Shown here in pieces: positions 1 to 64,000 of a stretch of DNA of 64,000 nucleotides. The stretch is from positions 21,031 through 85,030 of the forward strand of contig JARRJV010000025.1 in the NCBI GenBank assembly GCA_037388825.1, written 5' to 3'. The notes beneath the pieces were generated by a model. It saw only the letters and a program-made list of their open reading frames with translations. It was not told the origin of the DNA and did no database searches. The translations under genes were made by a program, and so were the position numbers. Numbering within the stretch: the stretch's first letter is position 1; each line of letters begins with the position of its first letter. Origin of the DNA: Acidiferrobacteraceae bacterium (lineage in GTDB: Bacteria; Pseudomonadota; Gammaproteobacteria; Acidiferrobacterales; JAJDNE01).

Positions 1-91
1 CAGTTGTTTCTTTCGCCAACTCCAGGGGGACCAGTGGGTCGAAGTGGAACCGGTCCTGAAATCCGAGGAAGAGATCTACGGGCGCAGCTGA
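1..91 (+). CDS. hisI: phosphoribosyl-AMP cyclohydrolase, 3' end (partial)
   Basis: Frame 2 reads ...SCFFRQLQGDQWVEVEPVLKSEEEIYGRS* and stops at TGA 89-91. The C-terminus is HisI-like and sits directly upstream of hisE. The fragment is short, so the call is tentative. Confidence 0.55.
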   Translation, partial: SCFFRQLQGDQWVEVEPVLKSEEEIYGRS

Positions 92-127
92 GGCCGGTCC
101 CCCGGCGGATCCATGTGGAACGAATGA

Positions 128-445
128 ATGTCTGATATTCTGAACAAACTGGCTGCCGTACTGGCCGAACGCAAACAGGCGGATCCGTCCTCCTCGTACG
201 TGGCGGGCTTGTATGCCCGCGGTCTGGACACCATCTTGAAGAAGATCGGCGAGGAAGCAACCGAGACCGTTATTGCGGCCAAGGGCGGAGACGCCGACCA
301 GATCGTGCACGAGACGGCGGATTTGTGGTTTCACACCCTGGTCATGCTGATCGAGCGCGGCATTGAACCGGAGCGTGTACTGGCGGAGCTGGAACGCCGT
401 TTCGGCGTTTCCGGGCTGGACGAAAAGGCGGCACGAAAGGGATAG
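128..445 (+). CDS. hisE: phosphoribosyl-ATP pyrophosphatase
   Basis: 105-aa ORF. It has HisE hallmarks ([10 protein letters not shown]...KKIGEEATE...[13 protein letters not shown]). Confidence 0.9.
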
Positions 446-522
446 ATACGGATCCGTGCCGAACACGCGGGGACCCCTGAGGTCCAAACTACTGACACAG
501 ACTATTGCATCGGAGAACTACC

Positions 523-750
523 ATGGGACCAGGTTGGGTACAGCTACTGATCGTTCTTGGAATTGTGCTGCTGATCTTTGGCACAAAGAAGCTACGTAAC
601 ATCGGCGGCGACGTGGGCGGCGCGATCCGCAATTTCAAACAGTCGATGAAAGAGGGTGAGGCCGGCGAAGGCGAGGCCAAGCAGGTCGAGGAAAAATCGG
701 GACGCGTCATCGAAGGCGAGGCGAAGACCGAGGAGAAGGACAAGGTCTGA
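523..750 (+). CDS. tatA: twin-arginine translocase subunit TatA
   Basis: The internal ATG at 523 follows a GGAG (512-515). The product starts [39 protein letters not shown], the TatA/E TM plus amphipathic helix. The track start at 505 is a TTG extension. Confidence 0.9.
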
Positions 751-771
751 CGCGAAGGCTTCGGGCCACCC

Positions 772-1221
772 ATGTTTGACGTCGGCTTTTCTGAACTGAC
801 CCTAATCGGGCTATTGGCCCTGATCGTGCTGGGTCCCAAGCGATTGCCTGAAGCAGCCCGGACCGCCGGTCTGTGGGTCGGTCGACTGCGGGCGTTCATC
901 AGCAATGTGCGAGACGATCTCGATCGGGAACTCCAGGGCGGGGACCTCGAAGAGCTGCGCAAGCTGAAGCACGAACTGGATGAGACCCGGCGCATGGTCC
1001 GGCAGCAGTCATCGGAGACATTCAGTCAGTTGCAGGCCCTGGATGAGGCCATCACCGGCGACCATTCCATACTGCCTTCGGCCGAAACCCCGGCGCAAAA
1101 ACCGCGCGCGAAAACCCGCAAGAAGGCTGCGAAGAAATCGACCCGGAAGAAGAGTGCAACAAAGAAGACTACGCGCCCCGCGAAAAAGAAAGCGAAGCGT
1201 TCCATCACAAAAAAGAAATAG
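772..1221 (+). CDS. tatB: twin-arginine translocase subunit TatB, with Lys-rich C-terminal tail
   Basis: The N-terminus MFDVGFSELTLIGLLALIVLGPKRLPEAARTAGLWVGRLR is TatB-like. The gene lies between tatA and tatC. Confidence 0.9.
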   Translation: MFDVGFSELTLIGLLALIVLGPKRLPEAARTAGLWVGRLRAFISNVRDDLDRELQGGDLEELRKLKHELDETRRMVRQQSSETFSQLQALDEAITGDHSILPSAETPAQKPRAKTRKKAAKKSTRKKSATKKTTRPAKKKAKRSITKKK

Positions 1222-1237
1222 ATAACCCGGCAACTCC

Positions 1238-2182
1238 ATGAGCGGGACCGAATCCACCGACGACGATCTGCAGGAAGGGACGCTGATCTCCCATTTGCTG
1301 GAGCTGCGCAACCGGCTGCTGTATATCGCCATTGTGATCACCGTGGTGTTTATACCGGCGGCGATCTTCTCCAATCATCTCTATCAGTTCCTGGCGGCGC
1401 CCCTCCTGTCGGTGCTTTCGGCCAAGGGCGAACTCATCGTCACCAACCCGCTGCAGGCCTTCCTCACGCCGGTCAAGCTGGCCTTCTTTGTCTCGGTTCT
1501 GATCACGATCCCCTTTACCCTGTACCAGGTGTGGGCCTTTATCGCACCGGGACTGTACCGGCGCGAACGGGGTATGGTGCTGCCCTTGCTGGTGTCCAGC
1601 ACGGTCTTGTTCTACGCCGGCATGGCTTTCGCCTATTTCGTTGTCTTCCCGCTGGTGTTCCGTTTTCTCAGCGGGTTCACGCCCATGGGCGTGCAGTTCA
1701 CTCCGGACATCAAGGCCTACCAGGACTTTGTCTTCACGCTGTTTCTTGCCTTTGGCGCGGCCTTTGAGTTGCCGGTTGCCCTGGTGCTCCTCGCCCGGGC
1801 CGGTGTCGTGAATCCCGATACCCTGGCGAAAAAGCGACCGTACGTGATCTTGTGGATCTTCGTGGCAGCCATGCTGCTGACTCCGCCGGACGCTTTGTCA
1901 CAGACGTTCCTTGCCATTCCCATGATCATCCTGTTCGAGATCGGCCTGATCTTTGCGCGCAGGGTCTACCCCAAGGACGAGGAAGACGCGGAGTTGGATG
2001 ATGCTGCGATGGAAGCGGATATGGAGAAAGAGATCGAACGCGCGCGGGAAGTGGAGCGGAGGAGACAGGCCCGGTCCAAGAAGAAGACCGCGAAGAAGTC
2101 CCCGCGCAAGAAGAAGGTCTCCGGAAAAAAGAGTACGAAAAGGCCGGCCGGGCGAAGAAGCGGAACAAAAAAACCTGAATGA
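1238..2182 (+). CDS. tatC: twin-arginine translocase subunit TatC, with long Lys/Arg-rich C-terminal tail
   Basis: 314 aa. The product is polytopic with TatC motifs (LELRNRLL..., PGLY..ER, LTPPD). Confidence 0.92.
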   Translation: MSGTESTDDDLQEGTLISHLLELRNRLLYIAIVITVVFIPAAIFSNHLYQFLAAPLLSVLSAKGELIVTNPLQAFLTPVKLAFFVSVLITIPFTLYQVWAFIAPGLYRRERGMVLPLLVSSTVLFYAGMAFAYFVVFPLVFRFLSGFTPMGVQFTPDIKAYQDFVFTLFLAFGAAFELPVALVLLARAGVVNPDTLAKKRPYVILWIFVAAMLLTPPDALSQTFLAIPMIILFEIGLIFARRVYPKDEEDAELDDAAMEADMEKEIERAREVERRRQARSKKKTAKKSPRKKKVSGKKSTKRPAGRRSGTKKPE

Positions 2183-2197
2183 CCGTCTGAAGGGGTT

Positions 2198-4066
2198 ATG
2201 AAACGGTCTTTCCTCATTTCCCTCCTGGTTGCGCTCCTGATACCCGCAGCGGTCGCAAGCCCAAAGCCGGCAGCCAAGCTCGAAAACCGGCTTGCGCACA
2301 ATCCTTCTCCCTATCTGGCTATGCATGCCGGGGATCCTGTGGCATGGCAAATCTGGGACCGCAAGGCTGTCGCCGCGGCGCGGGCACAAAACAAGCTCCT
2401 GTATGTCTCCATTGGCTACTTTTCCTGTCACTGGTGTCATGTCATGCAACGGGAGAGCTACCGCAATCCGGAGATCGCCCGTTTCCTGAACACCCATTTC
2501 ATCCCGGTGAAGGTCGATCGCGAGCTGGAACCGGCCCTGGACGCCCGTATGGTAGCCTTTGCCGAGCGGACCCAGGGTTCCAGCGGCTGGCCGCTGAACG
2601 TATTTCTGACTCCCGATGGCTACCCCTTGTATGCCGTTCTTTACCTGCCACCGAAGAATTTCCTTGCCGTACTGCAGCGTCTTCAGGGACTTTGGGGCCA
2701 GGACCCGAAGGCCATGGCCAAGCTGGCGCGCCAGGCCCAGCCGGGTGGCACGGGTCCGGGCAAGCCGGAACTGGACGCGGGCCAGGTTCGCCATTGGGTA
2801 GCCGCGGTAGTCGGACAGGCACGGGAGATCGAGGATCCGCTGAGCGGCGGTTTCGGCAAGCAATCCAAGTTTCCTTCGGTACCGCAACTGGATTTCCTGA
2901 TGGCCTTCCTGGCCAGCCATCCGGATCCAAAGTTGGAGGAATTCCTCAAGCTCACCCTGGACCAGATGGGACAACAGGGCCTGTACGACCATATCGGCGG
3001 CGGCTTCTTTCGCTACACCATCGATCCGACCTGGCAACGGCCGCACTTTGAGAAGATGTTGTACGATAACGCCCTGTTGGCGCGACTGTACTCACGTGCA
3101 GCACGACAGTTTCACAGTCCCCGATATTCCCGGCTCGCGCGATCCACCTTCGCATTTATGGAGAACGCCCTGGAGCGACAGAGCGGAGGCATGATTGCGG
3201 CGCTTTCGGCCCTGGACGACCACAATGTCGAAGGCGGGTATTACCTTTGGTCCCTGGGGGACCTGAGGAAGATCCTGTCGCCGGAGGAACTACACGTGTA
3301 TCGGAGTGCGCGGGGCATGACGGACGCACCGCCCTTCGACGAGGGTTATCTTCCCTTGGGCATCGTTCCGTCCGTTGGCGCCAAGGCCAGGGAACTCGGG
3401 CTGAAAACGGGCCAACTCAGGCGACTGGTCGACGAGGCTGACGCAAAGCTCCTGGCGGCCCGCCAGCGTCGCAACGTTCCCCCGGATCCGAAGCAACTTG
3501 CCGGTTGGAACGGGCTGGCACTATCTGCCTTTGCGGATTCGGCGCGCCATGACGGTGACCCTCACTATCGAGTGGTCGCCGGCCGATTACGCAATTTCCT
3601 TGTTACCCGGCTGTGGAACGGCCAGAAGCTGTATCGGGCCGTGTCCCGTGGGCACGGGATCGGTCAAGCCAGCCTGGAAGACTATGCCTATGTGGTCCGC
3701 GGTCTTGCCGATTGGGCACTGCTTACCGGAAAGCAGGAGGATGCCCGGTTCGCGATACGGATCGCCAATCGGGCATGGACGGATTTCTACGGCCCCCATG
3801 GTTGGCGCCTCGGGGAAAGCAGTCTGATCGCACCGGAAACCGGTCGGGATGCAATCGAAGATGGACCCATGCCGTCGCCTTCGGCGACCCTGATGGCCGC
3901 CTGTCTGGATCTTGCGCGCATACGCGGGGATGCGGCCCTTCGTCGGCGGGTACTGGCAGCGCTGAACAGTGGCACTGATCTCGTGCAGCAGAATCCGTTC
4001 TGGTATGCGACCCGTGTGCGCGTGATGCAGGAGGCCTTGCGGTCGGGTGATCGTGCCGGATCCTAG
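2198..4066 (+). CDS. secreted thioredoxin-domain protein (DUF255 / YyaL-like, N-terminal Trx fold plus alpha/alpha-toroid)
   Basis: 622 aa. Signal peptide MKRSFLISLLVALLIPAAVA. The DUF255 signature ...YVSIGYFSCHWCHVMQRESY... is present. Confidence 0.8.
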   Translation: MKRSFLISLLVALLIPAAVASPKPAAKLENRLAHNPSPYLAMHAGDPVAWQIWDRKAVAAARAQNKLLYVSIGYFSCHWCHVMQRESYRNPEIARFLNTHFIPVKVDRELEPALDARMVAFAERTQGSSGWPLNVFLTPDGYPLYAVLYLPPKNFLAVLQRLQGLWGQDPKAMAKLARQAQPGGTGPGKPELDAGQVRHWVAAVVGQAREIEDPLSGGFGKQSKFPSVPQLDFLMAFLASHPDPKLEEFLKLTLDQMGQQGLYDHIGGGFFRYTIDPTWQRPHFEKMLYDNALLARLYSRAARQFHSPRYSRLARSTFAFMENALERQSGGMIAALSALDDHNVEGGYYLWSLGDLRKILSPEELHVYRSARGMTDAPPFDEGYLPLGIVPSVGAKARELGLKTGQLRRLVDEADAKLLAARQRRNVPPDPKQLAGWNGLALSAFADSARHDGDPHYRVVAGRLRNFLVTRLWNGQKLYRAVSRGHGIGQASLEDYAYVVRGLADWALLTGKQEDARFAIRIANRAWTDFYGPHGWRLGESSLIAPETGRDAIEDGPMPSPSATLMAACLDLARIRGDAALRRRVLAALNSGTDLVQQNPFWYATRVRVMQEALRSGDRAGS

Positions 4067-5229
4067 CTGTCCGTCGGTGGATGCGGCGGGCGATCCGCCG
4101 CCGTCGCAGTAATGGTCTGCTTCTTGTTGTCGCGCAAAATGGTGAGCCGGACCGCCTCGCCGGGTCTGTGACGAGAGATTGCTGTCTGCGCGTCCCGCCC
4201 GTCGTGGATCGGCTTGCCGTCAATTTCGATGATGACGTCACCCGGCTCAACACCGGCCTTGTGCGCCGGGCCATTGCGCAGGACTCCGATGACCACCACG
4301 CCCTGGGGTTTGTCCAGATTCATGGCCTTGGCAAGACTCGGGGTGACGACATGGGCCTCGATGCCCAGCCAACCGCGGCGCGCGTGACCGTATTCCAGAA
4401 TATCCGACAACACGCCCTTGGCCAGGTTGGACGGGATTGCGAAACCAATCCCCTGGGAGCCGCCGGATCGGGAAAATATTGCTGTATTGATGCCAATGAG
4501 ATTTCCGTAGGCGTCCACCAGGGCGCCACCCGAGTTTCCGGGATTGATGGCGGCATCGGTCTGGATGAAGTTCTCGACGGCATTGATGCCCAGTTTGTTG
4601 CGCCCGGTCGCGCTGACTATGCCCATGGTGACGGTCTGGCCGACGCCGAAGGGATTGCCGATGGCCAGGGTGACATCTCCCACGCGCAACTTGCTGGAAT
4701 CGCCGAGGGTTATGGTGGGCAGGTTCGTCAGGCCCACCTTGAGGACCGCGAGATCGGAATCCGGATCGCTGCCGATCACCTTGGCGCTGGAAGAACGGCC
4801 ATCGCGCAGCGATACCTGGATGGCATCGGCATTCTGGATGACGTGATTGTTGGTGAGGATGTAACCGTTCTTGCTGACGATTACCCCGGAACCCAGACTA
4901 CGTTCCACCCGCTTCTGTGGCCGGATCAGGTCGTCCGGGTTGCCAAAGAACTGGCGAAAGACTGGATCGTCGAAAAAGGGGTGGGGTTTGACCGTCACTA
5001 CCTTGGCGGTATTGACGTTGACCACGGCGGGCGCCGCGTGTGCCACCGCATCCGCATAGGACACCGGGCCCATGGTTCGCGACGACGTGGGGGTGCTCTG
5101 CTCGATCTCTACCGTTGTCGGGCGGCTGCGGGACAACAGGCCGGGTGCAACGACGGTGATCACGAAGGCCAAGGCCAGGCCGGCAACGATGGCCTGCAGG
5201 ACGAATTTCACGCGGCGGGATAGGGCCAT
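4063..5229 (-). CDS. degS: S1C serine endoprotease, AlgW/DegS type (one PDZ domain)
   Basis: 388 aa. N-terminal TM anchor, catalytic-site block TDAAINPGNSGGALV, and a single C-terminal PDZ domain. The match to the AlgW layout is close. Confidence 0.88.
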   Translation of the reverse strand: MALSRRVKFVLQAIVAGLALAFVITVVAPGLLSRSRPTTVEIEQSTPTSSRTMGPVSYADAVAHAAPAVVNVNTAKVVTVKPHPFFDDPVFRQFFGNPDDLIRPQKRVERSLGSGVIVSKNGYILTNNHVIQNADAIQVSLRDGRSSSAKVIGSDPDSDLAVLKVGLTNLPTITLGDSSKLRVGDVTLAIGNPFGVGQTVTMGIVSATGRNKLGINAVENFIQTDAAINPGNSGGALVDAYGNLIGINTAIFSRSGGSQGIGFAIPSNLAKGVLSDILEYGHARRGWLGIEAHVVTPSLAKAMNLDKPQGVVVIGVLRNGPAHKAGVEPGDVIIEIDGKPIHDGRDAQTAISRHRPGEAVRLTILRDNKKQTITATAADRPPHPPTDS

Positions 5230-5367
5230 GAATCGGGGTTCCCTGCTGAGATGATGTAGGGGTCCGCATTGTACACTAGCGCCACATTTTGCAGGTGCAC
5301 GCTGTGCGCATTTTTGCCACGTAAAGGCAGCGTTATGATCCGATTTTCGCCAAAATCCGCGTTTCCC

Positions 5368-5393
5368 TTGACTGAAAAGAGGCGTTGTATAAT
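5368..5393 (+). promoter_or_regulatory. candidate sigma70 promoter for petABC (TTGACT ... extended -10 TGTATAAT)
   Basis: TTGACT lies at 5368-5373 and TGnTATAAT ends at 5393. The spacer is only 14 nt, so the call relies on the extended -10. Confidence 0.35.
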
Positions 5394-5514
5394 CCTATGC
5401 GCCGCCCGAGGGCGCAGAAGTACTTAATAATGTTCTTAACTTCCTGATCGAGCGAATATTTTTGAATCTCCGGGTGTCCATTCCGATCGGCCCGCATCCT
5501 GATTTGGGGGATAA

Positions 5515-6117
5515 ATGAGTAACGATGGCGTTGACCGTAACCGGCGCCGGCTGCTGACGATCACCACCGGCCTGGGCGCTGTGGGTGTAGTCGGTGCAGC
5601 CGTGCCTTTCGTAATGAGTATGGAACCCAGTGCCCGGGCACGCGCCGCGGGCGCACCGGTGGAGGTTCCGATCGGCAAGATCGAGCCGGGACAGATGATT
5701 ACCGTCCAGTGGCGTGGCAAACCGGTATGGGTCCTGCGCCGCACCAAGAAGATGCTGGACGAAATCAAGAAGGATGAATCCCTGCTGGTGGATCCGTTTT
5801 CGAAAGTAAAGACCCAGCAGCCCCCCTACGTGGGTCCCGAAACCCGGTCCATCAAACCCGAATACCTGGTATTGGTGGGGATCTGCACTCACCTCGGTTG
5901 TTCGCCGAAACCAAAGCTCCAGATCGGTGCCGCTTCCGGTATGGGTCCGAACTGGCCGGGCGGTTTCTTCTGCCCCTGTCACGGGTCCAAGTTCGACCTC
6001 TCGGGCCGAGTATTCAAGAACGTCCCGGCGCCGACGAACCTGGTGGTTCCGCCGTACAAGTATCTGAGCGACACCCGCATCATCATCGGTGTCGATGAAA
6101 AGAAAGGAGCGGCGTGA
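5515..6117 (+). CDS. petA: ubiquinol-cytochrome c reductase Rieske iron-sulfur subunit
   Basis: 200 aa. Tat signal (RRRLL) and Rieske boxes CTHLGC and CPCHGS. Confidence 0.92.
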   Translation: MSNDGVDRNRRRLLTITTGLGAVGVVGAAVPFVMSMEPSARARAAGAPVEVPIGKIEPGQMITVQWRGKPVWVLRRTKKMLDEIKKDESLLVDPFSKVKTQQPPYVGPETRSIKPEYLVLVGICTHLGCSPKPKLQIGAASGMGPNWPGGFFCPCHGSKFDLSGRVFKNVPAPTNLVVPPYKYLSDTRIIIGVDEKKGAA

Positions 6118-7508
6118 TGCAAAAGCTGATTTCCTGGATTGACGATCGTTTCCCTCTCATCGAGACGTGGGAATATCATCTTTCGAAGTACTACGCCCCG
6201 AAGAACTTCAACGTCTGGTACTACTTCGGCTCCCTGGCAGTCGTGGTGCTGGTGATTCAGATTGTCACCGGCATCTTTCTGACCATGCACTACAAGCCGG
6301 ATACGCATTTGGCCTTCGCATCGGTCGAGTACATCATGCGCGACGTCGACTACGGGCGCGACGTCGACTACGGCTGGCTGATCCGCTACATGCATTCCAC
6401 CGGTGCATCGTTCTTCTTTATTACGGTCTATCTGCACATGTTCCGCGGCCTGATGTACGGTTCCTATCGCGGCCCGCGTGAACTGCTGTGGATCATCGGT
6501 GTGGTGATCTTCATCGCCCTGATGGCCGAGGCCTTCATGGGCTATCTGCTGCCCTGGGGCAATATGTCCTACTGGGGCGCGCAGGTGATCATTTCCCTGT
6601 TCGATGCCATCCCGTATGTCGGCCATGGTCTGTCGGAGTGGATTCGCGGTGACTTCGTGGTTTCCGACGCGACCCTGAACCGCTTCTTCGCCTTCCACGT
6701 GATCGCGGTTCCCCTGGTTCTGATCGTGCTGGTATTCCTGCACCTGGTGGCCCTGCATGCCGTCGGCTCCAACAACCCCGACGGGATCGAGATCAAGAAG
6801 AACAAGGGCGAGGATGGTATTCCGCTGGACGGGATTCCGTTCCACCCGTACTACACGGTCGGCAAGGACCTGTTCGGTGTGGTGGTGTTCCTGATGATCT
6901 ATTCCGCCGTGGTATTCCTGGGACCGGAACTGGGCGGTATCTTTCTGGAGCATGACAACTTCGTTCCGGCAAACATCCTGCAGACCCCGCCGGAGATCAA
7001 ACCGCTGTGGTATTTCACGCCGTTCTACTCGATTTTGCGTGCGACCACTTCGGATCTGAAGCCGATTCTCGGCGCGTTCTTTGGCGTGGTTGGTGCCATA
7101 TCTGCCTATTATTCGAGGGGCAAGATACTTCGGGTTGGTGTGATTGGCGCGATCGTTGCGGTTCTCATCCTCGGTCTGTACGTGCTGGAGGCCAAGGTGT
7201 GGGGCGTGATCCTGATGGGTAGCTCCCTGGTGGTGCTGTTCTTCCTACCGTGGCTGGACCAGTCGCCGGTCAAATCTGTCCGCTACCGCGGGTGGATCTA
7301 CAAGCTGGCGCTGACGGTGTTCGTGATTGCCTTCATCATTCTCGGATATCTCGGCATGAAGACCCCGGCAGGGGTGGACCTGATCTGGTTCCAGAACAAG
7401 ACCTGGGCACAGGTGTTTACGATCATCTATTTCTCGTTTTTCTTCCTGATGCCGTTCTATACCCGATGGGACAAAACCAAGCCGGTACCGGAGAGGGTGA
7501 CCAAATGA
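6114..7508 (+). CDS. petB: cytochrome b of the bc1 complex
   Basis: 464 aa. Cytochrome b motifs are present (WLIRYMHSTGASFFF, PWGNMSYWGAQVI, PEIKPLWYFTPFY). The start overlaps the petA stop. Confidence 0.92.
   Translation: MMQKLISWIDDRFPLIETWEYHLSKYYAPKNFNVWYYFGSLAVVVLVIQIVTGIFLTMHYKPDTHLAFASVEYIMRDVDYGRDVDYGWLIRYMHSTGASFFFITVYLHMFRGLMYGSYRGPRELLWIIGVVIFIALMAEAFMGYLLPWGNMSYWGAQVIISLFDAIPYVGHGLSEWIRGDFVVSDATLNRFFAFHVIAVPLVLIVLVFLHLVALHAVGSNNPDGIEIKKNKGEDGIPLDGIPFHPYYTVGKDLFGVVVFLMIYSAVVFLGPELGGIFLEHDNFVPANILQTPPEIKPLWYFTPFYSILRATTSDLKPILGAFFGVVGAISAYYSRGKILRVGVIGAIVAVLILGLYVLEAKVWGVILMGSSLVVLFFLPWLDQSPVKSVRYRGWIYKLALTVFVIAFIILGYLGMKTPAGVDLIWFQNKTWAQVFTIIYFSFFFLMPFYTRWDKTKPVPERVTK
6339..6374 (+). 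repeat. in-frame 18-bp tandem duplication inside petB (RDVDYG x2)
   Basis: cgcgacgtcgactacggg (6339-6356) is followed immediately by cgcgacgtcgactacggc (6357-6374). Confidence 0.9.
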
Positions 7509-8257
7509 AGAAAGTACTGATAACAGTCATGTTGGCACTTTTGCCGGCGGTTAGCTTCGCAGCGGCGGAGAAATCCTGCGGTGAAATCGACTGCGATCAC
7601 GTTCAGGTGGACCTGGGCGATCGTGAATCGCTGCAGCGCGGCGCGCGTCTTTTCGTCAACTACTGCCTGTCGTGCCACAGCGCCAGCTACATGCGCTACA
7701 ACCGCATGGCCAAGGATCTGGGGATCGGCGACAAGATGGTCGAAAAATACATGGGCTTCATCACCGACAAGGAAGGCAAGTTCAAGGTTGGTGAGCTCAT
7801 GAAGGCCAATATGACCCCGGAAGTGGCCAAGGCCACGTTCAACACGGTTCCGCCGGACCTGAGCGATGTCGCCCGGTCCCGGGGTCCGGACTGGATTTAC
7901 ACCTACATGCGCAGCTTCTACAGCGACACTACCCCGAGCGGATGGAACAACTTGGTGTTTCCCCACGTCGCCATGCCCAATGTGTTATATGGCCTGCAGG
8001 GCGTACAGCGCGCTGTGTTCGAAACCAAGAAAGACGGTGAGCGGGAGTTCTTGCGGATTGAAACCGAGAAGCCGGGCAGCATGTCGGAGAAGCAATACGA
8101 TGCCGCCATGCGCGACCTGACCAATTTCATGGTCTACCTGGGGGAGCCGGCGAAGCTGGTACGCTATCGCCTGGGCGTATTCGTGCTGCTGTTCCTTGCC
8201 GTCCTGTTGCTGTTTTCCTGGATGCTCAAGAAGGATTACTGGAAAGACATCCACTAG
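7505..8257 (+). CDS. petC: cytochrome c1
   Basis: The ATG at 7505 overlaps the petB stop (ATGA). Signal peptide MKKVLITVMLALLPAVSFAA, heme motif CLSCHS, and a C-terminal TM anchor. The track ORF 7250.. is an upstream extension. Confidence 0.9.
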   Translation: MKKVLITVMLALLPAVSFAAAEKSCGEIDCDHVQVDLGDRESLQRGARLFVNYCLSCHSASYMRYNRMAKDLGIGDKMVEKYMGFITDKEGKFKVGELMKANMTPEVAKATFNTVPPDLSDVARSRGPDWIYTYMRSFYSDTTPSGWNNLVFPHVAMPNVLYGLQGVQRAVFETKKDGEREFLRIETEKPGSMSEKQYDAAMRDLTNFMVYLGEPAKLVRYRLGVFVLLFLAVLLLFSWMLKKDYWKDIH

Positions 8258-8272
8258 TCTGTATGGTATGTA

Positions 8273-8309
8273 GGCGCATGGGCCAATCCCTGGCCCATGC
8301 GCCTGTTTC
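8273..8309 (+). terminator. hairpin terminator after petC
   Basis: Perfect 13-bp stem ggcgcatgggcca / tggcccatgcgcc with a 5-nt loop, followed by tgtttc. The U-tract is weak. Confidence 0.6.
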
Positions 8310-8333
8310 ATGAAGCACTAGGAGAAAGGTCCG

Positions 8334-8960
8334 ATGGCATCGCCCGCAAATCGCAAACCGGTAATGACCCTCTATTCGGGTACTACGGATCCATTCAGTC
8401 ATCGAACCCGGATTGTGCTGTTCGAAAAGGATGTCGAGTGCCACATCGAATTCATCGATCCGAACAACAAGCCGCGTGAGTTGGCGGAGTTGAATCCGTA
8501 CAATCAGGTGCCGGTTATGGTGGATCGTGATCTCGTACTCTACGAGTCGCTGATCATCAACGAATATCTCGACGAGCGTCTTCCGCACCCGCCACTGATG
8601 CCTGTGGACCCGGTCAATCGGGCCAAGGCGCGCCTGATGCTGTTTCGGTTTGACCGCGACTGGTACAGCCTTTTCCCCGTGATCGAGGGAAGCGACAAGA
8701 AGGCGGCGACCAAGGCGCGCAACATCATTCGTGACGGGCTGACGGTTATCTCTCCGGTATTCAAGCACCAGGAATTCTTCCTCGGGGACGAACTATCCCT
8801 GGTGGACTGTTCCCTGGCCCCCGTTCTGTGGCGCCTGCAGCACTTCAATATCATTCTCCCGCGCCAGGCCAAGCCCATCCTCGACTACGGGGAGCGCCTG
8901 TTTGCCCGCAAATCGTTCCAACTGAGCCTGACCGAGCTGGAGCGTGAGATGGTCAAGTGA
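8334..8960 (+). CDS. sspA: stringent starvation protein A (GST-like)
   Basis: 208 aa. MTLYSG..DPFSHRTRIVLFEKDV... fits the SspA family. sspB follows. Confidence 0.92.
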   Translation: MASPANRKPVMTLYSGTTDPFSHRTRIVLFEKDVECHIEFIDPNNKPRELAELNPYNQVPVMVDRDLVLYESLIINEYLDERLPHPPLMPVDPVNRAKARLMLFRFDRDWYSLFPVIEGSDKKAATKARNIIRDGLTVISPVFKHQEFFLGDELSLVDCSLAPVLWRLQHFNIILPRQAKPILDYGERLFARKSFQLSLTELEREMVK

Positions 8961-8991
8961 GTCCTGGACGGGAAGCCGCGGGAGAGTCGGT

Positions 8992-9369
8992 ATGAAGACC
9001 CTGAAGGCTTCCCTGCTGGATGCCGTCTACGGCTGGGCCCTGGACAATCAATTCACCCCCTACCTGGTCGCGGTGGCTGACTACCCGGGCATCGAGGTCC
9101 CGGAGTCCGCGGTCGACCAGGGCACCGTGGTTCTCAACATTCATCCCCGCGCCGTCCGCGATTTCGTTCTCGACGACGATTTCGTCACATTCAGCGCCCG
9201 CTTTTCCGGTCAGGCTCGAACGGTTTCCGTCCCGGTTGCCGCCGTGACCGCCCTCTATGCCCAGGAGAATGGCGAGGGCGTTTCGTTTGCCTTGCCGGAA
9301 CCACCCGCCGATCCCACGGGCACCCGGCCCGCTGCAGGTGATCGGCCGGCACTGAAGATCGTCAAATAA
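8992..9369 (+). CDS. sspB: ClpXP adaptor / stringent starvation protein B
   Basis: Taken from the internal ATG at 8992. LDAVYGWALDNQFTPYLVA...VVLNIHPRAV...FSARFSG..RTVSVPVAAVTALYAQENG matches the SspB core. Confidence 0.88.
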   Translation: MKTLKASLLDAVYGWALDNQFTPYLVAVADYPGIEVPESAVDQGTVVLNIHPRAVRDFVLDDDFVTFSARFSGQARTVSVPVAAVTALYAQENGEGVSFALPEPPADPTGTRPAAGDRPALKIVK

Positions 9370-9458
9370 CCCCACTTCGCCCGTCGCGGTCAACCCGCGC
9401 GGTCTCCATATGTTATTGCAGTCACACACATGCCAGCGGTTCTGGCTGCTAGACTACT

Positions 9459-10364
9459 GTGACACACCAACAGGGAGACCGACCGGTGAGACTGCGACGA
9501 ATCGTACCGCTTGCAACACTGCTGGTGTTGCCACACGTGGCGCTCGCGAACGATGTGGGCATCTTTAGCGAGGTTGACGGGGACGTAACGATTCTTCGTG
9601 GCGATACTTATTACCAGGCCGCGACCGGTGTGGATGTCAACGAGCAGGACATCATCGAGACCGGGAAGCAAGGCTCCGCGCAACTGGACCTCGAGGATGG
9701 TTCCAGTCTGCGCATCGCCGGAAACAGCCGGGTACTGCTTTCCGATTATCAGCTTCGCGAGGACGGTAACGTCGTCAGGGCGACGGTCGATGTTCTTACC
9801 GGTTGGCTGCGGTTCGCAGTCAGCAAATTGCATGGCCATTCGAGCTACGGCTTCAACACCCCGGTCATGACCATCGGAATCCGGGGAACCCAGGGCATCA
9901 TTCAGGCCGATACGGGGGACGGCAGCCTGATGCTGGAAGAGGGACATGTTCGCGTTCACGGGATCGATGAAGAAGGAAATGAAAAACCCGGAGAGGAAGC
10001 CGTGGATGCGGGTCAGTATCTTTCTCGCCAACGGGGAAGGATGTTTGCCCGCCGGGCTGGAGCCCCGGCGGGCTTCTGGAGCCGTTTGCCTGCGCGCATG
10101 AAGCTTCGGCTCGTACGCAGGGCGCAGCTTCTGAAGCGGCATGGCATCCAGCCGCGTCCAATCCGGCGCATGCAGCGAAGGGATATGCTTCGCTATCTGC
10201 ACAATCATCCGGCCATGAAGTGGCGCTTGCGCCGTCGTTTTCAGGCGCGATGGAAGGACGATCCCGAATTCCGCAAGGCATTTGCGCGTCACCGTCGAGA
10301 CGTACGCGAGCGACGTCAAAACTGGCGCGAGCGCAGGCGGGTGCACCGGCATTTGGTGGACTAG
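9459..10364 (+). CDS. secreted FecR-domain protein with Arg-rich C-terminal half
   Basis: 301 aa with a signal-like N-terminus. A FecR-type beta-sandwich pattern is present (GDVTILRGD...DIIETGKQGSAQLDLEDGSSLRIAGNSRVLL). The C-terminal ~120 aa are extremely R/K-rich. Confidence 0.6.
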   Translation: MTHQQGDRPVRLRRIVPLATLLVLPHVALANDVGIFSEVDGDVTILRGDTYYQAATGVDVNEQDIIETGKQGSAQLDLEDGSSLRIAGNSRVLLSDYQLREDGNVVRATVDVLTGWLRFAVSKLHGHSSYGFNTPVMTIGIRGTQGIIQADTGDGSLMLEEGHVRVHGIDEEGNEKPGEEAVDAGQYLSRQRGRMFARRAGAPAGFWSRLPARMKLRLVRRAQLLKRHGIQPRPIRRMQRRDMLRYLHNHPAMKWRLRRRFQARWKDDPEFRKAFARHRRDVRERRQNWRERRRVHRHLVD

Positions 10365-10370
10365 GCGATC

Positions 10371-10874
10371 ATGCTGCGGGCCATCCGGGCGGACATCACC
10401 ACGCTGCAAGTTGACGCCATCGTAAATGCGGCCAACGAAAGTCTTTTGGGCGGCGGCGGTGTGGACGGCGCGATCCACCGCGCGGCGGGACCGGAACTGT
10501 TGGCCGCCTGCCGGGAAATCGGGGGTTGTCCCACGGGAGAGGCGCGCATCACGGCCGGATTCCGGTTGCCCGCGCGCTACGTGGTGCACACCGTGGGCCC
10601 GGTCTGGCACGGCGGCGATGCCGGGGAGGCGGCCCTGCTGGCCAATTGCTACCGAAACTCCCTGGAGCTGGCTCTGCAGCAGGGCGATATTCGAACCATC
10701 GCCTTTCCCGGCATCTCCACCGGGGTGTACGGCTATCCCAAGGAAGAGGCCGCGCGGGTCGCGATCACGATTTGTCGCGACTACGACTCGCGCTTTGAGG
10801 AGATCGTATTCTGCTGCTTCAGCGTGGAAGACCGGGAGCGCTACGAGCGACTGCTGGCTGCCGAATCGGACTAA
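10371..10874 (+). CDS. ymdB: macro-domain O-acetyl-ADP-ribose deacetylase
   Basis: 167 aa. [33 protein letters not shown] is the canonical macro-domain motif. Confidence 0.88.
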
Positions 10875-10912
10875 ACCGGTTCATGCCATTGCGGCACGAA
10901 CCGGCCCGATGA

Positions 10913-11596
10913 CTAGTCGCCGATACGGAAACCCATTTTCAAGGAGTAGGAGTTGGTGCCACCGGTATTGTCCGCCTCCACCGTCAGGTTGAATGCGGTC
11001 AGGTCGAAGGCCAGGCCGTAGAAATAGCGGGACCTGGTTTTGCCGTAATCCGAAAAACCACTGCCGCTCAGGTCCGAACCGTTGAGCTGCACGAAACCGA
11101 TGCCGGCATAGGGCGAGATCGGTCCCAAGCCCTTGGAGATACTGGTGTCGAGCCCGGTGGTGGTGGCCTTGAGATAGCCCGGGACCTCATAGCTCGTATA
11201 GGAGCCACGTACGTTCCACGCCGGGGAGGCGATGCCGCCCTTCCAGATGGCGTAGCTCAGGGCCGCGCCGTAGCCGGTACCCGTAACCCCGGTAGTGGGG
11301 ATGCCGATGCTGGTGTAGTAGCCAGCGATGTCGAGGCCGGCGACCAGGCCTTTCTGGAATTTCAGTTTGGGCAGGACCACCGAGTTGCCCTGGAATTTGC
11401 CACTGGTGCCCTCGACGCTGATGTCGAAACCGACGATGCCCAGGGGTGCGGCCGCCGCGACCGCGCGGTACTCGGTGAGGACGCCAAATTCGTCCATCAA
11501 ATTGTTGAATGCGGCCTGCGATGCAGGGGGCGCTGCGTGGGCGACGGAGCTGGCGCCCACGAAGGCGACGGCAACCGGTATAAGACGCTTTTTCAT
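10913..11596 (-). CDS. putative outer-membrane beta-barrel protein
   Basis: Taken from MKKRLIPVAVAFVGASSVAHA (signal peptide). The rest is a Gly/Tyr/Ser/Thr-rich alternating pattern. No family was recognised. Confidence 0.55.
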   Translation of the reverse strand: MKKRLIPVAVAFVGASSVAHAAPPASQAAFNNLMDEFGVLTEYRAVAAAAPLGIVGFDISVEGTSGKFQGNSVVLPKLKFQKGLVAGLDIAGYYTSIGIPTTGVTGTGYGAALSYAIWKGGIASPAWNVRGSYTSYEVPGYLKATTTGLDTSISKGLGPISPYAGIGFVQLNGSDLSGSGFSDYGKTRSRYFYGLAFDLTAFNLTVEADNTGGTNSYSLKMGFRIGD

Positions 11597-11698
11597 TTCT
11601 TCCTCCATTCGGATGGGCCGGTCGCGTAGGGACTGGCATTGCCTGATAACTATAGTATCGGCGAACGCACGGCGAAAACCGTACCGGCCGTCGGTCCC

Positions 11699-13097
11699 TT
11701 AGCTACGGTCTTCCCCATTCGCTTCCGGAAAGATCTTCCCCGGATTGAGGATCCCTGCGGGATCGAACTCGTGCCGGATGCGCCGCATGAGATCCAGCGT
11801 TTCCGGGTCAATCTCGCGATTGATGTAGTCGCGTTTTTCCCGGCCGATTCCGTGTTCGCCGGAGAGGGTCCCGCCAAGGGAAAGAACCAGATCGAACACC
11901 GCGTCCAGGCACGGTCGCGCGTGCTCTTGTTGTTCCGGGTCCTGCGAGTCGTACAAGAGATTGACGTGAATGTTGCCGTTACCGGCATGACCGAAATTGA
12001 CGATGGTAATACCATACCTGCGGCTGATCGTTTCCAGGCCGTCGATCAGATTTGGTATCCGTGATACCGGGACCACCACATCCTCGTTCAACTTGTTGGG
12101 TGCCACCGTGCGCAGGGCCGGTGACAACGCCTTACGCGCCGCCCACAGTTGTGCCGCCTCCTCCGCTGTCTGTGCCTGGCGCAGGTCCACCAGGCCATCG
12201 TTACTGGCAGCGCGCGAAACGGCTTCCACTGCCGCGTCCAGACCGGCAAGCGGGCCGTCGACTTCAATCATCAACATCGCCCCGGCGCCCTCGGGCAAGT
12301 CGGCACCGGCGTACTCGCGCGCCATGGAAATGGCGCGTGCATCCATGAACTCAAGGGAACGCGGGATGGTTGCCTGGCCCATGACGGCCGATACGGCCTC
12401 CGCGGCATGGCTGATGTTCTGGTATGCCACACGCAGGGTACGTATGGCCTCGGGCAGCGGCGCGAGCTTCAGGGTCAGTTCGGTGATAATCGCCAGTGTT
12501 CCTTCGGAGCCGATCAGCAGGCGGGTCAGGTCGTAGCCAACCACCCCCTTGGTGGTGTACACGCCGGTCTGGATGGACTCGCCGGCGCCGGTGACCGCCT
12601 TGAGGCCAAGGACATTATCGCGCGTGGTGCCGTACTTCAGGGCGCGCGGGCCCGCGGCGTTGACTGCCGCGTTGCCGCCAATGGTGCAGAAAGCGGCACT
12701 GGTGGGATCTGGCGGCCAGAAGAAACCGTGTTCGGCAGCGGCATCCTGTGCTGTCTGGTTGAGCACACCGGCTTCGACCACCATCACCCGGTTGGCCGGG
12801 TCGGTGGAGAGGATGCGATCCATGCGCTCCAGGGAAAGCACAACGCCCCCGGCGTACGGTACCGCCCCACCGGCGGTGCCGGTGCCGCGCCCACGAACGG
12901 TCAGGGAAATGGATCGCGATCGACACTCGCGCACGAGTTCCACAACTTCCTGTTCCGTGACGGCGAGCGCGACGGCTGCAGGTGGTGAGAGGTGGCGTGA
13001 GTTGTCCTGACCATAGACCCAGCATTCGGCGGGGTCCGTGAGCAGGCGTTCGGCGCCAAAGATCTCCCGCAGACGTGTCAGGAATTCGGGATCCAGC

Positions 13098-13111
<14 letters not shown>
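11699..13111 (-). CDS. FAD-linked oxidase (GlcD / D-lactate dehydrogenase family)
   Basis: The GTG at 13111 ([14 protein letters not shown]...) avoids overlap with hldC. The FAD-binding PCMH-type N-domain ([16 protein letters not shown]) and the C-terminal [10 protein letters not shown] motif are both present. Confidence 0.8.
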
Positions 13112-14577
<1,466 letters not shown>

Positions 14578-16542
14578 TGATGTCCAGTTGTTCGCGATAC
14601 CGTACGACGGTGTCCAGCAGACGCGGGATTCCGTGGCGGAACCGGGCCCAGATCAACTGCCGATGAATGTGTCCCGCCGGGTCGATGCTCAGGCCGCTCG
14701 TCACCCCGTTGTAGTGCACTGTGTCATCGCTGGCGATGCGCCCCAGATGAGGCGCCACCGCATAGCTGTCCACACCCAGGGCAAACAGGCGGTCGTAGGG
14801 GGAGTAGGCGTAGGGCCAGCCTTTCTGGAGTTTCTGCCGCAGCGCCTCCATGCGTGGATTGCGAAGCAGCATCCATGGCATGTCGCCGAAGACGACACCG
14901 TTCAGATCGGCATCCTTGGCCGCATCCGGTCGGCCGTAGTAGATGCTGGAGGTCGAGTAAACAGGAATGTTCGAGGCCTGGTTGTAGTTCAGCTGCGGTT
15001 TGATCAGCCGGCCGCGCTGGGGATCGGCGGCAAGAAAAATCATGTCGATGTCCTGGCGAGCCCGGGGTTCGAACTTCAGCTTCAGCTTCAGTTTGTGTTG
15101 GAGCAGGGCATCGCGCTCCATGCTTTGCGTGATGTTCAACAGGTTCTGAATCGGTTTCGAATAGTCGGCTTTGTTGTTTTCGTAGGCCTCACTCGTGACG
15201 ATGATTCCACCGAGGGTGCGCCAGTGGTCACTGAAGGCCTTGAACATACGTTGGCCCCATTCGTTGTCGGGATACAGAATTGCCGCCTGGCGATGGCCGT
15301 CGAGGTAGGCTCGCTCCGCGGCCTGCCTCGCCTCCTGCTCCGGCGGTAGACCAAACTGGAAAACATTGTCGTCGCGTACGTTCCCGCTGGTGTGGCTCAG
15401 GAGTATCGTCGGTACCGACAGGTCACCGCTGGATGCCAGGCGATCGACGGCATCGGCACCGAGCGGGCCGATCACCAGTTGCGCGCCATCGTCGACTGCC
15501 TGTTCGTAGAAATCCGGTGCCTTCTTTGGATCATCGCCGATGTCGTACACGCGAATCGTCGGTTTGTCCGGGCTCGGGTTGTTGGCATCCATGGCCATAA
15601 AGCCATCGCGTACGGCCTGCGCGGCCCGCCCGTAGCGGGACGTGAGCGGTAGAAGCAGGGCGATGCGATCGATGCGACCGATCATGGTCGGACGACGACT
15701 GCCAATGGTGGCGAGCAGATCAGGCGAAACCGGGTGTCCGGGATAACGCTGCTTCCATGCATCGATTGCGCCCGGGAGGCTGCGCGGGTTGTGTGCACCC
15801 TCGATACCAACGGTGGCAAGATCGATCCAGCCGCGCAGCACGGTGTTCGATTCGCGGGCACGACGGGACTGCAATTCGGCCTGCGGAAGGGAACTCAGGA
15901 TGGACCACAGCTGCAGCTGATTGTTCTCAATCTTCTTCTTGTCTGCCAGATACTGCTCGCGCTTTACGAGGTCGCGAACCGAGCGGAACGGATGGCCCAG
16001 GGAGAGATTCGCTTGCGCCCGGACCCAGTAGATATCGGCGACCTGATCCGGGCCAATGTTGTGTATCCGCGAGGCGGCGGCGGCGAGAAGAATGGCGCGT
16101 GCCGAATCCCCTTCGGCATGGGCGAGCCGCGCTTCAAGTACAAGCTTGCGTGCGCGCAGAATCGGACTGAGCCCGGTTACATCAATCTCATCGATGCGTC
16201 GCCGCGCTTCTGCAAACTGGGCCGCCTGGATCGTTTGCGCCAGTGCCTTGAGCTGGTAGTCCTGCTTCCTGGGTGGTGTCGCGGTCTCAGCAAGTTGATC
16301 GTAGATTCGCGCTGCCCGCAGAAATTCACCGGCGGCCTCGGCCTGGGCGCCGGCATCGGTCGTGGCCGGGCCTTCCGTTACGGGTTTCGGGGCCGTGGTC
16401 TGACACCCATTGATCAACAACAGCACGAGGCTGAGGAGCAGGAGTCCCGCGCCCTGCCGGATCGATGTCGCCGGGGTGATTCTCACGTTCGTAGTCCAAA
16501 TCGGGTATAAAGCGTGGGAAAGTATCCAAGCAGGGCACAGGC

Positions 16543-17397
16543 ATGTCAAACGAGCGCGGGACCCTTTATCTTGTGGCGACACCCATCGGTAACCTGGGTG
16601 ACATGAGCGCGCGGGCCATCGAAACACTCAAGAAAGTGGACCTGATCGCGGCCGAGGATACACGGCACAGCGCGCCCCTGCTGCGTCATTTCTCCATTGC
16701 CACCACCACCACTTCGTTTCATGAACACAACGAAGCGGAGAAGGTTGGACAGCTCGTCGACCGCCTGCGCGCGGGCGAGGATATCGCCCTGATCAGCGAT
16801 GCCGGGACGCCGCTCGTAAACGACCCCGGCTATCGCCTCGTACGGGCCGCGCGCGACGATGGGCTGCGGGTTGTCGCGGTGCCCGGGCCCTGTGCTGCCA
16901 TCGCCGCACTGTCAGTTTCCGGATTGCCAACCGATGAGTTTGTCTTCGCCGGCTTCCCGCCGCCGCGCCGGGAAGCGCGCCGGCGTTGGTTTCAGGAACG
17001 TGCGAACGAGCGGCGTACCCAGATTTTCTACGAAAGCCCGCATCGGATCGTGGAATCCCTGGAAGACATGGCGGCGGTCTACGGAGGGGATCGGGCGGTG
17101 GCCGTCGCAAGGGAACTGACCAAGCGTTATGAGACTGTTCTCGACGGTCCGCTGGTCGCGGTTGTCGAGCGGGTCCGGGACGATCCCAATCAACAGAAGG
17201 GCGAATTCGTGGTCCTGCTTCGGGGGCGGGAAAAGAGAGAAGACGAGATGCCGGATGAAGCGGTGCGAACCCTGGAGATCCTGGCTTCCGAGTTACCGCC
17301 GCGCCAGGCGGCGGCCCTGGCAAGCCAGATTACGGGGCTGGCAAAGAACCGCCTGTATCGGTGGCTGGTGAACTCCGGCTCCGGGAGCAGCAGCTAG
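16543..17397 (+). CDS. rsmI: 16S rRNA (cytidine1402-2'-O)-methyltransferase
   Basis: 284 aa. GTLYLVATPIGNLGDMS...AEDTR is the RsmI signature. Confidence 0.92.
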   Translation: MSNERGTLYLVATPIGNLGDMSARAIETLKKVDLIAAEDTRHSAPLLRHFSIATTTTSFHEHNEAEKVGQLVDRLRAGEDIALISDAGTPLVNDPGYRLVRAARDDGLRVVAVPGPCAAIAALSVSGLPTDEFVFAGFPPPRREARRRWFQERANERRTQIFYESPHRIVESLEDMAAVYGGDRAVAVARELTKRYETVLDGPLVAVVERVRDDPNQQKGEFVVLLRGREKREDEMPDEAVRTLEILASELPPRQAAALASQITGLAKNRLYRWLVNSGSGSSS

Positions 17398-17466
17398 CCC
17401 GGCTGGCACCAAAAGCCGCGGCTGAATATGCCTGTTACCAAGCACAGGAGGAGGGTTGTGACCGGT

Positions 17467-17634
17467 TCAGTGTGCGAGCCACCCCAGAATGGCGGGAGCC
17501 AGCAGACACACAAGAAACAGGCTGAGGTTCAAATAGTGGCTGATGCGATCAGCCGGACCTGGATTCTCCACGTAGCGGATGTATCCCAGTTGTGAGCCTG
17601 CTTCGATAATCACTTTTGCCAATTTGCGTTTCAT
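17467..17634 (-). CDS. hypothetical 55-aa small membrane protein (below ORF-track cutoff)
   Basis: An ATG is preceded by AGGAG at about -8. Translation: MKRKLAKVIIEAGSQLGYIRYVENPGPADRISHYLNLSLFLVCLLAPAILGWLAH, with a C-terminal hydrophobic helix. No family was recognised. Confidence 0.35.
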   Translation of the reverse strand: MKRKLAKVIIEAGSQLGYIRYVENPGPADRISHYLNLSLFLVCLLAPAILGWLAH

Positions 17635-17957
17635 CTCAGGTCTCCTAGGTTTTGTTTCCCGGGAGCGCGTTAGCCGTTCTTGCCGTGTTTAGATTGCAAC
17701 CCACGTGCCATCTGTGGCGAGGGACGGGAAACCGGGACGTTTCTTTTTGCAATCATACGCTTATCAATGGGACCGGATATTGACGGACGTCGATAGTGGG
17801 CCAAAGCGATGGCTTACCGCCCACGAATGGAAAACCCAGTGCACTATTCTGGTGCGAGTTCCGAATCACGTCGTTGGTTGAGGCTGTTATCCTTCCGGCG
17901 CGGATGGTGGCGGTGTGAGTGCCTACTCCGGGAGGTGAGTTGGAGCCTTTTTAACTA

Positions 17958-17963
17958 TATAAT
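17958..17963 (+). promoter_or_regulatory. -10 box (TATAAT) of candidate rnpB promoter
   Basis: A perfect TATAAT lies 7 nt upstream of the inferred RNase P RNA 5' end. There is no convincing -35. Confidence 0.4.
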
Positions 17964-17970
17964 TGCCGGC

Positions 17971-18318
17971 GGAGTCGGCCAGACAGTCGCTGCGCGCTTG
18001 GCGCGTGGAGGAAAGTCCGGGCTCCACAGGGCAAGGTGCCAGGTAACGCCTGGGGGGCGAGAGCCCACGGAAAGTGCCACAGAAAATACACCGCCTAAGC
18101 GGCCCTCGGGCCGCCGGTAAGGGTGAAATGGTGCGGTAAGAGCGCACCGCGCCGCTGGCAACAGCGGTGGCAGGGAAAACCCCACCTGGAGCAAGGCCAA
18201 ATAGGGGAACCATGGCGTGGCCCGCGCCGTTCCCGGGTAGGCTGCATGAGGCGTACGGCGACGTGCGTCCCAGATGAATGACTGTCCACGACAGAACCCG
18301 GCTTATCGGCTGACTCAT
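17971..18318 (+). ncRNA. rnpB: RNase P RNA, bacterial type A
   Basis: Universal blocks GGAGGAAAGTCCGGGCTCCACAGGGCAAGGTGCCAGGTAACGCCTGG and ACAGAACCCGGCTTATCGGCTGACTC are present. P1 pairs ggagtcggcc with ggctgactc. The ends are approximate (+/- 5 nt). Confidence 0.9.
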
Positions 18319-18329
18319 CCTCTTCCAAT

Positions 18330-18365
18330 CCTCCAATATTTCAGTATATTGGAGGGTTCTTCTCT
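18330..18365 (+). terminator. hairpin terminator after rnpB
   Basis: cctccaatat / atattggagg form a 10-bp stem with a 6-nt loop, followed by a T-rich tract (gttcttctct). Confidence 0.5.
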
Positions 18366-18474
18366 ATCAGTTTCTTAGAAATTCTCCCGGCGGTTCTGCC
18401 GATGACGCTTCATCGAACCTCGCTAAACGCTTGTCGAAAAAAGGAAACTTGCCCCCCTGCGGTGGGAAATTCGC

Positions 18475-18504
18475 TTGACAGTGCTCTGAGATGGTACATA
18501 TAGT
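18475..18504 (+). promoter_or_regulatory. Pmra-like sigma70 promoter of the dcw cluster
   Basis: TTGACA (18475-18480), an 18-nt spacer, then TATAGT (18499-18504). Confidence 0.65.
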
Positions 18505-18537
18505 GTGGATTAGTGGGAAAATGTGGGTAAATGTGGG
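18503..18537 (+). promoter_or_regulatory. putative MraZ operator: four GTG(T/G)GG repeats phased at 10 bp
   Basis: tagtgtggat / tagtgggaaa / atgtgggtaa / atgtgggtag are consecutive 10-mers just downstream of the -10. An extra GTGGG lies at 18462-18466. Confidence 0.6.
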
Positions 18538-18560
18538 TAGGAGCACTTCCGGGAGGAGGT

Positions 18561-19016
18561 ATGTATCGCGGTGTCAGCACCATCAATCTGGACAGCAAGG
18601 GGCGAATGGCGATTCCGACGCGCTATCGCGATGGCCTGCTGCGCCAGTGCGAAGGCCATATGGTGGTCACCGTCGATCGTGACACCTGCCTGCTTCTGTA
18701 CCCCCTGCCCGAATGGGAAGAGATCGAGCGCAAACTGGTGCGCCTCCCGAGTTTTAACAAGCAGGCCCGGCGCCTGCAGCGACTGCTGATCGGACATGCC
18801 ACCGAATGCGAACTGGACGGCAACGGGCGCATCCTGTTGCCCCCGCCGCTACGCGAGTTCGCCGGCCTGGACAAGGCAGTGGTACTCATCGGTCAGGGCA
18901 ACAAATTCGAGGTATGGGATGAGGCCCGCTGGGCCAGCCGGCGTGACGAGTGGATGCAGGCCGGAGATGAAGACGAAGGCGAACTCCCGGACGAACTGGG
19001 TTCGCTGTCGTTATAG
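18561..19016 (+). CDS. mraZ: transcriptional regulator MraZ
   Basis: The ATG at 18561 follows [28 protein letters not shown] and the second SpoVT-AbrB repeat ([15 protein letters not shown]) are present. Confidence 0.92.
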
Positions 19017-19024
19017 GACGGCGA

Positions 19025-19966
19025 TTGGAGGAGCGTGCACATGAGCCAGTACTTCTGGAGGCCGTGCTGAACGCGTTACAGCCTCGCGCAGGTGGCGTGT
19101 ACGTGGACGCGACCTTTGGCCGCGGCGGCCACGCCGGCGCCATTTTGCGGGGACTGGGTGATGAGGGTCGACTGCTGGCCATGGATCAGGATCCGGAAGC
19201 CGTGGCCGTAGCGGAAAAAGAATTTGCCGGCGATGACCGGTTTGAAATAAGGCGCGGACCTTTTTCGATGTTGGGACAGTACGTGCAGGACTTGGGACTC
19301 ATTGGGCAGGTCGACGGAATTCTGTTGGACCTGGGGGTCTCGTCTCCCCAACTGGATGAACCAGCCCGCGGCTTCAGCTTCAGGCATGCCGGACCTCTGG
19401 ACATGCGTATGGATCCGGATCGCGGTGAATCGGCAGCCGATTGGCTGAATCGTGCAACGGAACAGGAAATCGCGCGGGTGATTCGCGACTATGGCGAAGA
19501 GCGGTTCGCCCGTCGAATCGCCCGTACCGTTGTCGCCGAGCGCGAACAGGCTCCCATCGAAACCACCGAGCAGCTTGCAGCGATTTGTGTTCGCGCCGTG
19601 CCCACGCGCGAACCCGGAAAGGATCCGGCCACGCGAACCTTCCAGGCCATCCGTATCCATATTAATCATGAACTCGACGAGCTCGAGTCGGCGTTGCCGC
19701 AGGCGGTGGAGGTGCTGCGGGAGGGCGGAAGACTCGCGGTCATCAGTTTTCATTCGCTCGAAGACCGGATCGTGAAGAGGTTTATGCAGAAAGAGGCGCG
19801 CGGCGACGAGTTTCCTCCCGACCTTCCGATTCCACAATCGGAGCTGAAACCACGTTTGCGGATCGTCGGCAAACCGGTGAGGGCCGGTACCGAGGAGGTG
19901 CAGCGCAATCCGCGGGCCCGCAGTGCGGTTCTTCGCGTCGCCGAACGAATCGGAGTCCGGCCATGA
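19025..19966 (+). CDS. rsmH: 16S rRNA (cytosine1402-N4)-methyltransferase
   Basis: 313 aa with a TTG start. HEPVLL...DATFGRGGH...[11 protein letters not shown] motifs are present. Confidence 0.92.
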
Positions 19967-20244
19967 ACCGGCGCGTTGTCATTCTCGCCGCCTGCCTGAC
20001 CGTGACCGCCATCACCGTCATCGAATTGCGCCACCGAAGCCGGGATCAGTTCGCCGAGCTTCAGCAGCTGCTTGCCCAAAGGGATGCGCTCAACACGGAA
20101 TGGGGACGTCTATTGCTGGAGGAGGGGGCCTGGTCCCAGCATCGACGGGTCGAGGCCATCGCGCGCACGCGTCTGGGGATGACCACGCCGGATTCGAAGC
20201 AGGCAGTGGTCCTGGATCTGCGTGCCGGTGGAGACAAGCCATGA
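19963..20244 (+). CDS. ftsL: cell division protein FtsL
   Basis: 93 aa. The product is bitopic with a coiled coil ([34 protein letters not shown]). The gene lies between rsmH and ftsI. Confidence 0.85.
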
Positions 20245-21956
20245 GCGGGGCAATGAGTATGTCGTCGCGGTTCCGGGCCTGGCTGGTGTTGCTTGCCCTC
20301 GCACTGTCAATGGGTGGTCTTGTCACACGCGCTGCGTGGCTACAGATCTTCCACGCCGACTATCTACAGCGGCAGGGCAACTCGCGTTACCTGCGTGTGG
20401 TCAAGGACGTACAGCCCCGGGGAATGATTCTGGACCGCAACGGCGAACCCCTGGCGGTCAGCACCCCGGTGGATTCCATCTGGGCCCAGCCCGAGATACT
20501 GGCGCAGGCGCGGACCCATTGGCCGGCGCTGGCGCGCAAGCTTCACATGAGTACGCGGGAGCTCGCGCGGGCGGTTCGCCGTTACAAAGGCAAAGAGTTC
20601 ATGTATCTCCGGCGCCAGGTGGCCCCGGAATTCGCCGACGCCGTTCTTGCATTGGATGTCCCCGGCGTTTCCGTGGTGCACGAATACCGCCGCTACTATC
20701 CTGCCGGCGCAGCGGCGGGTCACATACTCGGTTTCACCAACGTTGACGATCATGGCCAGGAAGGACTGGAGCTTGCCTTCGATAAATGGTTGTCGGGCAC
20801 GCCCGGACTCAAGCGGGTGCTGAAGGACCGCTATGGAAAGATCGTGGAACCGGTGGAAAGCATTTCGCTTCCCAGGCGCGGCAAGGATCTGCGCATCAGT
20901 ATTGATCGCCGCATCCAGTATCTTGCCTACCGCGAACTCAAGCATGCCGTGGAACTGCACAACGCGCGGGGCGGTACCGCCGTAGTCATGGATGCCCGTA
21001 CGGGTGAGATCCTGGCCATGGTGAGCCAGCCCGGGTTCAATCCGAACAACCGGACCGATCTGCACGGACGGCTGGTACGCAACCGTTCGGTCACCGATGT
21101 ATTCGAACCGGGTTCCACGCTGAAGCCGTTTACCATCACCACGGCCCTGGAGACGGGCGAGTACAAGCCCGGCACGCTGATCAATACTTCGCCCGGTCGC
21201 CTGCGCATCGGCGCCAATACCATCACTGATGTCGACAACTTCGGATGGTTGACGGTGACCCGGGTCATCGAGAAGTCCAGCAACGTGGGCGCGGCCAAGA
21301 TCGCGTTGGATATTGGCAAGCAGCCCTTGTGGAACATGCTGGTGCGTCTCGGTTTCGGAAAGGAAACGGGAAGTGGTCTGCCCGGTGAGGTGAGTGGATT
21401 GCTGCGACCGCCAAGGGAATGGGCCCGGGTAGATAATGCCACGCTCGCCTTTGGCTACGGCATTTCCGTGACCACATTGCAACTCGCCCGCGCGTACTGT
21501 GTCCTGGCAAACGGTGGATACCTGCTCACCCCTTCCATCTTGCCGACGGATGCGCCGCTCAATCGGCGATACGTCGTAGACACGTCCCTGACGCACAAGG
21601 TGCGTGCGATGCTGGAGAAGGCGGTTAGCGTAAAGGGCACCGGACACAGGGCGGACATTCCTTATTACCATATCGCCGGCAAGACCGGGACCGTGAACAA
21701 GCTGGTGGATGGGCAGTATGCCGAGCGCCGGCACATGGCGCTGTTCGCCGGATTCGCCCCGGCCACCAATCCGCGCCTGGTCATGGTGGTCACGGTGGAC
21801 GAGCCAGTACGCAACGGCTACTTCGGTGGCCAGGTCGCAGCGCCGGTGTTTCATAGCGTGATCTCCGGTGCCCTACGTCTGCTGAATATCGCACCGGACG
21901 ATGCGCCGCATATCCGGCCCCAGCTTGTGCAAAGCCGGGACGGGAGGGCGACATGA
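20241..21956 (+). CDS. ftsI: peptidoglycan D,D-transpeptidase FtsI (PBP3)
   Basis: The ATG at 20241 overlaps the ftsL stop (ATGA). The STLKPF, SSN and KTGT motifs are present. The track ORF from 19923 is an upstream extension. Confidence 0.92.
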   Translation: MSGAMSMSSRFRAWLVLLALALSMGGLVTRAAWLQIFHADYLQRQGNSRYLRVVKDVQPRGMILDRNGEPLAVSTPVDSIWAQPEILAQARTHWPALARKLHMSTRELARAVRRYKGKEFMYLRRQVAPEFADAVLALDVPGVSVVHEYRRYYPAGAAAGHILGFTNVDDHGQEGLELAFDKWLSGTPGLKRVLKDRYGKIVEPVESISLPRRGKDLRISIDRRIQYLAYRELKHAVELHNARGGTAVVMDARTGEILAMVSQPGFNPNNRTDLHGRLVRNRSVTDVFEPGSTLKPFTITTALETGEYKPGTLINTSPGRLRIGANTITDVDNFGWLTVTRVIEKSSNVGAAKIALDIGKQPLWNMLVRLGFGKETGSGLPGEVSGLLRPPREWARVDNATLAFGYGISVTTLQLARAYCVLANGGYLLTPSILPTDAPLNRRYVVDTSLTHKVRAMLEKAVSVKGTGHRADIPYYHIAGKTGTVNKLVDGQYAERRHMALFAGFAPATNPRLVMVVTVDEPVRNGYFGGQVAAPVFHSVISGALRLLNIAPDDAPHIRPQLVQSRDGRAT

Positions 21957-23422
21957 ACGCGGGCGATCGCAAGTTGTCCGATCTCCTGCAGGGAATGCTG
22001 GCCGTTCCCGCGGAACTGGATTGCGGGATTCGCGGTCTGGCGCTGGATAGCCGCCAGGTCGAACCCGGTACCTTGTTCCTCGCCTTCCCCGGAATCCGGG
22101 CCGACGGACGCGACTACATCGAGGATGCGAAGGCCCGCGGCGCGGTTGCCGTGGTGTTCGAAGGGGGTGACGGCTACGCGCTCGCGGACATGGGACTGCC
22201 GGCCCTGGCGGCCGACGGTCTGGCACAGATGGTCGGCAGGATCGCGGACCGCTTCTATGATTCGCCTTCATCGGGACTGACCGTGATCGGCGTCACGGGG
22301 ACCAATGGCAAGACCACGGTCAGCCACCTGGTTGCGCAGGCACTGGATGGCAAGTCCGGTCGCTGCGCCGTCATTGGAACGTTGGGCAACGGCTTTCCCG
22401 GTGCCCTGGACCAGACCCTGCATACCACGCCGGACGCAATCACGCTCCATCGCCTGATGGCGGAGTACCGGTCCGCCGGAGCCACGGCCGTGTGCGTGGA
22501 GGTCTCTTCCCACGCACTCGAGCAGGGGCGGGTCGGTGGCGTCCGCTTCGACATCGCGGTGTTTACCAACCTTTCGCGCGACCACCTCGACTACCACGGA
22601 GACATGGACAGTTATGGTGCGGCGAAGGCTCGACTCTTCGAGATCGCCAGCCTGCGGCTGGCGGTCATCAATGAAGACGACGAGTATGGACAAGGTCTGC
22701 TTGCGACAGTCGGCAAACGGCTTGCAACCGTCGGCTACGGTCTTCGGGCCGGCGAGTTCCGAGCGACCCGGGTGCAGGCGACCCATGCCGGTCTGGAAGT
22801 GAGTGCCACCACACCTTTGGGAGGCTGCGAGCTGCGCAGCCCGCTGTTCGGGCGCTTCAACGCATACAACCTGCTCGCGGCCCTGGCGGTGCTGGTCCAC
22901 TGTGAGCTGGATCTCAACGACGCCGCCCGGCGTCTGGGCTCGGCCCATGCGGTGGCCGGCCGAATGGAGCGCTTTGCGGGTAGCGAACAGGCGCCACTGA
23001 TCGTGGTCGACTATGCCCATACCCCGGATGCCCTGGAGAAGGTGCTTATCGCACTTCGAGAGCACACCGAGCGGCAGCTGTGGTGCGTGTTCGGTTGCGG
23101 TGGCGATCGCGATCGCGGGAAGCGGCCGCAGATGGGTGCGGTTGCTGAACGACTGGCGGATGCGGTCATCCTGACCGACGACAATCCGCGCCACGAATCC
23201 CCGGCCGTCATCGTCGGAGAGATCCAGGCCGGCATGAAACGGTCGGCGCCGGTTGTACACAATCGCGCCGAGGCGATCCGCAGCGCGTTTTCGCGGGCCG
23301 GTGCCGGCGACATCGTTCTGGTCGCCGGGAAGGGGCACGAGGACTACCAGCAGTTCGGCGACGAACGTCGCCCGTACAGCGACCGGGAAACGGTGCGGCA
23401 ACTTATGGGGGAGGCGGCGTGA
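21953..23422 (+). CDS. murE: UDP-MurNAc-L-Ala-D-Glu:meso-DAP ligase
   Basis: 489 aa. Mur ligase P-loop GVTGTNGKTT and a DNPR motif. Position matches dcw order. Confidence 0.93.
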   Translation: MNAGDRKLSDLLQGMLAVPAELDCGIRGLALDSRQVEPGTLFLAFPGIRADGRDYIEDAKARGAVAVVFEGGDGYALADMGLPALAADGLAQMVGRIADRFYDSPSSGLTVIGVTGTNGKTTVSHLVAQALDGKSGRCAVIGTLGNGFPGALDQTLHTTPDAITLHRLMAEYRSAGATAVCVEVSSHALEQGRVGGVRFDIAVFTNLSRDHLDYHGDMDSYGAAKARLFEIASLRLAVINEDDEYGQGLLATVGKRLATVGYGLRAGEFRATRVQATHAGLEVSATTPLGGCELRSPLFGRFNAYNLLAALAVLVHCELDLNDAARRLGSAHAVAGRMERFAGSEQAPLIVVDYAHTPDALEKVLIALREHTERQLWCVFGCGGDRDRGKRPQMGAVAERLADAVILTDDNPRHESPAVIVGEIQAGMKRSAPVVHNRAEAIRSAFSRAGAGDIVLVAGKGHEDYQQFGDERRPYSDRETVRQLMGEAA

Positions 23423-24762
23423 TGTCCCTGCACGAGGCCGCGAACGTATTGAAGGCGCGACTGCACGGCAGCGATGCGGTGTTTACCGGCGTGGATACCG
23501 ATACCCGCCGCCTGCGACCGGGCGATCTTTTTTTCGCCCTAAAGGGCCCGCGTTTCGACGGTCATCTCTTTCTGGGTGAGGCCGCGGCGGCGGGCGCGGT
23601 CGGGGCGGTGGTCAGCCGCGAGATTGAGGCGCCGCTATCGACCGTGGAGGTGGCAGATACACGGGTGGCCCTGGGTGAGCTGGCCGCTCACTGGCGCGCA
23701 CGGTTCGAGTTCCCCGTGATCGCCGTCACCGGCAGCAACGGCAAGACCACCGTCAAGAACATGATCGCCTCCATCATGGCACAAACCGGTCCGGGCTCTG
23801 CGACCGAGGGGAACCTGAACAACGACATCGGTGTACCGCTGACCCTGCTCAAACTGAAACCGGAACATCGCTATGCCGTGGTCGAGATGGGAATGAACCA
23901 TCGCGGTGAGATCGCCTATCTGACGAACCTTGCCCGGCCGACGGTGGCCGTGATCACCAATGCCGGCGCCGCGCATCTTGAGGGGCTGGGCTCGGTGGAG
24001 GCCGTTGCCCGTGCAAAAGGAGAGATCTTCGCCGGTCTGGCAAGGGACGGGATCGCGGTGATCAATGCCGACGATGAATATGCCGGCTTGTGGCGGGAAC
24101 TTGCCGCACCCCGGCGCTACATCACCTTTGGCCTTGAGAACAAGGCGGACGTCAGCGCGCAGTACCAGTCCCTTGCGGACGGAAGCACGATTCAACTCAC
24201 CACCGAAATGGGGGAAGTGGAAATGAAATTACCATTGCTCGGGAGACACAACGTGATGAATGCAGTGGCGGCTGCCAGCGCATCCCTGGCGGGAGGCGCC
24301 AGTCTGGCCGATATTCGTCAGGGCCTGGAGAAGCTCAAGGCCGTGGCTGGCCGGCTGGAGATCAAGCAGGGCATCAACGGGGCGCGCATTCTCGACGATA
24401 CCTACAACGCCAACCCGGCGTCAGTCGCCGCGGGACTGCAGGTCCTGCGTGAAGCATCGGGCGAGCGCGTACTGGTTCTCGGAGACATGGCCGAACTGGG
24501 TGAGGCCGCGGAAGAAATTCATCGCCGCGTCGGTGAGATGGCGCGCCGCGTCGGTGTGGAGCGACTGCTCACGGTGGGGACGCTGAGTGCCGCCGCGGCG
24601 GAGGCCTTTGGCAAGGGCGCGAAACATTTTGCCTCGCACGAGGAATGTGCCGATGCCCTGCTGGACCTGCTCCATGGCGAGGTGACGGTGTTGATCAAGG
24701 GCTCGCGCAGCATGCACATGGAAGATGTGGTGCGGCGCGTCGTGCAGGCGGACCAGGGATAA
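23419..24762 (+). CDS. murF: UDP-MurNAc-tripeptide:D-Ala-D-Ala ligase
   Basis: 447 aa. AVTGSNGKTT is present. Position matches dcw order. Confidence 0.93.
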   Translation: MMSLHEAANVLKARLHGSDAVFTGVDTDTRRLRPGDLFFALKGPRFDGHLFLGEAAAAGAVGAVVSREIEAPLSTVEVADTRVALGELAAHWRARFEFPVIAVTGSNGKTTVKNMIASIMAQTGPGSATEGNLNNDIGVPLTLLKLKPEHRYAVVEMGMNHRGEIAYLTNLARPTVAVITNAGAAHLEGLGSVEAVARAKGEIFAGLARDGIAVINADDEYAGLWRELAAPRRYITFGLENKADVSAQYQSLADGSTIQLTTEMGEVEMKLPLLGRHNVMNAVAAASASLAGGASLADIRQGLEKLKAVAGRLEIKQGINGARILDDTYNANPASVAAGLQVLREASGERVLVLGDMAELGEAAEEIHRRVGEMARRVGVERLLTVGTLSAAAAEAFGKGAKHFASHEECADALLDLLHGEVTVLIKGSRSMHMEDVVRRVVQADQG

Positions 24763-24783
24763 GACGGGGACGGGACCAGGACA

Positions 24784-25866
24784 GTGCTGTATCACCTGTT
24801 CGAATATCTGTCGCGGGACTTCAGTTTTCTGAACGTCTTCCGCTACCTGACCTTTCGGGGGATTCTCGGGGTGCTGACCGCGCTCGTGATCTCGTTCTGG
24901 ATTGGTCCGGGCATGATTCGCCGTCTCGGCTATCGTCAGTTGAGCCAGACCATCCGCGACGACGGACCGGAAACCCATCTGGCCAAGGCGGGCACGCCGA
25001 CCATGGGCGGGGCGATGCTGCTGGTCGCCATCGGAATCTCCACGCTCTTGTGGTCGGACCTTACCAATCGATTCGTGTGGACGGTTCTGCTCACCACGCT
25101 TGCCTTCGGCATTGTGGGCTTCATCGACGACTACAAGAAGATCATCAACAAGGATCCCCGCGGTATCGGCGCCAGGGCCAAGTTTTTCTGGCAGTCCGTA
25201 GTGGGGCTTGGTGCGTCCGTGTTCCTGTATGTTTCCGCCACCGCGCCGGCGGAGACACAGTTGATCGTACCGGTTTTCAAGAATGTCGCGATCCATCTCG
25301 GTCCGGGCTTCGTCATTCTTTCGTACCTGATGATCGTGGGCTTCAGCAACGCCGTGAACTTCACGGACGGGCTCGACGGCCTGGCGATTCTTCCTACGGT
25401 CATGGTGGCGGGAGCCCTGGCGGTGTTCGCCTATGCCACCGGCAATATCCAGTTCTCCCAGTACCTGGGGATTCCCTACATCGCGGGAGCCGGCGAAGTG
25501 CTGGTCTTCTGCGCCGCGCTGGTAGGCGCCGGACTCGGGTTCCTCTGGTTCAACACTTATCCGGCGCAGGTGTTCATGGGCGACATCGGAGCGCTCGCCC
25601 TGGGTGCGGCCCTGGGTGTGATTGCCGTGGTGGTGCGCCAGGAAATCGTGTTGCTGATCATGGGCGGCCTGTTCGTCATGGAAACCGTATCCGTGGTTCT
25701 GCAGGTGGTGTCGTTCAAACTGGTGGGCAAGCGGGTGTTTCGCATGGCGCCGCTGCACCACCACTTCGAACTCAAGGGTTGGCCGGAGCCGCGTGTCATC
25801 GTGCGGTTCTGGATCGTGACCGTAATTCTGGTCCTGATCGGGCTGGCCACCCTGAAGGTGCGATGA
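24784..25866 (+). CDS. mraY: phospho-MurNAc-pentapeptide translocase
   Basis: 360 aa. Polytopic, with MraY motifs ([23 protein letters not shown]). Confidence 0.94.
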
Positions 25867-25867
25867 C

Positions 25868-27217
25868 ATGGGGGCAGAGGAACTGGCGGTGAGCACAAGA
25901 GGGCATGCACTGGTGGTGGGCGTTGGCAAGACCGGCTTGTCGTGCGTTCCCTTTTTGCTGCAGCAAGGGTACACGGTCGAGGTCGCGGACACCCGTGATG
26001 CACCGCCCATGTTGCCTGCCCTGCAGCATTCTTTCCCCCACGTGCCCGTTCACACGGGCGGTCTGGACCCCGAACGCCTGCGCCAGGCCGATCTGCTGGT
26101 CGTGAGCCCGGGTGTATCGGTACACGAACCGGCGATCGCCAATGCCGGTGTGGAGATCGTGGGCGATATCGAATTGTTTGCCCGTGTCGCAAAGGCGCCC
26201 GTGCTGGCGGTGACCGGTTCCAATGGCAAGAGCACGGTTACCGCCCTGCTTGGCGAGATGGTGCAGCACGCGGGTTTCGTGACCCGGGTGGGTGGAAACA
26301 TCGGTGTGCCGGCACTGGAGCTGATCGAGGCCGACGAGCCCGATGTCTATGTACTGGAGTTGTCCAGCTTCCAGCTGGAGACCACCTCCACCCTGTCCCC
26401 ACGGGCCGCCACGGTACTGAACGTCAGCGCCGATCACATGGATCGCTATGGCGACGTTGAGGCCTATGCCGCCGCCAAGCGCCGGATCTTTCATGGCGAT
26501 GGTGTCATGGTGCTCAATGCCGATGATCCCCGCGTCATGGCCATGGCCGAACCGGGCCGCACCGTCGTGCGATTCACAACGGGCGAGCCGCCGCGGGAAC
26601 AGGACTACGGTGTGGTGCAGCATGAGGGTGAGGTCTGGCTGGCCCGGGGCGATACACCGCTGCTGCCGGCATCGGCCCTGCGCATTGACGGGCGCCACAA
26701 CATCGCCAACGTTCTCGCGGCCCTGGCGCTGGCCGAGGCCGCGGGCGTCGAGCCTGCGCAGGGGGCTGAGGCGGCCAGGTCCTTTGCCGGTCTTCCGCAC
26801 CGCTGCCAGCTTGTGGCCGAGGTCGGCGGGATTCGCTGGATCGACGATTCCAAGGGCACCAATGTCGGTGCGGCACTGGCGGCCCTGGCCGGAATGGATC
26901 GGCCGGTGGTGTGGATCGCCGGCGGCGAGGGCAAGGATGCGGACTTCTCCCATCTGCGCACCGTCGTCGCCGAGCACGTGCGTGCCGCTGTCCTCATTGG
27001 CCGCGATGCGGCACTGATCGAGCGTGCCCTGGGTGGTGCGGTACCGGTCTATCGCGCGGCCGACATGCAAGATGCCGTGCGCCAGGCGCAGGGTCTGGCC
27101 CGATCGGGAGATGCCGTACTGCTTTCGCCTGCCTGCGCCAGTTTCGACATGTTCCGCAATTACGAGCACCGTGGCGAGGAATTCGCTGAAGCGGTGCGGG
27201 ATCGGTTGCAGCCATGA
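25868..27217 (+). CDS. murD: UDP-MurNAc-L-Ala:D-Glu ligase
   Basis: 449 aa. AVTGSNGKST is present. Position matches dcw order. Confidence 0.93.
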   Translation: MGAEELAVSTRGHALVVGVGKTGLSCVPFLLQQGYTVEVADTRDAPPMLPALQHSFPHVPVHTGGLDPERLRQADLLVVSPGVSVHEPAIANAGVEIVGDIELFARVAKAPVLAVTGSNGKSTVTALLGEMVQHAGFVTRVGGNIGVPALELIEADEPDVYVLELSSFQLETTSTLSPRAATVLNVSADHMDRYGDVEAYAAAKRRIFHGDGVMVLNADDPRVMAMAEPGRTVVRFTTGEPPREQDYGVVQHEGEVWLARGDTPLLPASALRIDGRHNIANVLAALALAEAAGVEPAQGAEAARSFAGLPHRCQLVAEVGGIRWIDDSKGTNVGAALAALAGMDRPVVWIAGGEGKDADFSHLRTVVAEHVRAAVLIGRDAALIERALGGAVPVYRAADMQDAVRQAQGLARSGDAVLLSPACASFDMFRNYEHRGEEFAEAVRDRLQP

Positions 27218-28377
27218 GCAGCGCCCTGTTTACCTGGGTACAAACCCGCACCGCCGGCCACCGCCGGCCACCGGCCGATCCGTGGCTGATGGGGGCGGTC
27301 GGGACCTTGCTCCTGTTCGGTACCGTGATGGTCTATTCCGCCTCGATCAATCTCGCAGCGCGGGAAACGGGCCATGACGCCTACTTTCTGTTTCGCCACA
27401 CGCTGCATGTATGTGTCGGGCTCGGTGTGATGTGGTTGACCTCACGCAGTCGCCTGACTTTCTGGGAGCGCAGCGGCCCGGCATTTCTCATCGTCGCCGT
27501 CATCCTGTTGGCTGCGGTCATCATTCCCGGACTCGGCACCCACATCAACGGCAGCACGCGCTGGTTCCGTTTCGGTGGCGTCGCCCTGCAACCGTCCGAG
27601 TTGGCCAAGGGCTTTATGGTTATCTATGTCGCCGGCTACCTGGTCCGGCGACAGGAACAGTTGCGCCAGTTCACCCAGGGAATCCTGATGATAGGCATCG
27701 TCCTGGCCGTGGTCGGCATGCTGCTCCTGCAGGAGCCTGATCTCGGGACCATGGTCGTGATCGTCAGTACGGTGCTGGCCATGTTGTTCCTCGGCGGGGT
27801 GCGCCTGTGGCATTTCATGGTGTGCATAGCCGCTGGCATCGCTTCCGTGGGCATCCTGACCCTGATCTCGCCCTATCGCCTGGAACGGGTGACCGGATTT
27901 CTCAATCCCTGGGCGGATCCGTTCAATACCGGCTTCCAGTTGGTGCAGGCACTGATCGCTTTCGGTCGCGGCGAATGGTTCGGCGTCGGGCTCGGCGCCA
28001 GTGTGCAAAAGCTGTTCTACCTGCCCGCTGCCCATACCGATTTCCTTCTGGCCGTAATTGCAGAGGAGTTGGGCTTTGTGGGCGTACTTGGGGTCATGGC
28101 GCTGTTCACCATTCTTGTGTTTCGCGCCTTCGCCATCGCGCGCGCGGCGGAAAACGTGGGGCTGGAGTACGGCGCGCGTCTGGCCCAGGGCTGCGGTCTG
28201 CTGCTCGGTTTGCAGGCCATGATCAATATGGGAGTGAACCTGGGCGTGTTGCCGACCAAGGGTCTGACCTTGCCGCTGATGAGCTACGGCGGCAGCAGCA
28301 TGGTTTCGAGCTGCTTTGTCGTCGGACTTCTGTTAGCGGTCGACCGGACCGTGCGCGCGCAGGGAGGTGTGCGATGA
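27214..28377 (+). CDS. ftsW: SEDS peptidoglycan glycosyltransferase FtsW
   Basis: 387 aa. Polytopic SEDS protein (PSELAK, LPTKGLTLPLMSYGGSS). Confidence 0.93.
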   Translation: MSSALFTWVQTRTAGHRRPPADPWLMGAVGTLLLFGTVMVYSASINLAARETGHDAYFLFRHTLHVCVGLGVMWLTSRSRLTFWERSGPAFLIVAVILLAAVIIPGLGTHINGSTRWFRFGGVALQPSELAKGFMVIYVAGYLVRRQEQLRQFTQGILMIGIVLAVVGMLLLQEPDLGTMVVIVSTVLAMLFLGGVRLWHFMVCIAAGIASVGILTLISPYRLERVTGFLNPWADPFNTGFQLVQALIAFGRGEWFGVGLGASVQKLFYLPAAHTDFLLAVIAEELGFVGVLGVMALFTILVFRAFAIARAAENVGLEYGARLAQGCGLLLGLQAMINMGVNLGVLPTKGLTLPLMSYGGSSMVSSCFVVGLLLAVDRTVRAQGGVR

Positions 28378-29450
28378 GTACGATCCTCATTACGGCTGGT
28401 GGCACCGGCGGACATGTCCTGCCGGGGCTCGCCGTGGCGCGCCGACTGCACCACAGCGGCATCCAGGTCGTATGGATGGGTACGCGCCGCGGTCTGGAGG
28501 CCAAACTCGTTCCGCCGACCGGAATCCACATGGAATGGATCGCGATCCAGGGTCTGCGCGGACGCGGACTGCTGGGCTGGTTGCTGTTGCCGTTTCGGGC
28601 CCTGTACGCCATGACCCAGGCCGCGATCATTCTCCTGCGCCGCCGGCCAGCGGCGGTCCTTTGCATGGGCGGTTTCGTATCGGGACCGGGCGGGCTGATG
28701 GCCTGGGTGCTTCGCCGGCCCCTGGTCATCCACGAGCAGAATGCCGTTCCCGGATTCACCAATCGCATCCTGTCCCTGTTCGCCACCCGGGTGTTGGTGG
28801 GATTCCCGGAAACTTTCCGTCACATCCCGGGCGTGCAGCATGTGGGCAATCCGGTCCGGCCGGAGATCAGCGCGATCGCGGCGCCGGAGGATCGGATGGG
28901 GGACCGTAGGGGGCCGCTCAGGGTGTTGCTGTTGGGCGGCAGCCAGGGCGCGCGCGCCCTGAACCGGGTGTTGGCACAGACCTACAGCAAGCTGGCCGGG
29001 GAAAACCTGGTGGAAATCTGGCATCAAAGTGGCGAGCGCTGGCTGGACGAAACCCGCGCTGCCTATGGGGCGCATGCGGACCAGGTCCGGTTGTCTCCCT
29101 TCATCGACGACATGGCGGCCGCCTACGAGTGGGCCGACATCGTGATTTGCCGTGCCGGCGCCATGACCGTGGCGGAACTGACGGCAGCGGGAGTGGGCGC
29201 CATCCTGGTTCCGTTTCCCCATGCCACGGACGATCACCAGACGGCCAATGCGCGATTCCTGGCCAGCCGGGACGCGGCCGTATTGCTCCCCGAACTCGAG
29301 TGCACGCCGACGCGGCTGGCCGAGGTGTTGCGCGACCTGGCAAGCGAGCGCGCCGCCGTGTTGCAAATGGCACAGCACGCCCGCGAGTGTTCCACGCCCG
29401 ATGCGGACGAGACCATCGCCCGGATCTGTGAGGAGGTGAGGCGTGCGTGA
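28374..29450 (+). CDS. murG: UDP-GlcNAc:lipid I GlcNAc transferase
   Basis: The ATG at 28374 overlaps the ftsW stop. [17 protein letters not shown] is present. The track ORF from 27807 is an extension. Confidence 0.93.
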
Positions 29451-30840
29451 TCGGGTAAAACACATTCACTTCGTTGGCATCGGGGGCGTGGGGATGTGCG
29501 GCATCGCCGAAGTCCTGCACAACCTGGATTACACGGTGACCGGGTCCGATGCCGCCGAGAGCGCCAACACGCGACACCTGCGGGAACTGGGCGTGCACCT
29601 ATCCATCGGCCACGATGCGAGCCATGTTGGCGATTCCGACGTGGTCGTCATTTCCTCTGCGGTTGCGGGGGGCAATCCCGAAGTGCAGGAGGCCCGTGCG
29701 CGCAAGATCCCGGTGATCCCGCGTGCCGAGATGCTGGCCGAGTTGATGCAGTTGCAGCGGGGTATCGCGGTGGCCGGTACCCACGGCAAGACCACCACCA
29801 CCAGTCTCATCGCCAGCCTGCTCGCAGAAGGGAATCTCGATCCGACCTTTGTTATCGGGGGGCGCCTGCTCAGCGCAGGTTCCCACGCGCGCCTTGGCCA
29901 TGGCGAATATCTGGTGGCCGAGGCGGACGAGAGCGATGCTTCCTTCCTGCATCTGCACCCGTTCATCAGTGTGGTGACCAACATCGATGCCGATCATCTT
30001 GGCGCCTACGGTGGCGATTTTGCGCAACTGAAAAAGGCCTTCGTCGATTTCTTGCACAACCTGCCGTTTTACGGATTGGCCGTGCTGTGCGTGGATGACC
30101 CGGTGGTTCGGGAAATCCTCCCGCAGGTTCACAAACCCGTGTTGACCTACGGAACGCGACCCAAGGCGGATATTCGCGCCAGCGAGATCACGCAGGAAGG
30201 CGGCCGCACGCGGTTTCGCGTTTCCCACGGAGAGCGCGAGGACTGGCTGGATATCACGCTCAATCAGCCGGGCAAGCACAATGTCCTGAATTCACTGGCG
30301 GCCATCGCCGTGGCCAATGCCATCGGCGTAAGCGACGAGGCGATCACAAACGGATTGCACAACTTCGCCGGCATCGGCCGCCGGTTTCAGATCTACGGCG
30401 AAATTCCGTGGAACGACGGAAACGTACTTCTGGTGGACGACTACGGTCACCATCCGCGCGAGGTGGCCATGACCATTGATGCCGCACGCCGCGGCTGGCC
30501 GGAGCGCAGGCTGGTGGTGGTGTTCCAGCCTCATCGCTACACCAGAACCCACGACCTGCTCGACGACTTCGCGGCCGTGTTCAGCGACCTCGAACCCCTT
30601 TTGATCACGGAGGTCTATGCCGCGGGCGAACAGCCCATCAGCGGAGCGGACGGTCGCACGCTATGCCGTACGATTCGCGCGCGCGGTCTGACCAATCCGA
30701 TCTTCGTGGAGAATCTTGAGACTCTACCGCAGGTATTGCGCGGCGTGCTGCAGCCAAATGACATCCTGCTTACCATGGGCGCCGGCAACATCGGCCAGCT
30801 CGCCGCGAGTCTGCCCGAGCAGCTGAAGGAGGTCGTGTGA
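29443..30840 (+). CDS. murC: UDP-MurNAc:L-Ala ligase
   Basis: 465 aa. [10 protein letters not shown] and [12 protein letters not shown] are present. Confidence 0.93.
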
Positions 30841-31730
30841 ACGTAGCGGCCAATGTAATGCACGGACAGCTGAAGCGGAACGAACCGATGTCGCGCCATA
30901 CCAGTTGGCGTGTCGGCGGCCCGGCGGATTGTTACTACCATCCCGCGGATCTTCAGGATCTGTCCCGGTTTCTGGGCACGCTGCCCGAGGGCGAGCCCGT
31001 GTACTTCGTCGGCCTGGGCAGCAACCTGCTGGTGCGTGATGGCGGCGTGCGCGGGACGGTAGTCGCGACCTCCGGAGCGCTGGGGGATCTGGAATTGATG
31101 GAGGCCGGTTTGGTGCGCGCCGAGGCGGGTGTCGCCAGCGCCAAGGCCGCCCGATTCTGTGCCCGGCACGATCTGGTTGGTGGGGAATTTCTTGCCGGAA
31201 TTCCCGGGACCATTGGCGGCGCCCTGGCGATGAACGCCGGCGCCTTTGGCGGCGAGACCTGGAACATTGTGGCCGCGGTGGAAACCATCGATGTCCATGG
31301 CCAGATTCGCACGCGTACACCGGACGACTTCACCATTGCCTATCGCTCGGTCCACGGACCGGAAGGTGAGTGGTTTGTCGCCGCCCATTTCCGCTTGCGG
31401 CCGGGCGATGGAAGCCATGCAAAGGCTGAGATCAAGCGCCTGCTTGCGCAGCGGGGCAGCAGTCAGCCGACCCAGACAGCCAACGCCGGTTCCGTTTTCA
31501 AGAATCCTCCGGGCGACCATGCCGCGCGCCTGATCGAGGCCACTGGGCTCAAGGGTATCTGCGAAGGCGAGGCCTGCGTTTCGGACATGCATGCCAACTT
31601 CATCGTCAATACCGGCGGTGCCCGTGCCGCCGATATTGAACGTCTCATCGAACGCGTCCGGCAGGCCGTGCACGAAGCCCACGGCGTCCTGCTGGAACCG
31701 GAGGTACGTATCGTGGGGGAGGCCGAATGA
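30837..31730 (+). CDS. murB: UDP-N-acetylenolpyruvoylglucosamine reductase
   Basis: 297 aa. FAD-binding MurB pattern ([19 protein letters not shown]). Confidence 0.92.
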
Positions 31731-32679
31731 GCGCGCGTGGTCTCGGCAAGGTGGCGGTCCTGATGGGCGGACCCTCGGCGGAACGGGAGGTTTCCCTGCG
31801 CAGCGGCGCCGCCGTACTCGCCGCCCTGCAACGCCGCGGTGTGGATGCCCATGGGATCGACGCCGGTCGCGATGTGCTCAAACAACTTGAGCAGTAAGCA
31901 AAGGTATTCTAACATCAAGGTCTCTTGAATCTGTTGTAGCAAAATACCTGATAAACGATAAACAAGCAGAAAATTGGTGATGTATTACGTGAAAATTATT
32001 AATCCAGTGACTTCACAAAATATCTTACTGAAAAAGTGCATCAGACTAACGGTCAAGATGAAACATTCGAACAGAAACTGTCAGGTGCCTTAATCACGCT
32101 GGGGCCTCTACAGATGACTTTTAATTTTACCGGCAATTTCTTCAAACTCCTCTTTTACTGGGCCTGCCGATGGCGGTAAAACCCAATGCGCAGGGATCCA
32201 GTGTCGGCGTAAGCAGGGTAGACCGGCGCGAAGAACTTGCCACCGCCTGGGAGATGGCGCGCGCCCTGGACCCGGTTGTGCTGGCGGAGAGCTGGATTAC
32301 CGGGAAGGAGCTCCACGCCGCCATTCTTGACAACGAGCCGCTGCCCCTGGTGTGGGTGGAGGCGCCTGGCGGTTTCTATACCTACGACGCGAAGTACAAC
32401 TCCGACGCCACACGCTACCACTGCCCGAGCGGCCTTGACCCGGAGGTCGAGGAGAGGGTTCGCATGCTGGCCCTGCAGAGCTTTCACCTGCTCGGTTGTC
32501 GCGGCTGGGGGCGGGTCGATGTGCTGCTGGACGAGTCATCACACCCGTATGTGCTGGAGGTAAACACCCTGCCGGGTATGACGGACCACAGCCTGGTACC
32601 CATGGCGGCACGGGAAGCGGGCATGGATTTCGATGAACTGGTGATGCGAATTCTGGAGGGCAGCCATGGCGAGCGTTAA
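31727..32679 (+). pseudogene. ddl: D-alanine--D-alanine ligase, disrupted (N-terminal 56 codons and C-terminal ~172 codons, out of frame; central part replaced)
   Basis: The ATG at 31727 (ATGA overlap with murB) gives [56 protein letters not shown], then TAA at 31895. Ddl sequence resumes at about 32161 (GLPMAVKPNAQGSSVGVSRV...LEVNTLPGMTDHSLVPMAAREAGMDF...) in another frame. The ALHGRGGEDG block and the first half of the ATP-grasp central domain are absent. Confidence 0.85.
31895..32160. other. AT-rich (~36% GC) foreign-composition segment replacing the middle of ddl
   Basis: Composition breaks abruptly at both edges. Stops occur in all six frames. The 6-bp inverted termini are CAGTAA (31892-97) and TTACTG (32155-60). 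The content was not recognised. Confidence 0.8.
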
Positions 32680-33436
32680 TCCGGTCCCGCAGCTCAATCT
32701 GACCCGGTCCCTGTTTAATACTGGCCTGGTGCTGTTCTGGTCCCTGGTGGCGCTCGCGGTTGTGCTCGTGGGCCTGGACTGGGCATTAAAACCCGATACC
32801 TGGCCGGTGCGCAGCGTGAGTTTCCAGGGCCCGTTTCACCACGTGAGCCGGGGTCAGCTGGAAAACAGCGTGGTGGGCCAGTTGGCGGGCAATTTCCTGA
32901 GCGCGGACCTGCCCCGCGTGCAACAGACCGTCGAAGCCCTCCCCTGGGTGGATCAGGCCTGGGTCAGTCGTCGCTGGCCCAATGGCGTTCAGGTGCGCTT
33001 TACGGAGCAGCACTTCGTGGCGCGCTGGGGCGATTCGGCATGGGTCAATGGCAAGGGCAAGGTGGTCCGGCTTCCGCAAGACGACGGACCGGAGGATGTG
33101 GTGGGCCTGGCCGGACCGGAAGGCAGCGCCCCCCGGGTGTTGAAGCAGTACCAGGACCTCGAATCCATGTTCGCCGCGGCGGGCCTGCACGTCGACAAGC
33201 TTACGCTCAGCGACCGGCGTACCTGGAGCCTGGAACTGCACAACGGAATCTCCCTGGAATTCGGGCGCGAATCCCTGCAGCGATCCGCACAACGCTTTCT
33301 GCTGGCCTATCCCTATCTGGCCGCGTACATGGGGCGCATACGTCGAATCGACCTGCGCTACGCCAACGGTTTTGCCGTGGGGTGGAAGAGGGGGCAAGCG
33401 GTCCCCATCCGTCTCGCATCCAGCAACGAGAGGTGA
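32666..33436 (+). CDS. ftsQ: cell division protein FtsQ
   Basis: 256 aa. Bitopic, with a POTRA-type domain. The gene lies between ddl and ftsA. Confidence 0.9.
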   Translation: MASVNPVPQLNLTRSLFNTGLVLFWSLVALAVVLVGLDWALKPDTWPVRSVSFQGPFHHVSRGQLENSVVGQLAGNFLSADLPRVQQTVEALPWVDQAWVSRRWPNGVQVRFTEQHFVARWGDSAWVNGKGKVVRLPQDDGPEDVVGLAGPEGSAPRVLKQYQDLESMFAAAGLHVDKLTLSDRRTWSLELHNGISLEFGRESLQRSAQRFLLAYPYLAAYMGRIRRIDLRYANGFAVGWKRGQAVPIRLASSNER

Positions 33437-33439
33437 ACG

Positions 33440-34684
33440 ATGTCGAAAAAGGATAACGAACGTCTGGTGGTCGGACTGGATATTGGCACGTCCAAGGTCC
33501 TGGCCATCGTCGGCGAGGTCACCGCGGACGGAGAGGTGGAGATCATCGGCGTTGGCCACCACCCCTCACGAGGCCTGAAAAAGGGAGTGGTGGTGAACAT
33601 CGAATCCACCGTCCAGTCGATCCAGCGTGCGGTCGAGGAAGCGGAGTTGATGGCGGGATGCGAGATCCATTCCGTCTTTGCCGGGATCGCCGGAAGCCAT
33701 ATCAGCAGTTTCAATTCCCACGGAATTGTCGCGATCAAGGACAAGGAAGTGGGTGCAAGCGACGTCGAGCGTGTCATCGAGGCTGCGCGGGCGCTCGCTA
33801 TCCCGGCGGACCAGAAGGTACTGCACATCATTCCGCAGGAATACATCATCGACAAGCAGGAAGGGATCCGCGAGCCGGTCGGTATGAGTGGCGTGCGCCT
33901 GGAAGCCAAGGTGCACATCGTCACTGGCGCGGTCAGCGCGGCACAGAACATCATCAAGTGCGTTCGCCGCTGCGGGCTGGAAGTGGACGACATCATTCTC
34001 GAGCAACTCGCCTCCAGCATCGCCGTCATCACCGACGACGAGAAGGAGCTGGGCGTGTGCCTGGTGGATATCGGTGGCGGTACCACGGACATCGCCGTGT
34101 TCACGGACGGGGCTATCCGTCACACAGCAGTCATTCCCATCGCCGGCGACCAGGTGACGAATGACATTGCCGTGGCTATGCGCACGCCCATGCAGCATGC
34201 CGAGGAAATAAAGAAACAGTATGGCTGCGCGCTGACGCAACTGGCGCGTACCGACGAGACCATCGAGGTTCCCAGCGTCGGAGACCGTGCTCCGCGCAAG
34301 CTCGCACGCCAGACCCTTGCCGAGGTGATCGAACCACGCATCGAGGAGCTGTTCACCCTGGTTGCGGCGGAGCTGCGTCGCAGCGGATTCGAGGATCTTG
34401 TGGGGTCGGGTGTGGTGCTTACCGGTGGTAGTTCCAAGCTGCAGGGAATGGTGGAACTGGCCGAAGAGGTGTTTCACATGCCGGTACGGCTGGGCCTGCC
34501 CCACAACGTAAGCGGCCTGAGCGGCGTCGTTGAGAACCCGATGTATGCCACCGGTGTCGGCCTGGTCCAGTTTGGCGCCAGACATCGTGGCGGGTCCGAG
34601 TTCGTGCAACAACCCGGCCGGTCTTCGCCGGGAATGAAGGGTGTACTGAGTCGAATGAAGAGCTGGTTTCAGGGAAATTTCTGA
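33440..34684 (+). CDS. ftsA: cell division protein FtsA
   Basis: 414 aa. Actin-like ATPase (VGLDIGTSKV, DIGGGTTDIAVF). Confidence 0.94.
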   Translation: MSKKDNERLVVGLDIGTSKVLAIVGEVTADGEVEIIGVGHHPSRGLKKGVVVNIESTVQSIQRAVEEAELMAGCEIHSVFAGIAGSHISSFNSHGIVAIKDKEVGASDVERVIEAARALAIPADQKVLHIIPQEYIIDKQEGIREPVGMSGVRLEAKVHIVTGAVSAAQNIIKCVRRCGLEVDDIILEQLASSIAVITDDEKELGVCLVDIGGGTTDIAVFTDGAIRHTAVIPIAGDQVTNDIAVAMRTPMQHAEEIKKQYGCALTQLARTDETIEVPSVGDRAPRKLARQTLAEVIEPRIEELFTLVAAELRRSGFEDLVGSGVVLTGGSSKLQGMVELAEEVFHMPVRLGLPHNVSGLSGVVENPMYATGVGLVQFGARHRGGSEFVQQPGRSSPGMKGVLSRMKSWFQGNF

Positions 34685-34736
34685 TCGTGAGCGGAAGATT
34701 TTCTTTTAACGGGTGCAACAATCGGAGGAGCGACAC

Positions 34737-35867
34737 ATGTTTGAACTGATGGATACATACGGCCCGCAGGCCGTGATCAAGGTGATAGGCGTGGGAGGCG
34801 GAGGTGGCAATGCCGTCGACCACATGGTCCACGCGAGTATCGAAGGTGTGGAGTTCATCAATGCCAACACGGATTCCCAGGCGCTGGGCAAGACCCGGGC
34901 AGGGACCATCCTGCAACTGGGCGCAAGCCTGACCAAGGGGCTCGGGTGCGGTGCCGATCCCGATGTCGGTCGCCAGGCTGCGGTGGAAGACCGTGAGCGC
35001 ATCGCCGAGGTATTGAACGGCGCCGACATGGTGTTCATCACAGCCGGCATGGGCGGCGGAACCGGAACGGGGGCGGCGCCCATTGTTGCGCAGGTTGCAC
35101 GGGATCTCGACATCCTGACGGTGGCGGTCGTGACCAAGCCATTCCCCTTCGAGGGACGCAAGCGCATGGCAGTGGCGGATCAGGGCGCGAAGGATCTGGC
35201 GCAGTTCGTCGATTCCATTATCACGATTCCGAACGAGAAGCTGCTGACTGTGCTTGGCAAGGAGGCCACCTTGCTGGATGCCTTTGGCAAGGCCAACGAG
35301 GTTCTGCAGGGCGCGGTTCAGGGGATTGCCGAACTGATCACCCGCTCGGGCCTGATCAACGTCGACTTTGCCGATGTCCGCACGGTGATGTCGGAGATGG
35401 GCATGGCCATGATGGGATCGGCCTCTGCAGGTGGTGACAACCGGGCGAGTGAAGCGGCTATGGCTGCGGTGGCGAGTCCGCTGCTGGAAGACATCAACAT
35501 CTCCGGCGCCCGCGGCATCCTGGTGAATGTGACTGCCGGCCCCGACATGTCCATCGGCGAGTTCGAGGAGGTGGGCAATACCGTCAAGGAGTTCGCCTCG
35601 GAAGACGCAACCGTGGTTATGGGTACGGTCATCGATCCGGAAATGAGTGGAGAATTGAGGGTTACCCTGGTGGCGACCGGCCTGGGCCGTGAGGCCAAGC
35701 CGAAGCAGCCCTACCGGGTGATCAAGACCGGAACCGGGACCACGGATTTCGAGGATCTCGATACCCCGACCGTGATCCGCAAGCGGCGCGACCATGAGGA
35801 TGCCGCCGCCGCGGATTCGGTGGAGTACCTGGATATACCGGCCTTTCTGAGAAAGCAGGCCGACTAG
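34737..35867 (+). CDS. ftsZ: cell division protein FtsZ
   Basis: The ATG at 34737 follows GGAGGAG. The tubulin signature GGGTGTGAAP is present. The track start at 34713 is an extension. Confidence 0.95.
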   Translation: MFELMDTYGPQAVIKVIGVGGGGGNAVDHMVHASIEGVEFINANTDSQALGKTRAGTILQLGASLTKGLGCGADPDVGRQAAVEDRERIAEVLNGADMVFITAGMGGGTGTGAAPIVAQVARDLDILTVAVVTKPFPFEGRKRMAVADQGAKDLAQFVDSIITIPNEKLLTVLGKEATLLDAFGKANEVLQGAVQGIAELITRSGLINVDFADVRTVMSEMGMAMMGSASAGGDNRASEAAMAAVASPLLEDINISGARGILVNVTAGPDMSIGEFEEVGNTVKEFASEDATVVMGTVIDPEMSGELRVTLVATGLGREAKPKQPYRVIKTGTGTTDFEDLDTPTVIRKRRDHEDAAAADSVEYLDIPAFLRKQAD

Positions 35868-35910
35868 CCCGGTCTCCTGTGTCGCAAAGGACAGGGACGT
35901 CCACTTTTTT

Positions 35911-35955
35911 CGGTACCCCGGGGTTCACCCGGCCCCGGGTTACCGGCTTTCCTTC
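35911..35955 (+). terminator. hairpin terminator after ftsZ
   Basis: cggtaccccgggg / ccccgggttaccg form a 13-bp stem with one mismatch and a 9-nt loop. The hairpin is flanked by tttttt upstream and gctttcc downstream. Confidence 0.5.
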
Positions 35956-36302
35956 CCATTCCCGTAATGTCGCCTTCAAGTCACTGATCGGTGGTGTTTT
36001 TTCTCCTGCGATTGGAGATCGTCCGTGTTTGCGGGCAGTCGCTGGACCATGCCGGTTTTCGTCGATCCGTGCGTTTATCGGGGCACATCGACCGGACGTA
36101 GGGTCGCTTGCGGGCGCAAGCTGGACAGGTTCTAGAAATTGCCTTTAAATACATGGAATACCTAGGGAGTTTCCTATAAAGTTCCACGTTCCCGCGGGAC
36201 TCATGCCTGTGGGGCAGGGTGATTGATCTCTGGGGACGGTCTGGTTTGCGCAAGAATCCCGGCTATAGTGGGATGGCGAAAGCGCGGTGTACGAACAATA
36301 AA

Positions 36303-37217
36303 ATGATTCGACAAAGAACGCTGAAAAACACAATTCGAGCTACCGGTGTCGGCCTGCACACCGGTGACAAGATCTATCTGACCTTGCATCCGGCGCCTGT
36401 AGATACCGGCATTGTGTTTCGCCGAACCGATCTTAAAGAACCCGTCGATGTAAAAGCCTGTCCCCAGAACGTAAGTGATACCCGCCTTTCCACCACCATT
36501 GAAAAAGATGGTGTCCGAATCTCCACCATTGAACACCTGATGTCCGCCTTTGCCGGTCTGGGCATCGACAATGCATTGATCGAGTTAACGGCGGCCGAAG
36601 TCCCGATCATGGATGGTAGTGCAGGCCCGTTCGTTTTTCTCCTGCAGTCCGCCGGGATCGAGGAGCAGTCGGCACCAAAACGTTTTCTTCGTATCAAGCG
36701 CAGGATCGAGGTAAAGGAAGACAACAAGTGGGCGGTATTCGAGCCGTTCGACGGTTTCAAGGTATCCTTCACCATCGATTTTGATCATCCCATGTTCCAG
36801 AGCGCCCAGCAGACCGCGACCCTGGATCTGTCGACCACCTCATTCGTGAAAGAGATCAGTCGGGCGCGCACTTTCGGTTTCATCGCGGAGGTGGAAGCGT
36901 TGCAGAAAGCGGGATTTGCCCGTGGTGGCGGGTTCGACAATGCGGTTGTTCTCGACGATTTTCGGGTGCTGAACGAAGACGGTCTGCGCTATGACGATGA
37001 ATTCGTGAAGCACAAGATTCTGGACGCGATCGGGGATTTGTATCTGCTTGGTTATCCCCTCATTGGCGCGTTCAGCGCGTATCGTTCGGGACACTATATG
37101 AACAATCGCCTGCTGCGCGCCCTGATGGCACAGACCGATGCGTGGGAACTCGAATCCTTTGAAGAGAATGAGGAAGCGCCGATCGCCTTCGCGGCCGGTG
37201 CAATTCCCGCAGGCTAA
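36303..37217 (+). CDS. lpxC: UDP-3-O-acyl-GlcNAc deacetylase
   Basis: The ATG at 36303 gives [32 protein letters not shown]..., the canonical LpxC N-terminus. The product is 304 aa. Confidence 0.94.
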
Positions 37218-37286
37218 TCGCATGCCGATTTCCGAAACACGAATCCGCCCGGTACGAACCGGTACAGACAAGGAGCCAGCCTCGTC

Positions 37287-38228
37287 ATGAACATCATCAT
37301 CGTTCCCGACAAGGGCGGGTCCAGCCGCCATGCAAGTTTGTCGCACCGACATATTCTGGTCATGGCATTCGTTGGGCTGATTCTGATGCCGGTGCTGTTC
37401 GGTGTGATTACCTACCGTGCCAATGCCCTGCTTGAACGCTACAACGGAAGCGTTGATGCAGATCTCGTTCTTCGTCAGCAAAATGAGCTGCGCGCGCAGC
37501 GTGAAGCGATTCGCCAGGCCCGGGTCAATGCCGAGACCCATCTCAATGCCCTGGCGCAAAGGCTTGGCCATTTACAGGCCCAGATCATCCGCTTGAATGC
37601 CCTTGGCGGCCGTTTGACCCGCATGGCCGGCCTGGACCCGCGGGAATTCGATTTCTCGACCCAGCCGGCGATGGGTGGTCCGGCGGAATCTTCAACCGAC
37701 TTCAACGGGTCGATGATCATGTCCTCACTGAAGGAGCTTGATCAACAGGTATCCGAGAAATCGGAACAGTTGAACGCGCTTGAGTCGCTTCTCATCGATC
37801 GTCAGACGCGCAAGGCCCTGAGCCCCTACGGTTGGCCGGTAAAGGGATGGGTGTCCTCAAATTTCGGCATGCGGGCCGATCCATTTACCGGGCGTCTGTC
37901 CCTGCACAGCGGGGTCGACATCGCGAGTCCGCTGGGATCCGTCGTTCACGCCATGGGTGACGGCGTCGTAACCTACTCCGGCCCGCGTTTCGGCTACGGA
38001 AACCTGGTGGAGATCACCCACGGACAGGGCTATAGCACGCGCTATGCGCACCTCAGCGCCGAACTGGTGAAGGTTGGAGACCGGGTCAAGCGGGGACAAG
38101 CAATCGGACGCGTGGGCAGCACCGGCCGTTCTACCGGCCCGCACCTGCATGTCGAGGTGTTGCGCGATCACAAGAAGATCGACCCGATCAGCTTCCTGGA
38201 AAGCGGCGGACCGAAGGCCCGGAACTAG
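37287..38228 (+). CDS. M23-family murein endopeptidase (membrane-anchored, coiled-coil)
   Basis: 313 aa. HSGVDIA...GYGNLVEITHG...STGRSTGPHLHVEV is the LytM/M23 motif set. Confidence 0.88.
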   Translation: MNIIIVPDKGGSSRHASLSHRHILVMAFVGLILMPVLFGVITYRANALLERYNGSVDADLVLRQQNELRAQREAIRQARVNAETHLNALAQRLGHLQAQIIRLNALGGRLTRMAGLDPREFDFSTQPAMGGPAESSTDFNGSMIMSSLKELDQQVSEKSEQLNALESLLIDRQTRKALSPYGWPVKGWVSSNFGMRADPFTGRLSLHSGVDIASPLGSVVHAMGDGVVTYSGPRFGYGNLVEITHGQGYSTRYAHLSAELVKVGDRVKRGQAIGRVGSTGRSTGPHLHVEVLRDHKKIDPISFLESGGPKARN

Positions 38229-38256
38229 ACCGAACCGCGAACCGGTCCAGCTCCCG

Positions 38257-39891
38257 TTACGGCGCGGTTTGGAGACTGGCCCGACGCAGCGGATCTGCTG
38301 AGCTTCCATTCCCGATCCGGTACACCATTACCGAATTTCCACCACGAAGGTCGCGCCCCTGGGATGTCACCCAGAGTTGGGTGTTATCCGGTGACACCGC
38401 GAGGCCAACCGGATAGGAGTCCGCCGCCACCCGGGCAAGGGGCTTCAGGGTTCCTGCGTCCAGAACAACCACCTGACTCTCCTTGTTTGCCGCCGCAAAT
38501 ATCCAACGTCCATTTGGGGCAACGGCAATCGTCCGTGTCGATTCTCCGGTGTAGATTTCCCGTTCGGGTTTGAGCTTGCGCACATGCCTGCGAGCTGCAT
38601 GGACCAGATCTTCAATGCGGTAGCGTGATACATAGCCGGCGAAGTTGGAGCTTACGAAGAGCGTATGGCCGTCCGGGGAGAGTTCCAGATGCCGTGGTGT
38701 CGGGCGCATGCCGAACACGGTGTCGACGTAGCGCCGGCGGCGGACATCGATTACGGCAATGCCTCCTCCCCCCATGCGTGCCACCAGAAGGTAGCGGCTG
38801 TCGGGGGTAAAGGCCGCGCCCCGCAGACAAAAGCCGCACCCGTGATCCCGGTCCGCATCGTTGATCGTGTTCAGATTGAACTGGCGGCCGACAGTAATCA
38901 GTGCTGCCCGTCGGTAGCTCGAAGGTTTCTTGTTAAGGGTATCGATCAGGCCCACGGTATTGTCGCCCCAATGCACAACCGCCATCCAGTGGCCATCGGG
39001 TGAAGCGACGACATACTTGGGGATGGGGCCGGTACTCATGACACGCACGATCCTATCCGTGCGTACATCAATGATCGCCACGGCAGAAGGCATTTTGGAC
39101 AAACGATCGTAGTCGCGCCGGTAGTAGGGGACCCAGAGATAGTGGCCGTCGATGGACAGCGCCGATTCCACCGGTTTTCCGGAAAACTGGTTGGGGTCCG
39201 CCGGTACGCCGGAATCCGGGAAGCGCAGCCACGGACTGCCGCCGTGGCGCGAATCAAACAGCCCGGCATCGTTCTGGTCGAAATGGTGGACAATGGTATC
39301 GATGCGCCGCAGGTGGCGTGGATCGTAGACCACCGTCGTGAACCCCTCCAGGGCATTCACGTACACCTTGCTCCCGTCTTCAAGGAAGCGGACGGATTTC
39401 GGCGAAAAGACAAACGGGTCGAAATGATCGCTGGTATTCGCCGGACGCGGATTGTAGTGCTGGAATCTGGCAATCAGTTCCAGCGTGGGTCCAGTGGACG
39501 GGGCGTCCGGGGACGGAGCGGAAACGGCGCCAATGGGAACCCGAACCAGGGGCTCAAGCCTGCCGTCCAGATTGTCTTGGGCCTCCCTGAGGTAGCGCGC
39601 AAGTTCCGGCGGACCCGCTTTCAGGCGGCTGGCCTCCCGCCAATGACGCACGACCCGGGCCCAGTCGCCCTGGACCCAGTAGCTCCAGCCGAGTTCGTAG
39701 TGCGCGGGCCCGAGGCCGGGTTTCAGGCTGAGGGCTTTCTTGTAGGCCTTGATGGCGTCCTCGGTCTTGTGGGCCTGTTGCAGCGCCATGCCCTGGCGGT
39801 AGGCATCTTCCGCCGGCCCCGCCCACACAGGGGATCCTGCCGCCAAAGAGCACAAAAAAACCGGCAAGATCAGGAACTGAGGGCGAATCAT
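38257..39891 (-). CDS. secreted TPR plus beta-propeller (YncE/YVTN-like) repeat protein, function unknown
   Basis: Taken from [24 protein letters not shown] (signal peptide). TPR-like helices come next ([10 protein letters not shown]...[13 protein letters not shown]). About 380 aa of repeated propeller-blade-like segments follow (SPDG..L.V, VIDV). Confidence 0.6.
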
Positions 39892-40048
39892 GCAGTCTAT
39901 TGTAGCCATCACGTTAAGAAGGGGAAGGTCGTCTGTCGGCGCCGGATGGCCGGAGCTCCGGTCCGGGAAGCTGCTTCAAGTCCCGACCTTTTTCCTCCAT
40001 AATGCCCGTTTTTTCAGGCCGGGCAGCCCCGGCCGCAATCCGGTATCC

Positions 40049-42721
40049 ATGGTTACAAAAGTCCTGAAGAAAATCGTGGGCAGCCGCAATGCCCGTCTGA
40101 TCAAGCGCATGCGGCAGCAGGTCGCCCGTATCAATTCCCTGGAATCCTCGATCTCCGCCCTCAGTGATGAGGAACTGCGGGCCAAGACCGGGGAGTTTCG
40201 CGAGCGCGTGAGCCAGGGCGAGACCCTGGACGACCTGCTGGTTGAGGCCTTTGCCGTCGTGCGTGAAGCATCGATGCGTACCCTCGGCATGCGCCACTTC
40301 GATGTACAGCTCATTGGCGGGATGACCCTGCACATGGGCAAGATTGCCGAGATGCGCACCGGCGAGGGCAAGACCCTGGTGGCCACCCTTCCGGCGTATC
40401 TGAATGCCCTGTCCGGAAACGGGGTCCACGTCGTTACCGTGAACGATTATTTGGCGCAGCGCGACTCGGAATGGATGGGGCAGGTATACGGTTTTCTGGG
40501 TCTTACCGTCGGCGTTGTGGTGTCGGACCAGGATCCGGAAAGCAAGCATGCGGCTTATCGTGCCGACATTACCTACGGCACCAACAATGAGTTCGGTTTC
40601 GACTACCTGCGCGACAATATGGCGTTCCAGGCCGAAGAACGTTTTCAGCGGCCGTTGAATTTCGCCGTTGTCGATGAAGTGGATTCCATCCTGATCGACG
40701 AGGCCCGAACTCCTCTTATTATTTCCGGTCCGGCGGAAGAGAGCACCGACCTGTACGTCAAGGTCAACAAGATCATTCCCCATCTGCAGAAGCAGGAAAC
40801 CGAAGATGGCCCCGGGGACTACTCGGTCGACGAAAAGGCCCGTCAGGCCTATCTCACCGATGCCGGCCATGAAAAGGTGGAGCGCCTGTTGGAACAGTCC
40901 GGGGTGCTTGCCGAAGGCAGCAACCTGTACGATGCCTCCAACATTATGCTGTTGCATCACGTAAATGCGGCCCTGCGCGCGCATACGCTTTACCAGCGCG
41001 AGGTCGACTACATCGTTCGCAATGGCGAAGTTGTGATCATCGACGAGTTCACCGGGCGCATGATGAGTGGCCGGCGGTGGTCCGAGGGTCTGCACCAGGC
41101 CGTGGAAGCCAAGGAAGGGGTGCCGATCCAGAATGAAAACCAGACCCTGGCCTCCATAACATTCCAGAACTATTTCCGGCTGTACAACAAGCTCAGCGGC
41201 ATGACCGGTACGGCCGATACCGAGGCGTTTGAATTCCAGCACATCTACGCGCTGGAGGTGGTCGTGATTCCCACGCACAAGCCGATGGTTCGCAAGGACA
41301 ATACCGATTTGGTTTATCGCACCAACCGGGAGAAGGAGCACGCGATCGTCGACGATATCCGCGATTGTCACGAGCGGGGTCAGCCTGCGCTCGTCGGGAC
41401 GATTTCGATTGAGTCGTCGGAACGACTTGCCGCGCTGCTGAAAAAACTCGGGATTCCGCACGAGGTTCTCAATGCAAAACAACACGAACGGGAGGCCCAG
41501 ATCGTGGCGCAGGCCGGGCGTCCGGGTGCGGTGACGATTGCCACCAATATGGCGGGTCGCGGTACAGATATTGTGCTGGGTGGCAATCCGGGGGACGGCG
41601 AGAATGAACGGAATGAGTGGGAGCAACGGCACCAGCAGGTGCTGGATGCCGGCGGCTTGCACGTAATTGGTACCGAACGTCACGAGTCCCGCCGAATCGA
41701 CAATCAGCTGCGGGGTCGTTCCGGCCGCCAGGGTGATCCGGGCTCGAGCCGGTTCTACCTCTCGCTGGAAGACAACCTCATGCGGATCTTCGGGTCCGAA
41801 CGGGTATCGGGCCTTATGCAGAGACTGGGGATGCAGGAAAACGAGGCCATTGAGCACCCCTGGGTCAGCAAGGCGATCGAGAATGCGCAGCGCAAGGTAG
41901 AAGGCCGCAACTTCGATATCCGCAAGCAGCTGCTTGAATACGACGATGTCGCCAACGATCAGCGAAAGGTGATCTATCAGCAGCGCAACGAGCTGATGGA
42001 CGCAGACGAGATCAGTGAAAGCGTGCGCACCATTCGCAGGGAAGTGGTTAACGACCTGGTGGATCAGTACCTGCCGCGGGAGAGCCTGGAGGAGCAATGG
42101 GATGTGGGTGGCCTGACCACGGCCCTGGAGGCGGAATTTGATCTCCGCCTGCCTTTGCAGGCGCTTCTGGACCAGGAATCGGACATGGACGAGGAGGCCC
42201 TGCGGGACCGGATTGTCTCCGAGCTGGAGAGCCAGCACGATGCCAAGGCGGCAGCCATCGGGTCGGAGGCCATGCGTCACCTGGAAAAGGCGGTCATGCT
42301 GCAGATTCTGGACAAGCAGTGGAAGGATCATCTCGCTGCCATGGACTATCTGCGTCAGGGGATTCATCTGCGCGGCTATGCCCAGCAGAATCCCAAGGAA
42401 GAATACAAGCGCGAGGCCTTCCGCCTGTTTTCGGAGATGCTGGATCAGATCAAGGTCGAGGTCGTCGCCACGCTGGCACGTATTCGTATACAGAGTGACG
42501 AGGAGATCGAGGCCTGGGAGGCACAGCAGCGCCGTCAGAGCGAGGTTCAGTACCTTCACCCGGAGCTTCAGTCGGGCGGCGAGGCGGAGCCGGCGCCAGA
42601 AGAAGACGTTCAGGTTGCCGCTCGGCCGGTGGTACGGTCCACCCCCAAGGTTGGCCGGAACCAGCCCTGCCCCTGCGGGTCCGGCAAGAAATACAAACAC
42701 TGTCACGGGAAACTTGTCTAG
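40049..42721 (+). CDS. secA: preprotein translocase ATPase SecA
   Basis: The ATG at 40049 gives [20 protein letters not shown].... Walker [11 protein letters not shown] is present. The C-terminal zinc finger is [14 protein letters not shown]. Confidence 0.95.
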
Positions 42722-42759
42722 CGGGTCGCCGTCGACGCTATAATGAAGTGATTCGAAAG

Positions 42760-42787
42760 CGGGGGGTCAGGCCCCCCGTTTTGATTT
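42760..42787 (+). terminator. rho-independent terminator after secA
   Basis: cgggggg-tcagg-ccccccg hairpin followed by ttttgattt. Confidence 0.75.
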
Positions 42788-42800
42788 GTACGAGGCAACG

Positions 42801-44021
42801 ATGGCGGTCGGACTGAAACCTCTCGAGAAACTCTTGCCGGTTCGCGGTACGCGCGTGGCTGCTGCCCACGCGGGCCTTCGCTATCGCAAGAGAGCAGATC
42901 TCGCAGTACTGCTTGCGGACGAGGGAACCTCGACGGCGGCGGTGTTTACGCGCAACCGCTTTGCTGCAGCGCCCGTGCTTGTCGCGCGCGAACACATGGA
43001 GAAGGCGGTGCCGCGGGCGCTGGTCGTCAACTCCGGCCAGGCCAATGCCGGAACGGGCGAACCCGGTCTGGCGTTGGCGCGCGATGCATGTGCCTGGGTG
43101 GCCGGAGAAGTCGGGTGCGCGCCGGAACAGGTGCTTCCTTTTTCCACCGGGGTGATCGGCGTGGTACCCCCTTCTGATGCGATGCGTGCGGCCATTCCGG
43201 GCCTGTGCAGCGCCCTGTCCGAGGATGCCTGGAACGAGTTCGCCGAGGCCATCGTGACCACCGATACGGTACCCAAGGGCATCTCGGTTCAGCTGTCCCT
43301 TGGGGATGCTTCCGTGACCCTCAGCGGCGTTGCCAAGGGTTCCGGAATGATCCGGCCGGACATGGCAACCATGCTTGCCTTTGTCGCAACCGATGCGTCG
43401 ATCGATACCGGGGTTCTCCAACGCGCCCTGTCGGCGGCGGTCGACGTTTCATTCAATCGAATTACCGTCGATGGCGATACATCCACCAATGACGCCTGCG
43501 TGATCATGGCCACGGGCCGCGCCGCAAACGAGACCATCGACGGCCCGAATCATCCCCTGTTCGAGCCATTCCGTGCCGCGCTCACCGAGGTTTGCACGAC
43601 CCTGGCGCAAATGATTGTCCGCGACGGAGAGGGCGCAACCAAGTTCGTCACCATCAAGGTCGGCGGCGGCCGTACCGTCGACGAGTGTCTTCAGGTTGCC
43701 TATACGATTGCCCATTCCCCGCTTGTGAAAACGGCTCTGTTCGCCAGTGATCCGAATTGGGGACGCATCCTGGCTGCCGTGGGACGTGCGCCGGTCGTGG
43801 ATCTGGATATTGACCGGGTTGAACTCGATATCAATGGTGTGGCCGTGGTTCGCAATGGAGCCGTCGCCGATTCCTACAGCGAAGAGCAGGGGCAGCAGGC
43901 CATGGCGCGGGACGAAATCCTTATTGAGGTTCGCCTTGGTGCCGGCAAGGAGTCGGCAATGGTCTGGACCACGGACCTTTCCCACGAGTACGTGCGAATC
44001 AATGCCGAGTACCGCAGCTGA
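42801..44021 (+). CDS. argJ: bifunctional glutamate N-acetyltransferase / amino-acid acetyltransferase
   Basis: The autoproteolytic site ...MIRPDMATMLAFVATDA is present. The product ends ...HEYVRINAEYRS. Confidence 0.92.
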   Translation: MAVGLKPLEKLLPVRGTRVAAAHAGLRYRKRADLAVLLADEGTSTAAVFTRNRFAAAPVLVAREHMEKAVPRALVVNSGQANAGTGEPGLALARDACAWVAGEVGCAPEQVLPFSTGVIGVVPPSDAMRAAIPGLCSALSEDAWNEFAEAIVTTDTVPKGISVQLSLGDASVTLSGVAKGSGMIRPDMATMLAFVATDASIDTGVLQRALSAAVDVSFNRITVDGDTSTNDACVIMATGRAANETIDGPNHPLFEPFRAALTEVCTTLAQMIVRDGEGATKFVTIKVGGGRTVDECLQVAYTIAHSPLVKTALFASDPNWGRILAAVGRAPVVDLDIDRVELDINGVAVVRNGAVADSYSEEQGQQAMARDEILIEVRLGAGKESAMVWTTDLSHEYVRINAEYRS

Positions 44022-45003
44022 CGGCCGGATTCACGTCGCTGTCGGCGCGGTGCAACGTGGTGACCGGGTGCTGATCGCGTTCCGGCCGCCGGATCTCCAC
44101 GAAGGGGGAAAGTGGGAGTTTCCCGGCGGCAAGGTGGAGCCTGGCGAGGATGGCCGCGAGGCGCTGCAGCGTGAGTTGCACGAGGAACTCGGAATAGAGA
44201 CTCGCCGCGCCGTGCCGCTGATCCAGATTCCTTACGATTACAGCGACCGCAAGGTATGGCTGGATGTCTGGTGTGTCACGGAGTTTTCCGGTGAAGCGAC
44301 GGGTCGCGATGGACAGGACCTGCGGTGGGTCGCGCGCGGCGAGCTTTCCGACTACGAGTTCCCAGCGGCCAATCGGGCGATTGTGCGTGCCCTCCAGCTG
44401 CCGTCCCTGTACCTGATCAGCGACCTCGGCCGATTCTCCGGTCGCCGCGAGTTTCTTGGCGCGCTGGAGGAGGCCCTGGCGGCCGGCGCACGGCTGATCC
44501 AGCTTCGCGAGAACGGCCTGGATGATGAGGAATTCGCGATTCTGGCGGGGGAGGTGCTTGCCCTTTCCCGGGCGCACGGTGCAAGGGTTCTGGTGAATCG
44601 GGACCCGGAGATGGCGCGACGCGTCGGTGCCGACGGGATACATCTCAGCGGTCGGCGCCTGCACGAGACTGTGGAAAGACCCCTGTCACCTCCGGCACTG
44701 CTTTCCGCTTCCTGTCATACGAAGGAAGACCTCCGTCGCGCCGAGGCGATTGGCGCGGATTTTGTTGTGCTCTCTCCCGTACGGCCGACGAACAGTCATC
44801 CGGGCGAGGCGGGTATGGGATGGGAGCGCTTTCGCAGACTTTGTGCCGAAACCCGAATTCCGGTGTATGCCCTCGGCGGCATGAAACCCGGAGATCTGGA
44901 ACTTGCCGTCAACCACGGCGCCCAGGGCCTTTCCATGATCGGGGGAGTCTGGTCCTCCCCATCCATTTCCGCGGCCGTACGGACCTGTCAGTCGCGATCG
45001 TAG
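44002..45003 (+). CDS. mutT: Nudix (MutT-type 8-oxo-dGTP diphosphatase) fused to a thiamine-phosphate-synthase-like (TenI/ThiE) domain
   Basis: The ATG at 44002 overlaps the argJ end. The Nudix box is GGKVEPGEDGREALQRELHEELGI. The C-terminal TIM-barrel part has the GADGIHL and ALGG motifs. Confidence 0.8.
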   Translation: MPSTAADGRIHVAVGAVQRGDRVLIAFRPPDLHEGGKWEFPGGKVEPGEDGREALQRELHEELGIETRRAVPLIQIPYDYSDRKVWLDVWCVTEFSGEATGRDGQDLRWVARGELSDYEFPAANRAIVRALQLPSLYLISDLGRFSGRREFLGALEEALAAGARLIQLRENGLDDEEFAILAGEVLALSRAHGARVLVNRDPEMARRVGADGIHLSGRRLHETVERPLSPPALLSASCHTKEDLRRAEAIGADFVVLSPVRPTNSHPGEAGMGWERFRRLCAETRIPVYALGGMKPGDLELAVNHGAQGLSMIGGVWSSPSISAAVRTCQSRS

Positions 45004-45602
45004 TCTCCAGTGGCGGCCAGTTGTTCATAGCGGCGGTGCAGGTCCAGAATGGATTGCCGCAGTTCTGCAAGATTCCCTGTATTGTCCAGGACATCGTCGG
45101 CCTTGCCGAGGCGCAGGGCATCGTTGGCCTGCGCGTCCATTATGGACTGCGCCTGGTCGGCACCGATCGCGTCCCGGCTCATGACACGCCGGGCCCGGGT
45201 GTCCCGTGGCGCGTTGACGACCAGGACGCGATGAACCAGGTCCTGCATACCGGATTCGACCAACAACGGCACGACGATCACGCAGTAGGCGGAGCTGAGG
45301 GCCTGTACTTCCCGGACGATGGCTGCCCGGACCCGGGGATGCAGGATTGCCTCCAGGCGTTTCCTTTGCTTCGCGTCGTGAAAGACAAGGTCCCTGAGTC
45401 GCTTCCGGTCCAGTGACCCGTCCACGGATACAATGTCCCCGCCGAATGTCGCCACCACCTCCTCGTAGGCCTCGGTCCCGGGTTCCACGAGTTCGCGGGC
45501 AATCCGGTCTGCATCGATTACCGGCACGCCCAGTTCGGAAAACAGATTGGCGGCTTCGGTTTTCCCGGCACCGATCCCGCCTGTCAGCCCTATGCGCAAC
45601 AT
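44988..45602 (-). CDS. coaE: dephospho-CoA kinase
   Basis: The ATG at 45602 gives MLRIGLTGGIGAGKT (P-loop). The gene lies downstream of pilD, as in pilBCD-coaE operons. Confidence 0.9.
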   Translation of the reverse strand: MLRIGLTGGIGAGKTEAANLFSELGVPVIDADRIARELVEPGTEAYEEVVATFGGDIVSVDGSLDRKRLRDLVFHDAKQRKRLEAILHPRVRAAIVREVQALSSAYCVIVVPLLVESGMQDLVHRVLVVNAPRDTRARRVMSRDAIGADQAQSIMDAQANDALRLGKADDVLDNTGNLAELRQSILDLHRRYEQLAATGDYDRD

Positions 45603-45606
45603 GAGG

Positions 45607-46485
45607 CTATCCGATTCGTGCGAGCTGGAGGTAGGCCCGGGTGAGAGTGTCGCCCCACAGGAGGGTGATCCAGCCAGCAACACAAAGGAAGGGTCCGAAA
45701 GGGATCGGGTGGTCGCGGCCGCGCCGGGAGAAATAGAGGGAAGCACCGCCGATCACGGCTCCGGTAAAGGCGGCAATCAGAATCAGGATCGGGAGTTGTT
45801 GCCACCCGAGCCATGCCCCGAAGAGGGCAAAGAGCTTGAAGTCACCGAATCCAATACCCTCTTTCCCGGTCAACAGTCTGAAACCCTGGTAGACGAGCCA
45901 AAGAGAAAGGTAGCCGGCGATTGCGCCGAAAACGGCCGACTGCAGATCAGTGAAAGTACCAAAGCTGGAGAAAATCAGGCCGAGCCAGAGGAACGGCAGT
46001 GTTATGGAATCGGGCAGGATCTTGTGCTCGTAGTCGATAACAGCGAGCGGAATCAGGCCCCAAACCAGAATCAGGGCACCAAGGGACTGAATCGTCACGC
46101 CAAAATGCCAGGCCGTGCCCACGGACAGGATTGCCGTGGCCAGCTCGATCAGCGGGTATCGCGGGGAGATAGGTGTGCCGCATTCAGAGCATCGTCCGCG
46201 CAGCAGGAGGTAACTCACAACCGGAATGTTTTCCCATGCGCGGATCGGGTGTCCACAGTGTGGGCACTGCGAACCCGGCCTGAGCAAGTTGAAAGCGGGA
46301 ACGGTTTTCTCTTGCGGGAGTTCAAGCAGCTCACGACATTGGCTGCGCCAGTCGCGATCCAGCATTGCGGGAACCCGAAGGATAACCACATTCAGAAAGC
46401 TGCCAAGTACCAGACCGTAGAGGGCAACCGCGGTCAGGAACAGTCCGGGGTGGATTTGCAGGTAAAACTGAAGTCCGGAAAACAT
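45607..46485 (-). CDS. pilD: prepilin peptidase / N-methyltransferase (A24 family)
   Basis: 292 aa. Zinc-binding CPHC...CSEC pairs and a polytopic A24 core (GFGDFKL). Confidence 0.92.
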   Translation of the reverse strand: MFSGLQFYLQIHPGLFLTAVALYGLVLGSFLNVVILRVPAMLDRDWRSQCRELLELPQEKTVPAFNLLRPGSQCPHCGHPIRAWENIPVVSYLLLRGRCSECGTPISPRYPLIELATAILSVGTAWHFGVTIQSLGALILVWGLIPLAVIDYEHKILPDSITLPFLWLGLIFSSFGTFTDLQSAVFGAIAGYLSLWLVYQGFRLLTGKEGIGFGDFKLFALFGAWLGWQQLPILILIAAFTGAVIGGASLYFSRRGRDHPIPFGPFLCVAGWITLLWGDTLTRAYLQLARIG

Positions 46486-46517
46486 GCCGCGGGCAGCGTG
46501 GATCTGCGGCCAGGGCG

Positions 46518-47681
46518 TCAGATGACGGATGCGAGTTTGAAGATGGGCAGGTACATCGCGACCACCATGCCGCCCACAATGATACCGAGAAAGGCCATGA
46601 TGATCGGTTCGAGCAGACTGCTTAGGCCGGCTACGGCGTCGTCGACCTCGGTTTCGTAGATATCGGCTACCTTGCCGAGCATGGCATCCAGTTCACCCGA
46701 TTCCTCGCCAATGGCTACCATTTGCACGACCATATTCGGGAACAGGTTTACCTGGCCCATGGCCGCCTGCAGCTGGGTGCCGGTACTGACCTCGTCCTTG
46801 ATCTGCAGCGTTCCATCATAGTAGACCCGGTTGCCCGCGGCGCCAGCGACGGAATCCAGGGCTTCCACGAGCGGTACACCGGCGGCGAACATCGTTGCAA
46901 GGGTGCGACAGAAGCGCGCGATCGTGGCCTTCTTGATGATCGGTCCAATAATCGGAGCGCGCAGCAACAGGCGATCCATCATATGCTGCATCTTCGTGGA
47001 TCGCCTGTAGGCATAGAAGAATCCGCCAATGGTGCCGAAGATGCTGCCGAAGATCAGGATCGCGTGGTTCGTAAAGGCCTTGGACAGATTGATGACGAAT
47101 ACCGTCAGTGCTGGCAGGTCGGCGCCAAAGTCGGCGAACAGACTTTCAAACTGGGGAATCACGAAGATCAGCAAGATCGCGGAAATAATGAATGCGACCA
47201 CAATGACCGCCGTTGGATAGAACAGCGCGGACTTGATCTTGCTCTTCAGGTTCTCGATCTTTTCCTTGTAGGTCGCGATCTTGTCCAGCAGGGTCTCGAG
47301 AATACCGGCCTGTTCACCGGCTCCCACCAGGCTGCAGTAGAGGGAGTCGAAATAGAGCGGATGCTTGGACAAGGCCTCGGTCAGATTGGTGCCGGATTCG
47401 ATATCCTGCTTGACGCGGATCACAAGATCCGCGAGACCCGAATTTTCCGTTCCCTTGGCTACGATATCGAATGCCTGAACGACCGGTAGACCCGCCTGCA
47501 ACATCGTGGCAAGTTGGCGCGTGAAGACCGCAATGTCCTTTGGTTTGATCTTCTTCTTGGTGTTGAACAGGGACTTCTGGGCAACGCCAGTTCCTTCCAT
47601 CTCTCCCTTGATGGTCTTGCCCTGACGGTCGGTACCTTCAAAGATGAAGATATTTGCTTTCTTGACGGCAGCTTGCGCCAT
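46518..47681 (-). CDS. pilC: type IV pilus inner-membrane platform protein (GspF family)
   Basis: 387 aa with the two GspF repeats. The N-terminal region is about 19 aa shorter than my recollection of P. aeruginosa PilC. Confidence 0.9.
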   Translation of the reverse strand: MAQAAVKKANIFIFEGTDRQGKTIKGEMEGTGVAQKSLFNTKKKIKPKDIAVFTRQLATMLQAGLPVVQAFDIVAKGTENSGLADLVIRVKQDIESGTNLTEALSKHPLYFDSLYCSLVGAGEQAGILETLLDKIATYKEKIENLKSKIKSALFYPTAVIVVAFIISAILLIFVIPQFESLFADFGADLPALTVFVINLSKAFTNHAILIFGSIFGTIGGFFYAYRRSTKMQHMMDRLLLRAPIIGPIIKKATIARFCRTLATMFAAGVPLVEALDSVAGAAGNRVYYDGTLQIKDEVSTGTQLQAAMGQVNLFPNMVVQMVAIGEESGELDAMLGKVADIYETEVDDAVAGLSSLLEPIIMAFLGIIVGGMVVAMYLPIFKLASVI

Positions 47682-47707
47682 GACGGATATTCAGTTTCCC
47701 TTGATCG

Positions 47708-49435
47708 TTACTGGTTGGTGACGCGCTCGATTTCCTCGAGGCTGGTGACGCCTGCGGCAACCTTGCGCAGGCCGGAGCGGCGCAGGGGGGTTACGCCTTC
47801 CTTCAGCATCTGCTGTTCGATGTCCAGTTCCGTCCCTTCGCGCATGATGATTTCGCCAATCGCCTCGCTCACGGGCATCACTTCATAGATGCCTACACGT
47901 CCTTTATAGCCGCCGTTGCACGAATCGCAACCCACGGGGCCGTAGACGGTGAGTCCGGCGCCGATTTCCTTGTCCGTGAATCCGGCCTTTTGCAGGGCCT
48001 CATTGGGTAAATCCAGCTTGGTCTTGCATTTCTCGCACAGCCGGCGCCCGAGCCGTTGGGCAATGATCAGGTTCACGGCGGAAGCAATATTGAACGGGGG
48101 TACACCCATGTTTACCAGACGCGTCAGGGTGGCCGGGGCGCTGTTGGTATGCAGGGTGGAAAGCACCATGTGACCCGTCTGGGCCGCCTTGATGGCGATG
48201 CTGGCGGTTTCCAGGTCTCGAATCTCACCTACGAGAATGATGTCCGGATCCTGGCGCAGAAAGGCGCGCAGTACGGAGGAAAAATCCAGTCCGGCCTTTT
48301 CATTGATGTTGACCTGGTTGATGCCGCCCAGATTGATTTCCACCGGGTCTTCGGCCGTGGAAATGTTGCGATCCGGCGTGTTCAGGATATTCACCGCCGT
48401 ATATAAGGTAACGGTCTTACCAGACCCCGTCGGGCCGGTGACAAGCACCATTCCGTAAGGCCTGTGGATCGCCTCCATGAACAATTCTTTTTGATCAGAT
48501 TCAAAACCGAGTTTGTCCACACCGATTGTCGCCGAGGTCGGATCGAGGATACGCAGCACGATCTTTTCACCCCAGAGTGTGGGCAGGGTGCTGACACGAA
48601 AATCGATGGCGCGATTCTTGGAGATGCGCATCTTGATGCGTCCGTCCTGCGGCAGACGCCGTTCGGCGATGTCCAGCCGGGACAGGATCTTGACGCGTGC
48701 TGCGATTCGTCCGGACAGTGCCAGGGGAGGGGCGGCCACCTCGTTCAATACGCCATCTACGCGATAGCGTACCCGGTAGGTCTTTTCATAAGGCTCGATG
48801 TGAATATCCGATGCACCGCGGTTGATCGCATCGAGCAGAACCTTGTTGACGAATTTTACGATCGGGGTGTCATTGACTCCGGTCTCATCGCCTCCCGCTC
48901 GATCCTCGGCGTCTTCGGAAACAACGTCGAGGTCATCGAGACCATCCAGGGACTCATCATCCGAAAACTGCGTGAAAGTCGTGTCGTTGGCCTCGAGGAA
49001 CTTGTCAATGGCCTCGCTGAGCTTGTTGTCCTCGACCAGAACCGGTTCGGTAACGCAGCCGGTATGGAACTTGATTTCGTCGAGGGCGGTGACGCTGGTG
49101 GGATCGGAGGTAGCGATATAGAGTCGATTTCCGCGCTTGTACAGGGGCAGTACCCGGTGTCGGCGAATGATCTTTTCGTCAACCAGCTTGACCGGCGCCG
49201 CCTCCACATCGATGGAATTGATATCCACCAGGGGAACGCCGAATTCCTCGGAGGCGATGCGCGCAAGGGTCGCGCTGTCGACCTTCTTGCTTTCAACGGC
49301 GTAGGAAACGAAAGAGGTCTTTTTCTGCAGCGCCCCTTCCTGAAGGCGCTCGGCGTCTTCCGTGGTCAGGAGCTTGTCGCGTACCAGCCGCAGGGCGAGG
49401 CCGCTGAGTCGGGTTGCGGTCGTCGGTGTCGCCAT
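47708..49435 (-). CDS. pilB: type IV pilus assembly ATPase
   Basis: Taken from the ATG at 49435. Walker A GPTGSGKT, the Asp/His boxes, and the tetracysteine CEKC...CDSC are present. Confidence 0.93.
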   Translation of the reverse strand: MATPTTATRLSGLALRLVRDKLLTTEDAERLQEGALQKKTSFVSYAVESKKVDSATLARIASEEFGVPLVDINSIDVEAAPVKLVDEKIIRRHRVLPLYKRGNRLYIATSDPTSVTALDEIKFHTGCVTEPVLVEDNKLSEAIDKFLEANDTTFTQFSDDESLDGLDDLDVVSEDAEDRAGGDETGVNDTPIVKFVNKVLLDAINRGASDIHIEPYEKTYRVRYRVDGVLNEVAAPPLALSGRIAARVKILSRLDIAERRLPQDGRIKMRISKNRAIDFRVSTLPTLWGEKIVLRILDPTSATIGVDKLGFESDQKELFMEAIHRPYGMVLVTGPTGSGKTVTLYTAVNILNTPDRNISTAEDPVEINLGGINQVNINEKAGLDFSSVLRAFLRQDPDIILVGEIRDLETASIAIKAAQTGHMVLSTLHTNSAPATLTRLVNMGVPPFNIASAVNLIIAQRLGRRLCEKCKTKLDLPNEALQKAGFTDKEIGAGLTVYGPVGCDSCNGGYKGRVGIYEVMPVSEAIGEIIMREGTELDIEQQMLKEGVTPLRRSGLRKVAAGVTSLEEIERVTNQ

Positions 49436-49555
49436 GGTTGTGGATGAAACTCCCGGTGATCTTTCAGTCGGTGGCATACAACACGACCCGGATACAATTA
49501 TCGTGCCCGAGCCGATTCACTGCTACTCGTATGATAGTAGATGAGATGTTGCGCG

Positions 49556-49581
49556 CAGCCAAACATTTTTGGCTGTTTTTT
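49556..49581 (+). terminator. orphan terminator-like hairpin in the pilB-rubrerythrin intergenic region
   Basis: cagccaaa-catt-tttggctg followed by tttttt on the + strand. No + strand gene lies upstream. Confidence 0.45.
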
Positions 49582-49677
49582 CATGTACCACAACAAGGGG
49601 ACAAAACAGGCTTTCCCGGGGAGATTGTGGGGCTTGATGGATATCAATGCGCCTGTGTGCCCGCTCTCCGAGAATGA

Positions 49678-49706
49678 TTGACACCGGAAAGGCAAAAAAT
49701 TAGAAT
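49678..49706 (+). promoter_or_regulatory. sigma70 promoter of the rubrerythrin operon
   Basis: TTGACA (49678-83), a 17-nt spacer, then TAGAAT (49701-06). The AGGAG RBS precedes the ATG at 49734. Confidence 0.65.
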
Positions 49707-49733
49707 GGTTCTAAATCGGTTAGGAGCACCCTC

Positions 49734-50150
49734 ATGGACCTTAAAGGAAGCAAGACGGAAGAAAGCCTGAAAGAGGCCTTTGCCGGCGAGTCCCAGGCCA
49801 ATCGCCGCTATCTCTACTTCGCAGCCAAGGCGGATGTCGAAGGTTACAACGACGTTTCCGCAGTGTTTCGCTCCACGGCGGAAGGCGAAACCGGCCATGC
49901 CCATGGCCATCTCGAATACCTGGAGGCCGTCGGCGATCCGGCCACCGGTCTGCCGATTGGCAGCACCTCGGACAACCTGAAGGCGGCCATCGCCGGTGAG
50001 ACCCACGAGTATACCGATATGTACCCGGGTATGGCCAAGACGGCCCGCGACGAAGGTTTCGACGAAATCGCAGACTGGTTCGAGACCCTGGCCAAGGCCG
50101 AGCGGTCCCACGCCAATCGTTTCCAGAAGGCGCTGGATTCGATGGACTAG
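49734..50150 (+). CDS. rubrerythrin-family diiron protein (no rubredoxin domain)
   Basis: 138 aa. The two ExxH diiron motifs are present ([10 protein letters not shown].. and [11 protein letters not shown]). Confidence 0.88.
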
Positions 50151-50163
50151 ACCGCCGGGAAGA

Positions 50164-50199
50164 CCCCGACCCCCTCCGAAATGGGGGACGGGGTTGATT
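50164..50199 (+). terminator. intra-operon hairpin (possible attenuating terminator) after rubrerythrin
   Basis: ccccgaccccc / gggggacgggg form an 11-bp stem with a central mismatch and an 8-nt loop, followed by ttgattcc. Confidence 0.4.
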
Positions 50200-50265
50200 C
50201 CCGTTCGTGCACGGGCTGTGCGAATCCCGACCCGAGACAAACGTTCGAATCGGAAAATAACCAAA

Positions 50266-51606
50266 ATGGCAGATTCCACCGGAAAGCGAGAAGGAAGCCT
50301 GGAGGCCCCCACGCGCCACCCCCTGGAGTGGACCGAGGCCGGTTTCTGGAACGAGGATTCCCTGTTCGACGAATTGGAGCGTGTTTTTGACATTTGCCAC
50401 GGCTGCCGCCGTTGCGTGAGTTTGTGCCATTCCTTTCCGACCCTGTTCGATCTGGTGGACGAATCCGACACCATGGAAGTAGACGGGGTCGCCAAAGCGG
50501 ATTTCTGGAAGGTCGTGGATCACTGTTATCTCTGCGACCTCTGCTACATGACCAAGTGTCCCTACGTTCCGCCCCATGAATGGAACGTGGATTTTCCCCA
50601 CCTGATGCTCCGCGCCAAGGCGGTGCGATTCCGCCAGAATGGCGCTAGCCTGCGGGACAAGATGCTCAGCGCTACCGATGTCGTCGGCTCCCTGGCCGGC
50701 ATCCCGGTGATTGCGCAAATCGTGAATGCGGCCAATCACACGGGAATCGCGCGCAAGGCCCTGCAGGCCATTGCAGGAATTGATGCGGATGCGATTGTCC
50801 CGGAATACCACAGCAAGACCCTGCGCAAGTTGTACAAGAATCATGATTCCGGTCTGACTCCCGTGCCCACGGCCGAAACCCGGGGCAAGGTAGCCTTGTT
50901 CGCAACCTGCTACGGGAATCGCAATGAGCCCGAGGTTGGCGCAGACCTCATCAAGGTCTTCGAGCACAACGGAATACCTGTCGTGCTGGCGGAGAAAGAA
51001 CAATGTTGCGGCATGCCCAAGCTGGAACTGGGTGATCTGGAAGCCGTGGCAAGGGCGAAGGAAGCGAACATTCCCGTATTGGTGCAACTGGTCGACGCAG
51101 GTTATGACCTGGTGGCCCCGGTGCCGAGCTGCGCGTTGATGTTCCGTCAGGAACTGCCGCTGATGTTTCCGGACGATCCGGACGTGACCAAGGTGCGCGA
51201 TGCCTTTTTTGATCCCTTCGAATATCTGGCACTGCGGCATCGGGAAGGGAAGCTGAACACGAATTTCAGTCAAAGCCTGGGCAAGGTGGTTTGGCACGTG
51301 CCTTGTCACCAGCGGGTGCAGAACATCGGTCCCAAGACACGCGACATCCTGTCCCTGGTCCCGGACACCGAAATCGAGACCGTGGAACGATGCTCTGGTC
51401 ATGATGGAACCTATGCGGTAAAGAAGGAATTTCACGAGATCTCGATGAAGATCTGCCGCCCGGTTGTTGGGCGAGTGGAAAAGGCCGAACCCGATCACTA
51501 CACCAGCGACTGTCCCATGGCTGGTCATCAAATCGAGAATGGGCTGAAAAACGGAAAGGCACCGGAGCACCCCCTCACCCTGCTGCGTCAGGCCTACGGA
51601 CTATAA
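50266..51606 (+). CDS. (Fe-S)-binding CCG-domain oxidoreductase (HdrD/GlpC-like)
   Basis: Taken from the ATG at 50266. The product has two ferredoxin-type clusters (CHGCRRCVSLC, CYLCDLCYMTKCP). It also has two Cys-rich CCG-type modules (ATCYGN...CCGMP, VPCHQ...CSGHDG). Confidence 0.8.
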   Translation: MADSTGKREGSLEAPTRHPLEWTEAGFWNEDSLFDELERVFDICHGCRRCVSLCHSFPTLFDLVDESDTMEVDGVAKADFWKVVDHCYLCDLCYMTKCPYVPPHEWNVDFPHLMLRAKAVRFRQNGASLRDKMLSATDVVGSLAGIPVIAQIVNAANHTGIARKALQAIAGIDADAIVPEYHSKTLRKLYKNHDSGLTPVPTAETRGKVALFATCYGNRNEPEVGADLIKVFEHNGIPVVLAEKEQCCGMPKLELGDLEAVARAKEANIPVLVQLVDAGYDLVAPVPSCALMFRQELPLMFPDDPDVTKVRDAFFDPFEYLALRHREGKLNTNFSQSLGKVVWHVPCHQRVQNIGPKTRDILSLVPDTEIETVERCSGHDGTYAVKKEFHEISMKICRPVVGRVEKAEPDHYTSDCPMAGHQIENGLKNGKAPEHPLTLLRQAYGL

Positions 51607-51618
51607 CGAGGAACGAAA

Positions 51619-51906
51619 ATGGCAAGCGAAGGCTATCACGAGGAAGTACAGGATCTGTCCGATGAGACGCGCGACATGCATCGCGCGATCGTATCCCTGA
51701 TGGAAGAACTGGAGGCGGTGGACTGGTACAACCAGCGCGTCGATGCGTGCAAGGATCCTGAACTCAAAGCCATCCTCGCGCACAATCGCGACGAGGAGAA
51801 GGAACATGCGTCCATGGTGCTGGAGTGGATCCGTCGCAAGGATCCGCGTTTCGATCATGAGCTGAAAGACTACCTGTTTACCGACAAGGAAATTGCACAC
51901 AAGTGA
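51619..51906 (+). CDS. encapsulated-ferritin-like (EncFtn family) protein lacking a cargo-loading tail
   Basis: 95 aa. HRAIVSLMEELEAVDWYNQRVDACKDPELKAILAHNRDEEKEHASMVLEWIRR closely parallels my recollection of the Rhodospirillum rubrum EncFtn core, including the E...ExxH metal ligands. Confidence 0.75.
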   Translation: MASEGYHEEVQDLSDETRDMHRAIVSLMEELEAVDWYNQRVDACKDPELKAILAHNRDEEKEHASMVLEWIRRKDPRFDHELKDYLFTDKEIAHK

Positions 51907-51950
51907 TGGCGGTCGATACAGGTTTGGGAACACACGTGGAGAATGGCCCT

Positions 51951-52538
51951 ATGTCCCGGAAACTCAAGCGCGAAGATCTGTGGAGTCTCGAAGAGTATGC
52001 CCGCGAGCGGGCCGGGTTCCGCGTCCAGGTGATGGCGCACAAGAAGAATCGTCAGATTCATATCGGCCCGAATGTGACGCTCTATTTCGAAGACCGGATG
52101 ATCATGCAGTACCAGATCCAGGAAATGCTTCGTGCCGAACGGATCTTCGAGGACGAAGGGATCCAGGAGGAGCTGGATGCCTACAATCCGCTCATTCCCG
52201 ACGGCACCAACTGGAAAGCAACTTTCATGATCGAGTTTTCCGACGAGGATGAGCGACGCGACGCGCTTGCCCGCATGGTCGGGATCGAGGACCGTGTGTG
52301 GGTACAGGTTCACGGATTCGACCGGGTCTGGGCCATCGCCGACGAGGATCTGGAGCGCGAAACCGAAGAAAAGACCTCGTCCGTACATTTCCTGCGTTTT
52401 GAGTTGAGTCCGGAGATGATCCAGGCAGTCAAGACAGGTGCGGACATCGGTGTAGGGATCGACCATGATGCCTACCGGTACGGCGTCGATACTCTGGCGG
52501 CTCCAAATCGGGAATCCCTGCTGGACGATTTGAACTAG
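51951..52538 (+). CDS. DUF3501-like protein
   Basis: MSRKLKREDLWSLEEYA...LYFEDRMIMQYQIQEMLRAERIFE...NPLIPDGTNWKATFMIEF resembles DUF3501 as I recall it. Alternative upstream starts at 51903/51906 overlap the preceding stop. Confidence 0.6.
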   Translation: MSRKLKREDLWSLEEYARERAGFRVQVMAHKKNRQIHIGPNVTLYFEDRMIMQYQIQEMLRAERIFEDEGIQEELDAYNPLIPDGTNWKATFMIEFSDEDERRDALARMVGIEDRVWVQVHGFDRVWAIADEDLERETEEKTSSVHFLRFELSPEMIQAVKTGADIGVGIDHDAYRYGVDTLAAPNRESLLDDLN

Positions 52539-52685
52539 CCGGGATCGGGCCGGATGCCCGCGGCCCTTGTCATCTTCGCGGATTCGTGCGAAGTTTTCGC
52601 GCCATGATCAATATACATTCGTGGCGCAGCACATCCGGCCGTCCGGCTCCGTTCACGTTGGTTCACCCGATCTCCTTTTTTCTCC

Positions 52686-54578
52686 ATGGCATCGACATAC
52701 GATTCGTCGGCGATTGAGGTCCTGACCGGCCTGGAGCCGGTGCGCAAGCGTCCGGGGATGTATACCCAGACCGAGCGCCCAAACCATCTGGCGCAGGAAG
52801 TCATCGACAACAGCGTCGATGAGGCCATCGCCGGACACGCGAAGAAGATCGACGTCACGTTGCACAAGGATGGATCGGTGTCCGTATCCGACGACGGGCG
52901 AGGCATGCCGGTCGACAAGCACAAGGAAGAAAAGGTGTCCGGGGTGGAGGTCATCCTGACCCGGCTTCATGCCGGTGGCAAGTTCTCCGGCAAGAATTAC
53001 ACTTTCTCCGGCGGTCTCCACGGAGTGGGCGTATCAGTGGTCAATGCCCTTTCCGAGAAGCTGGAGGTGGAAGTGCGCCGTGGCGGCAAGATCTATCGCA
53101 TGAGCTTTGCCGACGGTCAAAAAACATCGGAACTTCGGGCCTCCGGCAAGTGCAAAGCCTCCGAAAGCGGGACGACGGTGCATTTCTGGCCCGATCCCAA
53201 ATTTTTTGATTCACCCAAGATCAGCGTACCGCGCCTGAAACATGTCATGCGTGCCAAGGCGGTTTTGTGCCCGGGGCTGACCGTCACTTTCCACAATGGC
53301 GGCAACAAGGCCGATGACGAGCAGTGGTACTACGAGGGCGGGCTTTCCGATTACCTATTGTCCGAACTGGAAGGCGAGACCCTGTTGCCGGATACGCCGT
53401 TTACAGGGAACAGCGTCGGAGAACTGGAACAGGTTGATTGGGCGGTGGTGTGGTTGCCGGAGGGTGGGGAACCGGTACTGGAGAGCTACGTCAATCTCAT
53501 CCCGACGGTACAGGACGGTACCCACGTAAACGGATTCCGCAGCGGGTTGACCGAGGCCATGCGTGAGTTCTGCGAGCTGCGCAATCTCTTGCCCAAGGGT
53601 GTCAAGATCGCCCCCGACGATGTGTGGGGCAGATGCAGCTTTGTCCTGTCCCTGAAAATGCAGGATCCCCAGTTCTCCGGGCAGACCAAGGACCGCCTGT
53701 CCTCGCGGGAAGCGGCGGGATTTGTCGCATCCGCGTCGCGCGATGCCTTTGGTCTGTGGCTGAACCAGCACGTGAAGATGGCCGAGGCCATCGCCGAACT
53801 GGTGATTGATAGTGCCCAGGCCCGGATGCGCGCGGGCAAGCGCGTGGAGCGCAAGAAGATCAGTGCGGGACCGGCGTTGCCGGGCAAACTGTCGGATTGC
53901 CTGAGCCAGGACCTGGGGCAGACGGAGTTATTCCTGGTGGAGGGAGATTCCGCCGGTGGTTCGGCGAAGCAGGCACGCGACCGCAACTACCAGGCGGTCA
54001 TGCCGCTGCGCGGCAAGATCCTGAACACCTGGGAAGTCGACCCGGGCGAGGTGTTGGGCTCGAAAGAGGTCCATGACATCGCTGTTGCCCTCGGGGTGGA
54101 CCCCGGCTCCAGCAGACTCGACGGCTTGCGCTACGGCAAGGTGTGCATCCTTGCCGATGCCGACTCCGACGGCGCCCACATTGCGACGCTCCTCTGCGCC
54201 CTGTTTGTGCGTCACTTCCGTTCCCTGGTGCAGGCGGGCCATGTGTATGTCGCCATGCCGCCCCTGTACCGCATCGATATCGGCAAGCACGTGTTCTATG
54301 CCCTGGACGATGCCGAGAAAAAGCAGGTTCTGAAACGAATCGAAGACGAGAAGCTGCGCGGAAAGGTCAATGTGCAGCGCTTCAAGGGACTTGGGGAGAT
54401 GAACCCCTCCCAGCTACGCGAGACCACCATGGCGCCGGATACGCGACGACTGGTCCAGCTGACGGTTCGCGCCGGGGACAACACCAACAAGGTGCTGGAC
54501 ATGCTGCTGGCCAAGAAACGGGCGGCGGACCGCAAGTCATGGCTGGAGAAGAAAGGTAACAAGGCCGAGGTTCTGTAA
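52686..54578 (+). CDS. parE: DNA topoisomerase IV subunit B
   Basis: 630 aa. The short GHKL-TOPRIM type B subunit ([19 protein letters not shown]) ends ...[18 protein letters not shown].... parC follows. Confidence 0.92.
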
Positions 54579-54657
54579 TTCATGGCGACCCGGAAGAAAA
54601 AAGCGGCGAAGAAATCCGCGAAGAAAAAGGCCGCGCGCAAGACTGATCGTCTATGCC

Positions 54658-56745
54658 ATGTCCGAACTGGGCCTGAACGCCGCCGCCAAGTACAAGAAGT
54701 CAGCGCGCACCGTAGGTGACGTATTGGGCAAGTTCCATCCCCATGGTGATACGGCCTGCTACGAGGCCATGGTGCTCATGGCCCAGCCCTTCAGCTATCG
54801 CTATCCACTGGTGGACGGACAGGGCAACTGGGGATCGCTGGACGATCCAAAGTCGTTTGCCGCCATGCGCTATACCGAGGCTCGGCTAGCCCGTTATTCA
54901 CAGGTCCTGTTGTCGGAACTGGGGCAGGGGACGGCGGATTGGGTGCCCAACTTCGATGGTACGCTGGAAGAACCCCGCGTATTGCCCGCACGCCTGCCCA
55001 ACGTGCTGCTGAACGGAACCACCGGCATCGCTGTGGGTATGGCTACCGACATTCCGCCGCACAATCTGCGCGAGGTCGGGGCCGCCTGCGTACAGCTGCT
55101 GGAGAAGCCGTCCAGCAGCATTGCCGATCTGTGCAAACACATTCAGGGACCGGACTTCCCTACCGATGCGGAAATCATCACGCCGCAACGCGAGATCCGG
55201 GAGATTTACGAGAGCGGCAATGGCACGGTTCGCATGCGTGCGCACTGGCGCCAGGAGGAGGGCGAAATCGTGGTTGACGCCCTGCCGTACCAGGTCTCCA
55301 GTGGCAAGATTCTGGAACAGATCGCCGCCCAGATGCAGGCCAAGAAACTGCCCATGGTTGAAGACCTGCGCGACGAATCGGACCAGGAGCATCCGGTCCG
55401 TCTCGTTATCGTTCCCCGCTCGTCCCGGGTCGATGCCCAGCAGATGATGTCCCATCTCTTCGCCACCACGGATCTCGAGCGCAACTATCGCGTCAATCTG
55501 AACATCATTGATCTGACCGGTCGCCCGCGGGTGTACAACCTGCGTGATTTGCTCCGCGACTGGATCGATTACCGGCTCGAGACCGTACGAAGGCGCCTGC
55601 AGTATCGCTTCGACCGCGTCGTCGCGCGATTGCATGTCCTGGAAGGCCTGATGCTGGCCTACCTGAACCTGGACGAGGTGATTCGCATCATTCGTACCGA
55701 GGATGAGCCAAAACCGAAACTGATCAAGCGATTCAAGCTCACGGACATCCAGGCGGAAGCGATCCTGGAAACGCGGTTGCGGCACCTGGCCAAACTCGAG
55801 GAAATGAAGATCCGCGGCGAGCAGGAAGAGTTGACAGTAGAACGGGACAGTCTGGACAAGATTCTCAAGTCCAAAACGCGCCTCAGAACGCTGGTGAAAA
55901 ACGAAATCAAGGACGATATGCATGAGTTTGGCGACGAACAACGCTCGCCTATCGTCGAGCGCGAAGCGGCACAGGCCATCGATCAGGCATCGTTGTTGCC
56001 CACGGAACCGATTACCGTTGTTCTTTCACAAAAGGGTTTCGTGCGTGCGGCACGCGGGCACGAGATTGACCCTCGTTCCCTGTCCTACCGTTCCGGGGAC
56101 GAATATCTGCACCACGCCCGCGGGCGAAGCAATCAACTGGCAATCTTCATCGATTCGACCGGCCGTGCGTATTGCCAGCCGGCACACAAACTGCCTTCGG
56201 CCCGGGGGCAGGGAGATCCGGTGGCGAGCTACTTCAATCCGCCTCCGGGCGCGACCTTCGCCGGTGTAATCATGGGGCAGCCGGACGACCTGTATCTACT
56301 CTCAACGGATTCCGGCTACGGCTTTGTCGCCCGTCTGGAAGACCTGCTGACCCGGACCCGCAACGGCAAGGCGGTCCTGAAGGTGCCCAAGGGTGCACGC
56401 GTTCTGCCACCGCAAAGGGTCATGAGCCATGAAGAAGACTGGGTCGCGGCAGTGACCAATACCGGGCGCTTGTTGACCTTCATGATCGGTGAGCTGCCGG
56501 CCATGGCCCGCGGCAAGGGAATCAAGATCATCAACGTCCCGACCAAGAAAGCCGCGGCACGGGAAGAGTTCGTCGTTTCCGTTTGTGTGTTTCCGGAGGA
56601 CAAGGGATTGACGGTCTATGCCGGACAGAAGAAGCGGGTCCTTACGGTAGACGATCTGGATCAGTTCATCGGCGAGCGGGGCCTGCGTGGCAGCAAACTG
56701 CCCAAGGGCTACCAGAAGGTTGAGCGGATGGAGGTCACGGAATAG
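54658..56745 (+). CDS. parC: DNA topoisomerase IV subunit A, apparently 5'-truncated (conserved N-terminal ~35-50 aa missing)
   Basis: The ORF begins at [31 protein letters not shown].... This aligns to about residue 49 of E. coli ParC and about residue 55 of P. aeruginosa ParC as I recall them. The active-site AAMRYTE is present. Only 79 nt separate it from the parE stop. Confidence 0.8.
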
Positions 56746-56885
56746 ACATCGGATCGTGACCGGTGCTTGCACACAGGCTGTTTCCATCCGGAAGAAAGGA
56801 ATATCATTGTGGGCTTTGTCGTCGCCGGAATGAATCGACGTTGCGGTTACCGGCCTCCGGAAGTGCCAGCATCAGGGGCAGGACC

Positions 56886-58040
56886 ATGTCACGGAAATTT
56901 CGCTTTTTCCAAGTCCTTTTGATCCTCAATCTGGCCGCCACGGCGCGGGCTGTGGCGGATCTCCCCCAGGCGATCGACCAGCAGAACCTGAATCTCGCCG
57001 CCACAAGGACGGGCGGTGCGCCCGCATCGAACTACCTCGAAAATGCGTCCACTCCGGAACCCTACAAAAGCGGCTGGGAATTCGTCCTCGACAACGATGC
57101 CTTCTCCCTGCTACGCCGGGATTCGGACTACACGGGCGGGTTCATGCTCAGCCTGTCCGGCCATCGCGCGGCCGAGTATCCCTATTCGATCGATCCCTGG
57201 CTTAGCCGGCTGGACCAATGGACCGGTCTCGATAGCCTGAAGGATGTCCCCGGTGCGCGCCAGACACACAACATTGTTTTTGGCCTCGCTTCCTACACGC
57301 CAAAAAACATCCAGCTTGCGACACCAATTTACAATGAGCGTCCCTATGCGAGCGTGCTGTTCATGGCCAACAGCCAGCAGACGGTCATTCCAGAACAGGA
57401 AGTTGCCCATCAGACCACGCTGACGCTTGGGGTCCTGGGTCTGAAGGTAGCCAAGGACTTGCAGGATGCTATCCACAGCGCACTCGGCCAAAATGGCGCC
57501 TCCGGATGGGACAACCAGATCTCGAGTGGCGGCGAACTCACTGCTCGCTACACGGTCTCCGCGCAGCGCGCCTACATGACAAAATATAATAATCCGGAGC
57601 GCGACATCGATGTTGTCCGTACCATGGACGCGAGCATCGGCTATAAGACCGATTTTGGAGCGGGACTGGCGTTTCGCATCGGACGCATCCGTTCCACGTG
57701 GTGGTCATACAATCGAAGTCAGCCGGACTATCTCAATATGGTATCGCCCGTATTGCGGAGCGGATCGAAACCCCGCGATGAGTTCTTTCTTTGGGGGGGT
57801 ATCAACGCCCGGGTGCAGTTATACAACGCATTGTTGCAGGGGCAGTTCCGCGACAGTGCCGTGACCTTTTCCTGGGAACAACAAAATCACTTCCTGTTGA
57901 GCGGGTGGCTTGGACTCAATCGGCAGTACCGCAACGGTTTGCGCGTCGCCTTTGTCATTCGGGCAAACACTCCGGAACTGAATACAGCCACGGAGCATAC
58001 GGACCTTTGGGGAAGCTTCATCGTGGGCCGTTCGTTCTAG
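56886..58040 (+). CDS. outer-membrane lipid A deacylase LpxR-family (DUF2219) protein
   Basis: Taken from MSRKFRFFQVLLILNLAATARAVA (signal peptide). The DNDAFSLLRRDSDYTGG motif and beta-barrel character are typical of the family as I recall it. Confidence 0.6.
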   Translation: MSRKFRFFQVLLILNLAATARAVADLPQAIDQQNLNLAATRTGGAPASNYLENASTPEPYKSGWEFVLDNDAFSLLRRDSDYTGGFMLSLSGHRAAEYPYSIDPWLSRLDQWTGLDSLKDVPGARQTHNIVFGLASYTPKNIQLATPIYNERPYASVLFMANSQQTVIPEQEVAHQTTLTLGVLGLKVAKDLQDAIHSALGQNGASGWDNQISSGGELTARYTVSAQRAYMTKYNNPERDIDVVRTMDASIGYKTDFGAGLAFRIGRIRSTWWSYNRSQPDYLNMVSPVLRSGSKPRDEFFLWGGINARVQLYNALLQGQFRDSAVTFSWEQQNHFLLSGWLGLNRQYRNGLRVAFVIRANTPELNTATEHTDLWGSFIVGRSF

Positions 58041-58056
58041 GCCCGGGCTTTCTGCC

Positions 58057-58305
58057 TCACGTGTTCGCGGGGCGTCGTATCATCTCGTACAGTTTGTCCT
58101 TCAGGTGTACCCGGCGCATCTTGAGCGGCTCGAGGTACTCGTCTGATGTGGGTTCAATATCCTGTTCGTGCCGGTAGATCTCCTGATCTACATCGTGGTA
58201 TTCGTCGAACAATTCACGAAATTCCGGATCACTGACCTTGAGTTCGTGGATACGGTCCTGGTATTCGGGGAATTCGCGAACCAGCGGGTGGTGTTCAAGC
58301 GTCAT
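58057..58305 (-). CDS. DUF465 (YdcH-like) small protein
   Basis: Taken from the ATG at 58305: MTLEHHPLVREFPEYQDRIHELKVSDPEFRELFDEYHDVDQEIYRHEQ.... Confidence 0.75.
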   Translation of the reverse strand: MTLEHHPLVREFPEYQDRIHELKVSDPEFRELFDEYHDVDQEIYRHEQDIEPTSDEYLEPLKMRRVHLKDKLYEMIRRPANT

Positions 58306-58467
58306 GGGGTCAGTCCTCAGTTGCGTTTTTCTGATTGCCAAAATAGCATAGTCGTGCCTATATCGTACTTGTCACGGATCAATTTCCATCGTAGCGGGCA
58401 TGGGCTTCTCCTGGTTGTGGGACCCGGGCCGCACGCGAAGGTAGTTACCAAGGCGGAGACCTGGCTC

Positions 58468-58788
58468 GTGAAACTGGGAATCGTTATCTATTCAGGGGAT
58501 CCGGAAACGGTGTGGAACGGATTCCGGCTGGGCTTGCTGGCCTTGAGTGCCAATGATTCAGTCAGTGTCTTTCTACTGGCCAAGGGAGTGGAGGCCGAGC
58601 TCATGGATACGGAACAATACGTCGTTTCGGAAAAACTGGTGGAGTTCGTCGAAGCCGGAGGCAAGGTAATGAGCTGTGGTACCTGTCTCGTGGCCCGTTC
58701 GCTCGATGCTTCCAAGTACTGCAAGTCGGCAACCATGGGATCGCTCTACGACTTGATCAAGGAATCAGACAAGGTCATCTCCTTGTAG
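58468..58788 (+). CDS. DsrE/DsrF-like family protein
   Basis: The GTG at 58468 gives VKLGIVIYSGDPETVWNGFRLGLLALSANDSVSVFLLAKGVE...MSCGTCLVAR...DKVISL. The track ORF from 58168 is an extension antisense to DUF465. Confidence 0.65.
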   Translation: MKLGIVIYSGDPETVWNGFRLGLLALSANDSVSVFLLAKGVEAELMDTEQYVVSEKLVEFVEAGGKVMSCGTCLVARSLDASKYCKSATMGSLYDLIKESDKVISL

Positions 58789-58855
58789 CCAGCCCCGGAT
58801 GCAAATCCGGGTTGCGGGGCCAGGACCGCTCTCCCTTCAATCAGATTCTATGCCC

Positions 58856-59635
58856 ATGCGAATCGCCGCTATTGTTGAGTACGACGGTTCCGCGTTCCGT
58901 GGCTGGCAGTTGCAGTCGGGTGTGCGCACGGTCCAGGAAGTCCTCGAGAAGGCACTGGCATATGTGGCCGATGCTCCCGTGCGCGTGATCACGGCGGGGC
59001 GCACGGACACGGGTGTCCATGCCACCGGCCAGGTGGTGCACTTCGATACCGAGGCGGTACGCGATCCCCATGCATGGGTTCGCGGTACCAACAGCCGCTT
59101 GCCGAAGGATGTCGCGGTCTTATGGGCGGGAGAGGTGGGGGAGGATTTTCACGCCCGGTTTTCAGCCACCGGCAGGCACTATCACTATTGCATTCTCAAC
59201 CGGCCGGTACGGCCAACGTATCTCGCCGGGCGTGTGAGTTGGGACTATCGTCCATTGGATGTTGACCCCATGCAGGCCGCGGCCGCGACTCTGCTTGGCT
59301 CCCACGATTTCTCCTCCTATCGCGCGGTCCAGTGCCAGGCGAAGAGCCCGGTGCGCGAATTGCGCGCACTGGATGTTTGGCGGACACGGGATCGGGTGAT
59401 CATCCACGCCTACGCCAACGCCTTTCTGCACCATATGGTGCGCAACATCGCCGGCGTGTTGTGTACCATCGGCGCCGGCGAGCGGCCGCCGGAATGGGCG
59501 CGGGAAGTGCTGGAGGCGCGCGATCGAACCACTGGCGGGATCACCGCCTCCCCGGACGGGCTCTACCTCACGCAGGTGGAATACCCGGAAGTCCACGGAA
59601 TCCCGCAACTTTCGTCCGATCCCGGGCTCTGGTAA
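58856..59635 (+). CDS. truA: tRNA pseudouridine(38-40) synthase
   Basis: MRIAAIVEYDGSAFRGWQ...AGRTDTGVHA contains the catalytic Asp motif. The start could instead be at 58850. Confidence 0.9.
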   Translation: MRIAAIVEYDGSAFRGWQLQSGVRTVQEVLEKALAYVADAPVRVITAGRTDTGVHATGQVVHFDTEAVRDPHAWVRGTNSRLPKDVAVLWAGEVGEDFHARFSATGRHYHYCILNRPVRPTYLAGRVSWDYRPLDVDPMQAAAATLLGSHDFSSYRAVQCQAKSPVRELRALDVWRTRDRVIIHAYANAFLHHMVRNIAGVLCTIGAGERPPEWAREVLEARDRTTGGITASPDGLYLTQVEYPEVHGIPQLSSDPGLW

Positions 59636-59666
59636 AGTGCGCCGTTCCTGAAATCCGGGTGATTTC

Positions 59667-60287
59667 ATGCGCGTTCGCGTCAAGATCTGCGGAATTACGC
59701 GTCTCGAAGACGCGCTCGCGGCGGTACAATACGGGGCAGACGCCATCGGTTTTGTGTTCGATTCCGGCAGCCCCAGGTTCATCGACGGGGAAAAAGCTGC
59801 CGATATCGCCGGCGCCCTGCCACCGTTCGTGACGAAGACCGGTTTGTTTGTAGACGCCGACGCGGGATTCGTCCATCGCATGCTCGAACAGGTCCCTCTG
59901 GACTTGCTGCAGTTTCACGGCGAGGAAGAATCCGGGTATTGCGGCCGGTTTCGGCGACCCTATATCAAGTCTGTGGCCATGAATGCGGATGTGGACCTTG
60001 CGGCCGTGGCGACCGTCTATTCCGATGCGTCGGCCCTGTTGCTTGATGCATCAGTCCCCGGCATCCCCGGTGGCACGGGCGAGCGGTTCGACTGGAGCCT
60101 CGTACCCGCCGATGCCAGTGCACCCATCATACTGGCCGGCGGTTTGACTCCGGAGAACGTGGGCGAGGCGATCGCCAGCGTGCGTCCCTATGCGGTCGAT
60201 GTCAGTAGCGGCGTGGAGCGGGAAAAGGGAATCAAGGATGCGGCACGCATCGAGGCATTCATGCAAGAGATAGGTCGTTTGTCATGA
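59667..60287 (+). CDS. trpF: phosphoribosylanthranilate isomerase
   Basis: 206 aa. VKICGIT..EDA and LAGGL.PENV motifs. The gene lies upstream of trpBA. Confidence 0.9.
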
Positions 60288-61480
60288 GCAAGGCACTTCC
60301 GGATGAACGCGGTCACTTTGGCGTCTATGGCGGCATGTTCGTCGCCGAGACGCTGATGCAGCCCTTGGCGGAACTTCGTGCCGCCTACGAGAAAAATCGT
60401 GCTGATCCTGAGTTTCTCGGCGACCTGGAGCGAGACCTGAGTCTGTTCGTGGGCAGGCCGTCGCCGCTGTATCCCGCCGAGCGCTGGAGCGAGACGCTGG
60501 GCGGAGCCAGAATCTACCTCAAGCGTGAAGACCTGAACCACACCGGTGCGCACAAGATCAACAACACGGTGGGCCAGGCACTGCTGGCCAGGCGCATGGG
60601 CAAAACGCGCGTGATCGCCGAAACCGGGGCCGGGCAGCACGGCGTGGCCACGGCAACCGTGGCCGCCCGTTTCGGCCTGAAGTGTGTGGTCTATATGGGC
60701 AGCGAGGACATCAAGCGTCAGGCGATCAACGTCTACCGCATGCGGCTTCTGGGTGCGGAGGTGGTGCCGGTGACGTCCGGTTCCAGGACCCTCAAGGACG
60801 CGATGAACGAAGCCATGCGTGACTGGGTGACTCATGTGGACGATACCTTTTATATAATCGGCACCGTCGCCGGGCCTCATCCCTATCCGGTTATGGTGCG
60901 CGATTTCCAGACTGTGATCGGCCGCGAGGCGCGTGAGCAGATCCTGGCCGCCGAGGGCCGTCTGCCCGATGCCCTGGTGGCCTGTGTCGGTGGCGGTTCC
61001 AATGCCATCGGGCTGTTCTATCCTTTTCTGGAAGACAAATCGGTTCGCCTGATTGGTGTCGAGGCGGCCGGCGAGGGGATCGCAACGGGCCACCATGCGG
61101 CACCCCTGTGCGCGGGGAGGCCCGGAGTGCTGCACGGGAATCGTACCTATCTTATGGAAACCGACGACGGACAAATCATCGAGACCCATTCCATTTCCGC
61201 CGGACTGGATTATCCCGGCGTCGGTCCGGAGCATGCCTGGCTCAAGGATTCCGGGCGAGCGGAGTACGTATCCATCGAGGACGACGAGGCGCTGGCGGCA
61301 TTCCACGAGCTGACGCGTACCGAGGGCATCATGCCGGCGCTGGAATCCAGTCATGCCCTGGCCCACGCAAGCAAGATCGCCCCGGAACTCGGTCGCGACG
61401 CGATCATTATCGTCAATTTGTCCGGGCGCGGGGACAAGGATGTGCACACCGTGGCCGAACGCGAAGGGATCCGCTTCTGA
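60284..61480 (+). CDS. trpB: tryptophan synthase beta chain
   Basis: 398 aa. The PLP lysine motif HTGAHKINN and GGGSNAIG are present. Confidence 0.95.
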
Positions 61481-62298
61481 TGTCTCGCCTGGAAAAACGC
61501 TTTTCCGAACTGCGGCGGGATGGTCGCACCGCGCTGATTCCGTTTGTCACGGCCGGTGATCCCGAGCCCTCGATCACGGTACCGCTGATGCATGCCCTGG
61601 TCTCGGCAGGTGCCGACGTGCTTGAGCTCGGTGTACCCTTTTCTGATCCCATGGCCGAGGGCCCGGCCATCCAGCACGCCTGCGAGCGTGCTCTGGTCCA
61701 TGATGTCAGTCTGCACAATGTCATCGACATGGTCCGCGAATTCCGTCAGCAGGACGGCGACACGCCCGTGGTCCTGATGGGGTATCTGAATCCGGTGGAA
61801 GTTATGGGATGTGAGGCGTTCGCCAGTGCCGCGGCCGATGCCGGGGTCGACGGTGTAATCACCGTGGACCTGCCGCCGGAAGAGGCCGGCGACTACGTGG
61901 CCGCGTTTCGCAAGAGCGGGCTGGACCCGATCTTCCTGCTTGCACCCACCAGCACCGAGGAGCGTGTCCGCAAGGTCGCGGACGTGGCCAGCGGATTCAT
62001 CTATTATGTATCCCTGCGAGGCGTAACCGGCGCCGCCCATATCGATACCGACGAAGTGAAATCCAGGCTGGACGTGATCAGAAAACACACTGCACTCCCG
62101 ATTGGAGTCGGATTTGGCATCAAGAGTCCGGACATTGCCGCGCGTGTGGCGACGGTTGCCGATGCCGTTGTGGTCGGCAGCGCGCTGGTGAGCCGGATCG
62201 GGGAATTGGCGGATCAACCCGATGCCATCCTCAAGGACGTGCCGGCCTTTCTCGCCAGTCTGCGTGAGGCCGTCGACACGGCGGAGGCGGCCGCGTGA
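61480..62298 (+). CDS. trpA: tryptophan synthase alpha chain
   Basis: The ATG at 61480 overlaps the trpB stop (TGATG). ...IPFVTAGDP...[14 protein letters not shown] is present. The track ORF from 61108 is an extension. Confidence 0.93.
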
Positions 62299-63215
62299 GT
62301 TGGTTCGACAAACTTTTGCCGCCCAAGATCAAAAGCCGCGGTACCAAGAAATCCATTCCCGAAGGGTTGTGGAAGAAATGCCCTTCGTGCTCGGCCGTGC
62401 TCTATTGCGTCGAGATCGAGAACAACATGGATGTCTGCCCCAAGTGCAACCATCACATGCGCATCGGCGCACGTCGTCGCCTGGATCTCTTTCTCGATCC
62501 GGAGCCGAGGAGGGAAATCGGCGAGGCCCTGCGGCCGCTGGATGTGCTGAAATTCAAGGACAGCCGGAAGTACAAGGACCGGCTCTCTGACGCGGAGAAG
62601 AATACCGGAGAACATGACGCTCTCGTAGTGATGGAAGGCGCCGTCAAGGGCGTACCACTGGTGGCGGGTGCGTTTGAATTCGCGTTCATGGGCGGGTCCA
62701 TGGGTTCGGTAGTCGGAGAACGATTCGTCCGTGCCGTCGATACGGCCCTGCAGCGGGAGATTCCGCTCGTCTGTTTCGCCGCAAGCGGCGGGGCACGCAT
62801 GCAGGAGGCACTGTTGTCCCTGATGCAGATGTCCAAGACCTCCGCCGCACTGACACGCCTCGGCGCCGCCGGCATCCCGTTTGTATCGGTGCTGACCGAT
62901 CCCACCATGGGTGGCGTATCTGCCAGCTTCGCCATGCTTGGCGATGTGATCGTCGCCGAACCCGGTGCGCTGATCGGATTTGCCGGCCCGCGGGTCATCG
63001 AACAGACCGTACGTGAGACCCTGCCGGAGGGATTTCAGCGGTCGGAATTTCTGCTCGAACACGGCGCCATCGACATGATCGTGGATCGGCGTGAGATCCG
63101 CGACCGCCTCGCCAGCCTGTTGCCCATCCTGATGACCGATCGGGTCAGCGCGGTGAAATCGACTCCGCCACCCGTTCCTCCTTCCCCCGAACCCCCGGTT
63201 GACGAACAACCCTGA
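62295..63215 (+). CDS. accD: acetyl-CoA carboxylase carboxyltransferase beta subunit
   Basis: 306 aa. N-terminal zinc ribbon CPSC...CPKC, plus the crotonase-type core. Confidence 0.93.
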
Positions 63216-64000
63216 GCGCGACCACTCTCGCTGACTGGCTCGAGCGCATCGAGCGGCTGCATCCCCGAGAGATCGAGCTCGGACTGGATCGCGCGCGTGA
63301 AGTGTGGCGGCGACATCACGACGATTTGCTTCCATTTCCCGTGATTGTGGTTGCGGGTACCAACGGCAAGGGTTCGGTTGCAGCGATGCTGGAGGCCATC
63401 TACCGCGCTGCCGGCTACCGGACTGCGTGCTACACCTCGCCGCACCTGGTGCGCTACAACGAACGCGTGCGCATCAACGGGCAGGAATGTACGGACGAAC
63501 AGTTGTGCCAGGCTTTTGAGCGGGTGGAACGTAGCCGGGGAGACACACCGCTGACCTATTTCGAATTTGGCACCCTGGCGGCGCTCCATCTTTTTGTCGA
63601 CGCGGCCGTCGACGTTGCCATTCTTGAGGTCGGACTCGGGGGTCGCCTGGACGTGGTGAATATCTTCGATGCCGATGTGGCGATCGTTACCACCATCGGC
63701 GTGGACCATTCCGACTGGCTGGGTCCGGATCGCGAGAGCATCGGGCGGGAGAAGGCCGGTATCTTTCGCGCAGGTCGGGCGGCGATCTGTGGCGATCCCG
63801 AACCGCCGCGATCCGTCGGCGAGGAGGCCGGGCGCATTGGCGCACGCTATCTGCGTTTGCGCCACGACTTCGATTATGTGTGCGAAGGGAATGGCTGTAC
63901 CTGGCGCGGCCCCGGGAAACAGCGCTCGGCTCTGCCGCGTCCCGTGCTCCCGGGACCGCACCAGTTGCGGAATGCCGCCTGTGCGCTAATGGCGGTGGCC
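63212..64000 (+). CDS. folC: bifunctional folylpolyglutamate synthase / dihydrofolate synthase (5' part, runs off window)
   Basis: The frame is open from 63203 to the window end and is not in the ORF track because it has no stop. ...[22 protein letters not shown]...[10 protein letters not shown]...YTSPHL... is present. The only start-like codon upstream of the conserved N-terminus is CTG at 63212, overlapping the accD stop. The start is uncertain. Confidence 0.8.

Follow-up and report, generated by a model that had tools for sequence, protein, structure and literature searches.

A foreign block in place of the core of ddl in an Acidiferrobacteraceae MAG is probably a chimeric patch

Ddl is normally essential, and a ddl gene that is broken inside an otherwise intact dcw cluster raises the question of whether the break happened in a living bacterium or while its sequence was being produced. 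We addressed this question for a window of 64 kb (the whole stretch of DNA that was analysed) from the MAG of an Acidiferrobacteraceae bacterium, in which a short AT-rich block stands where the core of ddl should be. An earlier note, made from the letters of the window, had proposed either the capture of foreign DNA, with a second ddl elsewhere, or a chimeric assembly. Here we have compared the locus with other assemblies of the same bacterium, traced the block to its likely donor, and weighed the explanations for its presence within ddl.

The ddl locus and its intact counterparts

The gene opens at 31727 and gives 56 residues before a TAA at 31895, and the ORF listing agrees with the earlier description in all of this. 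The TAA that closes the 5' fragment (31895-31897) is supplied by the foreign block, as its first three bases, and up to that point (31727-31894) the sequence was 100% identical to the native contigs by BLAST. Recognisable ddl had been thought to resume at about 32161 in another frame; the frame is indeed another one, but native sequence already starts at 32158, and it is offset by +32 nt after the block, which explains the change of frame. Instead of one uninterrupted Ddl ORF of ~306 aa, the locus thus contains two shorter ones, 56 aa and 169 aa long, in separate frames. The exact 56-aa protein is present in NCBI, and the first-ATG ORF of the 3' fragment (32170-32679) is NCBI MEJ2106989.1, annotated as "ATP-grasp domain-containing protein" and the same protein as our entry P0018. 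Both fragments are proteins on a 90,891-nt contig of the MAG, and the break is thus in the public record. A planted or edited window, to which the lack of these two ORFs and of the window's FtsZ from the gene-position index might have pointed, was accordingly rejected. The Pfam family Dala_Dala_lig_N was matched in the 5' fragment at positions 1-38 of 121 alone, and Dala_Dala_lig_C in the 3' fragment at positions 40-204 of 204, whereas the native protein covers both families in full (PF01820 and PF07478). With the lost codons go positions 39-121 of Dala_Dala_lig_N as well as positions 1-39 of Dala_Dala_lig_C, and the block simply destroys ddl.

In contrast, 11 near-identical public contigs from 11 samples all carry the native 231-nt core, which lies at 2262-2492 of contig L001, and an intact Ddl of 306 aa, including one strain that is 96-98% identical (2-4% diverged) and has four synonymous changes in the core. 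The earlier note had suggested an alignment with the closest relatives for defining the replaced interval, and the alignment to these 11 contigs fixed it at exactly codons 57-133, that is, 77 codons (231 nt) rather than the ~85-90 codons first estimated. That the segment replaces native sequence, and was not simply inserted, was correctly recognised, since the locus spans 953 nt in the MAG compared to 921 nt in its native form. Similarly, the segment of ~266 nt said to extend to 32160 proved to be AT-rich as described, but its size is 263 nt and it ends at 32157 (Table 1). None of the 11 contigs contains the block, and its junctions did not recur in independent assemblies. Full-length Ddl of the same cluster was found on 14 contigs when the protein collection was searched, while truncated forms were confined to one NCBI MAG. 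The two ddl remnants, 690 nt in total, carry zero private substitutions; they are without decay and show no sign of age. A tblastn search for a second ddl within the 64-kb window gave chance-level matches alone.

The remainder of the dcw cluster is intact, as had been claimed. Full Pfam matches were obtained for mraZ, rsmH, ftsL, ftsI, murE, murF, mraY, murD, ftsW, murG, murC, murB, ftsQ, and lpxC, and both ftsA (414 aa, matching FtsA entries of NCBI and JGI exactly) and ftsZ (376 aa, identical to NCBI MEJ2106992.1) are intact ORFs, for which the Pfam families were taken from the gene tables of near-identical contigs. With the block left out, positions 23408-47577 of the window aligned gap-free to JGI contigs at 99.9% identity. 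The MAG contig contains no N, and its indels compared to the JGI contigs over ~24 kb are limited to natural-looking strain variation near pilus genes. Private SNPs and indels together with a diverged pilB tract make the MAG strain slightly distinct from the JGI/Logan population.

Table 1. Features of the interrupted ddl locus (positions in the window)
Feature	Position	Strand	Basis and remarks
ddl 5' fragment, codons 1-56 native	31727..31897	+	ORF listing; NCBI MEJ2106988.1, hypothetical protein P8X48_06610
Foreign block, 263 nt, 35.7% G+C	31895..32157		Takes the place of codons 57-133 of native ddl (231 nt); breakpoints by BLAST against 11 native contigs
3' end of donor ndk-like gene, ...SKGILTSRSLESVVAKYLINDKQAENW*	31895..31980	+	Peptide matches P0002 and P0003 (PF00334 NDK, 247 aa)
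Decayed remains of the gene downstream of ndk in the donor; resembles P0001, function unknown	31980..32104	+	Match to P0001
End of the donor's convergent gene of the HIT family (last 15 codons and stop), ...KEEFEEIAGKIKSHL*	32108..32157	-	L032 gene 3872-4264, minus strand, PF01230 HIT
ddl 3' fragment, native codons 134-306 and stop	32158..32679	+	Reading frame differs from that of the 5' fragment

Source and content of the block

The composition of the block stands out as the earlier note had estimated by hand (~36% G+C in a GC-rich setting): its G+C content compares to 60.7% for the window, it is the sole AT-rich block in the 64 kb as well as the strongest tetranucleotide outlier (z = -6.5), and all six frames contain stops, also as previously described. 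A search for its source gave a gapless match, identical at 262 of 263 positions, to nucleotides 3659-3921 of a Bacteroidales-like contig from the Logan assembly SRR21285603 (L032, SRR21285603_320200), where the 263 nt lie between ndk and a HIT gene in an ordinary chromosomal context and with unmarked ends. Relatives of the block at 92-94% identity were found in other Bacteroidales-type contigs, and the closest named genomes were uncultured Bacteroidales MAGs; the block is a contiguous piece of the chromosome of an uncultured Bacteroidales bacterium. Strains of the host population were located in sequencing runs other than the donor run.

The block begins with the last 28 codons of the ndk-like gene. 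Here lies its single difference from the donor, a T for C at 31910 that gives Leu instead of Pro, a residue that is Pro at the equivalent position in 13 of 13 retrieved NDK sequences (P0002-P0014). The ATG of the P0001-like remnant overlaps the ndk stop, and its reading frame is disturbed by a 1-nt deletion after "MYYVKIIN" and ends after ~40 codons. The 1-nt gap was seen in DNA alignments to three contigs (L012, L013, and L014), and as the same sequence is present in L032, the remnant belongs to the donor's own sequence. Together with the end of the HIT-family gene on the opposite strand, these pieces leave the block without a complete gene, and it is functionless. We also considered whether some frame of the block could be read as Ddl, for instance as an AT-rich homologue of the gene, and rejected this on the grounds that the peptides match NDK-like proteins and proteins of unknown function.

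A mobile or functional element residing in ddl (an IS, a MITE, a group I/II intron, a small RNA gene, or an acquired cassette) would agree with the foreign composition and the sharp boundaries of the block. However, neither terminal repeats, inverted or direct, nor a target-site duplication were present at the block ends, and 231 nt of the target are missing instead of being duplicated, the block being a replacement and not an insertion. No Rfam family matched inside the block even at E<=1, and it folds no better than its shuffles on either strand (MFE z +0.55 on the plus strand and +1.76 on the minus strand). It consists of gene ends and a dead remnant and includes no transposase, no further copy was present in the window, exact block-internal patterns had 0 matches in the viral, metagenome, and genome collections, and in the donor the same 263 nt are unremarkable chromosome. 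This reading is thus refuted for practical purposes. A vector or adaptor contaminant, which the earlier note had named as a possible refutation, found no support: BLASTN of 31880-32180 matched nothing in collections of plasmids, phages, and E. coli, and the block has a natural chromosomal source.

Junctions and the origin of the patch

Host and donor share 0 nt at the left junction and 1 nt at the right junction, so that both joints are blunt. The flanks of the junctions match between host and donor at 7-8 of 20 positions, which is the chance level, and no local similarity beyond chance 7-12-mers was detected between L001 and L032 near the junctions. These findings bear directly on the suggestion that the assembly is chimeric. 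Given that the sequence is metagenomic and that the donor is a member of environmental communities, one might think of an ordinary assembler chimera, joined at a repeat or k-mer common to both genomes, or of a binning error. However, the usual de Bruijn or overlap chimera needs a shared k-mer, and as only 0-1 nt are shared, with no overlap of k-mer size, it cannot explain the junctions. Moreover, the host is collinear on both sides of the block, unlike what a simple two-genome join would produce, and binning handles whole contigs and cannot make an internal patch. We therefore consider an ordinary chimera or binning error very improbable, and what is retained of the earlier suggestion is an artefact of another kind; the blunt junctions then demand that an extra processing step or physically chimeric molecules be assumed.

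Such an artefact is the reading that we prefer, with a probability of roughly 60%: the block is probably a chimeric patch that arose in vitro or in silico during sequence production and not an allele of living cells, and its joint would have been made outside the cell. We lean to this reading because ddl is intact on all 11 other contigs, because the window holds no second ddl, and because the remnants are without decay. Since ddl is normal in every other assembly of the same bacterium, an artefact is most likely, and the broken gene is at best a private dead allele. In addition, the 263-nt insert is similar in size to the 231-nt deletion and corresponds to about one read or merged read pair, and thus fits a size-constrained patch rather than a random capture. 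The destruction of an essential gene between intact neighbours, the single-base difference from the donor, and the missing functional content count in the same direction, while the blunt junctions, the otherwise high quality of the contig, and the distinctness of the MAG strain count against it. Two routes may be envisaged. The patch could have formed in vitro, if the template was switched twice while a low-input library underwent whole-genome or PCR amplification, or in silico in a post-assembly step of gap-closing, patching, or polishing, in which a hole of ~230 nt would have been filled with a sequence the size of a read that was unrelated but came from the same community.

The other explanation in need of weighing is a real event, which the earlier note had phrased as a foreign-DNA capture or a gene-conversion scar. 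The foreign origin is confirmed; since block and ddl are not homologous, gene conversion is excluded. What would be left is a very recent, strain-specific allele in which Bacteroidales DNA was captured illegitimately inside ddl in vivo, either as a taken-up or extracellular fragment end-joined into a double-strand break or as a copy made by transient template switching, with the deletion of 231 nt, and the strain would survive on a second ligase encoded elsewhere or on environmental D-Ala-D-Ala. The blunt junctions are those of an end-joining product, which k-mer-based assemblers cannot give, and the block is an uninterrupted stretch of natural chromosomal DNA, as long as fragments of environmental DNA typically are, with a 94%-identity relative of the donor lineage occurring in a JGI environmental metagenome. 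Both ddl fragments are annotated in a public record, and as the MAG represents a slightly different strain with SNPs and indels of its own, intact ddl elsewhere is strictly compatible with a strain-specific allele. On the other hand, Ddl is normally essential and no paralogue is found in the 64 kb, the allele would have to be the majority in its own sample yet is absent from 11 others, the remnants do not show the decay of relaxed selection, and why insert and deletion should be of similar length is left unexplained. Segment replacement that was attributed to illegitimate recombination is a documented form of within-species diversity (PMC2884548), but strict illegitimate recombination is extremely rare, at ~1e-8 per cell, with double illegitimate patches at 1e-12 to 1e-13 (PMC2884548; bioRxiv 10.1101/2023.11.22.568220). 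Hence, we regard capture in vivo as possible but doubtful.

Comparison with known systems and meaning of the broken gene

The closest likeness is to sub-contig chimerism or mis-patching in MAGs, where a short stretch from another community member lies inside an otherwise correct contig, is read-sized and near the size of the missing piece, and is found in one assembly only, contradicted by the other assemblies of the population. Typical assembler chimeras differ in that they occur at shared k-mers or contig ends, whereas the joints in ddl are blunt and internal.

Among cellular processes, filler-DNA capture at double-strand breaks by NHEJ is well described in yeast and plants and has its bacterial setting in Ku/LigD systems. 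It resembles the ddl locus in that the joints are blunt, sequence is lost at the break, and an unrelated fragment is put in; however, the ddl event is known solely from assembled sequence, as a candidate cellular event, and NHEJ is reported to be rare among bacteria (PMC2884548). A further likeness is to the dimorphic "small variable segments", in which unrelated sequences of similarly small size occupy one locus within a conserved backbone without any known mobile element, and for which illegitimate recombination, homology-facilitated or not, was held responsible (Touzain et al., 2010, PMC2884548), with de Vries and Wackernagel (2002) cited there for such recombination. Those segments are tolerated variants enriched in membrane-protein genes (PMC2884548), whereas the block in ddl originates in a different phylum, destroys a single-copy gene that is essential, and occurs in a single assembly. 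Homology-facilitated recombination is also a misfit because it needs one homologous anchor and the block is a pure Bacteroidales fragment without one. SPDIR shares with the ddl locus the exchange of resident DNA for a short heterologous, possibly foreign, patch with both crossovers illegitimate. According to the account of the 2016 work in a later preprint (bioRxiv 10.1101/2023.11.22.568220), SPDIR patches measure 3 to ~100 bp and form at (extended) microhomologies, whereas the block has 263 nt and no microhomology at either junction, thereby departing from SPDIR on both points.

The main value of the finding is as a data-quality flag, as a broken essential gene has been annotated as two unrelated proteins (MEJ2106988.1 and MEJ2106989.1) in a MAG that appears to serve as species representative. 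An indirect sign of this status is that the sequence of the window was missing from the collection of GTDB-representative genomes, in which, according to its description, some few stretches are masked. Surveys of pathway completeness or of essential genes would wrongly score the lineage as being without Ddl. The probable chimeric patch is visible by its composition, and standard contig-level chimerism checks would miss a patch of this kind. Most likely, the locus does not represent a new biological system. If the event did nevertheless take place in vivo, it would rank among the few cases from nature in which an uncultured bacterium has captured a short piece of foreign DNA without the help of homology, in the form of a sequence-resolved, inter-phylum "filler DNA" knockout of a core cell-wall gene in a strain persisting at high frequency, and it would imply an alternative supply of D-Ala-D-Ala in Acidiferrobacteraceae.

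A split ddl and its native counterpart in relatives

The ORF listing showed that ddl is divided into a fragment of 56 residues and a Ddl-like ORF of 169 aa in a different frame, and Pfam assigned positions 1-38 of 121 of Dala_Dala_lig_N to the former and positions 40-204 of 204 of Dala_Dala_lig_C to the latter. The dcw cluster around ddl is intact, with full Pfam matches for mraZ, rsmH, ftsL, ftsI, murE, murF, mraY, murD, ftsW, murG, murC, murB, ftsQ and lpxC, and with ftsA and ftsZ as unbroken ORFs whose products match annotated NCBI proteins exactly. No second ddl was found within the 64 kb window. G+C content per 100-nt window drops from about 0.67-0.75 to 0.30-0.39 past 31895 and recovers by about 32150; the stretch 31895-32160 has 36.1% G+C compared to 60.7% for the whole window and carries stops in all six frames. 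It is the sole AT-rich block across the 64 kb as well as the top tetranucleotide outlier (z = -6.5). These data bear out the earlier note, which had described a ddl broken at 31895 amid intact dcw genes, with an intervening segment of ~36% G+C and six-frame stops. Second in order of low G+C comes 18250-18550, just upstream of mraZ (47.5% over 200 nt; tetranucleotide z about -4.4), presumably the dcw promoter/intergenic region.

An exact look-up of the FtsQ sequence retrieved 14 public contigs, which were compared to the window by BLAST together with contigs fetched later. Both flanks of the block are 99.9% identical to the contigs of relatives without gaps, and between them the native contigs hold 231 nt where the window holds 263 nt. 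The native segment is exactly ddl codons 57-133 (GGFDRAFNILHGPWGEDG...DFDEACAT) and is identical in the first nine contigs (9/9). The proposal of a replacement and not an insertion was thus right, while its extent is corrected to a 263-nt block at 31895-32157, which takes the place of 77 codons and lengthens the locus by 32 nt. An intact 306-aa Ddl is encoded by 11 contigs from 11 samples, L034 and L036 included (JGI 3300056879, 3300056896, 3300057003, 3300057004, 3300057016, 3300057040 and 3300057052; Logan SRR35817564, SRR35817722, SRR35817807 and SRR24270836); Ddl proteins of full length from the 90% cluster of the window's fragments lie on 14 contigs. The strain of L036 is only 96-98% identical and its ddl core differs by just four synonymous changes, indicating purifying selection on the replaced segment.

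Features of the ddl region and recorded proteins
Feature	Window position	Strand	Counterpart or record
Left flank	29634-31894		L001 (public contig) 1-2261, BLAST
ddl fragment, 56 aa	start 31727, TAA 31895-31897		MEJ2106988.1, 'hypothetical protein P8X48_06610'
ndk end, last 28 codons (first one partial)	31895-31980		seen in L032 (donor contig)
P0001-like gene, decayed remnant	31980 to about 32104		frameshift native to donor L032
Convergent HIT-family gene, last 15 codons	32108-32157	minus	seen in L032
Right flank	32158-36436		L001 2493-6771, BLAST
ddl fragment, 169 aa	32170-32679		MEJ2106989.1, 'ATP-grasp domain-containing protein'
MurB			MEJ2106987.1
FtsQ			MEJ2106990.1
FtsA			MEJ2106991.1
FtsZ			MEJ2106992.1

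The deposited MAG as a distinct strain

Cluster look-ups placed the window on a 90,891-nt contig of one NCBI MAG labelled Acidiferrobacteraceae bacterium, and the truncated Ddl proteins were found in this MAG only. The 56-aa product terminates at a TAA supplied by the block's first bases, and the first ATG past the block opens the 169-aa product, so the deposit itself contains both junctions. The 690 nt of ddl remnants contain zero private substitutions and one polymorphic site (32472), which is common to four other contigs.

The FtsZ and MurB protein variants were likewise seen in the NCBI MAG only, and C at 34765 (ftsZ), which differs from 7/7 other covering contigs, and G at 31184 (murB), which differs from 8/9, are strain markers of the MAG. 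Another FtsA variant (P0034), closely related to that of the window, is encoded on a 92,400-nt contig of a second NCBI assembly. Compared to the JGI contigs L037 and L038, the window departs at two breakpoints, about 47577 and about 49720, which enclose 2,145 nt (the PilB/T2SSE-MshEN ATPase gene) of 98.97% identity versus about 99.95% elsewhere. The window is also shorter by 57 in-frame nt within the 5' part of a T2SSF/PilC-like gene on the minus strand (387 vs 406 aa), and by 38 intergenic nt upstream of a ferritin/rubrerythrin-like gene. The region 47576-49720 has the look of a tract of strain-level recombination at the type IV pilus genes, and this divergence identifies the MAG as a distinct strain.

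Bacteroidales origin of the block

Protein searches using six-frame peptides of the block as queries gave real matches. Frame +3 (SKGILTSRSLESVVAKYLINDKQAENW, ending at a stop) corresponds to the C-terminal end of 247-aa NDK-family proteins (PF00334), and the stretch after it matches, with a 1-nt frameshift, the N-terminus of P0001, a 232-aa protein of unknown function. At the DNA level, contigs L013 and L014 are 92-94% identical to block positions 3-210 and 3-181, and L011 matches positions 1-90 and 183-262. The donor contig L032 (Logan SRR21285603 contig 320200; 7,176 nt; 38.7% G+C) was reached through P0014, a cluster member sharing the 'INDKQAENW' ending, and its positions 3659-3921 match the whole block without gaps (262/263). 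The matching part of L032 is ordinary chromosome. The block is proven to be of foreign origin, and its donor has been identified. The nearest named genomes carrying the donor-type NDK are uncultured Bacteroidales MAGs (82% aa identity). Only one base sets the block apart from the donor contig, a T instead of C at window position 31910, which puts Leu in place of a Pro that is invariant in 13/13 retrieved NDK sequences; this could reflect polymorphism in the donor, an error of the damage or amplification type, or mutation after transfer.

The block itself is functionless. A structured RNA was rejected (no Rfam match at E<=1; folding z-scores of +0.55 and +1.76), as was a mobile element, given the lack of terminal repeats and target duplication. 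No match appeared in plasmid, phage and E. coli collections, leaving the suggested vector or adaptor contaminant without support.

Relatives within the donor lineage show a decay series in the gene that follows ndk (L013 1023-1781, L032 3744-3872, L011 2667-2710): L013 (253+ aa) and L012 (232 aa) have it at full length, L032 and the block retain a frameshifted remnant, about 40 codons long and joined to the end of the HIT gene, and L011 has lost another 85 nt. The donor NDK is a 247-aa form that extends at its C-terminus roughly 80 aa past the Pfam NDK domain (residues 7-168), and homologues of 53-82% identity occur in MAGs labelled Bacteroidales, Rikenellaceae, Chloroflexia/Anaerolineae, Fibrobacter, Chitinispirillaceae, Deltaproteobacteria and Planctomycetaceae.

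Junctions and the making of the joint

The left junction reads ...CTTGAGCAG | TAAGCAAAGG, and the preceding base differs in the donor; at the right junction, ...CTCTTTTA | CTGGGCC, donor and host have just the next C in common. No extended microhomology was detected at either flank, and host and donor loci share nothing beyond chance 7-12-mers, which excludes both homologous recombination or gene conversion and a common k-mer-overlap assembly chimera. The two explanations offered in the earlier note are borne out in part: the replacement by foreign DNA holds, gene conversion is excluded, and the data do not match a simple assembly chimera.

Most likely (at about 60%), the block is a patch that was joined outside the cell and is an artefact of one deposited MAG. 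This is favoured by the destruction of a normally essential gene with no second ddl in 64 kb, the lack of private substitutions in the ddl remnants, the 99.6% identity of the block to a present-day donor population, the similar lengths of insert and deletion (263 vs 231) and the absence of the broken allele from eleven other samples. Double template switching while a low-input library was being amplified could have made such a patch, or a step after assembly, be it patching, gap-closing or polishing, could have filled a ~230-nt hole with unrelated read-sized sequence. On the other hand, the joint may have been made within the cell, where a short Bacteroidales fragment was captured in ddl through end joining that needs no homology, or through transient template switching onto foreign DNA. 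We regard this as less likely, although end joining yields blunt joints, the rest of the contig is clean (zero N and zero indels over about 24 kb save pilus-region variation), and private SNPs (e.g., 34765 in ftsZ) together with a diverged pilB tract flanked by deletions mark the MAG as a distinct strain; the gene loss, the unbroken allele in the other samples and the unchanged remnants all speak against it.

If the joint is real, filler-DNA capture by NHEJ, a described phenomenon, would be among the nearest known processes. The same applies to segment replacement at 'dimorphic' micro-diversity loci, ascribed to illegitimate recombination (PMC2884548). SPDIR would also be near, but its patches of 3 to about 100 bp arise at microhomologies (bioRxiv 10.1101/2023.11.22.568220), and it is excluded by the absent junction microhomology, the 263-nt block also exceeding its size range. 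Homology-facilitated illegitimate recombination requires a homologous anchor, which the ddl block lacks. If the patch is instead an artefact, as we favour, it would belong to sub-contig chimerism in MAGs, and would be unusual in that class for being blunt and internal.

Follow-up and report, generated by a model that had tools for sequence, protein, structure and literature searches.

The ddl locus and its AT-rich patch

The window, i.e. the whole 64-kb stretch of DNA that was analysed, carries on its + strand a dcw cluster comprising mraZ, rsmH, ftsL, ftsI, murE, murF, mraY, murD, ftsW, murG, murC, murB, ddl, ftsQ, ftsA, ftsZ and lpxC, in which ddl runs from 31727 to 32679. When analysing the base composition of the window (60.7% GC) a single sharply AT-rich segment appeared, situated at 31892–32160 with 36.4% GC, as a previous sequence-only reading of this DNA had described. 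It is the only place in the 64 kb where the GC content over 100 nt falls below 0.40 (minimum 0.29, i.e. 29%).

Alignment by BLAST with intact copies of ddl from the same population (see below) divided the gene into three parts. The native 5' part (31727–31894, + strand, codons 1–56) is 100% identical to residues 1–56 of the intact 306-aa Ddl in the population contigs, the native 3' part (32158–32679, + strand, codons 134–306 and the stop codon) is 100% identical to residues 134–306, and between them lies a foreign patch of 263 nt (31895–32157, 35.7% GC). The host sequence can be followed up to ...GAGCAG (31894) and is found again from CTGGGCC... (32158). The patch stands in place of 231 nt of ddl (63% GC, codons 57–133), and the earlier observation that ddl codons are missing and not merely interrupted could be confirmed, 77 codons being gone. 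The motifs CAGTAA (31892–31897), TTACTG (32155–32160) and CTTACTG (32024–32030) are all situated where they had been reported. The proposal that the first two form inverted termini of the segment was not borne out, because the alignment with intact copies makes CAG (31892–31894) and CTG (32158–32160) native ddl; the termini are thus half host sequence, the true limits are 31895–32157 and the complementary patch ends consist of TAA/TTA only.

The patch supplies an in-frame TAA directly after codon 56 of ddl, 77 codons are removed and the 3' part, where an ATG at 32170 starts a 169-aa ORF, lies in another frame than the 5' part, so that this sequence has no working ddl. Local alignment of the patch with the replaced ddl segment revealed no similarity, the scores being at shuffle level, so that the patch can be neither a diverged copy of that segment nor a version of it re-coded with a high AT content. 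An apparent extension of Ddl into the patch seen with tblastn was gone when run without composition adjustment.

Intact ddl in the same population

Contigs of the same population were found by exact-sequence look-up of FtsQ, MurB, MurE, an M23 peptidase, ParE and a DsbH-like protein, resulting in a set from nine JGI metagenomes and four Logan run assemblies with 99.7–100% identity to the window or its flanks. The native 231-nt segment and an intact 306-aa ddl are present in all 13 stretches spanning the site that were fetched, the segment being identical in each of them, and the breakpoints 31894/31895 and 32157/32158 agree against all intact copies compared (BLAST, 10 population contigs). Exact-product look-up of the two truncated Ddl products, of 56 aa and 169 aa, showed neither of them on record in any public assembly. 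As judged by these searches, the patch occurs in this assembly alone among those covered.

Among named relatives, those closest to the host Ddl are found in Acidiferrobacterales and other gammaproteobacterial MAGs, with about 58–62% identity, and all relatives listed are full length. The predicted host, its taxonomy being taken from these named Ddl relatives, is an uncultured gammaproteobacterium with 61% GC.

Origin of the patch

A search with the six-frame peptides of the patch against 5.8 billion proteins revealed a single match, P0001 (E 2.5e-6, 82% identity over 34 residues), which is a 232-aa protein encoded on a 1.27-kb Logan contig (L012). At the DNA level the 208 nt between 31897 and 32104 are 85% identical to L012, 82% to L013 and 80% to L015, the two latter being the corresponding locus of two Nitrosomonadaceae MAGs at chromosome level (OZ252054.1 and OY760140.1), and the GC content of these donor relatives is 37–46%. 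The homologue search that had been suggested for the frame-hopping peptides was thereby successful. The sequence-only reading had named a clear hit to a gene of an unrelated organism as the sign of a chimeric assembly, and such a hit, to a Nitrosomonadaceae-like gene junction, is what was found.

Two adjacent genes are represented in the patch. Of the first, gene A, the last 27 codons and a TGA stop remain (31897–31980, + strand; SKGILTSRSLESVVAKYLINDKQAENW), aligning with the gene A C-termini in L012, L013 and L015 (e.g. SKGIPSSVSLESVVAKYLANEDRAENW), and in full length it encodes a 247-aa protein with an NDK domain (Pfam PF00334, E 4.8e-32) followed by a C-terminal extension. Of the second, gene B, which is the uncharacterised 232-aa gene matched through P0001, about the first 42 codons remain (31980–32104, + strand). 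Its ATG at 31980 overlaps the stop codon of gene A, an overlap that is kept in L012, and its protein (232–250 aa) gave no match in Pfam, NCBIfam or PADLOC. Gene B is frameshifted in the patch by one missing A at 32001–32002, where the sequence is ATTAATCC vs ATTAAATCC in all three relatives, and this missing A causes the frame hop between a 37-codon ORF and the stretch SSDFTKYL...; the corrected translation is MYYVKIIKSSDFTKYLTEKVHQTNGQDETFEQKLSGALITLG, compared to MHRVKIIKSSEFTKYLTEKVHQSNDLDETFEQKLSSALITMG in P0001.

The protein-like stretches pointed out beforehand could be accounted for in part. Peptide 1 (SKGIL...AENW, ending in a stop), peptide 3 (SSDFTKYLTEKVHQ...) and the start of the 37-codon ORF are gene remnants while TINKQKIGDVLRENY is out of frame, and two of the peptide starts had been placed 2–4 nt off, TINKQ in fact starting at 31955 and SSDF at 32003. 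The idea of a decayed fragment of a low-GC gene was correct once refined, the fragment coming from two adjacent genes that are barely decayed (one missing A and substitutions biased to the third position). The differences between the patch and its relatives are distributed as 8, 6 and 17 over the first, second and third codon positions, and this third-position bias argues that the genes were functional while the donor lineage evolved, and that the fragment is natural DNA.

The last 53 nt of the patch (32105–32157) may either continue gene B or be unrelated filler. Alignment with MAFFT sets TTTAATTTTACC opposite TTTAACTTTACC of L012, and the possible in-register match FNFT / TTTAATTTTACC after a gap of 27 nt is not significant. 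When this tail was compared with the loci of the donor relatives, with the ddl segment that was replaced and with the remainder of the window, no significant similarity appeared, and an origin in the neighbourhood of the donor locus or elsewhere in the window thus found no support.

By these alignments at least the first 208 nt of the patch are shown to be a piece of another bacterium's chromosome with an overlapping stop/start gene junction, and the putative donor is a low-GC, Nitrosomonadaceae-like bacterium unrelated to the host. The donor sequence itself was absent from every collection searched. The patch is very probably a foreign gene-junction fragment without any function of its own.

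The module of an NDK-domain protein and a protein of about 232 aa directly 3' of it is kept in two Nitrosomonadaceae MAGs and in one Anaerolineae MAG (52% identity), and its coordinates are 5250–6690 in L013, 5250–6372 in L015, 793–2325 in L014 and 1–1058 in L012. The C-terminal extension of the NDK-domain protein comprises about 80 aa, the second protein is almost missing from the collection of 5.8 billion proteins, and the second gene of L015 is truncated to 144 aa.

Other differences between the window and the population

When comparing the window over its whole length with the population contigs six structural differences appeared, all private to the window, i.e. the patch and five others. 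In parC (+ strand, native start at about 54582) a frameshifting deletion of 185 nt is located at 54645/54646 when compared to L024–L026. The frame shifts at codon 22 and the conserved N-terminus of ParC is lost, a 695-aa ORF restarting at 54658, and the deletion junction holds no microhomology. This is a second lesion of a lethal type that is private to the contig. In the pilC/T2SSF gene (46518–47681, - strand) an in-frame deletion of 57 nt at about 47577 removes 19 residues (INSHLRRQGIKPKKVRKKP) compared to L016, L018, L024 and L025. The resulting products, PilC of 387 aa and ParC of 695 aa, are not on record according to exact-product look-up.

The three remaining differences are smaller. 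Upstream of pilB, in the intergenic region 49459–49720, a deletion of 38 nt (at 49720) follows a cluster of SNPs when compared to three population contigs; the 21 SNPs lie within 240 nt, giving a divergence of ~9% vs ~0.05% elsewhere, and the region resembles a divergent allele or an import by recombination. Downstream of rsmI (16543–17397), at 17420, 23 nt (GCAAAAAAAAGCCCCGTTTCCGG) that are present in L020 and L021 are missing, and in these two contigs they form a terminator-like hairpin with a T/A run. The cytochrome b gene contains a perfect tandem duplication of 18 nt (6338–6373, GCGCGACGTCGACTACGG twice), which is in frame, adds 6 aa and is absent from L027; just upstream of it three SNPs are found in 35 nt. 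Taken over the window, the deletion junctions show a microhomology of 0–2 nt.

Coding repeats rich in lysine and alanine (AAGAAGGCNGCGAAGAAA...) are situated at 54582–54645, 1120–1152 and 2081–2113. One of them encodes a basic N-terminal tail on ParC, which the ParC of E. coli is not known to have.

A probable chimeric join or a possible recombination event

The patch is probably, though with considerable room for doubt, a chimeric or amplification/assembly artefact that was joined outside the living population. The join could have been made by template switching during whole-genome amplification, by a chimeric molecule, or by an error in assembly, gap closing or editing. An artefact is favoured because the patch is seen in this assembly only, because an essential gene is killed and because a second lethal-type lesion, in parC, lies in the same 64 kb. 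The gene ddl is a cell-wall gene and normally essential, and a living clone is difficult to reconcile with a contig on which two lethal-type lesions lie 23 kb apart.

The patch is in several respects similar to the chimeric joins between genomes known from metagenome, single-cell and amplified-DNA assemblies: DNA of two unrelated organisms meets at junctions where homology is slight or absent, an essential gene is disrupted by a join that is private to one assembly, and other lesions, namely small deletions and a short tandem duplication with 0–2 nt of microhomology, are found alongside. Template-switch chimeras of multiple displacement amplification were reportedly described by Lasken and Stockwell in 2007. 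Amplification chimeras typically have single junctions and are often inverted; unlike these, the patch lies between collinear flanks, which takes two switches and would be rare for any artefact. An artefact is further opposed by the shortness of the shared sequence, since a chimera of a de Bruijn graph needs a long shared k-mer while at most 3 nt (CAG and CTG) can be shared per junction, so that a simple error in a short-read graph is no easy fit. It is also opposed by the absence of the donor from the JGI metagenome collection, as the matching contigs suggest that this collection includes the samples of the project. The SNPs that separate the window from the population look natural, 25 being synonymous and 14 non-synonymous, which rules out that they are simulated noise, and two of the other indels lie in SNP clusters, like real divergent alleles; the contig is therefore not generally corrupt.

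The left junction bears on both an artefact and a recombination event. The host sequence AACAACTTGAGCA there resembles AACAAC-TGAGCA in L013 and L015 (P ~0.002, the comparison being made with relatives of the donor and not with the donor itself), and in these relatives the motif sits just upstream of where the homology to the patch begins. Such an extended microhomology, a candidate with one gap, would fit a molecular template switch, be it in the tube or in the cell. An extra GTAAGCA at the junction means that the crossover within the microhomology is not a clean one.

A genuine event in vivo, in which a cell of the population took up DNA of a Nitrosomonadaceae-like neighbour and the assembly holds the dead ddl allele of a rare, dying or polyploid cell, is possible but rather unlikely. 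Such an event is favoured by the extended and gapped microhomology between the host flank and the donor relatives, found exactly at the left junction, and by the up to 3 nt that could be shared at each junction. The window encodes the type IV pilus genes pilB, pilC and pilD, required for DNA uptake, its SNPs are in places clustered in short tracts, as is typical of imports by recombination, and the donor fragment is natural DNA whose lineage is missing from the collections searched. These points are to be weighed against the loss of a normally essential gene by an allele found in none of the 13 other copies sampled, against the second lethal-type lesion in parC on the same contig, and against the left crossover with its extra GTAAGCA. 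For the more specific proposal, that 263 bp of environmental DNA entered ddl by double illegitimate recombination at (extended) microhomologies and that the dead ddl and parC alleles were tolerated or merely sampled from a polyploid or dying cell, we see little likelihood.

The closest known counterpart of such an event is SPDIR, a form of double illegitimate recombination for which Acinetobacter baylyi provides a documented case with foreign DNA. In this organism the patches measure ~3–100 bp and arise at frequencies of ~1e-12 or lower (<1e-12 in the wild type) (bioRxiv 10.1101/2023.11.22.568220). SPDIR is so far known only from laboratory selection. As in SPDIR, a stretch of the chromosome is swapped for fully heterologous DNA, which may come from outside the genome, of similar length (263 for 231 nt), with a candidate one-gap extended microhomology at the left junction. 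Unlike in SPDIR, the patch of 263 bp is beyond the documented ~3–100 bp, its junction shows no clean crossover, and it knocks out an essential gene with no selective benefit; both the size and the low frequency speak against an event of this kind here.

The patch can also be compared to remnants of horizontally acquired genes, with which it shares recognisable pieces of two foreign genes, a frameshift and a foreign composition. Unlike such remnants it is situated neither in an island nor at an intergenic site but as a precise swap for the middle of a core gene, and it is not common to other members of the population.

Searches for a mobile element, an RNA or a small gene

Two further readings of the patch were considered that would give it a role of its own, and both are highly improbable. 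The first is a MITE-like non-autonomous transposable element inserted in ddl with CAGTAA/TTACTG as inverted repeats, one of the possibilities raised by the sequence-only reading. With MITEs the patch shares its small size (~260 nt), its AT-richness, a lack of coding capacity in its present state and a position within a gene, and there is a complementary pair of 6 nt at the boundaries drawn earlier together with the internal complement of 7 nt. However, half of each 6-nt "terminus" consists of native ddl bases, leaving TAA/TTA only, and a repeat search detected no inverted pair at the two patch ends, so that true terminal inverted repeats are lacking. No target-site duplication was found at the junctions, where instead 231 nt of the target were deleted. 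In the donor relatives the internal CTTACTG lies in a conserved stretch of coding sequence (Y-L-T-E), and the interior as a whole is collinear with an ordinary gene junction of other genomes. Further copies of the unit, the sign that was to be looked for, did not turn up: there is no second copy within the 64-kb window, and exact 24–30-mers from three parts of the patch were found in none of the metagenome, genome and viral collections. When plasmids, phages and E. coli genomes were searched with the patch by blastn (11-base words), a chance match of 30 nt was all that appeared, and tblastn with the forward peptides joined together yielded only noise (E~7) in plasmids and phages. The alignment of the junctions already refutes a MITE-like element.

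The second is an inserted cassette with a gene for a small RNA or a small protein, the candidates being the 37-codon ATG ORF (31980–32093) and a reverse-strand 30-codon TTG ORF preceded by AAGAGGAG. Both ORFs are present, as had been noted, and AAGAGGAG is similar to a Shine-Dalgarno sequence. It is situated 1 nt from the TTG, too near to act as a ribosome binding site, and the 37-codon ORF is the frameshifted start of gene B, the frame used in the relatives being that of gene B; its 37-aa product is not on record according to exact-product look-up. The peptides of the patch gave no match in Pfam. The open stretches, previously regarded as unusually long, turned out to be of the length expected by chance, the longest stop-free run in six frames being 51 codons compared to a shuffle mean of 49.7 (n=5000, 41% at least as long), and the 35 stop codons compare with 36.5 +/- 4.2 expected. 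An ncRNA locus, also suggested earlier, found no support: Rfam showed no match inside 31895–32157 at E up to 10, and no intron models, folding of the patch compared to shuffles gave z-scores of +0.55 (+ strand) and +1.76 (- strand), i.e. no extra stability, a scan of the patch for promoters and terminators revealed none, and ARAGORN detected no tRNA or tmRNA in it. There is thus next to no likelihood that the patch carries such a gene.

A group I/II intron or an intein was rejected, in agreement with the earlier exclusion, as removal of the patch does not restore ddl but leaves it without codons 57–133 and out of frame.

What the patch means for the host and its assembly

As a candidate biological feature the segment is not real, and no new mobile element, RNA or gene is found here. 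The patch is inert foreign DNA, neither a mobile element nor an RNA gene nor a gene, and it would appear to do nothing. A stretch of odd base composition with frame-hopping protein-like segments can be resolved by a six-frame search of metagenome proteins when nucleotide searches fail.

As at least two essential genes of the contig, ddl and parC, have lesions that no other assembly of the population shows, conclusions about pseudogenes or gene loss drawn from it are untrustworthy without checks at the read level, and gene calls from the contig likewise need such checks before they are trusted. If the patch were nevertheless real, it would be a rare natural substitution by heterologous DNA without homology, and if it had arisen by double illegitimate recombination, it would provide an environmental case of the long-patch heterologous substitution that is so far known only from laboratory selections.

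Follow-up and report, generated by a model that had tools for sequence, protein, structure and literature searches.

A rubrerythrin (RBR), a COG0247/CCG-type Fe-S oxidoreductase (RFO) and a DUF3501 protein were named RBR-RFO-DUF3501 and described as a conserved, co-occurring module by Cardenas, Quatrini and Holmes in 2016, the triple being present in 185 of 4461 genomes (PMC5114695), and in 2020 Gray et al. described the three-component aerobic-type rubrerythrin system even in protist mitochondria (PMC7050145). Within this RBR lineage, only ferriperoxin (Fpx) of Hydrogenobacter thermophilus has been tested; it is an NADPH/FNR-dependent hydroperoxide reductase which is essential for aerobic growth and whose loss also abolishes ROS tolerance (PMC3317640). 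Like the RBR studied here, ferriperoxin belongs to the aerobic type and has no rubredoxin domain; its assay contained NADPH and FNR but neither RFO nor DUF3501 (PMC3317640), and in its host, unlike in our locus, the RFO gene lies apart from the other two (PMC5114695). A biochemical function has been established for neither RFO nor DUF3501, the latter in agreement with the initial annotation of this DNA.

Our analysis covered a window of 64,000 nt from an Acidiferrobacteraceae bacterium (GCA_037388825.1 JARRJV010000025.1:21031-85030), in which four ORFs at 49734-52538 follow each other on the + strand in the order rbr, RFO, s-FLP (a short EncFtn-like ferritin-like protein) and DUF3501 (Table 1). 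All four are on one strand and each family was confirmed by HMM searches; these genes form a real operon, as had been proposed. Its core, rbr-RFO-DUF3501, is the published aerobic-type rubrerythrin system: the three families and the gene order are the same, RBR is rubredoxin-less, RFO and DUF3501 are co-localised with it, and the cluster is conserved across genomes. The earlier claim that this gene set was unstudied does not hold, since the triple had already been described and named (PMC5114695, PMC7050145). What distinguishes the locus from the published system, and is new here, is an encapsulin-less s-FLP gene between RFO and DUF3501, together with regulatory detail that includes an ICE-type operator; a fourth gene is not mentioned in PMC5114695 or PMC7050145, and a text search of the former did not find the word "encapsulin". 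We consider it probable, though well short of certain, that the locus belongs to the aerobic-type rubrerythrin system and works as a cytoplasmic hydroperoxide-reducing module with the roles and regulation proposed below.

Table 1. Features of the locus (positions counted from the first letter of the window)
Feature	Position	Strand	Evidence or remark
Sigma-70-type promoter	49678..49706	+	-35 TTGACA 49678-49683, 17-nt spacer, -10 TAGAAT 49701-49706
Perfect palindrome TTAGAAtggTTCTAA, operator-like Irr-box/ICE	49700..49714	.	Overlaps -10 hexamer
rbr, aerobic-type rubrerythrin without rubredoxin domain, 138 aa	49734..50150	+	PF02915 1e-29, full profile
Two adjacent GC-rich stem-loops directly 3' of rbr stop	50156..50224 (50156-50203, 50204-50224)	+	Fold
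RFO, GlpC/HdrD-like CCG Fe-S protein, 446 aa	50266..51606	+	Two PF02754 stretches
s-FLP, short EncFtn-like ferritin-like protein, 95 aa	51619..51906	+	PF22277 5e-45
DUF3501 protein, 195 aa	51951..52538	+	PF12007 2e-73, full profile
Weak candidate terminator after DUF3501	52574..52599	+	Stem CTTCGC/GCGAAG then TTTTCG, read from sequence

The core proteins and their conservation

RBR-RFO-(FLP)-DUF3501, in this order and on one strand, was found in 66 of 80 DUF3501-anchored loci (the best 80 of ~600 hits); the other 14 comprise ten that are incomplete at contig ends and four exceptions (L003, L037, L043, L049). The arrangement is thus far beyond chance. Because both this sample and that of s-FLP loci are the best 80 of ~600 hits each, the frequencies given here hold for close, mostly gammaproteobacterial relatives only. 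Co-occurrence of the triple beyond chance stands, but the idea of a set of four does not, as the EncFtn-like gene is present in about one fifth of the clusters. Profile searches kept the last two genes in the families first assigned to them (Table 1). The three core products are 84-96% (RBR), 54-78% (RFO) and 59-75% (DUF3501) identical to those of other gammaproteobacterial clusters, and dN/dS is 0.01-0.03 for rbr and ~0.06 for RFO.

The PF02915 match to the rbr product spans positions 1-136 of 137 and shows the four-helix di-iron domain of rubrerythrins, whereas the NCBIfam rubrerythrin model is matched over positions 3-144 of 194 only, and it is because this match ends at 144 that the product can be said to have no rubredoxin domain, which agrees with the initial description of a rubredoxin-less rubrerythrin. 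Di-iron ligands can be read from the translation as E19, E52-x-x-H55, E89, E92 and E123-x-x-H126. By analogy with ferriperoxin, for which this activity was shown, RBR would be the catalytic di-iron peroxidase of the system.

RFO is the next gene after rbr, in the same orientation, and starts at 50266, not 50267. Like the CCG proteins of the GlpC/HdrD/LutA type, it has an N-terminal pair of ferredoxin-type cysteine motifs (C44xxC47xxC50xxxC54 and C87xxC90xxC93xxxxC98) followed by two PF02754 modules (C215/C247-C248/C289 and C347/C376/C416), so that the PF02754 and GlpC matches bear out the HdrD/GlpC-like architecture first read from the sequence. Fifteen of its cysteines are invariant across 67 sequences. 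Unlike those proteins, it has only four and three invariant cysteines in its respective CCG modules, the second of which is CSG in place of CCG, and the cluster content of these modules is therefore uncertain; its operon also differs from theirs in having no partner dehydrogenase or membrane subunit. RFO is not GlpC proper: GlpC is the closest named model, but scores fall below the equivalog cut-offs (242 bits vs 278 for NF008369; 161 vs 280 for TIGR03379), and glpA and glpB partners were not found nearby. No membrane-spanning helix is suggested, hydrophobic residues making up at most 12 of 20 in any 20-residue window.

RFO, which is soluble and combines two [4Fe-4S]-type motifs with two atypical CCG modules, could return electrons to the di-iron site of RBR and in this way might replace the missing rubredoxin domain; possible ultimate donors are NAD(P)H-linked flavoproteins, dithiols or quinols. 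Against this assignment stand the atypical CCG modules themselves and the fact that NADPH and FNR alone sufficed for ferriperoxin in vitro (PMC3317640).

As for DUF3501, the assignment of the last gene to this family was confirmed (Table 1). Its sequence has no cysteine and no detectable cofactor motif. The AF2 model (pLDDT 90) has an alpha/beta orphan fold, and the sole structural match found with it by Foldseek was PDB 3FJV (TM 0.88, 51% identity), a homologue (E = 6e-56 in a sequence comparison) from Burkholderia pseudomallei (YP_111841.1) deposited by structural genomics as a 'novel protein'. Since 3FJV has neither a functional annotation nor another structural neighbour in the PDB, it gives no explanation of DUF3501 function. 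One related locus (L078) encodes RFO and DUF3501 as a single natural fusion protein of 656 aa, and two others (L037, L049) have RBR-DUF3501 pairs without RFO, as also reported earlier (PMC5114695). DUF3501 is a putative adaptor, docking or assembly protein that would couple RBR to RFO.

Transcription and its control

The promoter scores 11/12 in a consensus scan, is the sole match that strong in the region and had been correctly picked out before; transcription of the operon would start from this near-consensus sigma-70 site. Downstream, the 12-nt gap between RFO and s-FLP bears out the tight packing initially described. For the next junction, where either an overlap or a 44-nt gap had been proposed, homologues, which are 194-202 aa long and whose N-terminal extensions are not conserved, favour ATG 51951, and hence the gap of 44 nt, over the overlapping start GTG/ATG at 51903/51906. 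The 147-nt spacer between DUF3501 and parE is structured (z = -3.0) and includes the candidate-terminator hairpin, in which we have low confidence because, with only 4 T, it fails a terminator scan.

The rbr-RFO spacer folds with -49.4 kcal/mol (z = -3.2 vs shuffles), and its main stem-loop corresponds to the stable hairpin first noticed at 50164-50199. No U-tract lies 3' of the stem-loops, and a search of Rfam gave no match for them. Strong GC-rich hairpins of differing sequence are found at this position in 54 of 66 related loci (z < -2; median z -2.9), that is, the structure is kept and the sequence is not. Because such a hairpin follows rbr in most related loci, the earlier proposal that it could raise rbr over the downstream genes gains support. 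The stem-loops may act as a partial terminator or as a 3'-end stabiliser, which would make RBR more abundant than the products of the other three genes, although the missing U-tract is an argument against this part of our proposal.

The palindrome over the promoter fits the Irr-box/ICE consensus TTTAGAA-N3-TTCTAAA of Rodionov et al. 2006 (PMC1698941), with an identical core, and the window contains no other match. This operator-like element over the -10 hexamer was missed by the initial annotation. Related loci show the same design: in 50 of 64, the 200 nt preceding rbr contain TTAGA-N5-TCTAA with up to one mismatch, as many as 53 of the 62 sites in 772 kb fall within rbr upstream zones, and in several loci (L001, L004, L012, L033, L039) the -10 hexamer is likewise contained in the left half of the palindrome. 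Placement over the promoter fits repression, as in the Irr/ICE regulon of Alphaproteobacteria, and since the -10 hexamer is embedded in the Irr-box/ICE palindrome we infer that the operon is repressed by an Irr- or PerR-like protein. The predicted repressor would belong to the Fur family, with its gene at another site in the genome, and repression might be relieved by iron or haem sufficiency, by peroxide, or by both. For Pelagibacter, Rhodospirillum and Magnetospirillum, a rubrerythrin-like gene had been predicted as the minimal Irr target, and no Irr or ICE was found outside Alphaproteobacteria in that study (PMC1698941). The host lineage of the window, by contrast, is gammaproteobacterial, and a putative Irr-type iron-control operator over the promoter of this operon in a gammaproteobacterium is new.

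Candidates for such a regulator adjoin the cluster in two separate gammaproteobacterial arrangements, with Irr-like Fur-family genes divergent from rbr (L016, L069, L073) or convergent after DUF3501 (L058, L161, L162, L164, L166). The best match of these genes is the NCBIfam IrrA model (5e-33). Those of L016 and L058 match IrrA and Irr best, with 114 and 110 bits, below the cut-offs of 150 and 170, followed by PerRA (83 bits), with a likeness to Leptospira PerRA; their sequences contain an HHH or HQH motif but lack CxxC pairs. The adjacent regulators lie between Irr and PerR. In L161-L166, ICE-like sites with up to one mismatch are confined to the upstream regions of rbr and of the regulator gene, and in L058 a site precedes the regulator, the rbr side being off the contig. 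Two observations weigh against the proposed control: the window has no Fur-family gene, and adjacent regulators score 114 bits where the Irr models require 150 and 170.

The short ferritin-like gene

Over its full length (residues 1-95 of both proteins), s-FLP is ~80% identical by alignment count to NE0167 of Nitrosomonas europaea (PDB 3K6C, 95 aa; E = 3e-47), and its stretches MEELEAVDWY and EEKEH, which contain the EncFtn ferroxidase-centre residues, are identical to those of Rhodospirillum rubrum EncFtn (5DA5; compare also 5N5F). Together with the PF22277 match and 137 bits against TIGR04535 (cut-off 125, over profile positions 1-88 of 114 only), this bears out the initial reading of a 95-aa ferroxidase-like protein of the EncFtn family. 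The s-FLP class was defined in a 2024 review with 3K6C as its type structure (PMC11202242), and the product has the features of the class, being EncFtn-like, ~95 aa long and without a long disordered C-terminus or targeting peptide. The type protein is described in the review as a decamer (PMC11202242), and its PDB entry, from structural genomics, contains 10 chains. The papers that could be searched give neither a function nor a partner gene for this class, whose member here sits in a probable operon for peroxide defence.

One reading makes s-FLP the cargo of an encapsulin whose gene lies at another genomic site, so that the operon would feed a store of iron inside shells. In keeping with this, its 137 bits exceed the threshold of the NCBIfam model for encapsulin-associated ferritin-like proteins, it is closely similar to encapsulated ferritins of known structure, and the 2024 review does not decide whether s-FLPs can enter shells (PMC11202242). 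We nevertheless regard this as very improbable. The chain ends at residue 95 with only positions 1-88 of the 114 of TIGR04535 matched, so that the C-terminal targeting region is missing, whereas encapsulated homologues matched in the PDB are longer (98-140 aa); of the 120 closest cluster representatives, nearly all likewise have 94-96 aa. Among the best 80 of ~600 s-FLP hits no shared neighbour of any type emerged, the commonest occurring in only 8, and no encapsulin was found among window ORFs with a Pfam match, the immediate neighbours being RFO and DUF3501. Of the features of an encapsulin-EncFtn iron-storage system, s-FLP has the two-helix EncFtn fold and the ferroxidase-centre residues, but it lacks the targeting peptide, and no shell gene adjoins it.

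A different question is whether s-FLP is functionally tied to the operon at all. It could be a stand-alone gene that landed there in some lineages as a passenger, with no mechanistic link to RBR, RFO or DUF3501. As many as 75 of 80 s-FLP loci (~94%; the best 80 of ~600 hits) lie elsewhere in genomes without those genes nearby and in varied contexts; only 14 of the 66 complete related clusters (from the best 80 of ~600 DUF3501 hits) carry s-FLP between RFO and DUF3501; decayed copies persist as pseudogene remnants in L069 and L044; no diagnostic residues separate linked from stand-alone copies, which are intermixed; and the ICE motif was found at 1 of 70 stand-alone copies. This explanation has an appreciable chance of being right, but we think it rather unlikely, since linked copies are always on the same strand, tightly spaced and usually in the RFO-DUF3501 slot, and occur in at least eight separate branches of the RFO+DUF tree. 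The four closest relatives, which share the synteny, all keep s-FLP in this slot under strong purifying selection (dN/dS = 0.02-0.04, dS ~1-1.9). Metagenomes add further linked layouts, with s-FLP after DUF3501 (L105) or beside a peroxiredoxin gene in a group that also includes rbr, RFO, DUF3501 and a thioredoxin-reductase-like gene (L146).

We conclude that s-FLP is an accessory gene of this operon and that the core system can do without it. Within the hydroperoxide-reducing module that we favour, a gene inserted between RFO and DUF3501 in this lineage would supply an encapsulin-independent EncFtn-type ferroxidase ring, most likely oxidising free Fe(II) during peroxide stress or servicing di-iron sites, although its absence from ~80% of related clusters, its remnants and its mostly separate location in genomes count against such a role.

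Alternatively, the operon could be mainly a device for iron homeostasis, in which RBR and s-FLP as ferroxidases detoxify or buffer Fe(II), RFO shuttles electrons to or from bound iron, and the Irr-type operator turns the system off in iron scarcity as an iron-sparing measure. The operator indeed fits the ICE, and the Irr regulon has iron-storage and iron-using proteins as its conserved targets (PMC1698941); two of the four products belong to the ferritin superfamily and a third is an Fe-S protein; the rubrerythrin of Pelagibacter is a putative ferroxidase with an iron-responsive transcript (PMC2864753); and EncFtn-type proteins are ferroxidases (PMC5012862). We judge this explanation unlikely, however, given the hydroperoxide reductase activity of the tested RBR and its need for aerobic growth and ROS tolerance (PMC3317640). 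None of the four products matches a cage-forming ferritin family, there is no encapsulin shell gene among the neighbours with a Pfam match, and s-FLP is optional. The peroxiredoxin and thioredoxin-reductase-like neighbours in L146 point instead to an antioxidant function.

The operon and the aerobic-type rubrerythrin system

The four genes of the operon lie on the + strand within 49678-52538, and HMM searches agree exactly with the families to which the initial annotation had assigned them: a rubrerythrin (RBR, gene rbr), a CCG Fe-S oxidoreductase of the GlpC/HdrD type (RFO), a short EncFtn-like ferritin-like protein (s-FLP) and a DUF3501 protein. RBR has no rubredoxin domain, since its match to the NCBIfam rubrerythrin model stops at position 144 of 194, and all seven di-iron ligand positions (7/7) are present. 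The nearest named model to RFO is GlpC, at 242 bits, under the cut-off of 278. Alignment with 39 homologues (194-211 aa) sets the start of the DUF3501 gene at its ATG at 51951, and therefore the gaps are 115 nt between rbr and RFO, 12 nt between RFO and s-FLP and 44 nt between s-FLP and DUF3501. An overlapping GTG/ATG start (51903/51906) was rejected because the N-terminal extension of some gene calls is unconserved among homologues.

Features of the operon region
Feature	Position	Strand	Remarks
Promoter TTGACA-17-TAGAAT	49678-49706	+	consensus score 11/12
Palindrome TTAGAAtggTTCTAA	49700-49714		perfect; encloses the -10 hexamer; motif scan
rbr	49734-50150	+	138 aa; PF02915, 1e-29 (HMM search)
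Main stem-loop	50156-50203	+	directly after the rbr stop codon; GC-rich
Second stem-loop	50204-50224	+	no U-tract after it
RFO (CCG Fe-S protein)	50266-51606	+	446 aa; two CCG (PF02754) stretches
s-FLP (EncFtn-like)	51619-51906	+	95 aa; PF22277, 5e-45
DUF3501	51951-52538	+	195 aa; PF12007, 2e-73

The "aerobic-type" rubrerythrin lineage of Cardenas, Quatrini and Holmes (2016) lacks the rubredoxin domain and is co-localised and co-occurrent with DUF3501 and with a COG0247/CCG Fe-S oxidoreductase, named RFO there; the triple was present in 185 of 4461 genomes and the RBR-DUF3501 pair in 25, and Nitrosomonas carries RFO-DUF3501 fusions (PMC5114695). Gray et al. (2020) named it the three-component aerobic-type rubrerythrin system and found it mitochondrion-targeted in several protists (PMC7050145), and work on Acidihalobacter describes this three-gene cluster for Gammaproteobacteria (PMC7760498). 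The gene set had initially been taken as unstudied, which does not hold for RBR-RFO-DUF3501, already described and named (PMC5114695, PMC7050145); what had been observed in the sequence is confirmed, although the interpretation placed on it is only partly supported. The window operon very probably belongs to this system, and the locus is a variant of a known system rather than an undescribed one.

Our survey around DUF3501 comprised the best 80 of at least 597 matches (59-75% identical, mostly Gammaproteobacteria), a sample that favours close relatives. RBR, RFO and DUF3501 occur on one strand and in this order in 66 of these 80 loci, in line with the published co-occurrence of the core. The expectation that all four families would travel as a set failed, since only 14 of the 66 complete loci, plus one truncated locus, have s-FLP between RFO and DUF3501. 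Contig ends cut ten of the 80 loci, and four are exceptions: two have RBR-DUF3501 without RFO (L037, L049), one is without RBR (L003) and one has DUF3501 alone (L043). In a Nitrosomonas locus (L078), RFO and DUF3501 form one fused protein of 656 aa.

A putative Irr-type operator and a structured spacer

The promoter recognised initially is real (11/12), and a palindrome resembling the iron control element (ICE, or Irr-box), the DNA site of the Fur-family regulator Irr, had been missed over its -10 hexamer. Although this type of site is unique within the 64-kb window, it is not significant alone because one or more matches also arose in 22 of 100 shuffles; it becomes significant because it is conserved upstream of rbr across loci. 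Among the loci drawn from the best 80 of at least 597 matches, 50 of 64 have TTAGA-N5-TCTAA (at most one mismatch) in the 200 nt before rbr, and these rbr upstream zones account for 53 of the 62 sites counted over 772 kb of locus sequence. The consensus derived from related rbr loci, tTTAGA[C/A]TnA[G/T]TCTAAa, matches the ICE of alphaproteobacterial Irr, 5'-TTTAGAA-N3-TTCTAAA-3' (PMC1698941). According to the same 2006 comparative study, the predicted minimal Irr target in Pelagibacter, Rhodospirillum and Magnetospirillum is a rubrerythrin-like gene, and neither Irr nor ICE was found beyond Alphaproteobacteria (PMC1698941). In contrast to that alphaproteobacterial regulon, the rbr loci analysed here are mostly gammaproteobacterial.

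In several related loci a Fur-family gene adjoins the cluster, either divergent from rbr (L016, L069 and L073, from Thiodiazotropha-type symbionts) or convergent after DUF3501 (L058, L161, L162, L164 and L166). The best match of these proteins is the NCBIfam IrrA/Irr model (5e-33, 114 bits, under the cut-offs of 150 and 170) and the next best is Leptospira PerRA; they have an HHH or HQH motif, without CxxC pairs, and several carry the JGI source annotation "Fur family iron response transcriptional regulator". In L161-L166, ICE-like sites (at most one mismatch) occur in about 12 kb only upstream of rbr and of the regulator gene, a pattern that suggests autoregulation of the regulator; L058 carries a site of this kind ahead of the regulator gene, the rbr side being off the contig. 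An approximate E. coli Fur probe found no Fur-family gene in the 64-kb window (no match below E = 2), and an Irr/PerR-like protein with its gene outside the window may repress the operon. These site and gene patterns point, at the level of sequence, to an Irr-type operator and regulator beyond the Alphaproteobacteria, and link the system in Gammaproteobacteria with the sensing of iron, haem or peroxide. Bradyrhizobium blr7895 is a classic Irr target. As a possible RBR cluster it was dropped and is not used as evidence, being described as MbfA-like (PMC3413700).

The hairpin noted after rbr was confirmed as a fold: the rbr-RFO spacer reaches -49.4 kcal/mol (z = -3.2), without a U-tract. A strong, GC-rich stem-loop at this place recurs in related loci (z < -2 in 54 of 66 spacers, median -2.9, from the best 80 of at least 597 matches); their sequences are unrelated, and a T-run follows some of them and not others. 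The hairpin represents no known RNA family, since Rfam, searched with 49300-52800 under a permissive threshold, gave no match. This structural conservation supports the earlier proposal that the hairpin raises RBR above the downstream proteins; it probably controls the RBR:partner ratio, and might do so through partial termination or a stabilised processed 3' end.

The short ferritin-like protein as an accessory

Counted from the alignment, the window s-FLP shares about 80% identity with NE0167 of Nitrosomonas europaea (PDB 3K6C) over its whole length, and the ferroxidase-centre stretches of R. rubrum EncFtn are identical in the window protein. TIGR04535 matches over positions 1-88 of 114 only; in encapsulated EncFtn the chain runs on into the targeting peptide, whereas the window protein stops there. 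A 2024 review gives the class its name, describes the unpublished 3K6C structure as a decamer and leaves the function open, and rubrerythrin appears there in the reference list only (PMC11202242). s-FLPs are abundant and extremely conserved proteins: the best 120 cluster representatives are 83-91% identical and nearly all 94-96 aa long.

A second survey covered the best 80 of about 600 s-FLP matches, from metagenomes, again favouring close relatives. Linkage to the rbr cluster was counted in five of these 80 loci: s-FLP lies between RFO and DUF3501 in L092 and L122, after DUF3501 in L105 and 0.9 kb downstream of the cluster in L146, and the fifth, L132, has no cluster gene on its contig and an ICE-like site upstream of s-FLP. 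The other 75 are stand-alone genes, and beside them neither an encapsulin nor a shared neighbour was found; the most frequent s-FLP neighbour, an MscS-like channel, occurs in 8 of the 80 loci. Nor was an encapsulin found among the window ORFs giving a Pfam match. That s-FLP, for all its kinship with EncFtn, is the cargo of a distant encapsulin is extremely improbable. Operon-linked copies are intermixed with stand-alone ones, and neither a separate clade nor diagnostic residues were found for them. A shared regulon of stand-alone s-FLP genes through the ICE operator was rejected, as only 1 of 70 such loci (L132) has the site, and therefore a common regulon cannot explain the occasional linkage.

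L146 is an extended antioxidant cluster in its own right, with rbr, RFO, DUF3501, a 1-Cys/AhpC-type peroxiredoxin, s-FLP and a thioredoxin-reductase-like flavoprotein gene (318 aa) on one strand at 2642-7262.

On the RFO+DUF3501 tree, s-FLP-bearing loci fall in at least eight separate branches, with FLP-plus and FLP-minus sisters, and two FLP-minus loci (L069, L044) retain decayed s-FLP fragments in the RFO-DUF3501 slot. The window's own lineage preserves all four genes in place: four relatives, with DUF3501 78-83% identical, keep the pilC-pilB / rbr-RFO-sFLP-DUF3501 / parE-parC synteny, and dN/dS is 0.01-0.08 for all four genes, s-FLP included, at dS of about 0.9-1.9. That s-FLP is a mere passenger, a reading to which its scattered presence and decay lend themselves, is in the light of this constraint somewhat unlikely. 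We conclude that s-FLP is a recurrent, selectively maintained and dispensable accessory outside the defining core, and the class, with a structure already solved (3K6C), gains a physiological setting in a peroxide-defence operon.

The remnants belong to Thiodiazotropha-type symbiont genomes, of which a close relative, L073, has an intact s-FLP; that of L069 (5759-6000) is an internally deleted frame joining N- and C-terminal parts, and that of L044 (97-421) consists of frameshifted fragments. A close homologue, P0160 (88% identical, 99 aa), is annotated at source as a putative integron gene cassette protein, which hints at a mobile s-FLP gene and would fit the scattered presence in rbr clusters.

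A stronger reading, in which the s-FLP ring is a true fourth component of the machine and the module a core target of an Irr/PerR-like repressor far beyond Alphaproteobacteria, is improbable. The protein would then be an encapsulin-independent di-iron decamer that passes electrons or iron to and from RFO and RBR; it could serve, for instance, as a further peroxidase driven by RFO or as a metallochaperone for the RBR di-iron site. The repressor signal would be haem, iron or peroxide. If true, a physiological role would be known for the first time for the orphan s-FLP class, and the range now attributed to the Irr-ICE circuit would have to be revised.

Proposed electron path and chromosomal setting

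RFO has 15 invariant cysteines in an alignment of 67 sequences, distributed over two ferredoxin-type motifs (C44xxC47xxC50xxxC54 and C87xxC90xxC93xxxxC98), a first CCG module (C215, C247-C248, C289) and a second one (C347, C376, C416) with CSG in place of CCG; no membrane-spanning segment is apparent. The DUF3501 protein contains no cysteine. It matches PDB 3FJV, a structural-genomics entry, at E = 6e-56; with its confident AF2 model (pLDDT 90), Foldseek against the PDB returned 3FJV alone (others TM < 0.3), and the fold is therefore an orphan that offers no functional lead. At 50% identity the family divides into about 2,600 clusters, and the top 150 representatives held no new informative domain fusions. 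In the open-access full-text literature searched, neither RFO nor DUF3501 has an assigned biochemical role; the core system is widespread, yet function has been demonstrated for only one of its three proteins. That protein is RBR: its homologue ferriperoxin, from Hydrogenobacter thermophilus, uses NADPH and FNR to reduce H2O2 and organic hydroperoxides and is essential for aerobic growth (PMC3317640).

By analogy with ferriperoxin, the window RBR would reduce hydroperoxides at its di-iron site. RFO could re-reduce it in place of the lost rubredoxin domain, as co-occurrence and Fe-S content suggest, and DUF3501 may couple the two physically, being fused to RFO in Nitrosomonas, kept with RBR where RFO is absent and devoid of a redox-cofactor motif. 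The s-FLP would be an optional ferroxidase ring that removes Fe(II) or services di-iron sites under peroxide stress. An Irr/PerR-like repressor would occupy the -10 hexamer, a step to which the motif, its conservation and the adjacent regulator genes point, and the hairpin would shift the stoichiometry of the products. We consider this mechanism as a whole moderately probable. A primarily iron-homeostatic role, with which an Irr-box and a ferroxidase-like protein would also be compatible, is unlikely beside the peroxidase activity of ferriperoxin. Current views stand, and these findings focus the work still needed to learn how rubredoxin-less rubrerythrins are re-reduced in aerobes.

In L161, L162, L164 and L166, the lineage with an adjacent Irr-like gene, a Pyr_redox_2 + Pyr_redox_dim oxidoreductase of 464-468 aa is encoded on the opposite strand upstream of rbr (region about 9400-11600), with an FGE-sulfatase-domain gene in between in three of the four loci; this pyridine-nucleotide disulfide oxidoreductase is a candidate NAD(P)H-linked electron entry point. 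A CNP1-like gene (PF08750, about 170-190 aa, lipoprotein-like N-terminus), absent from the window, is found downstream of DUF3501, and co-directional with it, in 13 of the best 80 of at least 597 loci (L078, L004, L006, L007, L017, L022, L023, L033, L041, L050, L055, L056 and L059) and may be a second recurrent accessory; in L078 (5088-5606) it overlaps the stop codon of the fused RFO-DUF3501 gene by 4 nt.

The chromosomal position of the rbr cluster is conserved. In the same best 80 of at least 597 loci, parE directly follows DUF3501 in 29 and parC then in 24, as in the window (52686-56745); upstream, a divergent ispA-like prenyl diphosphate synthase gene (29 loci) is joined by dxs-like (23) and xseB-like (13) genes, names taken from reading the sequences and not from HMM search. 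The window and its four closest relatives have pilB-pilC instead of the ispA-like set, and the MAGs that contain the nearest relatives of the operon carry the labels Acidiferrobacterales or Gammaproteobacteria. Between pilB and rbr, some 100 nt ahead of the rbr promoter, a terminator-like hairpin, GCAGCCAAACATTTTTGGCTGT followed by TTTTTT (49555-49585, + strand), would insulate the operon from upstream read-through. The DUF3501-parE spacer (52539-52685, 147 nt) is unusually structured (-58.9 kcal/mol, z = -3.0) and contains a possible weak terminator, a short hairpin with UUUUCG after it.

The remainder of the window looks like ordinary chromosome, with tatC, petABC, an mraZ-to-lpxC cell-division cluster, secA, pilBCD and parE-parC; greedy ORF calling misjudged the strand for some stretches of this cell-division cluster, leaving several ORFs without a Pfam match. 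Downstream of an LpxR-like outer-membrane protein gene (56763-58040) lies a gene for a DsrE/DsrF-like protein (58168-58788), which might point to sulfur metabolism.

What the first reader, a model, noticed from the sequence alone, without database searches (positions are those of the whole stretch)
54579..54719. parC lacks its conserved N-terminal segment and is preceded by an out-of-frame Lys-rich mini-ORF
**What is missing.**
- ParE ends at 54578. The ParC ORF starts only 79 nt later, at [31 protein letters not shown]….
- In E. coli and P. aeruginosa ParC (from memory), about 48-54 residues precede this point. They include the highly conserved …YL.YSMYVI.DRALP...[13 protein letters not shown] block.
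- Here only …LIVYA survives, in frame and upstream of the ATG, with no start codon.

**What is there instead.**
- An ATG at 54582 opens [27 protein letters not shown]…, 45 codons long and in the +1 frame relative to parC.
- Loss of one A in either homopolymer (A6 at about 54595-54600, A5 at about 54624-54628) would fuse this basic leader to parC.
- The fused product would be MATRKKK…(R/K-rich)…[12 protein letters not shown]…, a ParC whose conserved N-terminal arm is replaced by a histone-like tail.

**Possible explanations.**
- an internal deletion plus a homopolymer sequencing error
- a real remodelled or frameshift-dependent parC
- a pseudogene

Together with the ddl lesion, this makes two damaged core genes in 64 kb.
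Basis: partly seen in the sequence, partly recalled or inferred. Interest (0 to 1): 0.6.

Follow-up and report, generated by a model that had tools for sequence, protein, structure and literature searches.

The report
parC broken by private 185-base deletion
The lysine-rich "mini-ORF" is the normal start of the topoisomerase IV parC gene in this bacterial order, and this one metagenome-assembled genome lacks 185 bases that every near-identical relative has, so this is a damaged or mis-assembled copy and not a new kind of ParC.

Summary
parE stops at 54578. An ATG at 54582 opens a 45-codon Lys-rich frame. The parC body is readable only from ATG 54658, one base out of phase.

The interpretation needs changing. 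Acidiferrobacterales ParC proteins normally begin with a 37-73 residue Lys/Arg/Ala-rich extension, followed by the canonical N-terminal block. The first 21 codons of the "mini-ORF" are identical to the start of a 99%-identical, 782-residue ParC.

DNA alignment shows the window lacks exactly 185 nt (codons 22-83). The junction is 54645|54646, with no microhomology. 185 = 3n+2, which alone explains the frameshift. Both A-runs are identical in the intact relatives, so there is no homopolymer error.

Five independent assemblies of the same population (about 99.9% nt identity, identical ParE) all carry the intact gene.

The window matches a GenBank MAG contig (locus-tag prefix P8X48). ParE and LpxR there have consecutive protein accessions, so parC has no protein record.

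The same 64 kb holds five more private structural lesions, including foreign AT-rich DNA inside ddl. The other assemblies show no indels among themselves.

Verdict: a disrupted gene, most likely a MAG-reconstruction artefact (about 0.6), otherwise a recent real lesion (about 0.35). The conserved basic tail on ParC is the only mildly new point.

The parts
52686..54578 (+). parE (topoisomerase IV subunit B). It is intact at 630 aa, with its TAA stop at 54576-54578.
   Evidence: ORF list. The exact protein is in the public collection as NCBI MEJ2107007.1 and on five JGI contigs.
54567..54570 (+). GAGG, a Shine-Dalgarno-like motif 11 nt upstream of the native parC start. It lies inside the end of parE, which suggests translational coupling (inferred).
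   Evidence: Sequence read. The 3-nt parE-stop/ATG spacing is conserved in L081 and L082.
54582..54645 (+). Authentic 5' end of parC: codons 1-21 plus the first base of codon 22. This is [21 protein letters not shown], the first half of the lineage-specific basic N-terminal extension.
   Evidence: Identical in DNA to L081 7387-7450 and in protein to residues 1-21 of P0001/P0121-P0123.
54645..54646 (+). Deletion junction (…CAAGACTG|ATCGTCTATGCC…). 185 nt present in all relatives are absent here. The missing stretch runs from the second base of codon 22 to the end of codon 83 and encodes [62 protein letters not shown].
   Evidence: Alignment A1. BLAST breakpoints are identical in L081 and L083-L086. 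The missing segment is translated. No microhomology is visible. The segment is not found elsewhere in the window.
54646..56745 (+). Remainder of parC: native codons 84-782 plus the stop. It is readable here only from Met88 (ATG 54658) as a 695-aa ORF. The catalytic-Tyr motif AAMRYTE is retained. No Shine-Dalgarno motif precedes ATG 54658.
   Evidence: It carries only 3 private substitutions (one of them nonsynonymous, R515Q) and no stop codon.
54646..54719 (+). Out-of-frame read-through from the native start after the deletion ([24 protein letters not shown]). It is a consequence of the deletion and not a gene.
   Evidence: The exact 45-aa product is absent from the 15-billion-protein collection. 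It has no Pfam hit.

Best explanation
**What it is.** This is an ordinary parE-parC operon in which parC has lost 185 nt.

In Acidiferrobacterales, ParC is made from the ATG 3 nt after the parE stop. It starts with a 37-73 residue Lys/Arg/Ala-rich extension, followed by the canonical N-terminal block.

In this window the stretch from codon 22 to codon 83 is missing. It holds the second half of the tail plus [32 protein letters not shown].

**Consequences.**
- 185 is not a multiple of three, so translation from the true start runs out of frame and stops after 45 codons.
- The rest of parC remains only as a start-less, Shine-Dalgarno-less ORF.
- The lost block contains the equivalents of E. coli GyrA Arg32, Lys42, Arg46 and Arg47, which belong to the DNA-cleavage site. 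Even a fused or internally initiated product should be catalytically dead (inferred).

**Where the lesion exists.** It is private to this GenBank MAG contig. parC evidently has no protein record there.

**Cause.** The most likely cause is an error of MAG reconstruction (assembly, polishing or consensus of a mixed population). My estimates are about 0.6 for an artefact and about 0.35 for a real, very recent deletion.

**Shown and inferred.**
- Shown: the deletion, its exact borders, the native tail, and the intact allele in relatives.
- Inferred: loss of function, and artefact versus real.
For: - **Intact relative.** The closest ParC (P0001, 99% identical) is 782 aa. It begins [27 protein letters not shown]…[43 protein letters not shown].
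- **Clean gap.** The DNA alignment shows a clean 185-nt gap with 100% identical flanks.
- **Five independent assemblies.** Five contigs from five different samples have identical ParE, are 99.9% identical in DNA, and carry an intact 782-codon parC. All four members of the ParC cluster are 782 aa.
- **Tail is lineage-wide.** The basic tail is present in more than 100 of the 120 nearest ParC clusters and in the Acidiferrobacterales genome loci L001-L004. It is absent from about 70 other Gammaproteobacteria.
- **Profiles.** ParC profiles and solved ParC structures align from residue 45 of the intact protein. The window ORF enters the TIGR01062 profile at position 45 of 735.
- **Deposited record.** NCBI accessions run ParE MEJ2107007.1 then LpxR MEJ2107008.1, so no ParC protein was deposited. 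The lesion-bearing PilC (387 aa) and the two ddl fragments are NCBI proteins of the same 90,891-bp contig.
- **Allele not seen elsewhere.** The deletion junction was not found in 241 million metagenome records. The truncated products are absent from the protein collection.
- **Other private lesions in the window.** There are five more: -57 nt in pilC, -38 nt and -23 nt in intergenic DNA, an 18-nt duplication in petB, and 263 nt of 36%-GC foreign DNA replacing 231 nt of ddl.
- **Unusual mutation spectrum.** The JGI assemblies show 48 SNP sites and 0 indels among themselves. Fisher p = 0.0007-0.02.
- **No decay.** The rest of parC shows no decay.
- **Active site.** The GyrA active-site cluster Arg32/Lys42/Arg46/Arg47 is taken from PMC4297366.
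Against: - No reads are available, so artefact and real deletion cannot be separated.
- A de Bruijn-graph assembler cannot invent a junction that is absent from the reads. If the MAG is short-read only, some molecules or library chimeras must carry the junction.
- Two of the six private lesions are in frame (pilC -19 aa, petB +6 aa) and two are intergenic. That is what natural variants look like.
- The indel excess is computed against assemblies that probably share one pipeline.
- The absence of a ParC accession is an inference from consecutive numbering. I did not read the GenBank record.
Confidence: 0.6

Rival explanations
1. The 185-nt deletion is real in the sampled cells. It would be either a very recent pseudogenisation of parC or a defective sub-population or haplotype that happened to dominate the reads used for this MAG. 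Topoisomerase IV would be inactive, and the cells would be dying, complemented within the population, or relying on gyrase for decatenation.
For: - The lesion is in the deposited record together with other private variants. Four of these are in-frame or intergenic and could be natural.
- Base-level quality of the contig is otherwise high: only 38 private SNPs across the roughly 52.6 kb covered by at least two independent assemblies, and no single-base frameshifts.
- From general knowledge, some bacteria live without topo IV.
Against: - Five of five independent assemblies at 99.9% identity are intact.
- parE is untouched, and the 2.1-kb parC remainder has no further damage.
- A second core gene, ddl, is interrupted by unrelated 36%-GC DNA in the same 64 kb.
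- The junction is absent from metagenome contigs.
- The indel:SNP ratio is out of line with the population.
Confidence: 0.35
2. This is a functional remodelled ParC. A +1 frameshift or homopolymer slippage in the A-runs would fuse the basic leader to the body. The result would be a topo IV subunit whose conserved N-terminal arm is replaced by a histone-like tail.
For: - Removing one base between 54582 and 54658 would join the two frames.
- The basic tail is a genuine, conserved protein segment in the lineage.
Against: - No relative has this architecture. All have tail plus canonical block in one frame.
- The A-runs are unchanged relative to the intact genes.
- The missing block carries the DRALP Arg and the KPVQRR cluster of the cleavage site.
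- The arrangement is fully explained by a 3n+2 deletion.
Confidence: 0.03
3. Sequence handling removed a scaffold gap (a run of N) or a masked stretch, and this produced an apparent deletion.
For: - The junction is blunt with no microhomology.
- The window contains no N.
- Several deletions of unrelated sizes occur in the window.
Against: - The lesion-bearing products are deposited NCBI proteins: PilC of 387 aa with the in-frame 57-nt loss, and ddl fragments of 56 aa and 169 aa. The lesions therefore exist as contiguous sequence in the public record.
- An N-run would not explain the 263-nt foreign segment or the 18-nt duplication.
Confidence: 0.02

Closest known systems
Gram-negative topoisomerase IV subunit A (ParC; TIGR01062 parC_Gneg). 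Solved examples are PDB 6bq9 and 1zvu; 9kgt, 6waa and 5eix are ParE-ParC fusion constructs.
   Same: - The body scores 1003 bits against a cut-off of 629.
- It is 65-70% identical to gammaproteobacterial ParC.
- It has PF00521 plus the PF03989 C-terminal domain.
- It lies immediately downstream of parE.
- The catalytic AAMRYTE motif is present.
   Different: - As written in the window, it lacks profile positions 1-44, including DRALP and DGLKPVQRR, and it has no start codon in frame.
- The intact relatives differ from textbook ParC only by an extra basic N-terminal extension of about 44 residues, which no solved structure covers.
Lysine-repeat (histone H1-like) C-terminal domain of actinobacterial topoisomerase I (TopA), and the related Lys-rich tails of HupB/HupS and Ku
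   Same: Both are low-complexity Lys/Ala-rich segments appended to a DNA-topology enzyme in a GC-rich lineage. In TopA the repeats stabilise the enzyme-DNA complex and raise processivity (PMC7398561). This is a plausible analogy for the ParC tail.
   Different: - The enzyme class differs (type IA versus type IIA).
- The position differs (C-terminal versus N-terminal).
- No sequence homology was tested or is expected.
- The function of the ParC tail has not been tested.
Disrupted genes in metagenome-assembled genomes that the annotation pipeline leaves without a protein record
   Same: - The lesion is private to one assembly.
- The protein accession numbering skips parC.
- Neighbouring genes are perfect.
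- Other local structural anomalies lie in the same contig.
   Different: Typical MAG pseudogenes come from single-base homopolymer indels or contig ends. Here the lesions are blunt events of 23-263 nt in a contig that is otherwise accurate at base level.

Membership tests
Topoisomerase IV subunit A (ParC, TIGR01062 parC_Gneg / PF00521) | Whole-protein score above the curated cut-off of the equivalog model | tested here: met
   The 695-aa ORF scores 1002.9 bits against a cut-off of 628.9. PF00521 scores 413 bits against a cut-off of 31.
Topoisomerase IV subunit A (ParC, TIGR01062 parC_Gneg / PF00521) | Full-length coverage, including the N-terminal block (YL.YSMYVI.DRALP…DGLKPVQRR) that carries the equivalents of GyrA Arg32/Lys42/Arg46/Arg47 | tested here: not met
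   The window ORF enters the profile at position 45 of 735 (PF00521 at 21 of 432). The intact relative P0001 covers positions 2-734. The deleted 185 nt encode exactly this block. The residue roles are from PMC4297366.
Topoisomerase IV subunit A (ParC, TIGR01062 parC_Gneg / PF00521) | Catalytic tyrosine motif (AAMRYTE) present | tested here: met
   The motif …[13 protein letters not shown]… is present in the 695-aa translation and aligns to solved ParC chains.
Topoisomerase IV subunit A (ParC, TIGR01062 parC_Gneg / PF00521) | A translatable gene, with a start codon and ribosome-binding site in frame with the body | tested here: not met
   The native ATG 54582 is out of frame with the body. The parC frame upstream of 54658 has no start codon. 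No Shine-Dalgarno motif precedes ATG 54658.
Topoisomerase IV subunit A (ParC, TIGR01062 parC_Gneg / PF00521) | Operon partner parE immediately upstream | tested here: met
   parE is at 52686..54578 and intact. The order parE-parC-lpxR is the same in all related contigs.
Programmed ribosomal frameshift / slippage-dependent gene | A two-frame architecture and slippery site conserved in relatives | tested here: not met
   All relatives encode ParC in one frame. The same A-runs occur within intact single-frame genes.
Lysine-repeat DNA-anchoring tails (actinobacterial TopA type) | A Lys/Ala-rich low-complexity extension conserved across a lineage on a DNA-topology enzyme | tested here: met
   The region ahead of the conserved FTE.AYL.YSM motif is 37-73 residues long, with 9-28 K/R and 1-4 D/E, in more than 100 ParC clusters. 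It is absent outside the order.
Lysine-repeat DNA-anchoring tails (actinobacterial TopA type) | The tail binds DNA and increases processivity | not testable with these tools
   This needs biochemistry. The only basis is analogy to PMC7398561.

The most novel reading that the evidence does not exclude
The lesion itself is not the new biology. The new point is what it exposes: ParC across the order Acidiferrobacterales carries a conserved, histone-H1-like Lys/Arg/Ala-rich N-terminal tail of about 40-70 residues that other Gammaproteobacteria lack. The tail may act as a DNA anchor that changes topo IV processivity or localisation, by analogy with the Lys repeats of actinobacterial TopA. A far less likely reading (about 0.03) is that the deletion allele is real and tolerated or functional.
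Probability: 0.45. Interest if true: 0.35.

Novelty: not a real feature. Interest (0 to 1): 0.12.

Why it matters
- **For annotation.** This parC should be treated as a disrupted or mis-assembled gene. It should not be counted as a novel ParC architecture or as evidence of genome decay.
- **For the MAG.** The contig carries about one private structural lesion per 10 kb, two of them in core genes (parC and ddl). This is a warning about the quality of this MAG.
- **For biology.** The only transferable point is modest. A conserved basic N-terminal tail on a type IIA topoisomerase subunit is specific to one order. I found no description of it in the literature searches I ran. It could be tested biochemically.

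Tried and rejected
- **Homopolymer error.** Rejected. The A-runs are identical in the intact relatives.
- **Programmed frameshift or fusion protein.** Rejected on comparative grounds.
- **Slippage between direct repeats.** No microhomology at the parC junction.
- **Segment moved elsewhere in the window.** Not found.
- **Independent occurrence of the deletion allele.** The junction 28-mer has no exact match in metagenome contigs. The truncated 695-aa product and the 45-aa product are not in the protein collection.
- **Divergent block bounded by two deletions (47577-49720).** I first thought this was a sign of contig stitching. I rejected it: 21 of the 22 mismatches sit in one intergenic patch, 49459-49699, whose haplotype also occurs in L082.
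- **Lesions made by window preparation (N removal or planting).** Rejected. The lesion-bearing PilC and ddl fragments are deposited NCBI proteins.
- **Origin of the 263-nt AT-rich insert in ddl.** No match in E. coli genomes, plasmids or phages, no exact 44-mer in metagenome contigs, and no Rfam family.
- **Fetching the NCBI contig itself by exact-protein look-up.** Failed.
- **Look-up with the 530-aa ORF 11702-13291(-).** Failed; no protein of that sequence is on record.
- **gyrA integrity.** It cannot be checked because gyrA is not in the window.

Full report
**1. The observation**

- parE (52686..54578, 630 aa) ends with TAA at 54576-54578.
- An ATG at 54582 opens [45 protein letters not shown]. 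This is 45 codons and ends at 54719.
- The only long parC-frame ORF starts at ATG 54658 ([31 protein letters not shown]…, 695 aa). It is one base out of phase with the first frame.
- Upstream of 54658 the parC frame stays open (…[16 protein letters not shown]) but has no ATG, GTG or TTG.
- The 695-aa ORF is clearly ParC: TIGR01062 parC_Gneg scores 1003 bits against a cut-off of 629. It enters that profile at position 45 of 735, and PF00521 at position 21 of 432.
- The only inaccuracy is that the A6 run lies at 54597-54602.

**2. What the Lys-rich ORF is**

A protein search with the 695-aa ORF returned Acidiferrobacterales ParC proteins of 770-796 aa. That is 25-45 residues longer than textbook ParC.

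The best hit, P0001, is 99% identical and 782 aa long. It begins [93 protein letters not shown]…. Its first 21 residues are identical to the window's "mini-ORF".

The extension is a trait of the lineage.
- In more than 100 of the 120 nearest ParC clusters, 37-73 residues precede the conserved FTE.AYL.YSM motif. They hold 9-28 Lys/Arg and only 1-4 acidic residues.
- In genome loci the extension is present in the Acidiferrobacterales (L001-L004).
- About 70 other Gammaproteobacteria instead have a 16-19 residue acidic leader such as MSESLDLSLDGVERRSLAD.
- ParC profiles and all solved ParC/GyrA structures align only from residue 45 of the intact protein.

So the Lys-rich reading frame is the true 5' end of parC. 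It is not an independent ORF, and it does not replace the conserved arm.

**3. What is missing**

I aligned the window with the contigs that encode P0001 (L081) and P0002 (L082). The alignment shows a single clean gap of 185 nt in the window.
- The flanks are 100% identical to L081.
- The junction is …GCGCGCAAGACTG|ATCGTCTATGCCATG… at 54645|54646.
- The missing DNA runs from the second base of codon 22 to the end of codon 83.
- It encodes [62 protein letters not shown].

185 = 3×61+2, so the deletion alone creates the frame offset. Both A-runs are unchanged relative to the intact genes, so no homopolymer error needs to be invoked. There is no microhomology at the borders. The segment is not elsewhere in the window.

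The lost block contains the DRALP arginine and the KPVQRR cluster. These correspond to E. coli GyrA Arg32, Lys42, Arg46 and Arg47, which are listed as part of the cleavage-religation active site (PMC4297366).

The body downstream keeps the catalytic AAMRYTE motif. It has no Shine-Dalgarno motif before ATG 54658. The native start has GAGG 11 nt upstream and sits 3 nt after the parE stop.

My inference is that the expected product is a 45-residue nonsense peptide. Any internally initiated or fused ParC should be inactive.

**4. Is the lesion shared?**

No.
- The window's exact ParE protein occurs on five contigs from five different JGI samples (L081, L083-L086). One of them is a 177,988-bp contig.
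- All five are 99.9% identical to the window in DNA. All five carry an intact 782-codon parC directly after parE.
- All four members of the 90% ParC cluster are 782 aa.
- The junction 28-mer has no exact match in the metagenome contig collection.
- Neither the 695-aa product nor the 45-aa product exists in the 15-billion-protein collection.

**5. Where the window comes from**

Exact-sequence look-ups tie the window to a GenBank MAG, "Acidiferrobacteraceae bacterium". Its locus-tag prefix is P8X48 and the contig is 90,891 bp. Protein accessions follow gene order:

| Gene | Accession | Note |
|---|---|---|
| MurB | MEJ2106987 | |
| ddl N-terminal fragment | MEJ2106988 | 56 aa, "hypothetical protein P8X48_06610" |
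| ddl C-terminal fragment | MEJ2106989 | 169 aa, "ATP-grasp domain-containing protein" |
| FtsA | MEJ2106991 | |
| PilC | MEJ2107001 | 387 aa |
| PilB | MEJ2107002 | |
| ParE | MEJ2107007 | |
| LpxR | MEJ2107008 | |

No accession lies between ParE and LpxR. parC therefore has no protein in the deposit and is presumably flagged as a pseudogene. This is an inference from the numbering.

The lesions are part of the public record. They were not produced when the window was prepared.

**6. Context: the contig has more private lesions**

I tiled the whole window with contigs of the same population (L081-L096). Five further structural differences are private to the window.

| Position | Difference |
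|---|---|
| about 6338-6373 (petB) | 18-nt tandem duplication GCGCGACGTCGACTACGG, with four clustered substitutions upstream |
| 17420 | loss of 23 nt of a terminator-like hairpin |
| 31895-32157 (ddl) | 263 nt of 36%-GC sequence replace 231 nt of 63%-GC ddl; unmatched by E. coli genomes, plasmids, phages, metagenome 44-mers or Rfam |
| 47577 (pilC) | in-frame loss of 57 nt |
| 49720 | loss of 38 nt upstream of a rubrerythrin gene |

The petB difference rests on one comparison contig, L094.

In the roughly 52.6 kb covered by at least two independent assemblies, the window has 38 private SNPs. Of these, 21 lie in one hypervariable intergenic patch, 49459-49699, whose haplotype also occurs in L082. 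The JGI assemblies differ among themselves at 48 sites and by no indel at all. Six indels against 17-38 SNPs, compared with 0 against 48, gives Fisher p = 0.0007-0.01. With five indels the value is 0.02.

The parC remainder shows one private nonsynonymous change (R515Q), two private synonymous changes, and no stop codon. There is therefore no sign of decay over time.

**7. Explanation and rivals**

Shown:
- a 185-nt deletion private to this MAG contig, in an otherwise normal, tail-bearing parC;
- the intact allele in every independent assembly.

Inferred: the gene is non-functional as written.

I cannot decide the cause without reads, so I give estimates.

- **Artefact of MAG reconstruction, about 0.6.** Two core genes are hit within 64 kb. 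Foreign low-GC DNA sits inside ddl. The indel:SNP spectrum is anomalous. There is no decay. No independent occurrence was found.
- **Real, very recent deletion or a defective haplotype, about 0.35.** Base-level quality is high. Four of the six lesions are in-frame or intergenic and look natural. A graph assembler cannot invent junctions that are absent from the reads.
- **Functional, frameshift-dependent or remodelled ParC, about 0.03.** No relative shares the architecture, and the cleavage-site arginines are gone.
- **Removal of an N-gap during sequence handling, about 0.02.** The lesion-bearing proteins are deposited as contiguous products.

**8. Comparison with known systems**

The gene is a member of Gram-negative ParC by score, by domain content and by synteny. 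As written, it fails the full-length, active-site and translatability criteria.

The lineage's basic tail resembles, in composition and plausibly in role, the histone-H1-like lysine repeats of actinobacterial topoisomerase I. Those repeats stabilise the enzyme-DNA complex and raise processivity (PMC7398561). The ParC tail is N-terminal, sits on a type IIA enzyme, and has not been tested. Searches of the held literature for ParC N-terminal extensions found no description of it.

**9. Verdict**

The finding is a correctly observed lesion with an ordinary explanation. It is a private 185-nt deletion in one MAG record, probably an artefact. It is not a novel ParC.

Interest is low (0.12). The conserved basic N-terminal tail of ParC in the Acidiferrobacterales is a minor observation that may be new. 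It is worth a note but is not the finding that was flagged.

Noticed in passing
window 31895-32157 (ddl, gene span about 31727-32679): 263 nt of 36%-GC sequence replace 231 nt of 63%-GC ddl coding sequence present in all related contigs (L087 8488-8718). This splits ddl into a 56-aa fragment (NCBI MEJ2106988.1) and a 169-aa fragment (MEJ2106989.1). The insert has no match in E. coli genomes, plasmids or phages, no exact 44-mer match in metagenome contigs, and no Rfam family. Its origin is unknown; it may be a chimeric fill.
   Followed up: partly
window 54582-54645, and P0001-P0120 residues 1 to about 45: ParC of Acidiferrobacterales carries a conserved Lys/Arg/Ala-rich N-terminal extension of 37-73 residues with 9-28 K/R. 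Other Gammaproteobacteria have a short acidic leader instead. No solved ParC/GyrA structure or curated profile covers the extension.
   Followed up: partly
window 47577 (pilC / T2SSF gene, 46518..47681, minus strand): An in-frame 57-nt deletion (19 aa) relative to six related contigs. The shortened 387-aa protein is deposited as NCBI MEJ2107001.1, whereas relatives have 406 aa. There is 2-nt (TC) microhomology at the junction.
   Followed up: partly
window 49459-49720 (intergenic, between pilB and a rubrerythrin gene): A hypervariable patch: 21 substitutions in 240 nt relative to the otherwise 99.9%-identical contigs. The window's version matches that of the 94%-identical L082. Directly after it, a window-private 38-nt deletion removes half of a hairpin (AAATCGGTCGTAGCCGATTT) next to the palindrome TTAGAATGGTTCTAA, which could be an operator.
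   Followed up: partly
window 17420 (intergenic, downstream of rsmI 16543..17397): A 23-nt private deletion (GCAAAAAAAAGCCCCGTTTCCGG) removes one arm of a terminator-like GC hairpin that is present in L091 and L092.
   Followed up: no
window about 6305-6373 (cytochrome b gene petB, 6117..7508): An 18-nt tandem duplication (GCGCGACGTCGACTACGG, twice) adds six residues (RDVDYG) in a conserved part of cytochrome b. Four clustered substitutions lie just upstream. The exact 463-aa product is not in the protein collection, whereas relatives have 457 aa. The comparison rests on one contig, L094.
   Followed up: partly
L071 (contig JBHEPS010000075.1) and L038 (contig JBIOTX010000324.1): Two MAGs labelled Thermoanaerobaculia carry a gammaproteobacterial-type ParC that is 63-66% identical to the window's. 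The L071 copy starts MATRKKKGGSG…. This suggests bin contamination or mislabelling.
   Followed up: no
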